DNA of 64,000 bases from contig OZ296652.1 of the NCBI GenBank assembly GCA_965655095.1, positions 42,284,001 to 42,348,000 of the forward strand, written 5' to 3'. Below are positions 1-64,000 of the stretch, piece by piece. Position 1 is the stretch's first letter. Every line of letters begins with the position of its first letter. Position numbers and translations under genes: made by a program. The DNA is from Haplodiscus bocki (Eukaryota). The notes below the pieces were generated by a model. That model worked only from the letters and a program-made list of their open reading frames with translations. It had not been told where the DNA came from and did no database searches.

Positions 1-1338
1 AAGTACTTCTGTGAACTTCCAAAAAGTAATTGGCTACAACTTGGGAAGATGAGATGCGCAACTTAGGGATGGCGTACAAAATTTGTACGCTCACTTGAGA
101 GCGTCTTTTTGGTTGTTCGGGTAAACTAACTTTTCTAAATAAAGATGAACTCACTTTGTGCAATGATCAATAAGCCAGGAACGGCCCAAGATAGCGCCAA
201 CCGTAAAGCTCAGAACATCCAAAGTAGAACCATTGTTCTTCAAAAGTCGTGTCATTTCCTACAAAAAATTTAATGCAATCTTGTTTTTCTGATAGAACTA
301 TCGCAATTTTTCTGAAACGATATGCAAAAACTGTGCCTAAAATTTAAAAACTTAGCTGAAGCTCTCTTTTATACTGTGTAGTGCCTGAAAAAGTCCTTAG
401 CTCAAATATCTTAAGTCTACGCCTCTCTAGGATTTTTTTGAACGTAAATACGTTGTTTCTGCGTTATCTTGGACGTAAAACTAATGGATACCTTAAAAAC
501 TTCAGTGGCCCAAAAGGTTTGAACAGTTTCACGCGGTGAAAAAAAAACAAATGCAATTGTAATAGCGCCAATCAAAAACAACAGTATGCTTAAGACAACA
601 GAATGCTTTGAAATAGATTTCTTAAAAATGAAGGCAATATTTCAGAATAGTTATCGGCATTCTCGAAATTTTGGTATAATTACTACATAAAAATGAACTA
701 GTACACTTTTTCCTACAACGTTTCTTACAGGCTGAAAGATATCTCTTTTCTTATCCTCGTTAAGCTGGCAAACTCTCTGCTTATTACGGTCGAAACGCGT
801 TTGTTTCTTTGTTGCTGTCGCAGCACGTCTGCGAAGCCTGCGGACAGACTCTCCCTACAAGAACGAACATTCCCGGACACTCTAAAGACTGAAATAGACT
901 TTACCAAAACTAAACTGTATGTTTTATTTATAAATTGAACGTATCTAATATATCTGTTACGGAGCGTTTACGTATTATGTCATTTTATACAAATTGCATG
1001 TAATCGATACGTATTATCTACGTAGCATCCCGGTGCATTGATCCAGACTGGGACGGAACCGTTACGGAACAATACCATTTATTCACCTGATTTTACGTGC
1101 ATATTTATATTTTTGAAGTGCCTTATTTGTAAATTATTTGTGTACTAATCATACAAATCCACCTGTTCAAAAGTTCAGTCGAGTAATTTAGAGCGAAATT
1201 GATAATGTCAATAAGTTTGATTAGATTGACTACAACTGCAGTATATAGAGCTTGACTTAAAAGTGAATATTTGGTCCGTACGTGTTCGGTCGCTAGCAAT
1301 CTGGTGACGTCACTTCAATTTGTTTCCGATTTCTGCTA

Positions 1339-1530
1339 CTATGCTGAAACGTACGTTTTCCGTCGAAAGATGGTAAAAACGCAGCTTATGAGGGACGAAA
1401 CGGATGGAAAGGTGTTTATTTCCCCCCAAAATCGGTATCTTGTGCCTTTGTAGTTAATATGAATAAAGTACTTATCCCTACTTGTACCTTGACTTGGCGT
1501 ATAAACAAATATGTTCCCCGCCAAGGAAAA
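1339..1530 (-). pseudogene. Conserved antisense ORF of LTR copy 1 (GNIFVYTPSQGTSRDKYF...WGEINTFPS)
   Basis: Homologous peptide in the same relative position in all three LTRs, with many third-position synonymous differences. Confidence 0.55.
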
Positions 1531-1746
1531 ATTAAAAATAGGAGAAATGAAAGTACTATTAATATTTTAAAATATTGCACGGTACTGTATAACGATTTTT
1601 TGAGTACTTTTCAATTTGATAAGCGGTTGTTGATTGGAAACTAACTTCTGTTGAAGAACAAGATTTTTTAGTTGTAGTAAAACTAATTTGAGCTACAAAA
1701 TTTTTCAGTCTTCAAAATGGGTGAGATTTTTCCTTCTTCCAAGATT

Positions 1747-2154
1747 ATGGCAACGTCAAGAAACAAGAAGAAGTTGGCAACTATGGCAAGAGAAATAAAA
1801 GAGGATCCTAGGAACGACCAGTCGCAAAACTCAGCTGCTCCTGGAATCATTGACGATTATATAGCACCAGTTTCCGAAGAAATTGACGGAAGGGTTATTA
1901 AAAAACTATCCCAGGAATTCAGCAGGACAGAGTCCTGCATCTTGGGTGCTCTGTCCAAGTTAGACGAATTTCTCTTGAACCCACAGGTACGGACATTCTC
2001 CGGGACCGTTCCGGGTACATTCCGGAACGCCGTCGAAAGGAAACCAGGAGCCAAGCGGGGGTCGTTCCTAGAATGATCCCCATCCTGAAGTGGAGTTCTG
2101 TGTCTATCGTGACAGCAATTTTAGGTGACTCAGACCCGGACGAGACCTCTCACA
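1747..2154 (+). pseudogene. Gag N-terminal fragment inside LTR copy 1 (MATSRNKKKLA...SEEIDGRVIKKLSQEFSRTESCILGALSKLDEFLLNP)
   Basis: ATG at 1747; clearly homologous to the ORFs at 16222 and 29015; frameshifted near 2035; runs to the LTR end. The gag label is inferred from position and family recognition. Confidence 0.7.
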
Positions 2155-2899
2155 GTTACAACGTTTACAACTCGCAAAAACGGTTGGGTTGAATTTCATT
2201 TGTAGCTAACAAAATCGGTTTTTTCCGTGTACTGATAAAAAAATATATGGACCTACGCCCTGAGTAACTACAACCGTCAGGGTTCAGATCCCATCTTGGC
2301 CAACATATTTTGCGTTCATTCGTTCCTTTCTCAATTTGGCAGCTTTTTTGGGAACAAGCGCTATTTTCTTAAATAAAGTGACGTGTTTTCTGCATTCAGA
2401 AATAGTTTGAAAACTTCATCGCTTCGAAACTTTCAGAAACTTTTGACCAGTTTTGCCGAGATTTCAAACTGGTACAAAAAACAAGTTTTGAATCATATGC
2501 GAAGCAGAGCTGAGTTTTTGACCGCTAAGAAGTTTTTTCTTATATTAGGTCAATTTTTGGCGATATTCTCGACTGCCTCAATTTCTTCTCGCAGAAAGTT
2601 CAAAAGTTGACGCAAACAAAAAGTTTTCCAGAATTTCCAAGTTTCTTGCCAAAATAATGGGAAGTTTCACAAAAGTAATGTGAAAAATCGCTAGTTTTTT
2701 CTGCATTTTTTCTTAACTATTGCTTTTTTGGTTCAGAGTTAGTTTTTTTGGCCCACCGTTGTTTGAAAATAAAGCAGTGCTTCTGCGCCTCTTGTTTTTC
2801 TTTCAAACAATCTTTGATGGCCTAAATTTCTTATTATATCTCGTCAAAATATGATAAGACATCCTTTTCTGAGCTAAAATTATGAAAATAGTGTTAAAA

Positions 2900-5800
2900 T
2901 AAATCAAGATGCGAAGTCGGACCGCGGTCTTTCCATCCAAAGTGCGCAGATATGATTGGTTGTACGCAAAACAAGACACTTTTACAGGGTAAAAAAATTC
3001 GAACAAAAGAGGAAATTGCTGGCAGACTAATTTTTGGAAGACTCCTCTGTGTGTTTGCAGAATTATTCATAAATATCGGATATTGGAAAAAATATCTCAA
3101 AAATAGCACTTTTCCTCAATTTCGACCAAGCAAGATTCCCAAAAATTGACAGGCCTTAGTTCAGTCTAACAGTCATTCAGGAGAGTTAAAACTTCAAGCG
3201 AGACATTGATTGAAGAAGACAAGGCGGTACGTTTTTAGAAGTATGAGTTTAAAAACTGAGAGTGGCCTATAACAATAGCACTTTTTGCCATTTCCGGCCC
3301 ATCAAAATCCCATCGCGAGGACTAAACTTTATAGTTCTTTCATCCTTCACAAGTAAAATGCTGTCGGTTGACTTTTGAAGGAAAAAATGAAACAAGTAGT
3401 ATGTAGTAAAGAATAAATATCCAGTTTGAATAACTTGGCGAACTTTTTCAAAATGAAAATTTTCTTCTGAACTTTTATCTGAACTTCAGTCTATCAGGTG
3501 TCTATCACACAGAACGAAATATTTAAAGAAAGGAATCTAAAAATTCAGATGACAAGACCTGTGCAAGAAAGAAACTGTCAATAAGGAGCTTGTTGGAAAA
3601 ATTGGTAGTCTTGAAGATAATTGTGTAAAAACATCAACCTGAAGCATCCAAGTGAGTGAATTGGGGCATATTCGGCTAATAAAGCTTTCAGTAGAAAGAG
3701 AGTTGACCGAGTTTTTCCAGCTTCCTTCGCTGTGAACAAAACTGTGGATTGAGAATAAGATAAGAGAATCCAACCATTGTTAGATTTTTTTTATGGCTTC
3801 TTCATTATTATGTTGTGCTCAATTTTATTTGTGGTGTTTGAGTGCTTAAAGCGAGAATTGAAGCTTGTCGTGTCGAAAAACAGTACAGTTTGAAGGTCAT
3901 AGCAACCAGTAAAAATCTCAATTTTCAACGGTTTTGCTCTATCAAGTAGCCTTGGCATGAAACCAAACGTAATATTCAAAATTTAGGAACCGTTCAAACA
4001 AGAATATGTCAAAAGAGAGTTTGTTGGAGGAATTGGTAGTTTTGAAGAAAATTGCGTGAAAGTAACAAAGTGAAGCATCCGAATGGGAAGACATGGGAGC
4101 ATTAAACCTATCAGGCTTCCAATAGAAGGTGAAGAACCCGATTTCTGCGGGCTTCTTTCTAAGGGTAGAAACTGTGGATTCACACCAAAACATGAGAATT
4201 CAACCCAGATATCAATATGGGATTTTTCTCATGGCTCTTCCTTAAATTGCTTTCCTCACTAATAGTTGTGTTATTTAGTGCTATTGATTGTTTAGTGCAA
4301 AAATTGCAGCATGTAGTGTTGAACATAACGAACAAAAAAAGCTTCACGGGACATTTGCGGGCTATCAAGACTGCAAAACAAGGCAGTAGATTAGTGTTGT
4401 TAGTCCAAAATTCTTCCACCACTGAAAAAAAATTATATACAAAGACTTATTGTCGATTCTGCCAAATCAGAACCTTTTGTTAGCAATACAGTTCACGTTT
4501 TTTTCATCGAACTGTCCTCTCACAAAAAATCTTCTAGCTAAGGTTTTCACGGAACAAAGGAAGCAGGTAGTGATGAAGTATACTCCAGTTCGATTACCAA
4601 CATAAATTATGTAAAATTTCACTTCTTGGCTAGTTCGGTTTACCGGGTATCAGTGGCAGGGAACCAAAGGTAAAATTTGAAAACTTAGGAAGATTGATGC
4701 AATCGGAAAACTGACGATGTGGAGCTCCATATTCTGAAGGAAAGCTAGTTTGAATATGAAGATGAATCAAACAAGTAGATAGTGTTTGGGACATTCGTCT
4801 TATCAAGCTGGTAGCGGAAAGAAGGTGACCAATTTACTTTCTTTGGGCGATAATCTGAGGTAGAAATTTTTGGTTGGGACTACTATCGAAGAATGTCAGC
4901 AGGAAGTTGAAAATGATTGAGTTTGAGTTCATTTCCGAGATATGTATGTACTAATCGCACAGGTTGGCATTTTTGGAACGTCAGGATTCCAGTGTGAGAA
5001 AACAAATTATGATTTTGAGATAGCATGCACTTTTTTGAAAAGAGGGCTGCCGAATGACGCTTCATGGAATGATTCAAGCTAATACGTATACTGAAGTATG
5101 AAAAAAAACCCTAACATAAGTTGTGAATCAAAGGATTTCTTTGTTTGTTTGGACCTTTAGTTTCCCAACACAAGGAAAGAATCGATGACTTCCACGAAAC
5201 AAAAGTCCTCGAAAAAGAAACTTTTGTTTGTTCAGAACTTGATGGGAGAAGCAAAGTGGTTAAATTGGAGTAAGTTGAGTTTGAGATTGGATATAGGTAA
5301 TTGGTAAAAGAACTTTTCTGTTGCTCTGACTACCAAAGTTCCAACGGACAGAAAGAAATTGTAAAGAACATCATTGAAAAATCGTACTAAAGTAGAAAAT
5401 TTCAAATTGAGACCATAACGGCAGAAGCCAATCCAATATATTGGGAGATTAGTGAGTCGTGATGTCGAGAGATTTCAGAATTCAATGTTTTTCGTGGATG
5501 TTTTCAGTTTTTCAGTATACCAATGCAAAGTAACTAATCGATAATTATTTCGATTGAATGTCTCTCGCGGAAAAATTTTCACTTTGAGACTTTGACGAAA
5601 GCAACCAAGAGAACCCTAGCATTTAGATTTTTAGAAACTTGGATTGAATACTGAGACAACCCAGCTGAAAAGCAAATATTGGCAAATTCGGAAAATCGAA
5701 ATTCCGACACTGGGAGCAGAGGAGAAAATTTTTTGATGCAATCTCCCTGCACTGCAAAAAAATTCCCACTTTAGACCTTTTTGGGAGACATTAATCAGAA

Positions 5801-8800
5801 AGTTATCAAAACTTTCAAATAAATATAGAGCGAAAAACCTTCATAAGTGCAGGTTTTAGTATTTTCGGACAATGAAGCTTCCGATACAAAGAAGATTAAA
5901 AAAAAACGTTTCATCGACTAGCCCAGCAGAATTGAAACTCTGCCCGCTGCAACGTCAACGGAAGATATCAAGTCACAAGTTGAGACGAAATTTAAAATTG
6001 AATTTTGACTCAAATCAGAAATTTTAGCATTTTTTGACGAATTCAGATAAATGAGAACATGACGAAAGAAACCGGTAAGATGAATTCGCCATACAGTAGT
6101 ACCACACAACCAAAAAACTAGCTATTGACTGAGGTGTTGATAGAATCGAGTCCGAAATTTGGAAAAATTTAAGCTTTATCGTTGGAGGAAGTAAATATTG
6201 ACCGCAATTGCTGTATTTTTTGGAAAAAAAAGATACCGACCCAGGGAACAAAACTGATGTTTTTTAAGCCGACGAGTCAGTCCAAAATAGAAGCCTACCA
6301 TTGAAACCCTTTTGCAATGAAGCGAACTAGTAGTTTTGGCGAGGTATTAGTTTGATATCGACCGAACAACAACAACATTAATTGCACATTTGGAAGTTTT
6401 TAGTCTATGGGGATTCTGAGCTGATTTCTGAAGTTCAAAAGTGGACAAAAATTGATGAAAGGAAGAAAAGACGCGTGGGTTTTGCCGAAACTCTTTTTGA
6501 ATATCGAGAGTTGTTTTTAGTAAAAGCACTTTTGCCATTTTGGAAAAAGCAAGATCTGATTGTGAATTTTATTTCACAGAGTTTGTCCAATGAATTGACC
6601 TCCTCAGTTTTATTTGTGCTAATTGAGTGTTCAGGGCAAGACTTGAAGCACGTGGTTTTGAAATACAGAACAGCTCGAATGTTTTGACCATTGTCATTGC
6701 TCGAATAAAGTCCAGATGAGAGGCTATCAAAAACTTCTTAGGATAAATTAAGAGGGAACTTTATGAGGTGTATGAGTTTGAGCATAGGGAGTTGTCTACA
6801 AAAAGAGCACTTTTTGCCCTTCCAGCCTACTAGGGTCCCATTATGATGACTGAAGTTCGTATCTTCTTAGAACAAGATTACCTTCAAGTAACACGCTGGT
6901 ATTTGAGACCTTGATTCAAAAAATGCGGCAGATAGTATTTAGGAAACATCTAATGTGACTGTTTTGACAACAAAATTGAAAAAACATTCCTTGGCAGCCT
7001 CTAAACATCGATTATATGTGACAATGAACCAATCCAAGGTTTCAGGGGTTAGCAAACGTTAGAGTTGAAAGCTCTCAAAGTAGGGCTTTTTGGGATGAAG
7101 TTTTCTTTCCAAGGAAGTTGAGTTTCAATATCAAAATGACTCAAATGAATTAGTAATTCTCTACATATTAGACCCATCATGCCTAAAATAGAAGAAAAGT
7201 ACCCAATTTACTTTCATTGAGGCAACTTTTGAGGGAGGAAAACAATTGGCTGGGACCCCGATAGAAGAAACTCGGTAGGAAATATTAAGAAAAAAACGAG
7301 CTTTGTTATGAAGATAAACGAAAATTGATATCATAAGTTGACATATCCTGATGTCATTTGTCTTCTGTGAGAATATTGTGTATTTCCTTTTGGATTGCTT
7401 TTTAAACCAAAAGAAAAACGCTGCTGATTGAGACCTTTATTTTTGAAACCGAGCAATTAAATAAATAGAGGAGCCATCTTAGCTTTTCAAACAAGTCATA
7501 TATCATAGCAAAATTGGGTCCTTTCGGGTAATCAGTGTTCTGACGTAAGAAACGATTTCGTTGTTATTTCAGTCCAACAATCCTTCCGAAAGAAACATAT
7601 TGCTTTTCGAGATCCTGATAGGAGGAAGCGAGCCTGTATGTTTGGAGAATTATATGTCTTAATAGGAAGGGCCTCAAATATTATTAGCACAATGACACTT
7701 TTTTCTTCTGACTAACAACATTACACTGCATGGAGTGAATAGTTTTGAAATTTTTCCTCGAAAATCCTTCAGAAGTAGAAAGCTGAAGATTGAGATCAGA
7801 ATGAAAGAAGTGAAGTTATTATTTCTATGAACTTGACTGTTTTCAGCCGAATAGAGTTGCCGAGAAAATGATGCGGTTTGAGACGTGCTGACTGAAACCA
7901 AGAGAAACAAATCATGTAGGTTTGGAGAAAAAAGAATCTGAATACCGATGTAAGTCATTTTTAGGGTCACATTTTGCCTCTTTCCTACAATGAATTGGCC
8001 AACACAGTGGTTGAAGAAGATCAATTTTTTCTCCTATAGCCTTCCACAAGAGCGAAATTGCCAATTGTGACTTCGAACGAAGAAGTCAAACCAACCGTTA
8101 AGACGAAACATGAAATTACATAAAGAAATGAATCAAAGATCTTTGTAATTCTTGATCTTTTGGCACAGTGAGTATTCCAAAGGTAGAAAAAATGATGAAA
8201 TGTTTTCTAAATAGCCTTCCAAAAGTAACATGATGCCGCGTGTGTTGTTAACAGAGGACGTCAAGTCAAAAGTTTTGGAGAAACTTGAAATTGAATGTCG
8301 AGGTGATTCGATATTAAGAGCAAGTAAGTTTTCGTCAACTTCGGACAGTTAAAAACAGGTGGAATACAAAACTCTCGCCTCGTGAAACCCAGAAATGGGA
8401 AACCTCTAGGTTGTCAGCGGTATACAAAGTCAAACTTTTTTGCGTTGTTTAATCCAACACAGCAGAACGCATTCATCATTGAAGAAACTTTGAGTTTTAA
8501 GGCAATATCACCCGAAGTTCATTTCTTGGAGCACAGCAAAAAGTGAAATTTGGTCGCACCACAACATAAACTTTGGTTTCGAGTCCTACTCTTTCGCGAA
8601 AACACTTGGGTGTTTCCAGTAGCAGACCTATGACTGGAAATTTTTTTCGGACTGGTTGAGGACTTTTGATCTCGGAGATTTGGAAGACTCGCACTTTTGG
8701 TTTTCGACAAGGTTCAAGTAAATCCGCTCTGCCGTAACGACTTCCTGATGTAACACCTCTCAGAACAGAAACGTGCTGCGTCCTTTTGAAGTTTATCGGA

Positions 8801-10320
8801 TTCTTTTGACGGTTTTGGACCGCTCGGAAGTCGATACTGAGAAGACATATTTTTCGTGACCAAAGAATTCAAAATTGAAGAAGCATTGGAAATCCCATGG
8901 TAAAAATTTTATCTGTGAAACGCCTTGCAATCTGCAAGCAAAGCTCGCACACGCTGCCGAGGACCACACATGCTGCCAAAAGCATTCGTACAGCAGTCAA
9001 AAACTGCACTGGAAGAATGGAGTTCTGACATGCGCAGATTTTCCGACTAGGAAAAGTGAAAGACTTCTCTTTTTGTCCCCCAACTTCTCCACTTTTGCCA
9101 TCGACTTCTTCACAATCTCTTTTAGAGACACTCAGGTACCAGACAGAGTGGCGAGAAGCGTTAACGCAGAGATCAATAGAACAAATTTGAGAAGACACAG
9201 AAAACTTAGGAAACAAAGAGGGGCCGAGAAGGCGAAAAGTCTGGTGAAAATTGACAACGAAGACAAAGTTTTTGCAGTGGAAGGGGAATCAAAATGTTTG
9301 CAGAAAATGATATTTGAATAAATAGACGATGTTTTTGTCTTTCTGGATCCTCAAATTTACATAAACATTGGTTCGAACGAGATCGACGTGATGTGTATGT
9401 AGAAGGTACCAAGTCGCGAGATGCATTTTGGGAGCTATTTCCTAAGAGAAGTCACTAATGGTTGTGGAGGATACTAGAATCCAACTGGGAACCCCAGATA
9501 GCATTAGAAGATTACAGGACAAAACAATGGGACCCCAAGAATGTGACGTTGGGGACCAATGTGAGTTAGGCTGACAAAATTTCTCAACGACGTAACTTAA
9601 ACGCATCATTTGAAAGAAACTTGTGGCAACTGGCAGTACTGAGTCGGACAATTCGAACAATTTACGGCTCTGCAACAGAAGCTGCAACCGAAATAGGAGA
9701 ACAAGTAAGACCAGAGAAAATTAAACACAGAGATGGTTCAAGGGAGAGTCTTGATTTTTGTAACAAAACATGTATTACTAGCTACTGCTGACCCGCCAAG
9801 ATACCATGATGAGCAGCAAAAACTGAGCACGCTTGAACCGTAGAAAAAACAGAAGCTGAACTACAGGCTGGACGCAATGGGGAACGAAGTACGACAAAAA
9901 AGGCAACTATCAGCAAAAAAGGGATCAATTATTTCATATTTTTCCAATACTGCTCGCTTTGCAACTGGCGATGGAATTTGGAGCCAAATCCGAGGTATGA
10001 GAAGTGATACAAAACCTAGTTGGGTTCGATTTTATCAAGTGAGAAACTGCAAAAAATTGCCTATGACCCACGCTCTTGTCCCAGCTGCTAAAGGTTGGAT
10101 GCAACCCCAGGCTTACATTGCGACAGAAAGAAGGCTAAGACAAAGCATGGACAGCACTCAACAGTTATTCTTCGGTACCAGAAAGGTGAGTTTCATTGGA
10201 GGTTCAGGGTTGATGAAGAACCGAACCAAACTGAACATGAAAATACCCCAAGTCACTCAGCTACTTGAATTAACCAAGCACGTACCTGGAACTCTAGCAG
10301 AAGTATTGACTGGTGATCAT
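2900..10320 (+). pseudogene. Heavily decayed coding relic with internally duplicated modules (possibly retroelement internal region)
   Basis: Diverged direct repeats: 3540-3770 vs 3975-4200; 3260-3345 vs 6790-6870; 4780-4900 vs 7150-7290; 5935-6005 vs 8055-8120 vs 8230-8295 (LPAATSTEDIKSQVETKFKIE / LPIVTSNEEVKPTVKTKHEIT / MPRVLLTEDVKSKVLEKLEIE). Many stops and no diagnostic motif. Confidence 0.35.
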
Positions 10321-10339
10321 TTTTTACTTGGACGCAAAA

Positions 10340-13300
10340 GCGTGAAGTTTTCTTTTAAATTTCGGCCTTTTGGCCAGAGAGTTTCGGCAGGAGTGTCAAA
10401 ACTGCATTCTGCGTGTCCGGTGGAACAACTCGGCAAAAAACGTCTTTTTAACATTTTTTTTAATTTCTGGCATTAAGCTAAGTTTTTTTGACAAAACTGC
10501 ATTTCATGTGTCCAGAGAAATCTTTTAATGGAGTTTGTCTCGACAAAAGCTAGAATTTGTCATCAGTTTTGGATATTAAGTAAAAAAACTTTTGGCCTTC
10601 CGTTGAGTTTTTCCCAGTAAAGTTGTCAAGAATGCATTCTACGCGTCCTAAAGATTTTTTTGCGGAATAATTTTTTCCTGAAAAAAAATTCAATCTTTTT
10701 CGAACACTGAATAAAAAACTACCAACAAGCAAGCAAATTTTTTAGGCAGGTTCGTCAAAACTGCATTCTACGCGCCCAAAGGTACATTTCTCGGAAGAAA
10801 AATTCCAAAAAAAGTTTCATTATTTTTAAACATTGGGCAAAAAACATCAGCATACTGGCGGAAATTTTTCGGCAGTGTTGTTGAAACTGCTTGTTGCATG
10901 TCCATTTTGATATCTTGGGGTTTTTTTAAAAAAAAACATTTATTATTCAGCCTCAGACGTTGAGCCAAATTTCCTTGGCCTTTTGGTGAATTTTCTACCG
11001 GTGTGTTTGTCAAAACTGCATTCTACGCGCCCAAAGGAACATTTTGCGCCAGAGAACTTTTCGAAATTTTTTTAAAATCGTTTTTGAACATTGGGCAGAC
11101 AAACTATCAACAAACTGGCGAAAAAAAATCGGCAGGGTTTTCAAAATTGCATTGTGCATATCCAAAAGAATATCTTGGGTAAAAAAGCATCCTTTTGAAA
11201 AAAAAATTGATTTCTGATGCAATTTCGGACATTGAGTTAAATTCTTTTGCTTTTTATCAAAATTTTTCATCAATTTCGGACTTCGAGCGACAATTTTTCT
11301 GCCTTGGGACATAAATTTCACGGCAGAGTTCTCAAAGCTGCCTTATACGCATGCAAAGGGAAATTTTGGAGAGAAAAAACTGTTTTCTCAAAAACTTTGG
11401 GACATTGATTGAAAAATATTTTTTGGGAAAGTGTTTCTTTCTGGGAAAACGTAATTTCTTTTTGATTTTCGGGCATTGAATGACAATGTTCCATTTTTCT
11501 TTTGAAAAAGTTCAAGGAGTATGAAAGGCGCATTCTACGTGTCCAGAGGATCAATTTGGAAGAAAGAAATTCGATAGAAAAATGGAATTTTCTGTGCTTT
11601 TTTGGACTTTCAGCAAAAAACTTTATACTTTTGACAGAAGATTTTTGGCCGGGGTTGTCGCAATTGTTTTTTGCGTGTCGTGAGGAACAGTTCGAGGATT
11701 TTTTGTATGAAAAATTTTTCTTTCTATCATTTTTGGACAATGAATGGAAGCTTCTCGCCCTATATTCAAAAACGGTTCGGCATGATCAAAAAATTTCGGC
11801 TGTTTGACCAAAATTTTTCGTCACCCAAGTCAAAACTGCATTCTATGTATCCATTTAAACTGTTTGAAACCGTCTGAGTAATTTTGAGAAAGATTGAGAA
11901 ACAAATGGAAAAAAAATTTCAAAAAATTTGGAAATTTTCGTAAATTGAAAAAAAAAATATTCAACCTCCGGTCAACGGTTTTTCGGCAGGGATATCAAAC
12001 TTGCAATCTATGTGTCCTTTTAAACAGTTTGAAACCTTCTGATTTTCAAACATTCTCGAACTTCTTTCAGAAAATGAGCGAAAAATTGTTCAGACTCCGG
12101 AAAACGTTTTTGGCAGTGATGTCAAAGCTCCATTTTTTTGCGCATGAGAAGATTTTGAGGAAATTTATTGTTTATAGAAAAATGTGTATTCTTCTTCTTA
12201 TTTCCGAAAATTGAGCGAATATTTTTCAGCTTTTGGTTGGAAGAGTTGCGGTAGGTTTGCGAAAACTGCCTTTTGTGTGACCCCTTAAACAATTGGAAAC
12301 ATTTTTGTTACTAATGAAGAACCCTGAGATGCAGTTTGAAAGAAAAATAAGGAAAATATTAGAGTTTTTTTTATCATTTTAGGACCTTGAGCGACGATTT
12401 GTTTAAAGTTTGGGTGAAAAAATTGCTGAACCATTTCTTTTAGAGAAACAAACTTGAACTGTTGATCTTTTTCGACATTTAGAAGAAAAACTACCAATTT
12501 TTTTAGCAAACGCTTTTCAACTCGGATGTCACAACTGCTTACTACCTACCCAGATGAAAATTTTTCTTGAAAATAACTTTTTTCATCACTTTTGGAACTT
12601 GGCCGGAAGTCTTTTGGACCATGCGGGAAAAAATTTTGGCGTGAGTGAAACTTTTCAGCCTTTTGGCCAAAGTCTTTCGGCAGGCGTATCTGAACTGAAA
12701 GCTCTTTGTCCATATGAGCAGTTTGAAAATTCTGAAGAATAGTGAGAATCACAGAGGAACAACCTGGGAGACTTTTCGAAACTTTTGAACTTTTTGAATC
12801 ATTTTCGAACAGTGAGAGAGAAACTTTCTGCCTTTCGACAAAAATTTCTCGGCGTGAGTTTCAAAGCTGACTTTCACGTATGCAGAAAAAATACTTGAGA
12901 AAAAATTGCTTTTCTCAAAGACTTCGGTACTCTGACTAAAAATTCATTAAATTTTTGGCGAGAAACATTCGGCGGGGTTGCTAAAACTGCACTTCTAGTA
13001 GATATTTTGAGGAAAAGTGTTTTTTCCGGAAGTACGTGAAATTTCCTTAAAATTTTCGGACTTTGAGCTACGATTTTTCGTTTTTTTGTTGGAAAAATCC
13101 AGGCATGATTGTCAAGCCCCACTTTACGAGTCTAGTGAATCAAAGTGGAAAAAAAATCAATTTTCTGAAAAAAAAACACTTTTTGTTCTTCTTCGAACAT
13201 TCAGCGAAAAAAACTTAAATTTTATGGCAAACGCTTTTCATCTCGGATGTCACAACTGCTTCCTACCTATCCAGATGATCCAAGCCGGTCAGGATTGAAG

Positions 13301-14800
13301 TAAATGTGTCCATACAAACAGTTTGAAACATTCTCAGAAACATTAACGACCATAAAGGAACAACCAGAAAAAAATTCGAAAAACTTGAAAATTCTTTAAT
13401 TATTTTCGAACATTAAGCAAAAAACTTACTGGCTTTTGACAAAAGTTTCTCAGCAAGGTTGTCAAAGCTGCCTTTCACGTATGCAGAGGAAATGTTCGGA
13501 GAGAAAAAACTGTTTGTCCAGGTAATTTGGGACCTTGACTAAGAAATTATCGGAATTTAGGCGAGAAAAACACGGCAGGGCTGTCAAATTCGCTTTCTGC
13601 CTGCCCAAATGAATGTTTTGAGGCGGTTTGTTGTGGAAAGTCTGCATCTTTTTCCAATCACTTTCCGACCTTGAGAGAACGTTCGTGGCTTCTCGGCAAA
13701 ATGTTCCCGCTGATTTAACGAAACTTCTTGTTTCGTGGACATGGGGATAATTTGACGGAACTTTTTCTCTAAGAGAAATAACTCCTTCAATTCTTTCGAA
13801 TAATGAGCTGGAAAAGGATCGGCCACCAAGCAAAAGTTTTTGGCAGGGATGTCAAAACTTCATTCTTTCTGCGAAGGAGAAGATTTTGAGGAAACTTAAC
13901 GTTTATAGAAAAATGTGGATTTTTCTCCTCACCTCCCGAAATTGAGCAAAATTCTGTCGGCCTTTGGTTGGAAAAGTTTCGGCTGGGTTTGAAAACTGCA
14001 TTTTGTGTGACTCTTTACACAATTGAAAAAATTTTGGTTATTATTGAAGAACCGTGAGATGCAGTCTGAAAAAAAAACACGGAAAATGTTAGAAGTCTTT
14101 CATCATTTTCGGAACTTAAGCGAAGTTTTTTTAAGTGTTTGGCTGGAAAAATTCCGAGTAGTATTTTGAAGCGAACATTTTTTCACAGGAAGAAATTTCA
14201 GGTTTCGATCTTTTTCAGCCATTAGGCGAGAAACTTTCAAATTTAGCAAACGCTTCTCAACTCGGATGTCGCAACTGCTTACCACCTGTCCAGGTGAACA
14301 TTTTGAGAATTTTTATGATAAACCTTTCTTTTTTTTCATCACTTTTCGATCTTGATCGAAAATCTTTTGGACTGTGCGCGGAAAAATTTTTGTATGAGCG
14401 AAAAAATTTCGGCCTTTAGCATAAGTTTCGCCAAAACCTCACTTTACGTGTCGAGAAGGATATTTTGAAGAAGCATTTTTTTTCTGTAACAGAAACAGCA
14501 TTTTCAATTCTTTCGAACAAGGTGCCAGACGATGTTCAGCCTCCGGGCAAAAGTTTTTCAAAAGGGATGTCAAAATTGCATTCTTTTTGCGCAGGAGAAG
14601 TTTTTGAGGATATTTTTTGTTTATTGAAAATTGTGTACTTTTCTCCTTACTTCCGGAAACTGAGCAGAAATTTTGCTGCCTTTGATTGGAAAAATTTCGA
14701 CTGGGTTGTGAAAACTGAATTTTGTGTGACCGTTTACACATTTGAAAACTTTCTTTTGAAAACTTCTTTGAAATGCGTAAGACTTTCTTAAATTTTTCGG
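10340..14800 (+). repeat. Degenerate satellite-like array with core GGCAGGGTTGTCAAAACTGCATTCTACG(C/T)GTCC and higher-order duplications
   Basis: The core recurs roughly every 100-130 bp (e.g. 10386, 10746, 11005, 11131, 13575). Longer blocks recur at 12508/13229/14248 and 12316/14046. Confidence 0.8.
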
Positions 14801-15009
14801 ATATACCAGCACTCTTTTTGAGAAAGAGAATTTCCTAGACTTTGTTGACCCAAATTTTAGTTAGATCATCATCGTCCATCCAGCCATTCGCCTATAACTC
14901 GACAAAACACCCGTCAACTTCTGCAGACCTTCCGGCACTTTCTTTCCTTGGTAAAACTTGATTGGTCTAATTTTTTTGTTAGTTCGACTAAGTATTTTGT
15001 GATTTATTC

Positions 15010-15064
15010 AATATAAAAGCTGCCCTGGAATAAAAGCCGCGGCTTATGTTCGAATGAATACGCT
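15010..15064. mobile_element. Remnant terminal repeat of a Tc1/pogo-type DNA transposon
   Basis: ATAAAAGCCGCGGCTTATGTTCGAATGAATACGCTA resembles the ...GCGGCTTAT...AATACGGTA ends of pogo/Tigger-like elements. No partner end was found. Confidence 0.35.
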
Positions 15065-15656
15065 AGAAGATTTCACCTTAGATTTTGGCTGAGATTGTGA
15101 CTTGGCAGAGTTTGACCTGACACTATTTCTAAATTATTGGCTTTTATCGTTTAACCATTCTACTAATCCATGCTCTATGTTTCTTATGGTGGCTTTTTCA
15201 AAAATTATTGTTTCTTTAAAACTAAAACATTTCAAAGTAACATATTTAATTGGGATGAGTCTTCCTTAACGTAAGGCAAAACTGTTATCACTGCATATCA
15301 ATTGCTGCTTCAACTCAAACCATAACTTTTTAGTCGGCGCTTCATTTTAGTAGAAATGCCGATTATTACGCTTTTTCTTTCAAGGCACCACCTCACTTCA
15401 AATCGATCTAATTTTGGCTGAATTGCTCAAACCTAGCTACAAACCAATTCTCGCAACTACAAATTGTACCATAACTTTCTAAAATGGAAAACTTTTGTGA
15501 TACCCCTTTTTGCATTATCATAAGATACAAAAGCTTTTGTGATGCCCGCTGTTGCCTATACTAAAGTTTTTACAAATGGCAAATATCAAATCTTGGACTG
15601 AGTTTGCCAGGCAGTGTGTTATCTACCAATGAGTACCCCTACGAAGGTTTTGGTAC

Positions 15657-16649
15657 TATTAGGCACAAAGTATTTGTCTTGTTTGTATTGAAAGTGATTA
15701 AATGGTCATTTTGTGGGGTAAAACACTTGTATTATAGTATTTATTCCTTGTATGGAAATACCTTTGATCATTTGTTTATGTTTTTATTTATTATGTCGGC
15801 GAGGAAATAACCACTTTGATGTCCATTTCCGACGGATCGGACCGTACTTTTTTCTGTCGAAAGATGGAAAAGACGCGGTCCGTGAGGGAAGAAATGGACG
15901 GAAAGGTGTTTATTTCCCGCCAGAGTCGGCATTATCCCTTTATAGATAATATGATTAAAGTACGTTCCCCTATTTGCACCTTGATTTGGCGTGTAAACAA
16001 TTGTGTTTCCCGCCAAGGAAAGGTATAAATAGGAGAAATGAAATTACAATTATTATTATAAAAATATTGCGACGTTGAGTATTGTAACTCTCTTTAAAAT
16101 CACCTTCTTTGACTGTTTGAACTGTTGAAATTTTATTCCCTCAGATTTAGAGGAGACTTTTATTAGTACAAGAAGAGATAAATTCAGTCTTAACTACTGA
16201 CAAGATTTTCCCTCAAGAAGTATGGCAACATTGAGAAACAAGAGAAAATTAGCGGCAGTTTCAAGAGAAACGCCTGAAGGCAGTAGAAGCAGTAGAGGAC
16301 AGAATGTACTTGACCCTGAGTTAACCCAAGATTACATCTCCCAGGTCTCCGAGGAGATTGAGGGGAGAATAACTAAGAAACTCGAAGGAATTTAGCAAGA
16401 CAGAGTCACGTATCTTGGGTGCCTTGTCAAAACTTGACGAGTTTCTTCTGAACCCACAAGTTCGGACTTGTTCCGTAGCTGTTCAAGGAACGTCCAGAAA
16501 CGCTAATTCAGAAAACCGGGAAACTCATGGGGATCGCTCCTCAGATGATCCCTATCCCGAAGTGGGGTTTTTTCCTCATCACTCTGGCCAACTCAATAGC
16601 CCAGAGACAGAAACCAACTCGCATATGGTGACCGAAACTTACCCTCACT
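15657..16649 (+). mobile_element. Solo LTR (Ty3/Gypsy-like), copy 2, shorter subfamily
   Basis: Flanked by GGTAC (15652-15656) and GGTAC (16650-16654). Termini TATTAGG...CCTCACT look like mutated TG...CA. Shares the antisense-ORF block and gag start with copies 1 and 3 but not their 5' half. Confidence 0.7.
16222..16649 (+). pseudogene. Gag N-terminal fragment inside LTR copy 2 (MATLRNKRKLAAVSRE...ILGALSKLDEFLLNPQVRTCS...ETNSHMVTETYPH)
   Basis: ATG at 16222, frameshift near 16383, homologous to copies 1 and 3. Confidence 0.7.
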
Positions 16650-16675
16650 GGTACCTCCACCCCTCACCTGATCAG

Positions 16676-16978
16676 CTCACACTCTTACTACTCTTGTAAA
16701 TGAAGAGGTTCCTTCAACATCGGTGACGTCGCACACCACAGATCACAAGACAGCTCTTCTCGCGCTATCCAATTTCACTGTATTCACTGCAAATAGAACT
16801 TTCACTTTTCCTCTTGGGAACATTAAGTCGGCCCAGTCACTGCAACAAGGCAACGGGCGGTTGTTCAAAGTGGTCTTGTTTGATGACTATTCGGTCATGG
16901 TTTGTTGTGATAGCAGTAAAAGTTGTGAACAATGGGTTTGCGAGATAAACAAAGTGCTGCTTCAAAAACCATTGAAGG
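16676..16978 (+). CDS. Putative PH-domain exon (PLEKHH-like gene or pseudogene)
   Basis: The ORF ends FKVVLFDDYSVMVCCDSSKSCEQWVCEINKVLLQ, matching the PH C-terminal strand and helix with the conserved Trp. It is followed by a G|GTTAGT donor at 16979. The 5' acceptor is uncertain. Confidence 0.45.
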
Positions 16979-17086
16979 GTTAGTGAACTTCAAAGCTAAA
17001 CTTTAATATTTGTTCACTTGTTTTCGATATATGCGGAAAACAGAGCTCACTCACTCCATGGCATCACCACTCCATGACAGTGGCAG

Positions 17087-18544
17087 GGCAGAATGCCCAA
17101 ACCCAAAATACCCAAGACCGAAGTCCCAAAATACTTAAGATTGAAAAAGCCATACTAATTAAATAATTTGAGCGTCTTGACGCTTAAAGTTTCAAGACGC
17201 CTCTGATTATTTAAGTTTATTGTTTTTGAAAAAATAAAAATTTCGGCACTGTGGGGACAAATTTGTAATAACCTTCACAAAATTTTCGGCTTTGAGTCAA
17301 AATTTTAATTCACCTCATAAAATTTTCGGCACTGTGAGACAGAATTGTAATTCGCCTCACAAAATTTTCGGCATTGTGGGGACAAATATGTAATTAACTT
17401 CACAAAATTTTTGGCTTTGAAACCTAATTGTAATTCACCTCATGAAATTTTCGGCACTATGAGACAGAAATGTGATTATGTTGTTTGTTTTTTTGCAAAA
17501 AAAAAACAAAAACGGAATTTTTTTCAGAAGACAAAAAAGAATATTTACAGAAAATAACATGCCAAAAATCTCTAAACGTTTTTCATCTAAATTTTGCTAC
17601 TGCTCTGAGAAATGGCACAGCATTTTCGAACTCATAAGTGCTTCGGATATTTTGCATCTGTTTTTTTTATTTTTTCTTATCGGGGGCGCTTGGAGCACAA
17701 TAATCCGGCAGTTTCTTGAACATATTTAAACTTCTGCATTTTCGAATCTTTTTCCAAGTTCCGTTAGAGCAACCAAATATTCGGCGTAGAAGCACTAAAA
17801 TACGCCTGCAGTCCGTAATGCCAGCCTTCTACGCTATTTGTTGTCCGGGCCACCCCCTCCTGCACAATTTTACACAATTTCGATTACGACTAGGTGCAAA
17901 CTGTGTTAGTGTCCTATTATCGGTGTGTTAATTGCTGAATCCGGTAACTACGACGCTGTTATATTCAAACCTTGTTTTAATTATTACGTTTAAAAAGGAT
18001 TAATCTTAATTACACTTAGTTACTGTAACTAAATGATTACTAGATATTTGAAGCGGTTGAATTTGCGGCGGTTGAAATGGCATAGGACGAAATGTCCTGA
18101 CACCAAAATACCAACGCCCCCTCTCCCCTCAAACAATTTCGGCACCGTGAGACAAAATTGTAACACCCCCATTTGGTATGTACATTTTTTTTGCACTAGA
18201 CTGGTGAGCTTTTTGTGAATAGATTTTCCTAAACTTCGTTTCTCCTACAAATTTTAGGGCAAATTTTCGAACTTTCGAAAACTTTAAATTCCAAATTAAA
18301 GTTATTGCGAATTAGGTGCCAGATATTGTAGGAATTTTGTGTAGTGCCTTTAAAATGACACAATATGCTTCATTCAGGAGCAATAATTTTCAATATCATA
18401 ATTACGATACCATTTAGGTAATTATGCAAACACTTTAATTATTTAATTGTGCATTTGTTTTAATCTTGGGTATTATGGCCTTGGGTATTTTGGACTTTGG
18501 GTATTTTGTGCTGGTGTATTTTGGGGGTATTTTGAGGTGGAACC
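17087..18544. mobile_element. Non-autonomous TIR/foldback element with internal ~43-bp tandem repeats
   Basis: Left end is repeated CCCAAAATACCCAAG...AAGATT and right end is the inverse (AATCTTGGGTATT...GGGTATTTTG). About 5 copies of AAAATTTTCGGCACTGTG(A/G)GACA...TGTAAT lie at 17259-17475. Confidence 0.6.
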
Positions 18545-20519
18545 GGTCTGCAGTCTACGATGAAAGTGCTCGGCCGTCGACCATCGTGTAAATAGAAACA
18601 ATGTGTTCAAAAGTCCCAATTTTTCAAACCCGACTAGCGAATATATTTTGTGACAACCCCTTTACATATTTGGAGCCATACGGGCACGCCGAATTGAGTC
18701 ATTCTGACTTGTTGTTTGAATGGCTACCATTTTGCTTTTCAACAGACGTGAAAAACTTTGGTTAAAAGTTGTCCCAAGAATTGTTTAGACCAAAAACAAC
18801 CAAACGTCTGCAGAAAAGTTAATATTGCTCCTGCAAGTAACTGTATGGATGAGCGACATCGCCCAAATGAAAAGGGGGTAACGATGAGCGCAACCAGCGT
18901 TAAGTGGAAAACATTAAGCTATGAAATTACTCATTTCAATTTCGTGGAGCAGTATGAGTTCATTTTGGAGTATGATTAATGGAAGAACAAGTCGACAGCT
19001 GCCAAAGCCGGCTCACAATATTCATGAGGACCCCTCTTTTGGAAAAAAATGGCTTTTTTAACGGAAACTTCAGTCAAATCTTTATGTTGTACCCTTTTTG
19101 ATACCGCTTTATGAAAGGGTGCATCAAGAAATTTTCCAAACATTAAAATGTGATAGATGGAGTTTTGAAAAAAGATAGGGTTGGTTGATTTTTCTAAGCA
19201 TGTCTTTCCATTGGAATCCATCCATCCATTCAAAAAAAGTCAGTTTCACTGATGAGCCGTTTACAATGAATCATCCCAGATTTTCACCCATTGTTGTCTT
19301 TTGAAGCTGGCAAACCGCCTGCTTATTATGGTTGACTAGCATTTTCTGTCTTCATAATCACAATACGCACACGATGAGAAGTGGAATTAACTTTGCTTGT
19401 AATTGATCAAGCGGGTAGATTTTGGCGTAGTTGTTGTTGTTGACGACAGCCATGTGCGCTGGAATACTACAACCATCCTAGTTCGAATCCCTTCTCGGCC
19501 ATTTTTTTTGCTTTGGATATTTTAGCTTTTCTCAATTTTAGTATTTTTTGAAGAAAACGCCTTTCGCCCTATTGGTAGAAATCTATTTTGCGTTTTAGAA
19601 TTTTTTTGCAACAATAATCCAAATTGAAGTTATCTGAAAATATTCAATAATTTCGCTAAGATTCCAAATTGGTAGCACAATTTTAGGTTTTATCATTTTC
19701 GAAATTGAGCGGAAATTTTACCCCTTGAAAATAATTTTTGTTTTTTTGCCCGAATTTTCCCTCTATTCTCAACACCGTTAAACTTTTTAGACACAGGTTT
19801 ACAAATATTAAACCGACGTGAAATATCTGAAAAAATTTGTCATTTTTTGAGTAAAAAATGGAAATTGGTTATTTTCATGACAAAATTGAAAATTAGCTGA
19901 GTTTTGCTGGATCTTTATCGACCCTTCGCTTTTCTGCTTCATAATCAATTCTTTTAACTACAGATCCCGCCTGAATCGGTACGAAAATTCTAAGGAATTT
20001 GTTCGGATTTTGAAAATTTTTGTTGAAGAATTGAGTTTTCAGTTTACGAAAGTAGATCAGAGCTAATTTCGCGATTATATAATTTTCACAATTTTGCTAG
20101 CGAAATTTTTTTGATTCCTGCGTCTACAAACTATTTGAACACAGAACCACAAATGCAGACAAATTCATTAGAGTTTATGAAAAGTATCTTCTTAGAGGTA
20201 TTTCAGTTGCTTAAATAGAATTCTTGATGCTATAAAGTGGGCTAAAAATAAGTAATGTCGCAATTTTCCCAGAATTTCACACTTTTGCATTCCATCGCTA
20301 CTTTCTATTCGCTAGGTCAAACTAGTACGATAGAGGCAAAAATTTCGCTAAATACAAGAAATTCGCCGGAACTATTGGCGGAAAATCGAGAGATTATTGA
20401 ACTCCTTGAGTATTGGGAGGTAATCGAGAGATTCTTGAACCTCTGTTTGGACACACTTTAGTTGTCTTCCAAAGCAAAAACAATGGTGTACAGACTAAAT
20501 GTAGTAACTGTTTTCCCCT

Positions 20520-21100
20520 TAACTTCAGTCAGTTAGGTGTGCCAGTGCGCTAATGTTGGCAGATGATCTAGGGTCGACTGAATTTCTGTTGGTATACTGA
20601 GTTTTCTTCCAAAACGAACTATGGTTTCGGAAAGATAACGGTAGTACCTTGTTTTGATAATGGTAGTGGTTGTACCTTGTTTTGTCTCGAATTTCCGCGA
20701 ATTAACTCTGCCATCTGGCTAATGTTGGCGGATAATTGAGGGTTGAGTAAACTTCTCTTCTGGTATATCCGAAGTGAGCTACGCTTTCAAAAAATATTCT
20801 TGTAGTGCCTGGTTTTCGCCTCTAGTATCTTCCTTTCCATTTTCCAACTATTACGTCTGGCAGCGCACGCCTGTTGGAGGAAAATCGACTGGCGGATCAT
20901 CGAGGGTCCATTAAACTTTTCTTTTGACACATCCGATTGAAAAACTGTTTCGAAAAAAATAACGGTAGAACCTATTTTTCTCTCATTTATCCGTGACTCA
21001 AACTTCCGCTACTTAGTTCTGCTAGCGCGAAATCGAGGGTTTGTTGGATTTTTCTTTGAAAATATCGAATTTGTGACAGGTTTTCAGGAAAAATATTTGT
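20520..21100 (+). repeat. About 4 diverged tandem copies of a ~140-170-bp unit
   Basis: CTAATGTTGGC(A/G)GAT...GAGGGT-type motif at ~20550, 20719, 20889 and 21030. Confidence 0.6.
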
Positions 21101-21758
21101 ACCAAAAACCTTACTCAAAATCAACCTTTTTTCAAAATTCTGAACCTTTATTCCAAATTTTTCTTGTCAAATCCCATTTATAAAATTTTAAGAATCGTCA
21201 GGTAGCGGGATCAAATTCCAGCATAAGCTGTTTTTTATACCTAATTTTTTTTTACTTTTTGCCGGAAAGCTAACTTTGTGTCCAAACTTTTCTTAAACAC
21301 CCCCATACAAAATTTATCGAATGGTAGCGTTGTTTCAACTTTTTGAAAACTTCAAAAAATTGTTTGACAGCTTTGCCTTTGTGTTGAACAAGCAAAATGC
21401 CACCTCATGGTTGACCTGTTTTTTTCTCTATCGTTCTCGACTCGTATTTGCTGCTGGTGTTACTTGCAGTGTGGTAGTTTGATCAGGTGTTTCCGGATTT
21501 TGATCACGTGTTCGTTAGAATCTTAGTAGCAGTGCCATTTTTGCGAGAAATTTTGGTTTCGAATTCTCGAAAATGTTGGAAAATAACTGAAAATTTCTGA
21601 CCGATCCTACTTTTTCCAAAACGAAATTTATGACGAGAGATATTTGAACAACTACATCCGAAAATTTCTAAGACTTGAATTTTAAATCAGTTAATTCAGT
21701 GAAAAAGTGGACCATTCAACAATTTTGACGTTGCTTTCACTCAAGAAACCTTGGAAAA

Positions 21759-21766
21759 TGTGCGTG

Positions 21767-21846
<80 letters not shown>
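21759..21846 (+). repeat. (TG)n microsatellite
   Basis: Directly visible. Confidence 0.97.
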
Positions 21847-21989
21847 GGGGGGGTATTATACCTTAAACTGAGCTATTTTGAGGAGCAATGTCTGGAAAAA
21901 AATCAGAGAGTCTTTTAATCCGCTAAGGTCCCCGTAATCGGGGAAATACGGTAACTGTTTTTAATGAAAGTGCCTTTCTTCAATTTCAG

Positions 21990-22448
21990 CAAGATTGTAT
22001 TCGAACATACTTGACATCAGTGAGGTCATGGAAGTTTCACGACTGTAAATTTGTTCAATTAACTCGATCACGAGAGAAGGACGTTGCTTTGTTAGCAATC
22101 GGGGAAGTTGGTGTCGCTCTTTTGCGGTTAGCCTCTTTCGAAGTCATCTTCTGCTACTATATACCCTATCTAATATCATTTGGAAGTCGCAAAAACAAGT
22201 TACATCTAGCCTTCTCCATCGATGGCAACGTAAAGCGCTACGAACTGATGGGTACCTATTCCCAAGTGTATGAGGCTGCCGTTAGCATAGCAGAGTATGT
22301 GAACGAGTTAAGCTGGCTGAGGCGACACGTCGGCGAATACGCAAGGTCTTCCGACTTCTCGTTGACCAATCCAAATGCAGCGCATTTGGCTTCGGGTTCA
22401 GATGCAGCTGGTAGCAAGCAAGATTCACTGATGGTTTTGCGATGTTGA
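21990..22448 (+). CDS. Terminal exon encoding a FERM F3 lobe of a PLEKHH1/2 (MAX-1)-like MyTH4-FERM protein
   Basis: Acceptor TTCTTCAATTTCAG| at 21989, then an open frame QDCIRTYLTSVRSWKFHDCKF...LLAIGEVGVALL...YLISFG...QVYEAAVSIAEYVNEL...stop 22448. This parallels the PLEKHH pattern ECIRIYLTVARKWPFFG...IAVNEDGVSIL...TTFGG...IAEATFIMASYMN (recalled, not searched). Confidence 0.7.
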   Translation, partial: QDCIRTYLTSVRSWKFHDCKFVQLTRSREKDVALLAIGEVGVALLRLASFEVIFCYYIPYLISFGSRKNKLHLAFSIDGNVKRYELMGTYSQVYEAAVSIAEYVNELSWLRRHVGEYARSSDFSLTNPNAAHLASGSDAAGSKQDSLMVLRC

Positions 22449-22651
22449 ATATTATAAATTTTAACACGAGATGATAACTCATGTCTATCTGTTTATAAAA
22501 TTTACTTCTATCACCTTATGTTTAGAAAGCTAAAGATTACAAATGATTGAATTTTGAAGTTGACATATTCATATAAAGCATTGGAATTATGATACAGATC
22601 CAATTTATATTTTTTGTAATTTTTGCCGAGAAGTTGGATGGTTGTTGTATA

Positions 22652-22935
22652 GGCCTATGAAGATGTTCAGTTCTCTGAATGGCCTCTTAAAGATTTCGCT
22701 GGAGTTCATTCGGTTTTAGATCGGCTTGCCTATGCAGCATATGGGTAACATTGTACGATTCGACATTTTCGACATCAGTGATTTTTTGAAGTGTTGATAT
22801 TTTGAATCATTTCTGGAATTTGTGGATGGTGATCTGAAACAGACAAGGAAAAGTCATTTCAAGCAATGAGATATTTATGATATGATCAGTTGCACACCGC
22901 CTTCTCTATCAATGGCAACGTGAAACACTACTAAA
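22652..22935 (+). pseudogene. Degenerate partial duplicate of the FERM-region exons
   Basis: 22890-22935 (LHTAFSINGNVKHY*) matches 22200-22245 (LHLAFSIDGNVKRYE). TTCGACATCAGTGA (22788) matches TTGACATCAGTGA (22011). Confidence 0.6.
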
Positions 22936-22979
22936 CCTCCCTGGACTTGATATTTTAAGTTTACAAAGTGGCCTTTGAG

Positions 22980-23198
22980 TACACTAGTTGAGCAACAATA
23001 GATTTCTTGCAATAATCTTGCAAGCTTCGTCCAGAAACATACTTCCTGTAAGATGAAGCAATCCTTGTAGGACTGCGGCAACAATACATTATTGCAAAAT
23101 CCTCCCAAGCAATAGATTCCCTGCAAGATCTTTCCAAGAAACACATTTCTGGAAAGATTCTTTGGCAAGACATTTCTCGCAAGATTTTGATTAGATGT
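22980..23198. repeat. Short MITE-like element rich in degenerate CTTGCAAG palindromes
   Basis: Repeated TTCTTGCAA / CTTGCAAG / CTGCAAGAT motifs. Confidence 0.4.
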
Positions 23199-24735
23199 GG
23201 AATGAGTCAAAGCGAATCAGTGTGCCAAGAGGAAATTCAACGCATTACCGAGGAATTGGAAACAAAAGTCATAGTCGCCATGGCTGATTTAGAGATGAAA
23301 CGGCTCAACTGTTTCCGCAACAGGAGCTGTATGTATTAGTTTTTTTACTTGAGTTTTTGCCACGAGTCAGTCATTCCAAAAGAACAGTAAACGAGCCGGA
23401 AACGCCAAATTAGTTCCGCTCCTAAAGCCCGAAATATTTTTAGGAGGCCTTTGGTATTGGAACTTCAGTTAAAAAAGTACTCTTATTTTGTGAGGGATCT
23501 GTGTCGAAAAGTTTGCGGATACTCTTAACTACGTTATTATAAACTAGGCTACGAAAGAAATATAAAGAAAAGGAGGCATTATTACAAAAATGTTTGGTAA
23601 TATAAGTTTGGATTTGGAACTCCTTGGAAATTCTTTTTTTAACGTTGTCCTGAAATCATGTACAGTATTGATCTTGTATATAAAACTATCATGTGAGGGT
23701 TGCACCCTTTGAAAAACCAAATACTACAACAGTTAGTGTTTTAAGCAGTAGTAAGACGATTTAAGCAATGAAAATAGAAGTATAACGGACAACGTATACC
23801 AGTTTTAATAACTTGGGAGCAAAATTTTTGGTGTGATAACATGTTTACAGAGGACATTGATAGACAGCCTTGCAACCTGTATTCTTTGGGTTTTGCTTTG
23901 CTCATTAGGCTATCAAAGCCAGCTTATTAACGTCAAAGCGCATTATGTCGTAGCGTTCACAACTCCTATTTGGCATTCTGCATTCCAGAATTTTCTTAAA
24001 ATTTTACTTCAAATTGAAAATTTATGGAATTTATCGACTATATTGCCGAGATTTGAAAATGTTAAAAAATAAAGTATCACTTTCCAAATTGAACCAAAGT
24101 TTCCAACATATTAAAATTTTTCGATAAATTCGCCTGAAATTACGGAATTTTTGGTACCAAGTCAACCAATTTGCGCTAAAATGCAAATTAATACCAACGT
24201 ATTAGCTGAAACGTTCGAAAGCGAAACTTTTTTCAGTGTACAAGAATAGCTGAAATTTGCTGCAATTTACTAACCATTTTTAAGGCCACGCATGAAACAG
24301 ATCAAAACGAAGCGTTAGGTTTTGAAAGTTGTAAAAATGAAGTTTTAAGGCTTGTAAAGTTGACCGAAAATAGTTTTCCCGAATTTAACAATTTTTTCCT
24401 TGTCAAATTTGTAGCTGCTTTTTCAAACTAACACAAGACCAGTAGAAACTTGGAAAACTGAAGAAATTCCACTTGGTATAGTTTTTTCTGACAGGGTTTT
24501 CAGTCGCCTTATTGACGTTTTTGACGCTTTAAAGGCCCAAAAATTGACAAAATCGCAAATTTTTTGGTTTTCGCCATCTTGAGTTTGATATCAACTTTCT
24601 AACAATTTACGCCAAAACAATTCGACACAGAAGCACATATATAGCTAAATGCAGCAGCCGCCAAAGTGTTCATCGTTGGATTCTTTGATAGTTCAAAGTC
24701 AACGGCAAAAAAACTTTTACCTTTTTTGGGGAATT

Positions 24736-24738
<3 letters not shown>

Positions 24739-24770
<32 letters not shown>
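24739..24770 (+). repeat. (CT)n microsatellite
   Basis: Directly visible. Confidence 0.95.
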
Positions 24771-24774
<4 letters not shown>

Positions 24775-27224
24775 AAGTCTGCACTTTAGAAACACGTGCT
24801 TTGAAAACCACAACTATGGGACATGTTCGGCGATTATCCATGAAATGTTGATTTTTTTGTTTTAAAATAGTTTTTTAGGTGGTAAATTTTAGCTAATTTT
24901 GCTATTTCAAGAATGTTGCTGATTTGAATTCCAAATCATAGCCGTCTAAAATGAAAAAACTGTCAGTTTTATTAGAGTTCGAGAACGCTGATTCAAATAG
25001 GCTGTTCAACTATTCGCTTTTTGAATAATCTGCAAGGTAGTTGGAATGGTGAAAATCAATATTTCAGTGAGAAATATCTTTGCATGTTTTCGAAAATCAA
25101 AGTTTATTTTGCATTATTCAGAAGTATTTTCCCTAAGTCCGTGCTGGTCTGGAACCGTCTATCCGATGATAACTTCACTGCCCGTTGTTTGGGGCATTTA
25201 GTGAGCTGCAATAATTGTGTTCTTCAAATTGTATCGCAAAACATCTAAAGTTGTGTTTGAAAAATCAAAATTAATTTTCACTATTTTCGTTGAAACTTTT
25301 TTTCACTATTTAGTGTTTAGATCGCGTGCTTCTTCGGCTCGTATAACTTTCTTGCTTAGGAAATCTGTGAAATAGCAGAACTTGTTGTTTTCACATCTTC
25401 ATGCTAACTATCGGAAATTACACTCGAATACTAAGAAAAAAAGTTGCAAGTTTTCTGGTACTACTTGTCGGATTGTGCCCAGCCGACGCTTTGTTGAAAG
25501 CTCGCTGCTTAGAAGCTTTACGCAGTAGCATGAGCAATCTGCTCCACCTTTTCTGCTGAAGTATCGGACTCATATTTCCTGTTCCATACTTTTACCGAGA
25601 GATCTTTATCTGTAGTTTCAAATTGAGTCTCTGTTGCCTTTGTTTTCTTGACGGTTGAAAAATATTTCTCCAATTTGTAATTTGAAGTTTCAATCAAGTT
25701 TGTGCATTTTGTAACAAATGTTTTGCTCAGACCAGTTCATTGATTCCGACTATCTATTGCTCATTCTCAAACAAGCAGAATGGATTTTTGCGCAGGATCA
25801 TTGATAACTTTTCCTTTAACTTTCGGTCGCTTTGTTCAACTAGAAGTTCTGGAATTTCCAAAACTTGTATTCCAAACAATTTTGGGTGACGAAGATCCAA
25901 TGCTCAATTTGAATGCTGTTGAGCTGAGCTGCTATGTGACAGTTACGTTTTCCATTTTCCTTTTCCCCCAGGGAAAATTTTTTGTAAATTTTGCTTTGAC
26001 CAAAATCAAACAACCATTTTTCGTCAGTGGGCAATTAGTCAGTGGGCTTCCCGTATGTGTACCTAAAATTGGTCGCAGTCCTTCCCTCTTTCCAATCGTA
26101 AAAATTTTGAACAAGTTGTTCCATATTTGTCCATTTAGGTCAAAATGAGCCGGATTAAGCGTTGCAAGATCTCCACGACGATGCAAAGGCATTTCATGTG
26201 GAAAACCTACGAAAGTTTCTTATTTGCTTGCTACCTTCAAAAAGGTATGTCTTGATAACAGGGCTTTCAAAAGCGCAATTGTGATCAGGCAACATAAATT
26301 GAGTAACTGAGAACCTTAATAGGATTTCAGAGAACTCCGGTCTAATTTTTTTGGAAGGTTTGAAATGAATTTATAGAAAAATGTTTTTTTCTGAAAGTAG
26401 GTCAAGTTTTGGTTTCTTTCCAAACATAAAAAAAAATCTTACCTACCTTTTCAAGTAGCTTGGTTGCTTCTTGAACAATGCAAGCGGAGCCGAGTCGCTG
26501 CGTTGTATCTATCCAAGATGATCCAAGGCCCTTTCAATACATTTTATTAGGAAAAACAAGGATTGTTGCATCTTTACTTCTGTTTCACTAAATTCAAAAC
26601 GGCACAACTTTGCAGCTTGACATCCAAAAATTCGCATTTTTGCTTTGGTATTATGATTACAAGATGTTGAAAGCTTTATTAGGATCCTGTGGCGCTGGGG
26701 CTTCTTATTTTGGAATGTTTTTGATTGCAAGCATTGTGAGTAAGCGAAAACGATGCATGCATATTTTTCCGCTGAAGAATAAACAATAAAAACGCGATTT
26801 TCATCACAAGTTTACAAATTTTGAGACGTTTCAAGCAGATTGTGGCTTTTCTTGAATTCGTAATAGAAATTAGAAAATGAAAACTTCTGGGAAATTGTGC
26901 GTTTAATCTCTCAATTTTTCAAGTTCTTCTGTGCAATTGATAACGCAGAACCCTTTCGGGTAAAATTATCAGTATGATCCCGCCCTTACGGCTCGAAATA
27001 CTCATACCACGAAGTTGATTTTGATGTCTTAAAAGATTTGTATTTTGGTGGAATTTTGGTACAAAAAGTAAAAAAACATAGCTTGTGCTGGGATTCGGAC
27101 CTACTCATTGTCGTTTCGTGAGGAATTATAAAGGATTATCCCGAAAAAGTTTTGAAACGAAAGTCCAATTTTTTTGGAAGTTGACTAGATTTTAGCATAG
27201 TTTCCGGAATAAAATGAAAAAATA

Positions 27225-27300
27225 TATGGTCTCTACTAGAGCTCAAACCCACCACCTTTGGCTTTGGAGCCCTTGTTTACTACCCAATGGGCCATCTAAG
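27225..27300 (-). repeat. tRNA-derived SINE-like head (degenerate)
   Basis: The reverse complement has A-box-like TGGCCCATTGGGTAG and B-box-like GGTTTGAGCTC. Similar relics occur at ~19410-19500 (GTTCGAATCCC) and 41665-41735. None folds as an intact tRNA. Confidence 0.4.
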
Positions 27301-27729
27301 ATGTTAATAATGTAAAAATTTCACAAGTTCTCCGAAAAAATTCCGTGTTTGCTTTTGCAAAAAAATGCAATATATAGAGGGGGTGTTACGAACTTTTTTC
27401 ATGCTGTTTGAATCTAATAGTTTTGAAAAATTTGGTAGAATTCGTAGCATCAAAAACAATATTTCGTCATTAAAAAGGAAATCTGTACAAAAAGTAGATC
27501 AATTTGAAGTGATGTCTGCAGTCTTACAAAAAAGAAACTTTAATAGTCTTTTAATTTCATGAAGTGCCTACTAAAAACTCCTCACACGCCATCACTTCTT
27601 GAATGCTTAACAGTGCAAAGTACAAAATTTGTTTTCTTTCATCATAAATTCCAATTTTTCCAAATTTGAAAATTTTCTGAAATTTTACTTAAAAAACCTG
27701 GCAATTAAGGTAATTAAGGTGGATTTTTT

Positions 27730-28295
27730 AGAAATAGTAGCATTTAGCACTCATTCTACAGCAAATTTGCCACTTTTAGCAATTTTAGAAAAAAAATTCA
27801 AGCTTTTTTTTCAAAAAAACCAACTTTTTTCAAAAAACCCTAATTTTACAAGCAATTGAGAAATCTTACTATTTCAGTTGCATTGTACGGCAAATTTGCT
27901 ATAATTCGGTGATAAAAATTTTGAAAACCGTCCGGACAATGGCAGAAGTCGAGCATTTTCCTTTGGCAAGTCAGCGTAAAAAAGTTGCTTTGAGTGGATG
28001 ATTTCTCTCCTCATCATATGCTCAAATCTTTCTGATTTTAGAAATTTTCTGATTATTTGCCAAAGAAGCTTCATTATTAGGGCGGAAAAAACATTTTGAG
28101 AAAAAATACAATTTGATACGCATTCTACAGCAAACTTGCCACCTTCAGTGATTTTGAAAAAAAATTCAAGTTTCTTTTCGAAAAACAACCCATCTATTTT
28201 TTCAAAAAAATTAGTTTTCGAGCGTTTTGAGAAATTTCACTGTTTCAGTCTACTTCTACGGCAAAAATGTGCTACAATTTGGTGAAAAAAGTGAA
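27730..28295 (+). repeat. Internal direct duplication (~370-bp spacing) in an interspersed repeat
   Basis: CATTCTACAGCAAA(T/C)TTGCCAC...AAAAAAATTCAAG at ~27752 and ~28121; GAGAAAT...TTTCAGT...TACGGCAAA at ~27858 and ~28230. Confidence 0.7.
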
Positions 28296-28615
28296 CAAAC
28301 GTGAACGCAATTGGCGAAATTGGGTTAAAAAAACGTTCTCGCTGAAAGGATGATTTTGTTCCCATACTATTAATACGGTGAAAAATAATAAATAGCATGA
28401 CGTCCTCAAATACTCTATTCTGACAAAAGCGCGGGGAGTCTATTCTGAACAACATAAAAAAGCGGGAAGTCTAACTGGACAAGATGAAAACGCGGGAAAC
28501 CTTTTACTCTAAATTGCTTCCTTCTCACATAAAATTGAAAAGAGTCCCACTAAAGATAAAGATTTTATCTCGATTAGACAAAATCCTCTGTTTAGCTGAA
28601 ATTTACAAGCCTACT

Positions 28616-29015
28616 TGTAGTGGCCTTCTCCTGGGCCAGAGTTTTGTGTCATCTGACCATGGAAGAGGCCCGCTTCAGGATGAGGATCATTCTGGGAGTC
28701 GTCCTCATTCGTTCTCTGGCTTATACTTAATGCGTTCCGGGAGGGCTCCGGAGTGGTTCCGGAGTGTCCCGGTAGTAGCGGGTTCATAAGAAAATCATCG
28801 AGTCGCGCTAGTGCACCTAGAATGCGGTTTTCTGTTCTGCTGAACTCCTTTGACAGCCTCTTTGTGACCCTTCCCTCAATTTCCTCAGAAACTTGAGTTA
28901 TATAGTCTTCCTGCGATCTAGGAGCGCTTGAGTTTTGTGCCAAGTTGCTCCTAGGATGTTCTTCACAAATTTCTTTATTTAACGCTGCCAATTTCCTCTT
29001 GTTTCGAGTTGTCAT
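28616..29015 (-). pseudogene. Uninterrupted gag N-terminal fragment inside LTR copy 3 (MTTRNKRKLAALNKE...GPGEGHY)
   Basis: The 134-aa ORF is open right up to the LTR end and stops only in the flanking TSD. Confidence 0.75.
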
Positions 29016-29209
29016 TTTTTACGGGAAAAAAATGATCAGTCAGTAATACTTGATTTTTTTTCAGAAGGAGAAATCAATTTCGGTCTTTTTAACAGTTTTA
29101 ATCAACAACGAAGGGAAATACTATACTGGAATATTATCATCAATAATTTACAATAATAAAAAATTGTGTCTCCTCTACTTTCATTTCTCCTATTTATACC
29201 TTTTCCTAG

Positions 29210-29487
29210 CGGGAAACATAATTGTTTACCCGTCAAGTCAAGGTACAGATAGGGAAAAGTACTTTGTCCACTAGTACATCAAAGTTAAAAATGCCGACTC
29301 TGGCGGGAAATAAACAACTTTTCCATCCATCTCTTCCATAATAGGACGCGCCTTTTCCATCCTTCGACAGAAAATGGACGTTCCTAATCCGTCGGAGATG
29401 GACATCAAAGCGTTTATTCCCGCGCCGACTTGTTGTTTACAGTCTTATTATGCTAATTTCCTTAATTGGGAACGGAAAATAAAATGA
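29210..29487 (+). pseudogene. Antisense ORF/exon of LTR copy 3
   Basis: Pyrimidine tract plus AG (TTTCATTTCTCCTATTTATACCTTTTCCTAG|) precedes GNIIVYPSSQGTDREKYF...RLWREIN...FSILRQK...PSEMDIKAFIPAPTCCLQSYYANFLNWERKIK*. It contains one stop and small indels. Confidence 0.55.
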
Positions 29488-32400
29488 GTAAATTGAAAAA
29501 AATGAAGAAATAAAATAAAATACAAAATTCATGACTTCAGTCTAGAAACACATTAAATCATCATTTCCATGTTCATTTCATCATCACTTGATTATTTAGT
29601 CTTTTTAGTCTTTTGGAAATTAGGAGAAACTAGTATCACTACTAGTTTACTCCTCGTTCCAACTAGTAGCTACTAGTGGTATCCGGAACAGCTCCGTAGC
29701 CACTAGTAGTACTAGTTTCAATTCAGTCAGCCGCGCTCAAATTAGGAGTGAATACGGAGTCACTCCGTCTTCACCATAGCACTGCAGCACAGCATAGCTA
29801 TAAGAATGATTGTGACGTCACCAAACTAGTAGCGACGGAACGCGTACGGAACAAATATTCACTCCGAGAGTCAATTTGATAGCACTTTAGCACAGTAAGC
29901 CAAGCTAATTACACTCAAAAGGTGGATATAAATCAAATAAAATGAATAAGTTATTACAAATATAGCACCTTTTAGAATGAAAAGCTCTGTGAATATCCGT
30001 TTGTTCCGTAACGGTTCCGTATTAGTCCGGATCAGTTCACTAGGGTGCTCCGTTTATGATACGGATCAGTAGAATGAAAATTACAAGAAACATGAAATAT
30101 GAAGTTTATTGTGTTTTATTTACCGGTCATCAATTCCCGTGAGGGTCTGGGAATGTTCTTTTCTTCTGCAGCTCTAATCCGCAGGCTTCGCAAGTATACT
30201 GCGACACTACTATTACTTAACTTTGCGATAATATAGCCAGGGGATGTTTTCACGAACAACAGATTGTTCCAAATGGCGGTACGTAGGTATCTCCGAGCGT
30301 AGCAAAGGCACATATACCGGCGCCGAGAGGTCGAAACGGACAATCTCGAGGCGCCGAAGATATTGGTTTCAATGCTGATTGTATTGCAATCCATTTGCGG
30401 CTGTTATTAGCACAATTGTACTCATTATGGAAAATAGTTATTAATAATTTTCTGTTTAGTGATACTACTTTCTAATTTATGTTTACTAAAAGCATTACAA
30501 CAAAGCGTTTTCTCTTAACTTCCAGGATGGAACTTTTTGTTCGTTAAAAACAACTCAATCGGTTTTTTTTGTCACGTTTCCTTTCCAGCTTTGTAGTTGA
30601 AAACTTTTCATTTTGTGGACTTTTATTGGAGAAGGGCCTAGTGTGAAGAAATGTTGCAATAGAGCTCGTCGTTGAGTTTTGTTGGGAATTTTAGGTCATT
30701 CTTCAGATCGCCTGACAAATTTTACAGAATTGGCATCTCTGCAGTTGAAAGGACTGATGTAGACTTTCAATCAGGGATCAGTGGTATTTTTAATTTTACG
30801 TTTTCATGTTAGTTTGCCTTGACTGTTATGTTCTAAGCATAGGTCATTCCGCTAAGTCCATATTCCACCTATAGTGCACATGACTTAACGACTTGCAGTT
30901 GCTGAACGGCTGCAATTTCGATGCTGTAAGTATCAGGATGTTTTGAATTTCTAGTTAATATTTTTAAGACAAGGTGAAATCGTCTGTAGTTAGCACTTTT
31001 GTCATAACCTGTCTTAGGAGGCGATTGAGTGAAACATTTGTCGTGTTATCACGTTTTGTTATGTTTCTCTTCTGTTGCACTTTTTGTTGCAACAAAATCA
31101 CCCTAAACAGACACCAAAACACTCATTTTGAAAACTTTGCAAAGATGGTCCTTTTTGCTGGGCAAAAATTTGGCAAAATAGCTCAAGATTGCGTTTCTTG
31201 CAGGAACATACGTCTTTTCGACTAGCAAACTATCTTTTCAGATCACAATCTAGGAAATTAATACGAACGTATAAACTTCGGAAAATTTGCAAATTTTGTC
31301 TAGACAAACCTTTATTTTTGTTTTATAAAGTCTACAGAATTAGTGAAAAAAGCTAATTTTCACTTTAAATCTCTGTTGGAGCTGCACTGCGGTAATTTCG
31401 TTTGACGCAGTGTTGGATCAACTATTCTCTGAGATCACCGATCTACATTTGGAAGTTGACTGAGTTGTCAGCGCTGCGCCAATTTCATCTGTGCTCATTT
31501 CCTCCTGATAAATTTTAGTTTTGTCGTAGGTTTTGGGGGAAGAATTTAGGTTTTCGAGCGCGCCGAGTGACTTTCCAGGAATGAACAGATGATCAGAAGT
31601 CATTGATGTTCTTCAACATTTTTCCTTATGGTCTCGATATCGTTAGACCCGATAGTAGTTTTCTTTTCCATTGGCTCTGCGCTTGACGTACTTTGCACAT
31701 TTTGAATATTTTTGTCACATGCACTGCTTTTCCCTTCACACTTTAAATACGAGAAGAACTCATTTTCTTTAAACGCGATCGTTCGAGAGGGCAAAAAAAA
31801 CAATTTTATTTTATGGGAGATGGGAAAATCGTCAAGTTTATGACAAAAGATGAGAAGTGCAGCTAGTTTTTTTTCAATTTTTGATGTTTTGCATTTCAAA
31901 TTCAACTTTAATTTTGAATGAAAGGTAATTAGATGCAAAACAATTAAGTTCTCAAAAAGTTCTCTGACTACTAAAAACAATTGTCAAAGAAACTTTAACA
32001 AGAACTTCACAACAAGTGCAGTGGCAGTGTGTTAGTTTTCGTTCCAAATGGTTCAAAAACTAAACTACTGAAAAGTTCGAGAGAAACTTTGGTGCCCTAG
32101 AGCACAGGGAGGCTCGCACCTGGCTTGGAAATTAGATTTTTAGATTTTTAGATGAAAATGCACGGCAACTACTTTGTGCATTGCACTGCAGCACGTGCTT
32201 TTGTATCCTACGTGAATCAATGGTCGCTCAAAAGTGTCTTTGAATGGCAAAACAACGAAATATCTAGGAAAAACCACTAACTTCTCTCCTTCTTTGGCCT
32301 TCATATCAAAGCTTCAAGAGTGTAACTTTAGACGGAACTTTGATAAAATTTCCAAAATCGTCCGAACTCCAACATTTTTTGTTCAATAGGAGCTTTATGC

Positions 32401-34303
32401 GAAGACAAACAGCTCACAGCAAAAGCGGAAGAGCAAATATTTTTGTAGAACTGCAAAAACCGTTGTTTCACTGACTCCAGCAGCTGAAAATGACATTTTT
32501 TGGCCACATTTACAATAAATATCGTTTCAAAAAGTTTTATGACTTTTAGTGGCAATCGTTTTTTAGTGAATTCGTTTCCCAAAAGCAGAAATAGAAAGTA
32601 CTTTCGAAAATTTTGCAAAAAAATAGAAGCGCCTCGTCTAGGTTGCCTTAGAAATTCCTCAAAAATGTTGACTTAGGCAACCCTCCACTTAATTTTGCGT
32701 CCATATCCTATTAGGTTGGAGTATTATCTAGAACATGTTAATGGAAGAAGTGCAAAAATATGAGACGAGTCTTGTCACGCAAAAAACTTCTTATATAGAT
32801 TAGCGTGCACTGTATTAGGGTTCTTAGCGTGAAAACTTTGCGAAAACTTAGTTGAAAACGAAAAATTGTACAAAACTGGTAAAGTTTACGTTTTTTTGTA
32901 CACAAAAAGACAATTGCTTCAACTTTCTTTGCCCAGAACTTGGGATTGTTTTAGGAAAAAGGGCTTTTTTATAAACTTAGAGGTTTTTAAAGCTATATTT
33001 TTTGTACGGTTAAGCGAAACGTTTAAAGTTCTCTCGAAAATAGCATAAAATGATGTGTTGTCACTTTAACACTAGCAATATTGTTAAAATCTGGAAAAAA
33101 TTGTTATGTTTTCTAGCATTTTTGGGTTTGAAACTTGTCGCAGTGTTTCTCGAGAATACCCAATATTCAGTTCGAATATGGATAGCAATGTGAAATAGTC
33201 AAAAAACTAGTAGCAATTTTTCGGTATCTTTGCCCTTTATTGCAAAAAAAACATGTCAATAATAACTCTAGAACCTTAGAATTTCCAAAAAAAAGTTTCT
33301 ACACATCCAGAAAACACTTCAGATTGTAAAATGTATTATACAACCTTAGAATTTTTTCTAATATAGCGCGAAAATTTTTTGGCTGTTGTCTGAAACTTTT
33401 CAAACCATAATAGGCCAAAAAGAATAAGTTCATTCAAATTGCTACCATAACTACTCTATTTAATACGGTGTGAATAGTAAAATTTGCGTGAAAATGGGGC
33501 GACAGTTCACATGCACACTGCGCTGGAGTTCTTGCGAAATTAGTGAAGTCACTGAGAAAAAAAGTCCGCTGACTGAATGCAACATTAATCTTTTGTATAA
33601 AAATTACAAATTTAGCAATGCAACTGATTTTGCGGCATTTGTTGTTACGTTGCAAATCAGTTTCCAACTACAGGTTGATGAAGTGGGGCAGAAACAGAAG
33701 AGTTAGTGCTACGATTCGCCATTTCATCACATTTTTCATGCTTCTTTTGATTTACTTGTTGATCCAAAACCCAATCTCTTCGCTCCTAAGGGCGCCTATG
33801 TTTTTGCTAGTTCATGGCTTGTTCAAGGGAATTCACAAAGAGTTGTTCAATTCCTTTTCGGAACACTAAACTAACGTATTGGTCAAAATGAATACCGAAC
33901 TGTCTCAACCATATTGTTTCTGAAAATAGGAAGCTTTTGACAAAGGTTTCAGTCTAAAAATCCGAAGGCTGCCTGATGAAAGAAGCCTTTTTGAAAAATG
34001 ACCAGAATGGACTTCCTAGGTGGTCTTTCAAGGTTTCCGAACAACAAGAACGAAGTAAGTTCGAATTAATCGTTCTTGAGATTTAGATTCCTTGAAAACT
34101 TCAGTTGAAATTTAGAACATGGAAAGTGTTCCGAACTTTTCCGTTTTTGCTTTCATCTACTTTATCCTAATAAGTTTTTTCCTTGGTTGTGAAAACTGTG
34201 TTTACCCAAAACTTTCCGTGTTCTAATTTTCAACTAAACTTTTTCTGGAATATGACTATTTTTAGGAACGATCAAGTCCAACTTATATTCCAATTTCGTC
34301 TTT

Positions 34304-34368
<65 letters not shown>

Positions 34369-34369
34369 G
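34304..34369 (+). repeat. (GTT)n microsatellite, about 21 copies
   Basis: Directly visible. Confidence 0.97.
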
Positions 34370-35317
34370 GGAAAGGACGGGTTTTCTTCAGTATCTTCTC
34401 CGCCTGCTGGGGAAAAAATATTTTCCTCCAAATAATTACATTGACTTTTATCTTATTTCTCAATGACTTTTAATGTTATGATTCATGCTAAAATGTCAAA
34501 ATATAGTTCATGAAATCGTATTAAGTGTGTCATAACATTATAAAGAAGTGATTATTTATCCAACAAAAGCAATGATTTATTGCAATTGTTGGGGGGGGGA
34601 GATACTAGAATATAGCGGAGAAGACTGTGAAAGGTCACCTAAAAAGTGGCCCATGGTCATATTTCAGAATGACTTCTTTCGTTGACTAGCCTCCGCATTC
34701 ATCAATTCATCAAAAGCATTCAACTTTCAGAAACAGTCTAGTTGAAACAGTTCGGTTATTATTTATTTGAACTGAGAACTGTTATAGGCTGTTTCTCAAA
34801 AATGGCAGAATATGACTTTTGAAGTTTTGTTCGATTTTAAACCTGTTTTTCTCAATAACAACCCTTTCAATTTTGTTCACTGAGCCCTTGATAAGAATGT
34901 AACATCATGTTTACCAATACTACACTGGAACTGACTTGCGTATTTCATTTTCTTTTAGGAAAAAACGTAAAATATCGCTCCACAAAAAGACTTATTTTGA
35001 GTGCTGTTCTTTTCTCGTTCTACAACTTTCAGTTATTAAATTTTTTATACATTTGTGTCACCTGGATATTTTTGCTCTGTAATTGAGCAATAGTTTTGAT
35101 CAGGCATTTTTATCCGGGAATTGGTGAATTCAGGGATATTCGTCGCTGCTTCAAAAAGAATCAGCTGTGACCAGTAATATTGGATAATATTGGAGAGAGA
35201 TATCCGATTCATGTTGGATCCGTGGTTCAAACTTCTGAGTCTTCAACCAGAGCTGCATTTGGCGAATGAATGAAGTGCAGGTTCCACTACATGTTGATGC
35301 TTTGATTCACCTTCTCT

Positions 35318-35320
35318 CCC

Positions 35321-35387
<67 letters not shown>
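35318..35387 (+). repeat. poly-C plus (CT)n microsatellite
   Basis: Directly visible. Confidence 0.95.
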
Positions 35388-36199
35388 TTTAACTGAATCT
35401 GAATGAGAGTTGCCATGTGTTCAAATTCTTTTATCATTCGCAAGGTGCTCTTGATTATACATTAGTAAAGATGGCTTAAACAAATGCAGCTAAATCAAGG
35501 AGGCATGAATTAAACAAATTTGAGAGCGAAAGATGTGAATCAAATTTTTAAGGAATATTTGGCCTATTTTGAGACTTTGGTAAACGGAATTCGTTCCTCC
35601 AGCGTTTGATGTTAGTCAGTTGATCTATTTCATTTCTGCAACGGTGCCGTATTGGAACATCTCATTCCTGATCAGTTCTTTCAATTCATTCGACTTCTAA
35701 CATTGGCGGCCATCTATTTGGAGTTTCGGCTGTTGACAATGCTGATGACCCTCTGTCGGTGGCATGCTCTTCCAGTTGCATGGATCAAAGTTCCTGCTCT
35801 TGCAGTCTCTAGCGAAGGTTGGCAATTAGCTTCATTTTTGTTCAACGGGTTTGAAACAGTCGAATCAAACACATTCTGTTTCTGTTTGTGCTTGAGATAA
35901 TTAATTAATTCGAAGACAAAAAGTCAGCTGCGAAATCATCATTCAAGCGTGACTTTAGGTAATGCATAAGGCAACAACCGGGATATTTTCCGCCCTGCTA
36001 CTTTATTAACAACGCGTTTCAAGGAAAAAACACCCATCTATATGCGTTCTATATCACATTTCCTTTTTTTTCCCAATTTTTTACAATTTCGAGTCATGGT
36101 TTTTTGAAGGCATGGATAACTTGAATGAGTAATTACAACTTTAAAAATTCACAATTTACTGCCTTTTAGGAGCCTGATAGGCTAATTAATTACAATAAT

Positions 36200-37260
36200 T
36201 TTTCTGGTCAGCATCATGAGGCTTTCTTGTTGGGCCAAGTTGATCCCGTAAAAAACCCGGGAGATGGCACTAAACCAAATGTCGTTAGTTAGACTCTGCA
36301 CCGAGTTTGTTCAATTTTTTTTTCAAAATTGGCTGTCAGAGTTCGCAAAATGGGGTTACCTACTTCATTAGTAGGTGCAGTGAGCTCGACATACGAATTT
36401 GTTGAAAAATCAGTTTCAGTATAACAATCCCTCTAACAATCCTTGGGACCAAAAAAATTCACGTTTGCTAAAAAATAAAACCAGGATGTTGTTTAATTTA
36501 ATGATACATCACGGATTTTAGGATTTTATCAAATAAAGTGTACCCAAAACTGCTGGATTATCAGTTGCTCTCAGAAAAATTTAATCTCTTATTAGTAGAC
36601 CTTAAAACAACCCACACTTCCCCTGTAGCGCAAAAATGGAATATATTCGGTCAATATTGATTGCTTCAGTACTTTCCTTTCTCTGACGAAAACGAGAAGT
36701 CAACATCTGAAAGAGTAGATGGAACCAAACGATGGAATCATAAGTGTTGCTTACAAAAATGATAAAAAAACATTGAGTCTGGTTGAGTGTTTTGGAAAAC
36801 TATTAGTTTTTCCATATCCGGATCAATAGTTGTGAGATGTACTGGCTCCCTGGTGCTCAAAAAGTCGTTTTTAATAGAAAGACGACACGTCTTGACTCTG
36901 GAAAACACTATTGAGCACGTGTCCAATGAGGCGGTGACTAACAAAATAGTTGATACCTCAAACACTTTGTTTCCCTCATCAAGTTTGCAACCCTGAAAAA
37001 TCAAGTAAAGCCCAAAGCATGTTCCTAATACTCATTGTGCTTGGTTTTTTGAGAATTCGGCTCATTCCTCAACGATGGGTTTCAATCACTTTGACAATCA
37101 GTTACGACTAGCCTTGAAGAGGACAATTGGCCAACCTTTGACAGACCAACAATGCTGGAACACAAATTTTCTTCACTCTCGTTTGGTGGGATGCATATGG
37201 GCATAGACGGGATTAACCATGTAGCTGCGTACATTGCTTCTAACGGATGAAACCGCACTA
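36200..37260 (+). pseudogene. Decayed reverse transcriptase of a CRE-like non-LTR retrotransposon
   Basis: With frameshifts it reads AKLIP/KNPGDGTKPNVVS*TLHR (compare GARLIAL.K.DGG.RPIAVGETLRR) and FDNQLRLALKRTIGQPLTDQQCW.../SLSFGGMHMGI (compare FD..LR..L......L....W.QA.LP...GGLGI). Confidence 0.5.
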
Positions 37261-37439
37261 CAAAAATACAACATAATTGAGAGTGAACAGTACCATGAAA
37301 ACTCCCATGTTTTGAAAAATCGATTGCAAGGGTTATCTTTTTTTGTTTTCAAGAAACTTTAATTCATTCAAACAAAAATACGAAATGGCGCAGCACATGG
37401 TGATTTTTGAATTTTTAATGTCCACAATACAAAAATGTT

Positions 37440-38720
37440 ATGATTCATATCTTCTGCAGTTCTCTCGCAGCGACATCCTCAAGAAACAAAGAATTTGAAA
37501 TGGGACACAAGAGTTCGTTGCTCTGTTGCGTCCCCATTTGAGACCTCCCTCATCGCGGAAGGTTAGATTTGTCCTTCCAGCAGCGCCCAGCTTCGAGATA
37601 GCTACGGCAAACTTTCAATCATTCGCACAATGGCGAAAAAAATTGGTGCCATAACGCTGAAAAAAACTTCATTTTCTTAAACTGTAAGTACATCAGCTGC
37701 GTCTCATCTTGAATATTTATTTTTTCATTGCTCGACAGTTGCCAGACCATGGAAATAGAGTAATTTTTGCTCCTTTGGCTGTGCAGACAAGGATTGGTGA
37801 TAGGTTTTACAGCTACCTTACCACTACAAATTGGAATCGCGTACAATGCGTCTTTTCAGAAGGGATTTGCTGTGAATGAAACAAAAGTGGGGGAAAAGAT
37901 TCCGCATCAGAATTTCCCTGTCGAGATGAGTACTTGCATTTACAAGTTGTCGCTTCCATGAAGTATAGTCGTAATTTCTAGGTTTCATCAAAATAGAGAC
38001 TCCTGTTCTTGTTCAAGCAGTTAAGTTTGAAGCGAATTGTTCAAAAATTCCGGTTTCATCATTCACAGAACCAGTTCGGATATGACCAATTGCATGTCCA
38101 ATTCCTCAATGAAAAGAAATGAAATTGTGCATAGCAGTCTCTAGTCAACTCAGACATTCAGAATCGCCAGTTTCTTCAGCGTGGCTTGAGTTTAACTTTA
38201 ACCTGACAAAAATCAAAGCATCTAATTTGACTTAATACTGGATTTGTAAACTAAACTTTTTTGTTCTTTCAGAACGAAATACCACTCTACGTTTTCTCCA
38301 GATCTTACTTAAGAGACAATTAACGCCTTTCACCGGGCCTAACGCGAGCTATTAGAATAGATCCTGTACATTTTGGTCCGGCACTTTCCCGTTTGACTAT
38401 TTCAGGAACAGTAAAATCGAAATTTACCATTTGCTGCTTTTCAATGGTAGTCATTCAAAGCTTTTCTTCCAAATTTCCGGTCCTACTGTGGATATTTGTA
38501 TATAGCTCAGTCCATAGCCTACCAGAAAGCCCTTTTGGACCAAATTGCTTCTCCAGAAACTATGAACGTTCTTTTATGTTTTCAGCAGCGCACTTAACGC
38601 TTGCGCTCATCCATTTCAACGTCCACCCGCCCGTCAAGGAAGCAATGGGCAAAATTATCACTCAATTCTTGTGCCGGTGCTTCAGTCATTGCTTACAACG
38701 CAGCTAAACACTCAAAATGG
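37440..38720 (-). pseudogene. Possible Helitron RepHel relic
   Basis: Fragments in the expected order: IVSGEAIW (cf. VS..EA.WR), ARVRPGER (cf. V.P..GE.YYLR), EQESLF...ISTGKF (Walker A-like), DVLTV*E (Walker B-like). Heavily decayed. Confidence 0.35.
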
Positions 38721-40754
38721 AGAGCCTTGGAAGACTGCAAAGTTTGGAAAGCAAAATCCAAAGTGATTAGGTCATTAGACGGGAAAACTTAATGGATCTC
38801 TTCCAAGAAGTGTTAAACGTTACATAAAATTTAATGATTACATTATCAAACCAGATCGATTTCAAGTTTTTTTTGAATTTTTGACAGTTAAGTAAGACTG
38901 AATAGGAATAACTAAATAAGAATAACTAACAAAAAATGGGATTTTGCGATGTTGCGGCTTTAAAAGCTCTGCTGGAACTGCGTTTCAACGAAATCCCCAA
39001 AAAGCATGTTTCACAGACCGTAAATTACACAGGAGCAGCTGGATGTACAAGATTTCAGACTAAAATTCATAGGAACGTCAACAAATTGCAATTTCCTTTG
39101 AAAGTTGGGCCGAAAACACGCCATTTAAAGCAATCTTCTGCATCTAATTCTATGCCCGACTAGAGCTTCCTCTCTTAAAGTTTCACCTCTCTACCTTCTC
39201 TCTGGCAACGAAACTACTTATGGGTGCTGGCAGTTAAAATCTGTCTAGAGTTACTTTTCATAACTTTCACGAAAGATAACTTTGTGAACAAAAAAAATTT
39301 TGCCGGATTTTTTCGGGTGTAGAACTGTAAGTACTACATCTCAACCAAATGTTGGGTCAGAAAAAAAGTCTCCAAATGAGTGACCCACAGTTTTGCACAG
39401 GTGTTGCCTTTGCCGGTAAAAAAACCAGAAAAATACGTCAAAATTTTCTTCGCTAAACAAACCACGTAGACCCATTCATTAAAAAAAAAACGTCTTTGGC
39501 TAAAATGTAACGAAGATAACTCGGCCAGTCTAACCCAAAAACAAATTCCAGAGAACTCAATATGCTCAGAGATGAAAGTGAACTATTCAGGGGTGCCAGA
39601 AATTTTGCGAACAGAAAATGGAAAAAAAACATTAAACCAAAGGTGCTTGACGCACGGTTCGCAAAACACAAAGGCAACCCCGAAAATTACCATGACGTAC
39701 AAGGAATAACTTAATGCTAGCGCTGATAGAAACACGCTCCGACAGTAGGTCTCAAAATCAACTGATATCTTGTCGAAAAAAATCCAATTTTTTAACGTTT
39801 CTTTGAATTTTGGCAATAAAACAACTTCAGCAAAGCTTCCAATAGAAAAACCAAAGCATCCTGCTCAGTTTTGTGTTTACGTTCAACTACGTCTCCACAA
39901 CGAAATAACAACACTAATCAGCAGAAAGCAAAATGTCAGCCAGGGACAAGGTCGAATTTTTCGGGAGAACTTTCAATTTTTTCAACATTGTTGATCAAAG
40001 GGTACGCTTTAAGAAAGGTCTGCTGTTACCATGGTGGCCCTGTGAATCAATTTTCAAAACGTTTGAGTTGTGACTTCAAAATTTTGAAAAACTGAAATAA
40101 GTAGCAAAACTGACGAAACCGAGAATTCTTTGATTCTTTGACAGTTTTTGCTGACAATTTACGACAACCGGCTCCTTCGTTTTATATAAAAGCATGGCAA
40201 ATTGCTATAGAGTTCCCCCATTTACATGTAAGTAGTAAATATAGACGAGGATTTGAGAATACGCAAAAAACCCACAAAAAATAGCAAATTAAGTGAAAAA
40301 CCGAACATTTTCTCAATCACAATTCGTTCTTTTGCAATTGTATGGATTTTTCCCCAATTTTGCTAGAGTTTTCTGAACATATTGTTTTTGCTACACACGA
40401 ATCAGCACCCATATAACGGTACAAGTTTATTTTAAAAGAAAATTAAAAGTACGCAAAAAAATTAATTATTTCTGTAGATGTAGACTTGGAAGTACGCGAA
40501 AAAACAGCAAAAGAAGTAGGCAAAAAGCCATGGTTTTCCTGAATCACGATCCATTATTTCGAAAAACTACTGTTTTTTAAAAACTTTTTGCTATACTCAA
40601 TTTCATGTAAAACCGTTTTTATGCTCGAGCTTTTTTTACGTACTCTTGATTTTGCAGTGTCCTGGTTGAATGCAAATTTGAATGTAACTGAAAAAACCCT
40701 TAGAAGAGAAGAAGACGTTGTCATCATACTGAGGTCAATGAAAATATAAAAAAA

Positions 40755-43740
40755 ATCATAAAGTAGCATATATTATTTTTCATTTAGTGCTTTTATTTTC
40801 AATTCATTCAGATTAGGTTTTTCATCCCTCTATCGACTTTTTTTCTGACAAATTTCTCAAATTCCGTTTCAAAAACCAGGGCAACCTTCACATCTTCTGA
40901 TTTCTGATGGAACTACAACATCTAGAGAAGTTTTTTTTCAATTCAGTGCAACTTTGCCACTAATTGCTTTACCTCCCAGATCACTCAAAATTTTGTCTAG
41001 GTTCCAACAATTTCTTGGCAACTCTAAAAACCTTAATCATTCAATTACCTCCCATTATTTTATACTCAACAATAGAGGAAGAATGTGATACTTTCAGAGC
41101 TATAATTTATTCATGAAAAATCAGATCATCGCGATAATCATCCTTTTGCCCAACACATTCCCTCTCTTGATGCACTTTTCTTCTACAACGATGATCAAGA
41201 ATTTTTCCCAGTGTTTGAAAATCAGTCTGTGTAATATACAGAATTTGTTTTGAAAGCGTCAATTGAAAATTTGAACACTATCAATTTCTTACTTTCAACT
41301 AAACGAAAGTTACCCGAAACGATGGTTGAGTAACTTTTTCAAAAATATTAAGATTATCAATTCCTTCATCAGGTGCAATTGTTATTTCAGAGTTTCAATG
41401 CAACATTCTCAAAAATTCTAACACTTTATTATCATTTTCTCTTTTCATCCAATCTAAAAATTTACAACAACATTCTGCATCGCACATTATTCTAAATTTG
41501 TGTCCATTTAAACTATCACCAGGCTTTTCGGAGAATTCCCCTTTTAAAATATTTTTTCAAATTTTTGCCCCAAATTTAATATGCAAGAAAAATTAATCAT
41601 TCAATAGGGTCGTTTTTCAAATTCCTCAGACCAAAATTGACGACTTTTATTAATCAAATAAAATGAGAGCGGTAGAGTTAGGACAACATGGTTCTCAAGC
41701 AAAGGGTTCGGGTTTCGAGTTTCTGTCGTGCCAAAAAAATTTACGTTTAAGGCTTAATTTTTTTCGATACCCGAAACTAGTGACACACAAAAGGGTTCCC
41801 CTACCTTTTTTTTCGGCCATGTAAGACAAAAAAAATCGACGCAAAACCTCGATATTCTCCCCTCGCCTTATCCTTAGATTTTTCCACTACCGCAAACTTT
41901 CTCAAACACAGAAGGGTTCCCCTACGAAGATTTTCGGTACAGTGAGACAACAAATTTACTGTAGAAATTAGTGATATTTCCCTCTTACGCATAAAAATTT
42001 CGACACTTGAAGCTTTTTCAGACACAGAAAGGTTCCCCTAAGAAACGATTCGGTACTGTGAGACAAAACAATTTTGACACCAATTCGTGATAACCGCCAC
42101 CTTTCTTATCCCTAAAACGTTTCGACACCGAAAGTTATCTGAAATACAGAAGGGTTCATCTACGCAATTTTTCGGATCTGTGAGAAAAAACTTTCAACAG
42201 AAAATCCCGATACACTTTTGTATAAAGTACAGAAAACAGTGGTGGAATTGATGTTTGTAAAATTGCTTTGAAAAATAAATTCAAAACAGTAGTTTTGTTT
42301 CTAATCGTTTGCAAAAGTTGATCACAATATTTGCAGTTGGGCAAAAAAATGCCGGTGTTAGGTGGCCGTCTTCTTTTTTTCACTTAGTATCCTTCTCAGA
42401 AAATTTCTCAAAGTTTTCGGAAGGAAGTTTTGGGGGGCATTTTCTAAACCTTCCACCTTCACAGAGCCTAAAACAGTTCCCAACAAATTCACAGTTTCTT
42501 GAAGGTCAACGCTCGTTAAAGTATCAATTATATATCCATTTTTCGACCTGTCAACCTCCTAAATTTCATTACTTCCTCTTTAATAGGAGGAAGTTGTAGA
42601 ACTGCAACTTTTGGATTGTGTCATAATTTTTGTGAGAATAACTCTACTTCTTGTAAAAACATTGAGTAACAAAAAAGCTCAACAATCATTTTTAAACTCT
42701 GCAATTGCATATCCATTGGTAATTTTACAATAATTTTATTCACAACCAGCCCTTGCATCTAGTTTACACTAAAAGCATCAAAAACAAACAACACTGCATC
42801 CATTCATAAAACTCAAACTTCTTCGGATATCAAAAAACGACCTAAGTTTTCATTAACAAACTTATTAAAATCATTTTCTTTTCATCCATAGTCCTCAAAC
42901 AGTTCACTATATTCGTCAGTTTCACCTTTTTCCAATTTTTTTTATGACCTCTACTAATGAATAAATTCATATAACTCAACCGTTTCTCTATTAGAATTTA
43001 TTGATCTGGAAAACACATTGAACTAAAATTGATTTAAAGTTATGTTTGAAAGCCGCCACCTTACAACCTTTGAAGCCTTTACGGAAAAAAATCTCAAAAC
43101 TGATCGACTATGGTACCAAATACTTCATATCCGTTACCAGAATCGGCTTCGTTCTCAGAAATTTTCCATTTGGAAGAAAGTAATTTTCCATTTCAAAAGT
43201 TACTTTCCATTTGAGAAAGTAACCTTTGATTCTAGACTTTGTCAATTCTTGTTTCCTCTTACTACATTTAGCGTAGAGGTATGTCAAAAATGAAACCCCA
43301 AACCTAAATTAGGACCCGCTTCATTTCTTTCTTCTTCCCAAGTGTTTCCAGAAATTTCCAGGTCATTCAAACTTTTATCCAATATTCGTTTCTGTAATCC
43401 AAATGTCTTTCCTAGTTTTTCAAGTCAAATTTTCAATGGCTTCATACGACAAACTTTTATCATTTTTAAGGAAAATCCTACTGCTGAAACTTTAATTTCT
43501 GAGTCAATCAGAAAACCAACTTTTCCATGAAATGATTTGGTGGCCAAGCTCAGCACACCTTTACCGCTAAAAATCAAGTTAACCAGTTTTCGTCCTAGTG
43601 GTAATTGTTTCAATGAAAAAAATCATCAAATATCAACAAGTTTTGAAGGGTCAATTTTTATCTGATCTTGTGTACAGATTCTGTTTCCATTTTTGAGAGC
43701 TTCCTAATTTTTCTACGTTAGTTTTAAAAGATCAAACAAA
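40755..43740 (-). pseudogene. Protein-primed family B DNA polymerase (pPolB) pseudogene, interrupted by an insertion
   Basis: Collinear degenerate motifs on the minus strand: LEKLGKTFGLQK (~43400); FFRKGFKGCKVAAF (GG motif, ~43070); FVFDAFSV (motif A DxxSLYP, ~42780); NGYIIDTLTSVDLQE (42496-42540); GDSLNG (motif B NSxYG, 41503-41520); NSVYYTD (motif C YxDTDS, ~41225-41245); C-terminal CEGC. Confidence 0.8.
41521..42360. mobile_element. Non-autonomous insertion splitting polB (tRNA-like head plus ~115-bp repeats)
   Basis: polB homology stops at ~42362 and resumes at 41520. Inside are repeated ACAGAAGGGTTCCCCTA...TTCGGTACTGTGAGACAA units (41785, 41908, 42023, 42147) and a tRNA-like segment at 41665-41735. 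Confidence 0.7.
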
Positions 43741-43749
43741 AAACAAAAC

Positions 43750-44330
43750 AATGCAATTTTCACTATCAGAAGTTTTCAAAAGTACCAACCATCTTTTTAT
43801 TTCTTCACCGGTTACGTCAAATTTCTAATTCATTTTCAATTCAGAAACAGGATAAAAAGAACCGGCACAGAAGTCTGCTCTATTCTTTTGGAGTTTCTTA
43901 GTCAAAAAAATCAATTGTCAGCTGTTTGATACTTTCACATTATTGCAGTCATAAACTAGGGCTTATCTTGCAATTTTACTAAAGGCAGGAAAATTTTCGT
44001 TCTCAAACGGTCTCTGTTTCCTCTATCGTTTCCCTATACTGACTCCATCTGATCTTTAAATAACGCAACAGTCATTACTGTCATCTTAAAAAAATTTAAT
44101 TCTGGGTTTTGATGAATTAGGTAGTATTTTGTTTCCAGTTTAAAAAACCTTTACGAAGTTCTGTAGATATACAAATTGCTTGAGTCTCTGCATTAGTCGT
44201 ACCTTATTTTGTTGTTTAGTTGAAAAACTTATTTATTCACTCAAATAGTTTTTTCCAGTAAGACTAGTTACGCATATCAAAAAACAGAAATTACTGGGTA
44301 GTATGAAAAAAATTCGACCAGAAAAATCGT
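43750..44330 (-). pseudogene. Probable packaging ATPase (A32/FtsK-HerA type) relic
   Basis: CFLICVTSLTGKNYL (degenerate Walker A, ~44250-44295) and TVALFKDQM (Walker B-like, ~44050-44075); position next to polB in a Polinton. Confidence 0.4.
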
Positions 44331-47300
44331 TGAAGTTAGTCGTTTACTTCGCTCGATCTTTTACGATTTTTACTTCGACTATGTTTTTTAGGAAATTGGT
44401 ATGTCGATAAACTACAGGTCACTATCCAAAAAAACTCACGCAAAATTCCCAATTTACGTCATCTTGCCCTAAATACGTCTCATATTCATCAATATGTATA
44501 AAGCTTAAATGTGTATCAAGATTTTGGTTTATTTTTTCTCCAAACTCAATTAGTATAACCTAAAATTTATTTTGAACTTACCTTGATTGCAAATCCTCTG
44601 TTTCCATTTTAACTACTCTCCTATTTCCATAAACTCTTAGAATTTCAACACTGAGTGTTTTTGTTTCTTCTTTTTTATGAAAAAAAACCAAAACTAAAAA
44701 AAAGCATCTTTATCTGCTGCCGCGGGAGTAAACCTCTCAGTTTCATTACAAAAAAACGCCGAGTTTAAAAACTACTTTTTTGTTGATTTATGTCCTTTTC
44801 TCTTTTGAGTCAATAACGTTATCTAGACTAATTTTCTAATCGATTCCATTCTTCCATTTTGAAGAACTTCTGAATTTCTTAATTGTACGAACAAAGTGTC
44901 GTGAAACTGTTCGTCTTCAAGTCTACCACTCACATCAACGTCAAGTGGGCAAATGGTGAAAATTTCGGTTTCATTGAAATCAATACTTTCATCTCCAACA
45001 CCTACTTTAACAACTCTTGAAAATTTTTAGCACCAATTTTAGGATTTGCACCGATGCCAAACATTTTTCAATTTTCTTCATTTTTTTCCATCTTTTCAAC
45101 AATAATTGGAGGTAAACTGATCTTTATTCTCGCAAACTTGACGAATTTCTTCTTGCTAACTCCAAGATAATCAAAAGATTTGTTTGCTTTTTTTTCGGTT
45201 TGTCCTTCTGTTTTTCAGTTTCGAGCGTATGTCTCGTACTAAACTTTTCCTCATCTGGTCAACATTGTGAGCTTCGCTTTTCGCCATCCAGTTGCCTCAT
45301 GAAATCTAACTCAAAGGAACATCTAATTTTTTTTCTCTCGGAGCAACGAAACCAACCTAAATTTATCCTTCGACTCACGGTGGCTCCATGAAACGAGTTC
45401 ACCTCGGAAAATTCGCTTGGCGAATGATCGATAATTTTTGAAAAAATCAAAAATAGAAGAAGGGACTACTGTTTCACAAAAAAAAACAAAACACAAGAAC
45501 ACAAAACGAATTGAGAAGGTTTTTGCTCCACAAGATTATCACAATTAAAAATTGATGAATTGTTGAAAAAAATTAAAGCATATACACCAGCAATTGCTCA
45601 AAAACGATGTGGAGAAATGGGATTACCAACAAAAAAATGACCCAAACTCTGGTGCAGAAAAAAAGGCAAGTTACGCGGTGGTTAAACGAATCAAAACCAA
45701 ATGAACAGTAGTTCCGAAACGACTAACGAAGACAAAAACGTAGTTAGTTAGTCTCCATCTGAGTAAAGAAACGAAGTAGGTGTGTTTTTTGGATGAAAAA
45801 TATTTTGATCTGTTCGGCTGCGCTTGACCAAAAAAGATTTTTTGATGAAACGTAGCGTTGGAAAATGTGTTTTCTCTACTCAAAAAGCAACGCGTAGTGC
45901 GATTCTTGAACAGCATTTGAGTAGCGAAGCATAGTATTCGCGGGAGTTTTTGTTTTATACTATTATTCAAAAAAATGAAAGAAAACTTTGAAAAACCGTT
46001 TTGAACTAATGTTTTCTTGAAGACAAGTTGAGAAAAAAATTAACACAGTAAAAATCGCAGCAATTGTAACCAAAAAAATCAAAACACAGTTCTCTTGAAG
46101 AATGTTTGGTTTTCCTGACAATACTGAAAAACTGAAACAACAACAATTAAAAATTTATCAACGAAACATCGCCGAACAATTTCAGATGATTTTTTCTCTA
46201 ACGGTGGTTCTCTGCAACAGTCGTATCTTATTTTGTTGTTTAACTGAAAACATTATTTATTCAATCAAATAGTTTTTTCCAGTTAGACAACGTACGCGCT
46301 TCACAAAACAGAATTTACTGGGTATTATGAAACAAATTTGACCAGAAATATTGTTAAAGTTAGTCATTTACTTCGATCGATCCTTCACGTTTTTCATTTC
46401 GACCACGTTTTCTGGGAAACTGGCATGTCGATAAATTACTGATCACTATCCAAAAAACTCCCACAAAATTCCTAGTTTTCTACATTTTGCCCTAACTACG
46501 TCTCATATTCATCAATATGTATAAAGCTTAAATGTGTATCAAGATTATGGTTTATTTTTTCTCCATATTCCATGAGTATAACTTAAAATTTATTTTGAAC
46601 TTACCTTGATTGCAAATCCTCTGTTTTCTTTTTAACTACTCCCCTAATTCCTTAAAATCTTAGATTTTCAACATTGAGTGTTTTTGCTTCTTCTTTTTTA
46701 AAAAAAATAACCAAAATTAAAAAACAGCATCTTTATCTGCTGCCGCGGGTGTAAACTTCTCAGTTTCATTACAAAAAAACGCCGAGTTTAAAAATTATTT
46801 TTTTGTTGATTTGTGTCCTTTTCTCACTTGAGTCAATAACGTTATCGAGACTATTTTTCTAATCGATTCCATTCTTCCGTATTGAAGACCTTTTGAGTTT
46901 CTTATTTGTACGAACAAAGTTTCGTGAAACTGTTTGTCTTCAAGTGTACCACCCACATCAACATCAATTGGGCAAAGGGCAAAAATTTCAGTTTCGTTAA
47001 AATCATTACTTTCATCTCCAACACCTACTTTAACAACTCTTGGAAATTTTTAGCACCAATTTTAGGATTTGCACCGATGCCAAACATTTTTCAATTTTCT
47101 TCATTTTTTTTCCATCTTTTCAACAATAATTGGAGGTAAACTGATCTTTATTCTCGCAAACTTGACGAATTTCTTCTTGCTAACTCCAAGATAATCAAAA
47201 AGATTTGTTTGCTTTTTTTTCGGTTTGTCCTTCTGTTTTTCAGTTTCGAGCGTATGTCTCGTACTAAACTTTTCCTCATCTGGTCAACATTGTGAGCTTC

Positions 47301-50300
47301 GTTTTTCGCCATCCAGTTGCCTCATGAAATCTAATTCAAAGGAACATCTAACTTTTTTTCTCTCGGAGCAACGAAACCAACCTAAATTTGTCCTTCGACT
47401 CACGGTGGCTCCATGAAACGATTTCACGTCGGAAAATTCGCTTGGCGAATGATCGATAAACTTTGAAAAAAATCAAAACTGGAAGAAGGGACTTCTCTTT
47501 CACAAAAAAAACCAAACAAAAGAACACAAAACGAACTGAGAAGGTTTTTGCTCCACAAGATTATCACAATTAAACCTGATAAATTGTTGAAAAAAATTAA
47601 AGCAAAAAACCCGCAATTGCTCAAAAAGATGTGGAGAAATGGGACTACCAACAAAAACATGATCCAAACTCTGGTGCAGAAAAAAAGGCAAGTTACGCGG
47701 TGGTTAAACGAATCAAAACCAAATGAACAGTAGTTCCGAAACGACTAACGAAGACAAAAACGTAGTTGGTTAGTCTCCATCTGAGTAAAGAAACGAAGTA
47801 GGTGTGTTTTAAGGATGAAAAATTTTTTGATCTGTTCGGCTGCGCTTGACCAAAAAAGACTATTTTGATGAAACGTAGCTATGGAAAATGTGTTCTCTCT
47901 ACTCAAAAAGCAATGAGTAGTGCGATTCTTGAACAGCATTTGCGTAGCGAAGGACAGTACTGGCGGGAGTATTCGTTTTATATTATTTTTTAAAAAAATA
48001 AAAGTAAACTTTGAAAAGCCGTTTTGAACTAATGTTTTCTTGAAGACAAGTTGAGGAAAAAATTAACACAGTAAAATTCCCAGAAATTGTAACCAAAAAA
48101 ATTAAAACACAGTTTTCTTGGAAACGATTAGGTTTTCCTGACAATACTGAAGAACTGAAACAACACCAATTAAAAATTTATCAATGAACTGCCGCCAAGC
48201 ATTTTCAAATGTTTTTTTCTCTAACGGTGGTTCTCTGCGATAGTCGTACCTTATTTTGTTGTTTAGTTCAAAAAATTATTTATTACCTCAAATTGTTTTT
48301 TCCAGTTAGACAACTTACGCATTTCAAAAAACAGAATTTACTGGGTAGTGTGAAACAACTTTGACCAGAAAAAAAGTTAAAGTTAGTCGTTTACTTCGCT
48401 CGCTCTTTTACGTTTTTCAATTCGACTATGTTTTTTAGGAAACTGGCATGTCGATAAAATACAGATCACTATCCAAAAAAACTCCCACAAAATTCCTAAT
48501 TTTCTACATTTTGCCCCAACTACGTCTCATATTCATCAATATGTATAAAGCTTAAATGTGTATCAAGATTATGGTTTATTTTTTCTCCATATTCCATGAG
48601 TATAACTTAAAATTTATTTTGAACTTACCTTGATTGCAAATCCTCTGTTTTCTTTTTAACTACTCCCCTAATTCCTTAAAATCTTAGATTTTCAACATTG
48701 AGTGTTTTTGCTTCTTCTTTTTTAAAAAAAATAACCAAAATTAAAAAACAGCATCTTTATCTGCTGCCGCGGGTGTAAACTTCTCAGTTTCATTACAAAA
48801 AAACGCCGAGTTTAAAAATTATTTTTTTGTTGATTTGTGTCCTTTTCTCACTTGAGTCAATAACGTTATCGAGACTATTTTTCTAATCGATTCCATTCTT
48901 CCGTATTGAAGACCTTTTGAGTTTCTTATTTGTACGAACAAAGTTTCGTGAAACTGTTTGTCTTCAAGTGTACCACCCACATCAACATCAATTGGGCAAA
49001 GGGCAAAAATTTCAGTTTCGTTAAAATCATTACTTTCATCTCCAACACCTACTTTAACAACTCTTGGAAATTTTTAGCACCAATTTTAGGATTTGCACCG
49101 ATGCCAAACATTTTTCATTTTTCTTAATTTTTTTTCCATCTTTCCAACAATAATTGGAGGTAAACTGATCTTTATTCTCGCAAACTTGACGAATTTCTTT
49201 TTGCTAACTCCAAGATAATCAAAAAGATTTACTTGCTTTGTTTTCGATTTCTCCTTCTGTTTTTCAGTTTCGTGCGTATGTCTCGTAGTATACTTTTCCT
49301 CACCTGGTCAACATTGTGAGCTTCGTTTTTCGCCATCCAGTTGCCTCATCAAATCTAATTCAAAGGAACATCTCATTTTTTGTCTCTCGGAGGAACAAAA
49401 CCAAACTAAATATGTCCATCGACTCACCGTGGCTCCAAGAAACGAGTTCACCTCGGAATGTTCGCTTGGCGATTGATCGGTAATTTAGGAAAAAATTCGG
49501 AAAAAGAAGAAGGGACTTCTGTTTCAGAAGAAAACAAAACACAAGAACACAAATCGAACTCAGAAGGCTTTTGCTCCACAAGTTTATCACAATTAAAAAC
49601 TGATAAATTGTTGTAAAAAAATGAAAGCATATACACCCGCAATTGCTCAAAAAAGATGTGGAGAAGTGGAAATACCAACAAAAACTTGATGCAAAATCTG
49701 GTGCAGAAAAGAAAGAGGCAAGTTACGCGTTGGTTAAACGAATCAAAACCAATTGATCAGTAGTTCTGAAACGACTAACGAAGACAAAAACGTAGTTAGT
49801 TAATCCCCATCTGAGTATACAAACAATTTGGGTGTGTTTTGTGGATGAAATAAAATTTGATCCGTTCGGCTGCGCTTGACCAAAAAAGACTATTTTGATG
49901 AAACATAATAATGGAAAACGTGTTCTCTCTAATCAAAAAGCAATGAGTAGTGCGGTTCTTGAACAGCATTTGCGTAGCGAAGCACAGTATGGGCGGGAGT
50001 TTTTGTCTTAAACTGTTTTCCAAAAAAATGAAAGAAAACTTTGAAAAACCGTTTTGAACCAAATGTTCTCTTGAAGACAAGATGAGAATAAAACTCACAC
50101 AATAAAATTCCCAGCAATTGTAACCAAAAAAATCAAAACACAGTTTTCCTGGAGGCGATTGGTTTTTTCCTGACAAATTTTGAGAACTGAAACAACACCA
50201 ATTGAAAAATTATCAACGAATTTTCGCCACGGAATTTCAGATGATTTTTTCTCTAACGGTAGTTATCTGCAACAGTCGTACCTCAATTTGTTGTTTAGTT

Positions 50301-53300
50301 GAAAACATTACCTAATAACTCAAAAAGTTTTTACCAGTTATACAACGTACGCGCTTCACAAAACAGAATTTACATGGTAGTATGAATCAACTTTGACCAG
50401 AAAAATCGTTAAAGTTAGTAGTTTACTTCGCTCGATCTTTTACGTTTTTTTCTTCGACTATGTTTTTTAGGAACGTGGCATGTCGATAAATTACAGGTCA
50501 CTATCCGAAAAGACTCCCGCAAAAATCCTAATTTTCTTCATTTTGGCGTAACTGCGTCTGATAATCATCAATATGTACAAAGCCTAAATGAGTATCAAGA
50601 TTACGGTTTATTTCTTCTCCGTACTCCATGAGTATAAACTAAAATTTATTTTGAACTTACCTTGAATGCAAATCCTCTGTTTATCTTTTAACTACTCGCC
50701 TAAATCCATAAAATCTTAGTTTTTCAACATTGAGTGTTTTTGCAACTTGTTTTTGATGAAAAAACAACCAAAATTAGAAAACACCATCTTCATCTGCTGC
50801 CGCGGTAGTAAACCTCTCAGTTTCGTTACAAAAAAACGCCGAGTTTAAACACTACTTTTTTGTTGATTTCTGTCCATTTCTCACTTGAGTCAATAGCGTT
50901 ATCGAGACTGTTTTTCTAATCGATTCCATTCTAACGTTTTGAAGATCTTTTGAATTTCCTATTTGTAAGAACAAAGTTTCCTGCATCTGTTGGTCTTCAA
51001 GTCTCCCACTCACATCAACATCAATCGGCAAATGGAGAATATTTCGCGTTCGTTAAAAACACTACTTTCATATCCAACACCTACTTTAACAACTCTTGAA
51101 ATTTTTTAGCGACAATTTTGCGATGGGCACCGATGCCAAACTTTTTTCTTTTTTCTTCAATTGTTTTCCATCTTTCTAACAATAATTGGAGATAAGCTGA
51201 TCTTTACTTTCGCCAAATTCACAAATTTTTTTCTGCTAACTCCAGGATAATCATAAAGACTCTTTTGTTCTGTTTTCGATTTTTGCTTCTGTCTTTCAGT
51301 TTCGAGCGTATGTGTCGTACTAAACTTTTCCTCACCTGGTCAACATTGTGAGCTTCGTTTTTCGCTATCCAATTGCTTCATAAAAAATCTAGTTCAAAAG
51401 AATATCTCATTTTTTATCTCTCGGAGGAACAAAACCAATCTGACTTTGTGCTTCGACTCACGGTGGCTCCAAGAAACGAGTTCACCTCGGTAAATTCGCT
51501 TGGCGAATGATCGGTAATTCAGGAAAAAACTCAGAAATAGAAGAAGGGACTTCTGTTTCAGAAGAAAACAAAACACAAGAACACAAATCCAACTCAAAAG
51601 GTTTTTGCTCCAAAAATTTATCACAATTAAAAATTGATAAAATGTTTTAAGAAAATGAGAGCGTATACACCCCCTATTGCTCAAGAGGATTGGGAGAATG
51701 GGAATACCAACGAAAACATGATGCAAAAGCTGGTGCAGAAAAGAAAGAGGCAAGTTACGCGGTGGTTAAACGAATCAAAACCAAATGAACAGTAGTTCCG
51801 AAACGACTAACGAAGACAAAAACGTAGTTAGTTAATTTCCATAATCTCCATCTGAGTATAGAAAGGAATTGGGTGAGTTTTATGGATGAAATTTATTTTA
51901 ATCCGTTCGGATGCGCTTGACCAAAAAAGAATATTTTGATGAAACGTAGTTATGAAAAATGTGTTCTCTCTAATCAAAAAGCAATGAGTAGTGCGATTCT
52001 TGAACAGCATTTGCGTAGCCAAGCACAGTATTGGCGGGAGTTTTTGTTTTATAAAATTTTTCAAAAAAAAATGAAAGAAAACTTTGAAAAGCCGTTTTGA
52101 AGCAAATGTTTTCTTGAAGACAAGATGAGAAAAATCTCACACAGTAAAATCCCCAGCAATTGTAACCAAAAACTCAAAACACTGTTTTCTTGGGGGCGAT
52201 TGGTTTTTCCTGACAAAACTTGAGAACTGAAGCAACACCAATTGAAAAATTATCAACGAAATTTCGCCACGGAATTTCAGATGATTTTTTCTCTAACGGT
52301 GGTTATCTGCAACAGTCGTACCTCAATTTGTTGTGTAGTTGAAAACATTACCTAATTACTCAAAAAGTTTTTACCAGTTATACAACGTACGCGCTTCACA
52401 AAACAGAATTTACAGGGTAGTATGAAACAACTTTAATCAGAAAAAACGCTAAAGTTAGTCGTTTACTTCGCTCGATTTTTTAGGTTTTTCTTCGACTATG
52501 TTTTTTAGGAAACTGGCATGTCGATAAAATACAGCTCACTATCCAAAAAAACTCCCGCAATAATCCTAATTTTCTTCAATTTGCCCTAACTACGTCTGAT
52601 AATCATCAATATGTACAAAGCCTAAATGAGTATCAAGATTACGGTTTATTTCTTCTCCATACTCCATGAGTATAAACTAAAATTTATTTTGAACTTACCT
52701 TGAATGCAAATCCTCTGTTTATCTTTTAACTACTCGCCTAAATCCATAAAATCTTAGTTTTTCAACATTGAGTGTTTTTGCAACTTGTTTTTGATGAAAA
52801 AACAAACAAAATTAAAAAACACCATCTTCATCTGCTGCCGCGGTAGTAAACCTCTCAGTTTCGTTACAAAAAAACGCCGAGTTTAAAAACTACTTTTTTG
52901 TTGATTTCTGTCCATTTCTCACTTGAGTCAATAGCGTTATCGAGACTGTTTTTCTAATCGATTCCATTCTAACGTTTTGAAGATCTTTTGAATTTCCTAT
53001 TTGTAAGAACAAAGTTTCCTGCATCTGTTGGTCTTCAAGTCTCCCACTCACATCAACATCAATCGGCAAATGGAGAATATTTCGCGTTCGTTAAAAACAC
53101 TTCTTTCATCTCCAACACCTACTTTAACAACTCTTGAAATTTTTTAGCGACAATTTTACGATGGGCACCGATGCCAAACTTTTTTCTTTTTTCTTCAATT
53201 TTTTTCCATCTTTCTAACAATAATTGGAGATAAGCTGATCTTTACTTTCGCCAAAGTCACAAATTTTTTTCTGCTAACTCCAGGATAATCATAAAGACTC

Positions 53301-56300
53301 TTTTGTTCTGTTTTCGATTTTTGCTTCTGTCTTTCAGTTTCGAGCGTATGTGTCGTACTAAACTTTTCCTCACCTGGTCAACATTGTGAGCTTCGTTTTT
53401 CGCTATCCAATTGCTTCATAAAAAATCTAGTTCAAAAGAAGATCTCATTTTTTATCTCTCGGAGGAACAAAACCAACCTGACTTTGTGCTTCGACTCACG
53501 GTGGCTCCAAGAAACGAGTTCACCTCGGTAAATTCGCTTGGCGAATGATCGGTAATTCAGGAAAAAACTCAGAAATAGAAGAAGGGACTTCTGTTTCAGA
53601 AGAAAACAAAACACAAGAACACAAATCGAACTCAAAAGGTTTTTGCTCCAAAAATTTATCACAAATAAAAATTGATAAAATGTTTTAAGAAAATGAAAGC
53701 GTATACACCCCCTATTGCTCAAGAGGATTGGGAGAATGGGAATACCAACGAAAACATGATGCAAAAGCTGGTGCAGAAAAGAAAGAGGCAAGTTACGCGG
53801 TGGTTAAACGAATCAAAACCAAATGAACAGTAGTTCCGAAACGACTAACGAAGACAAAAACGTAGTTAGTCAATTTCCATAATCTCCATCTGAGTATAGA
53901 AAGGAATTGGGTGAGTTTTATGGATGAAATTTATTTTGATCCGTTCGGATGCGCTTGACCAAAAAAGACTATTTTGATGAAACGTAGTTATGAAAAATGT
54001 GTTCTCTCTAATCAAAAAGCAATGAGTAGTGCGATTCTTGAACAGCATTTGCGTAGCCAAGCACAGTATTGGCGGGAGTATTTGTTTTATAAAATTTTTC
54101 AAAAAAAAATGAAAGAAAACTTTGAAAAGCCGTTTTGAAGCAAATGTTTTCTTGAAGACAAGATGAGAAAAAACTCACACAGTAAAATCCCCAGCAATTG
54201 TAACCAAAAACTCAAAACACTGTTTTCTTGGAGGCGATTGGTTTTTCCTGACAAAACTTGAGAACTGAAGCAACACCAATAGAAAAATTATCAACGAAAT
54301 TTCGCAACGGAATTTCAGATGATTTTTTCTCTAACGGTAGTTATCTGCAACAATCGTACCTCAATTTGTTGTGTAGTTGAAAACATTACCTAATTACTCA
54401 AAAAGTTTTTACCAGTTATACAACGTACGCGCTTCACAAAACAGAATTTACAGGGTAGTATGAAACAACTTTAATCAGAAAAAACGTTAAAGTTAGTCGT
54501 TTACTTCGCTCGATTTTTTAGGTTTTTTACTTCGACTATGTTTTTTAGGAAACTGGCATGTCGATAAAATACAGCTCACTATCCAAAAAAACTCCCGCAA
54601 TAATCCTAATTTTCTTCAATTTGCCCTAACTACGTCTGATAATCATCAATATGTACAAAGCCTAAATGAGTATCAAGATTACGGTTTATTTCTTCTCCAT
54701 ACTCCATGAGTATAAACTAAAATTTATTTTGAACTTACCTTGAATGCAAATCCTCTGTTTATCTTTTAACTACTCGCCTAAATCCATAAAATCTTAGTTT
54801 TTCAACATTGAGTGTTTTTGCAACTTGTTTTTGATGAAAAAACAACCAAAAATAAAAAACACCATCTTCATCTGCTGCCGCGGTAGTAAACCTCTCAGTT
54901 TCGTTACAAAAAAACGCCGAGTTTAAAAACTACTTTTTTGTTGATTTCTGTCCATTTCTCACTTGAGTCAATAGCGTTATCGAGACTGTTTTTCTAATCG
55001 ATTCCATTCTAACGTTTTGAAGATCTTTTGAATTTCCTATTTGTAAGAACAAAGTTTCCTGCATCTGTTGGTCTTCAAGTCTCCCACTCACATCAACATC
55101 AATCGGCAAATGGAGAATATTTCGCGTTCGTTAAAAACACTACTTTCATCTCCAACACCTACTTTAACAACTCTTGAAATTTTTTAGCGACAATTTTACG
55201 ATGGGCACCGATGCCAAACTTTTTTCTTTTTTCTTCAATTTTTTTCCATCTTTCTAACAATGATTGGAGATAAGCTGATCTTTACTTTCGCCAAATTCAC
55301 AAACTTCTTTTTGCTAACTCCAGGATAATCATAAAGACTCTTTTAATCTGTTTTCGATTTTTGCTTCTGTTTTTCAGTTCAAGCGTATGTCTCGTACTAA
55401 ATTCTTCCTCACCTGGTCAACATTGTGAGCTTCGTTTTTCTTTATCCAGTTGCTTCATAAAAAATCTAATTCAAAAGGATATCTCATTTTTTATCTCTCG
55501 GAGGAACGAAACCAACCTGACTTTGTGCTTCGACTCACGGTGGCTCCAAGAAACGAGTTCACCTCGGTAAATTCGCTTGGCGAAAGATCGGTAATTCAGG
55601 AAAAAACTCAGAAATAGAAGAAGGGACTTCTTTTTCAGAAGAAAACAAAACACAAGAACACAAATCGAACTCAAAAGGTTTTTGCTCCAAAAATTTATCA
55701 CAATTAAAAATTGATAAAATGTGTTAAGAAAATGAAAGCGTATACACCCCCTATTGCTCAAGAGGATTGGAAGAATGGGAATACCAACGAAAACATGATG
55801 CAAAAGCTGGTGCAGAAAAGAAAGAGGCAAGTTACGCGGTGGTTAAACGAATCAAAACCAAATGAACAGTAGTTCCGAAACGACTAACGAAGACAAAAAC
55901 GTAGTTAGTTAATTTCCATAATCTCCATCTGAGCATAGAAAGGAATTGGGTGAGTTTTATGGATGAAATTTATTTTGATCCGTTCGGATGCGCTTGACCA
56001 AAAAATACTATTTTGATGAAACGTAGTTATGAAAAATGTGTTCTCTCTAATCAAAAAGCAATGAGTAGTGCGATTCTTGAACAGCATTTGCGTAGCGAAG
56101 CACAGTTTTGGCAGGAGTTTTTGTTTTGTACTATTCTTCAAAAAAATGAAAGAAAACTTTGAAAAACCATTTTGAACTAATGTTTTCTTGAAAACAACAT
56201 GAGAAAAAACTTCACACAAAAAAATTCCCAGCAATTGTAAAAAAAATCAAAACACAGTTTTCTTGGAGACGATTGGGTTTTCCTGACAATACTGAAGAAC

Positions 56301-59300
56301 TGAAACAACTCCAATTAAAAAATTATCAACGAATTATCGCCAAGCAATTTCAGATGTTTTTTTCTCTAACGCTGGTTCTCTGCAACAGTCGTATCTTTTT
56401 TTGTTGTTTAGTTGAAAACATTACCTAATTACTCAAAAAAAATTTTCCAGTTAGACAACGTACGCGCTTCACAAAACAGAATTTACTGGGTAGTATGAAA
56501 CAAATTTGACCAGAAATATTGTTAAAGTTAGTCGTTTACTTCGGTCGATCTTTCACGTTCATCACTTCGACTATGCTTCTTAGGAAACTGGCATGTCGAT
56601 AAATTACAGATCACTATACGAAAAAACTCCCGCAAAATTCCTAATTTTTTTCATTTTGCCCTAACTACGTCTGATAATCATCAATATGTACAAAGTTTAA
56701 ATGAGTATCAAGATTACGGTTTATTTCTTCTCCATACTCCATGAGTATAATCTAAAATTTATTTTGAACTTACCTTGAATGCAAATCCTCTGTTTTCTTT
56801 TTAACTACTCGCCTAAATCCATAAAATCTTAGATTTTCAACATTGAGTGTTTTTGCAACTTCTTTTTGATAAAAAAAACAATCAAAATTAGAAAACATCA
56901 TCTTCATCTGCTGCGCGGTAGTAAATCTCTCAGTTTCAATACAAAAAAACGCCCAGTTTTTAAAACTACTTTTTTGTTGATTTCTGTCCATTTCTCACTT
57001 GAGTCAATAGCGTTATCGAGACTGTTTTTCTAATCGATTCCATTCTAACGTTTTGAAGATCTTTTGAATTTCCTATTTGTAAGAACAAAGTTTCCTGCAT
57101 CTTTTGGTCTTCAAGTCTCACACTCACATCAACATCAATCGGCAAATGGAGAATAATTCGCGTTTGTTAAAATCAATACTTTCATCTCCAACACCTACTT
57201 TTACAACTCTTGAAAAATTTTAGCACCAATTTTACGATATGCTCCGATGCCAAACTTTTTTCATTTTTCTTCAATTTTTTTCCATCTTTCTAACAATGAC
57301 TGGAGATAAGCTGATCTTTTTTTTTCGCCAAATTCACAAACTTCTTTTTGCTAACTCCAGGATAATCATAAAGACTCTTTTAATCTGTTTTCGATTTTTG
57401 CTTCTGTTTTTCAGTTCAAGCGTATGTCTCGTACTAAATTTTTCCTCACCTGGTCAACATTGTGAGCTTCGTTTTTCGTTATCCAGTTGCCTCATGAAAT
57501 CTAACTCAAAGGAACATCTAATTTTTTTTCTCTCGGAGCAACGAAACCAACCTAAATTTATCCTTCGACTCACGGTGCTTCCAAGAAACGACTTCACCTC
57601 GGTAAATTCGCTTGGCGAAAGATCGGTAATTCAGGAAAAAACTCAGAAATAGAGGAAGGGACTTCTTTTTCAGAAGAAAACAAAACACAAGAACACAAAT
57701 CGAACTCAAAAGGTTTTTGCTCCAAAAATTTATCACAATTAAAAATTGATAAAAAGTTTTAAGAAAATGAAAGCGTATACACCCCCTATTGCTCAAGAGG
57801 ATTGGGAGAATGGGAATACCAACGAAAACATGATGCAAAAGCTGGTGCAGAAAAGAAAGAGGCAAGTTACGCGGTGGTTAAACGAATCAAAACCAAATGA
57901 ACAGTAGTTCCGAAACGACTAACGAAGACAAAAACGTAGTTAGTTAATTTCCATAATCTCCATCTGAGTATAGAAAGGAATTGGGTGAATTTTATGGATG
58001 AAATTTATTTTGATCCGTTCGGATGCGCTTGACCAAAAAAACTATTTTGATGAAACGTAGTTATGAAAAATGTGTTCTCTCTAATCAAAAAGCAATGAGT
58101 AGTGCGATTCTTGAACAGCATTTGCGTAGCGAAGCACAGTTTTGGCAGGAGTTTTTGTTTTGTACTATTCTTCAAAAAAATGAAAGAAAACTTTGAAAAA
58201 CCATTTTGAACTAATGTTTTCTTGAAAACAACATGAGAAAAAACTTCACACAAAAAAATTCCCAGCAATTGTAAAAAAAAACAGAACACAGTTTTCTTGG
58301 AGACGATTGGGTTTTCCTGACAATACTGAAGAACTGAAACAACAACAATTAAAAAATTATCAACGAATTATCGCCAAGCAATTTCAGATGATTTTTTCTC
58401 TAACGCTGGTTCTCTGCAACAGTCGTATCTTTTTTTGTTGTTTAGTTGAAAACATTACCTAATTACTCAAAAAAATTTTTCCAGTTAGACAACGTACGCG
58501 CTTCACAAAACAGAATTTACTGGGTAGTATGAAACAAATTTGACCAGAAATATTGTTAAAGTTAGTCGTTTACTTCGGTCGATCTTTCACGTTTTTCACT
58601 TCGACTATGCTTCTTAGGAAACTGGCATGTCGATAAATTACAAATCACTATCCGAAAAAACTCCCGCAAAATTCCTAATTTTTTTCATTTTGCCGTAACT
58701 ACGTCTGATAATCATCAATATGTACAAAGTTTAAATGAGTATCAAGATTACGGTTTATTTCTTCTCCATACTCCATGAGTATAATCTAAATTTTATTTTG
58801 AACTTACCTTGAATGCAAATCCTCTGTTTTCTTTTTAACTACTCGCCTAAATCCATAAAATCTTAGATTTTCAACATTGAGTGTTTTTGCAACTTCTTTT
58901 TGATAAAAAAACAACCAAAATTAGAAAACATCATCTTCATCTGCTGCGCGGTAGTAAATCTCTCAGTTTCAATACAAAAAAACGCCCAGTTTTTAAAACT
59001 ACTTTTTTGTTGATTTCTGTCCATTTCTCACTTGAGTCAATAGCGTTATCGAGACTGTTTTTCTAATCGATTCCATTCTAACGTTTTGAAATCTTTTGAA
59101 TTTCCTATTTGTAAGAACAAAGTTTCCTGCATTTGCTCGTCTTCAAGTCTCCCACTCTCATCAACATCAAGTGGGCAAATGGAGAATAATTCGCGTTTGT
59201 TAAAACCAATACTTTCATCTCCAACACCTACTTTTACAACGCTTGAAAATTTTTAGCACCAATTTTACGATATGCTCCGATGCCAAACTTTTTTCATTTT

Positions 59301-62300
59301 TCTTCAATTTTTTTCCATCTTTCTAACAATGACTGGAGATAAGCTGATCTTTTTTTTTCGCCAAATTCACAAACTTCTTTTTGCTAACTCCAGGATAATC
59401 ATAAAGACTCTTTTAATCTGTTTTCGATTTTTGCTTCTGTTTTTCAGTTTCAAGCGTATGTCTCGTACTAAATTTTTCCTCACCTGGTCAACATTGTGAG
59501 CTTCGTTTTTCGTTATCCAGTTGCTTCATAAAAAATCTAATTCAAAAGGATATCTCATTTTTTATCTCTCGGAGGAACGAAACCAACCTAAATTTGAGCT
59601 TCGACTCACGGTGGCTCCAAAAAACGAGTTCACCTCGGAAAATTCGCTTGGCGAACGATCGGTAATTTAGGAAAAAACTCAGAAATAGAAGAAGGGACTT
59701 CTGTTTCAGAAGAAAACAAAACACAAGAACACAAATCGAACTCAAAAGGTTTTTGCTCCACAAATTTATCACCATTAAAAATTGATAAAATGTTGTAAAA
59801 AAATGAAAGCGTATACACCCCCTATTGCTCAAGAGGATTGGGAGAATGGGAACTCCAACGAAAACATGATCCAAACGCTGTTGCAGAATAGAAAGAGGCA
59901 AGTTACTCAGTGGTTAAACGAATCAAAACCAAATGAACAGTAGTTCCGAAACGACTAACGAAGACAAAAACGTAGTTAGTTATTCTCCATAATCTCCATC
60001 TGAGTATAGAAACGAATTGGGTGAGTTTTATGGATGAAAATTATTTTGATCCGTTCGGGTGCGCTTGAACAAAAGAGACTTTTTTGATGAAACGTAGTTA
60101 TGAAAAATGTGTTCTCTGTAATCAAAAAGCAATGAGTAGTGCGATTCTTGAACAGCATTTGCGTAGCGAAGGACAGTTTCGGCAGGAGTTTTTGTTTTAT
60201 AAAATTTTTCAAAAAAAAATGAAAGAAAACTTTGAAAAGCCGTTTTGAAGCAAATGTTTTCTTGAAGACAAGATGAGAAAAAACTCACACAGTAAAATCC
60301 CCAGCAATTGTAACCAAAAACTCAAAACACTGTTTTCTTGGGGGCGATTGGTTTTTCCTGACAAAACTTGAGAACTGAAGCAACACCAATTGAAAAATTA
60401 TCAACGAAATTTCGCCACGGAATATCAGATGATTTTTTCTCCAAAGCTGGTTCTCTGCAACAGTCGTATCTTATTTTGTTGTTTAGTTGAAAAAATTATT
60501 TATTAACCCAAATTGTTTTTTCTAGTTAGACAACGTACGCACTTCACAAAACAGAATTTACTGGGTAGTGTGAAACAACTTTGACCAGAAAAAACGTTAG
60601 AGATAGTCGTTTACTTCGCTCGCTCTTTTACGTTTTTTACTTCGATTATGTTTTTCAAGAACGTGGCATGTCGATAAATTACAGGTCACTATCCGAAGAA
60701 ACTACCGCAAAATTCCTAATTTTCTTCATTTTGCCGTAACTATGTCTGATAATCATCAATATGTACAAAGCTTAAATGAGTATCAAGATTACGGTTTATT
60801 TCTTCTCCATTCTCCATGAGTATAATCTAAAATTTATTTTGAACTTACCTTGAATGCAAATCCTCTGTTTTCCTTTTAACTACTCGCCTAAATCCATATA
60901 ATCTTAGATTTTCAACATTGAGTGTTTTTGCAACTTCTTTTTGATAAAAAAACAACCTAAACTAAGAAACACCATCTTTATCAGCTGCCGCGGGAGTAAA
61001 CCTCTCAGTTTCATTACAGAAAAACGCCGAGTTTAAAAACTACTTTTTTGTTGATTTCTGTCCATTTCTCACTTGAGTCAATAGCGTTATCGAGACTGTT
61101 TTTCTAATCGATTCCATTCCAACGTTTTGAAGATCTTTTGAATTTCCTATTTGTAAGAACAATGTTTCCTGCATCTGTTCGTCTTCAAGTTTCCCACTCA
61201 CATCAACATCAAGTGGGTAAATGGAGAATATTTCACGTTTGTTAAAATCAATACTTTCATCTCCAACACCTACTTTTACAACTCTTGAAAATTTTTAGCA
61301 CCAATTTTACGATGTGCACCGATGCCAAATTTTTTCATTTTTCTTCAATTTTTTTCCATCATTCTAACAATGATTGGAGATAAGCTGATCTTTATTTTCG
61401 CCAAATTCACAAATTTTTTTTGCTAACTCCAGGATAATAATAAAGACTCTTTTATTCTGTTTTCGATTTTTGCTTCTGTTTTTCAGTTTCAAGCGTATTT
61501 CTCGTACTAAACTTTTCCTCACCTGGTCAACATTGTGAGCTTCGTTTTTCGCTATCCAGTTGCTTCATAAAAAATCTAATTCAAAAGAATATCTCATTTT
61601 TTATTTCTCGGAGGAACGAAACCAACCTAAATTTGTCCTTCGACTCACGGTGCTTCCAAGAAACGACTTCACCTCGGAAAATTCGCTTGGCGAATGATCG
61701 GTAATTTAGGAAAAAACTCAGAAATAGAAGAAGGGACTTCTGTTTCAGAAGAAAACAAAACACAAGAACACAAATCGAACTCAGAAGGTTTTTGCTCCAC
61801 AAATTTATCACAATTAAAAATTGATAAAATGTTGTAAAAAAATGAAAGCGTATACACCCCCTATTGCTCAAGAGGATTGGGAGAATGGGAATACCAACGA
61901 AAACATGATCCAAAAGCTGGTGCAGAAAAGAAAGAGGCAAGTTACGCGGTGGTTAAACGAATCAAAACCAAATGAACAGTAGTTCCGAAACGACTAACGA
62001 AGACAAAAACGTAGTTAGTTAATTTCCATAATCTCCATCTGAGTATAGAAACGAATTGGGTGAATTTTATGGATGAAAATTATTTTGATCCGTTCGGGTG
62101 CGCTTGAACAAAGGAGACTTTTTTGATGAAACGTAGTAATGGAAATTGTGTTCTCTCTAATCAAAAAGCAATGAGTAGTGCGATTCTTGAACAGCATTTG
62201 CGTAGCGAAGGACAGTTTCGGCAGGAGTTTTTGTTTTGTACTATTATTCAAAAAAATGAAAGAAAACTTTGAAACACCGTTTTGAACTAATGTTTTCTTG

Positions 62301-64000
62301 AAAACAACATGAGAAAAAGTTTTACACAAAAAAAATCCCAGCAATTGTAATTAAAAAATCAAAACACAGTTTTCTTGGAGACGATTGGGTTTTCCTGACA
62401 ATACTGAAGAACTGAAACAACACCAATTAAAAAATTATCAACGAAATATCGCCAAGCAATTTCAGATGATTTTTTCTCTAACGCTGGTTCTCTCCAACAG
62501 TCGTATCTTATTTTCGGTTGTTTAGTTGAAAAAATTATTTTTTAACTCAAATTGTTTTTTCCATTTAGACAACTTACGCATTTCAAAAAACAGAATTTAC
62601 TGGGTAGTTTCAAACAACTTTGACCAGAAAAAACGTTAGAGTTAGTCGTTTACTTCGCTCGCTCTTTTACGTTTTTTACTTCGACTATGTTTTTTAAGAA
62701 CGTGGCATGTCGATAAATTACAGGTCACTATCCGAAGAAACTCCCGCAAAATTCCTATTTTTCTTCATTTTGCCGTAACTATGTCTGATAATCATCAATA
62801 TGTACAAAGCTTAAATGAGTATCAAGATTACGGTTTATTTCTTATCCATACACCATGAGTATAATCTAAAATATATTTTGAACTTACCTTGAATGCAAAT
62901 CCTCTGTTTTCCTTTTAACTACTCGCCTAAATCCATATAATCTTAGATTTTCAAAATTGAGTGTTTTTGCAACTTCTTTTTGATAAAAAAACAACCAAAA
63001 CTAAAAATTGCCATCTTTATCTGCTGCCGCGGGAGTAAACCTCTCAGTTTCATTACAAAAAAAGGCCGAGTTTAAAAACTACTTTTTTGATGATTTCTGT
63101 CCATTTCTCACTTGAGTCAATAGCGTTATCGAGACTGTTTTTCTAATCGATTCCATTCTAACGTTTTGAAGATCTTTTGAATTTCCTATTTGTAAGAACA
63201 AAATTTCCTGCATCTGTTCGCCTTCAAGTCTCCCACTCACATCAACATCAAGTGGGCAAACGGAGAACATTTCGCGTTTGTTAAAATCAATACTTTCATC
63301 TCCAACGTCTAATTTTACACCTCTTGAAAATTTTTAGCACCAATTTTACGATGTGCACCGATGCCAAACTTTTTTCATTTTTCTTCAATTTTTTTCTATC
63401 TTTCTAACAATAATTGTAGATAAGCTGATCTTTACTTTCGCCAAATTCACAAACCTCTTTTTGCTAACTCCAGGATAATCATTAAGACTCTTTTGTTTTG
63501 TTTTCGATTTTTGCTTCTGTTTTTCAGTTTCAAGCGTATGTCTCGAACTAAACCTTTCCTCACCTGGTCAACATTGTGAGCTTCGTTTTTCGCTATCCAG
63601 TTGCTTCATAAATAATCTAATTCAAAAGAATATCTCATTTTTTATCTCTCGGAGGAACGAAACCAACCTAAATTTGTGCTTCGACTCACGGTGGCTCCAA
63701 AAAACGAGTTCACCTCGGAAAATTCGCTTGGCGAATGATCGGTAATTTAGGAAAAAACTCAGAAATAGAAGAAGGGATTTCTGTTTCAGAAGAAAACAAA
63801 ACACAAGAACACAGATCGAACTCAAAAGGTTTTTGCTCCACAAATTTATCACAATTAAAAATTGATAAAATGTTGTAAAAAAATGAAAGCGTATACACCC
63901 CCTATTGCTCAAGAGGATTGGGAGAATGGGAATACCAACGAAAACATGATCCAAAAGCTGGTGCAGAAAAGGAAAAGGCAAGTTACGCGGTGGTTAAACG
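44185..64000 (+). repeat. Tandem array of ~2.03-kb Polinton-derived units (9 complete plus 1 partial; extends beyond the window)
   Basis: Homologous unit starts at 44185, 46209, 48232, 50264, 52304, 54342, 56377, 58411, 60452 and 62489 (periods 2023-2041 bp), head-to-tail with no spacers. Confidence 0.97.
45690..46020 (+). pseudogene. Adenain-like cysteine protease pseudogene (one per complete array unit; unit 1 shown)
   Basis: VSLHLSKETK*VCFLDEKYFDLFGCA*PKK in unit 1; NLHLSIETNWVSFMDENYFDPFGCA at 59991 in unit 8; downstream KDSFGRSFCF. This matches the Polinton/adenovirus protease pattern N...G.HW....YFD(P/S)FG....C, with the catalytic His and Cys lost. Confidence 0.7.

Follow-up and report, generated by a model that had tools for sequence, protein, structure and literature searches.

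In this study, we explored a 64,000-nt stretch of DNA from Haplodiscus bocki (the window) and found that its right part is a macrosatellite, a long head-to-tail array of kilobase units that covers at least 19.8 kb and evolves in concert (Table 1). The unit period is 2023–2041 nt across the array, the pairwise identity of copies ranges from 86.3 to 97.8%, and the array is open on its right side, where the window end cuts the last unit. The original prediction of a ~2.03-kb macrosatellite was thus borne out by ten unit starts with regular periods, as was its abrupt start at 44185 beside single-copy sequence, with nothing to the left of this position matching the unit end. No fainter copies of the unit were found in 1–44184 (best E 0.01, over 31–53 nt). 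The unit encodes nothing now, as its copies share stops and frameshifts. The low stop density of the unit is ordinary for this genome (fewest stops per 200 codons, 1–5 in the copies vs 1–7 in 38 host pieces). We consider it probable, at roughly 0.62, that the array is a neutral macrosatellite which arose by tandem copying, in place, of the interior of a dead mobile element and subsequently grew by exchange.

Table 1. Coordinates of the array, its units and the adjoining flank within the window.
Feature	Position	Strand	Remarks
Candidate target-site half and terminus	40225–40236	+	CATGTA 40225–40230, AGTAGT 40231–40236
Single-copy AT-rich flank	40527–44184	-	strand skew as in left part of unit
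Four ~120-nt direct repeats	41785–42214	none	higher G+C; probably inserted later into the flank
Tandem array (macrosatellite)	44185–64000	none	9 full units and 1 partial (tenth)
Unit starts	44185, 46209, 48232, 50264, 52304, 54342, 56377, 58411, 60452, 62489		
Copies 1–3, edge, most diverged	44185–50263	none	mean 11.0–12.2% from other copies
Copies 4–10, more homogenised, mosaic	50264–64000	none	mean 8.0–9.0% from other copies
Unit left ~1.2 kb (copy 1)	44185–45387	-	purine-rich on minus strand; weak coding-like structure, no homology found
Unit right ~0.8 kb (copy 1)	45388–46208	+	purine-rich on plus strand; includes stretch read as protease

Divergence between copies grows with their distance apart (r = 0.61, reached by 1 of 20,000 permutations), and the copies at the array edge are the most diverged. 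The copies are mosaic, with the nearest-neighbour copy switching along the unit, and four-gamete incompatibility affects 167 of 1397 site pairs less than 50 nt apart vs 3577 of 7241 pairs more than 1000 nt apart. Identical tracts of 392 nt and 356 nt are shared by copies 2 and 3 and by copies 5 and 6, respectively, while 61 of the 63 indels between adjacent copies measure 1–2 nt. Codon periodicity is almost absent from the variable sites overall (0.019 vs 0.014), and there may be a slight 3-periodicity at unit offsets 1250–1800 (0.053 vs 0.015), which would count against a purely neutral array. Distance-graded identity, diverged edges and mosaic copies are what unequal exchange and conversion would produce, and from this observed pattern we infer that recombination, by unequal crossing-over and gene conversion, keeps the copies alike. 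The two long identical tracts between neighbours could also be chimeric joins, as they would be if the array were an assembly artefact, but identity between copies never exceeds 97.8%, copies further apart differ more, and each copy has substitutions and indels of its own. We give this explanation next to no weight.

Birth of the array in place, as originally proposed, is supported by composition. G+C falls from 0.38 to 0.33 at a change point near 40040, and a minus-strand purine-rich block runs from ~40.5 kb to 45.4 kb across the array edge, the cumulative purine skew peaking at 40527 and reaching its minimum at 45387. GC skew is -0.16 to -0.27 in eight 1-kb windows from 40.8 kb, vs -0.11 in the most negative of the 79 windows of 1–40200. 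The strand skew switches near unit offset 1200 in all nine full copies. A skew block crossing the array edge agrees with an origin within a longer element, AT-rich and decayed, whereas the Polinton identity given to this element in the original prediction rests on motif resemblance. It should be noted, as a counterpoint to birth in place, that the continuity across the array edge is one of composition only. The coding-structure score dips at 43.8–44.7 kb (4–5 bits vs a null mean of 5.2), in a test with a weak control, the shuffle control being exceeded on both strands. We propose a model in which a 2.03-kb piece inside a mobile element, AT-rich and dead by then, would have been duplicated in tandem where it lay, after which the array may have grown while unequal crossing-over and gene conversion acted on neighbouring copies to homogenise them. 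This piece would span the meeting point of a minus-strand and a plus-strand coding-like block and, judging from the skew, might include the beginnings of two dead genes in divergent orientation.

None of the searches that we ran identified the parent family. Polinton is the leading named candidate, not demonstrated, and we rate it at somewhat below even odds. The fullest version of this assignment, in which the element has its terminus at 40231, the flank holds a pPolB gene, the array edge cuts through an ATPase and every unit contains a dead protease of the adenain type, appears improbable to us. CATGTA and AGTAGT are indeed present at the proposed terminus, which the G+C change point precedes by ~190 nt, and section 7 of PMC8097293 names (AGT)2 as the most frequent end motif of Mavericks, but the motif is not diagnostic, as the window has 62 occurrences of AGTAGT, 20 to the left of 40231. 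Nowhere in the window is there an inverted partner for the 300 nt that follow 40231. The plus strand of the window lacks ACTACT followed by CATGTA, and the right end of the element would lie outside. The flank resembles in composition the sense strand of AT-rich pPolB genes, and divergent gene modules, as the skew may reflect, are described for one toad Maverick group in the same article, yet the predicted pPolB remained at background in every scored test. A frameshift-aware profile of intact Polinton polymerases gave 17.6 bits for the flank vs a null mean of 18.0, and the flank scored under the null mean in all four settings, while a natural broken control reached 118 bits (90–118 across settings). 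In three of six settings with sharp polymerase profiles, the exonuclease block near 43225–42944 received the best path, a point in favour of a polymerase, although 23–30 of 30 nulls reached the flank score; control L005 obtained 90–219 bits over the polymerase profile runs, sharp profiles included. The flank stood out in none of 24 banded settings, and pPolB motifs at 0–1 mismatch and a G.HW motif are absent from it. A permuted-model polymerase test (1/45, 8/45) was not counted, as shuffles (44/45, 45/45) and the opposite strand scored equal or higher. Homolog searches yielded no relatives of two flank frames among 6943 and 4074 candidates, and a phi29-seeded search for long polymerases none among 729.

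The other predicted genes fared similarly, scores staying at background for protease and ATPase as for pPolB. For the protease, the claim of lesions common to the copies held, with four plus-strand stop triplets in the frame so read in 9/9 full copies, but its identity was not confirmed: 65–116 of 122 nulls reached each copy's score against the one intact reference, a protein that Pfam likewise fails to recognise. The motif YFDPFG, picked after viewing the sequence, occurs in five of the nine full copies (copies 5–9, e.g. at 53932) and nowhere in 1–40230, a weak hint at most. The ATPase at the array junction was the least supported assignment and is not borne out: exact Walker A is absent from every frame of flank and array, and 10–71 of 72 nulls reached the score of the single reference on both strands. 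An ATPase C-terminal half suggested by eye at the start of the unit, on its plus strand, was rejected with a background score. Across 21 references, integrase and capsid included, four regions and two strands, none of 168 scores exceeded the null maximum of its reference, although integrase and capsid genes could lie beyond the window. Since the scored tests lose power past ~25–30% decay with frequent frameshifts, which a more decayed relic would escape, and since protease and ATPase were each represented by one reference, the Polinton label is unproven rather than refuted.

A different gene layout within a Polinton parent would read the minus-strand block from 45.4 to ~40.8 kb as one long pPolB gene, the unit then holding the pPolB 5' (terminal-protein/vOTU) end and the protease instead of the ATPase. 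The block measures ~4.3 kb without the insertion, compared with 1277–1626 codons for intact reference pPolB frames, pPolB is described in PMC11161782 as starting with TP and vOTU domains, and two of the three best HMM domains of the window are matches of copies 2 and 3, on the minus strand, to the N-terminal part of the model (E 0.45 and 0.78). However, the N-terminal model scored at background in 10/10 copies (26–44 of 64 nulls reach it), pairwise alignments gave no convincing match, and AlphaFold returned an uninformative fold for one copy-2 frame (pLDDT 31). We therefore regard this layout as rather unlikely.

Broader searches likewise pointed to no family. Pfam returned nothing relevant for 18 whole frames of 40200–48400 (best E 0.039) or for 30 short frames and 19 stretches, nor did PHROGs and NCBIfam for 11 window frames; a PDB sequence search with two unit frames gave 0 matches, and tblastn of one unit frame against phages gave none. 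Among 1.84 billion proteins searched, the sole matches were copy 4 of the window itself and an ankyrin protein, which also weighs against the full set of Polinton genes. A C2 domain suggested by ESM Atlas for 84 aa read on the minus strand (score 0.91, recognition 2040, 141–142 of 256 shared features) was set aside as weak and without Pfam or PDB support. The unit begins with TC and, by eye only, shows no evident CTRR end of the kind relevant to a Helitron origin. No Rfam family was found over 39000–50500 (best E 0.72) and no tRNA gene in the window, results that give no support to an array of structural RNA genes (rDNA, 5S, tRNA, snRNA). A bacterial promoter scan, a method not applicable to a eukaryote, gave chance level.

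Retention of the array as a small-RNA source or heterochromatin seed against its parent element is very improbable in our estimation, and no result obtained here lends it support. TE relics populate piRNA clusters (PMC12628747), and, should an old two-way promoter still be active, the skew switch near offset 1200 would lead head-to-tail copies to yield overlapping transcripts of both strands. Against this, methylation has left no trace of decay (CpG o/e 1.14; CpG transitions 67/642 vs GpC 46/531), diversity is nearly flat along the unit (0.07–0.12), the Rfam result offers no family, and the unit matches no intact element found, leaving its RNAs without evident target. Slimmer still is the chance that a Polinton segment, amplified in place with the parent arm attached and centred on a two-way promoter, yields overlapping transcripts of both strands, and small RNAs through which related virus-like elements are silenced, as an inherited antiviral memory that arose with the satellite.

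A neutral macrosatellite born in place remains our preferred reading, and the array is a clear case of kilobase units that evolve through local exchange and still adjoin what is probably an arm of their parent, which makes it useful for the study of satellite birth. Its significance would rise if the parent proved to be a Polinton with its remaining part on the other side of the array, and far more so if small RNAs directed at active relatives came from the array. Satellites that derive from TE segments and expand by unequal exchange are described in PMC12628747 and 10.1101/158386, and, as far as these accounts extend, the array resembles them as a head-to-tail, locally homogenised non-coding segment beside single-copy decayed sequence, but differs in its 2-kb unit, in having no parent family assigned and in showing only its left edge in the window. 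With Polintons/Mavericks as portrayed in PMC8097293 and 10.1101/2023.08.22.554363 it shares AT-richness, AGTAGT near a composition boundary and possibly divergent gene blocks, whereas neither a TIR pair nor a TSD pair, an integrase or a capsid is present in the window, and pPolB, ATPase and protease gave no scored match there. LmiSat34-299 of Locusta migratoria is reported as homologous to Polinton coding sequence (PMC4935994); it has a 299-nt monomer with a Repbase match, in contrast to the 2-kb unit without demonstrated match seen here. CgiSat52 of Crassostrea gigas comes closer in size, with a 1656-nt monomer that carries the Repbase label DNA/Polinton and lies on one chromosome as 17 and 6 monomers in two assemblies, although the non-Helitron similarities are fragmentary according to its authors (PMC8268682). 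With Polinton-similar satellites thus already reported in locust and oyster, the array constitutes no new class.

Self-comparison of the window revealed a head-to-tail repeat spanning 44185 to the window end, with ten unit starts and a period of 2023–2041 nt, which bears out the ~2-kb array of the original prediction. Copies are 86.3–97.8% identical pairwise; adjacent copies (nine pairs) average 93.9%, and the two copies farthest apart share 87.2%. Compared with every unit, the 60 nt preceding 44185 contained no match to a unit end, and no older unit copy was found in 1–44184.

Repeat features of the window
Feature	Position	Spacing	Remarks
Array unit starts	44185, 46209, 48232, 50264, 52304, 54342, 56377, 58411, 60452, 62489		
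Four ~120-nt direct repeats	41785-42214	121, 116, 122	G+C near 0.39
Dispersed repeat family	1348-2097, 15795-16569, 29176-29429		both orientations, 68-81% alike
Decayed local direct-repeat cluster	10750-14748	255-2129 nt	72-84% alike
Short decayed tandem duplications	17234-17478, 27725-28290	83 and 369 nt	

Distance between copies correlates with divergence (r = 0.61; 1 of 20000 permutations as high), copies 1–3 being the most diverged at 11.0–12.2% from the rest, versus 8.0–9.0% for the others. The nearest neighbour of a copy switches along the unit, identical tracts of 392 nt (copies 2/3) and 356 nt (copies 5/6) were observed, and incompatible site pairs rise from 12% at <50 nt separation to 49% at >1000 nt (239 informative sites, nine full copies). 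By established theory, such a divergence gradient with mosaic copies is as expected under unequal crossing-over and conversion (see also 10.1101/158386). The mosaic, distance-graded pattern argues against assembly duplication. Since 61 of 63 indels between adjacent copies are 1–2 nt long and codon periodicity is almost absent from variable sites overall, coding selection does not act on the copies. The array behaves as an ordinary macrosatellite. On the plus strand, the frame previously read as a protease has four stop triplets common to all nine full copies; consequently, any gene in this frame was broken before amplification or homogenised after it. A 364-residue unit frame, searched against 1.84 billion proteins, had two matches, an ankyrin protein and the protein-library entry P0001. 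The latter, a predicted 157-aa protein, is identical to copy 4 at 51882–52352 under table 4 and is an artefact of TGA translated as Trp.

We propose a model in which the interior of a dead AT-rich element would have been tandemly amplified in place, leaving an element arm as the flank. Judging by composition, birth of the array inside a dead element is likely (probability about 0.6). Going rightward, G+C falls from 0.38 to 0.33 at about 40040, and the cumulative purine skew has its maximum at 40527 and its minimum at 45387, so that a single minus-strand purine-rich block runs across the array edge; within units, the skew flips at offset 1156–1236 in every full copy. GC skew is -0.16 to -0.27 in eight 1-kb windows from 40.8 kb, and its lowest value among 79 windows of 1–40200 is -0.11. 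The minus-strand codon-structure score is modestly elevated, reaching 16.6 bits against a null distribution (n = 264) with a 95th percentile of 12.9 and a maximum of 17.7, but it drops at 43.8–44.7 kb. The ~120-nt repeats in the flank had no match in 1–40230 at E 0.01 and look like a later insertion.

Polinton parentage of the array is a more tentative reading, which we lean slightly against. Weak hints in its favour are YFDPFG, a pattern picked after viewing the sequence (5/9 full copies, 0 matches in 1–40230), a best path that fell on the exonuclease block near 43225 in 3/6 sharper-profile settings at a score below null, and the flank composition, which resembles AT-rich polymerase genes. 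Maverick sequence makes up 4.5% of one acoel genome (PMC6451197), which would raise the prior for a Polinton. Were the parent a Polinton, one long polymerase would account for the 4.3-kb minus-strand block no less well than a polymerase together with an ATPase, reference polymerases measuring 1277–1626 codons. The protein-primed family B polymerase originally placed in the flank was not borne out: the frameshift-aware score of the flank was 17.6 bits (null mean 18.0, maximum 22.6, n = 30) versus 118 bits for L005, a natural broken polymerase kept out of the profile, and the flank lay under the null mean in 4/4 frameshift-aware settings. None of 852 window frames had a significant domain by a profile of 12 polymerase frames (best E 0.45), block chains likewise found no polymerase in the flank, 23–30 of 30 nulls reached the flank score with sharper profiles, targeted sub-models gave only background, and with banded scoring fixed at the boundary of the skew 0/24 settings stood out. 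Estimated analytically from three held-out polymerases, the expected score is 30–75 bits at 25% decay with one frameshift per 15 codons and 9–19 bits, within null, at 30% decay.

The references came from a polymerase motif scan of genome contigs, which yielded 11 loci (L004–L014) whose Polinton-like genes are intact (DNA_pol_B_2, rve integrase, Pox_A32 ATPase, DJR capsid); a reference-locus protease matches ASFV S273R (E 5.4e-4). These animal-type pPolB, integrase, ATPase and capsid genes lie on contigs filed under bacterial MAGs, and their presence in GTDB bins is probably host or viral contamination. L012 resembles most of an element and also carries a phospholipase A2-like domain, and L013 has a TBP-like gene. 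Against one reference each, the putative protease of the original prediction scored as background in 9/9 copies (the intact reference itself being missed by Pfam) and the ATPase in 10/10 targets. The ATPase reading is unsupported, with the exact Walker A motif absent from flank and array. Across 21 references, 0/168 scores exceeded their own null maximum; Pfam, PHROGs, NCBIfam and PDB scans returned nothing relevant, and searches from two flank frames found no homologs. Maverick architecture and end motifs are described in PMC8097293, 10.1101/2023.08.22.554363 and PMC11161782; in the window, AGTAGT has 62 matches and the flank start has no inverted partner. A minus-strand 84-codon open stretch (61043–61294), repeated in several copies, has weak C2-domain neighbours in the ESM Atlas; a C2 domain was rejected, with no Pfam or PDB support.

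CpG o/e is 1.14, hence without depletion, diversity along the unit is nearly flat, and no RNA gene was found in the array. The skew flip in each unit might leave room for overlapping opposite transcripts, and this, like any function for the array, is speculative. Near the dispersed family, ORF-like stretches at 1687–2076 and 28611–29018 are similar to each other by eye, the latter matching no Pfam family. Both presumably resemble acoel flatworm repeat-derived protein-set sequences, a likeness that the Atlas did not confirm.

None of the literature matches listed describes amplification of a multi-gene Polinton segment alongside the parent arm, and this detail may therefore be undescribed. Satellites derived from TE segments are reviewed in PMC12628747, and in Triatoma satellite arrays with adjoining Polinton-like sequence have been noted (PMC5983683). 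Nothing of relevance was seen in PMC12694884 or PMC12910113. Direct precedents appear to be a satellite of the locust with homology to the coding sequence of a Polinton (PMC4935994) and an oyster satellite of 1656 nt, labelled DNA/Polinton and confined to one chromosome (PMC8268682).
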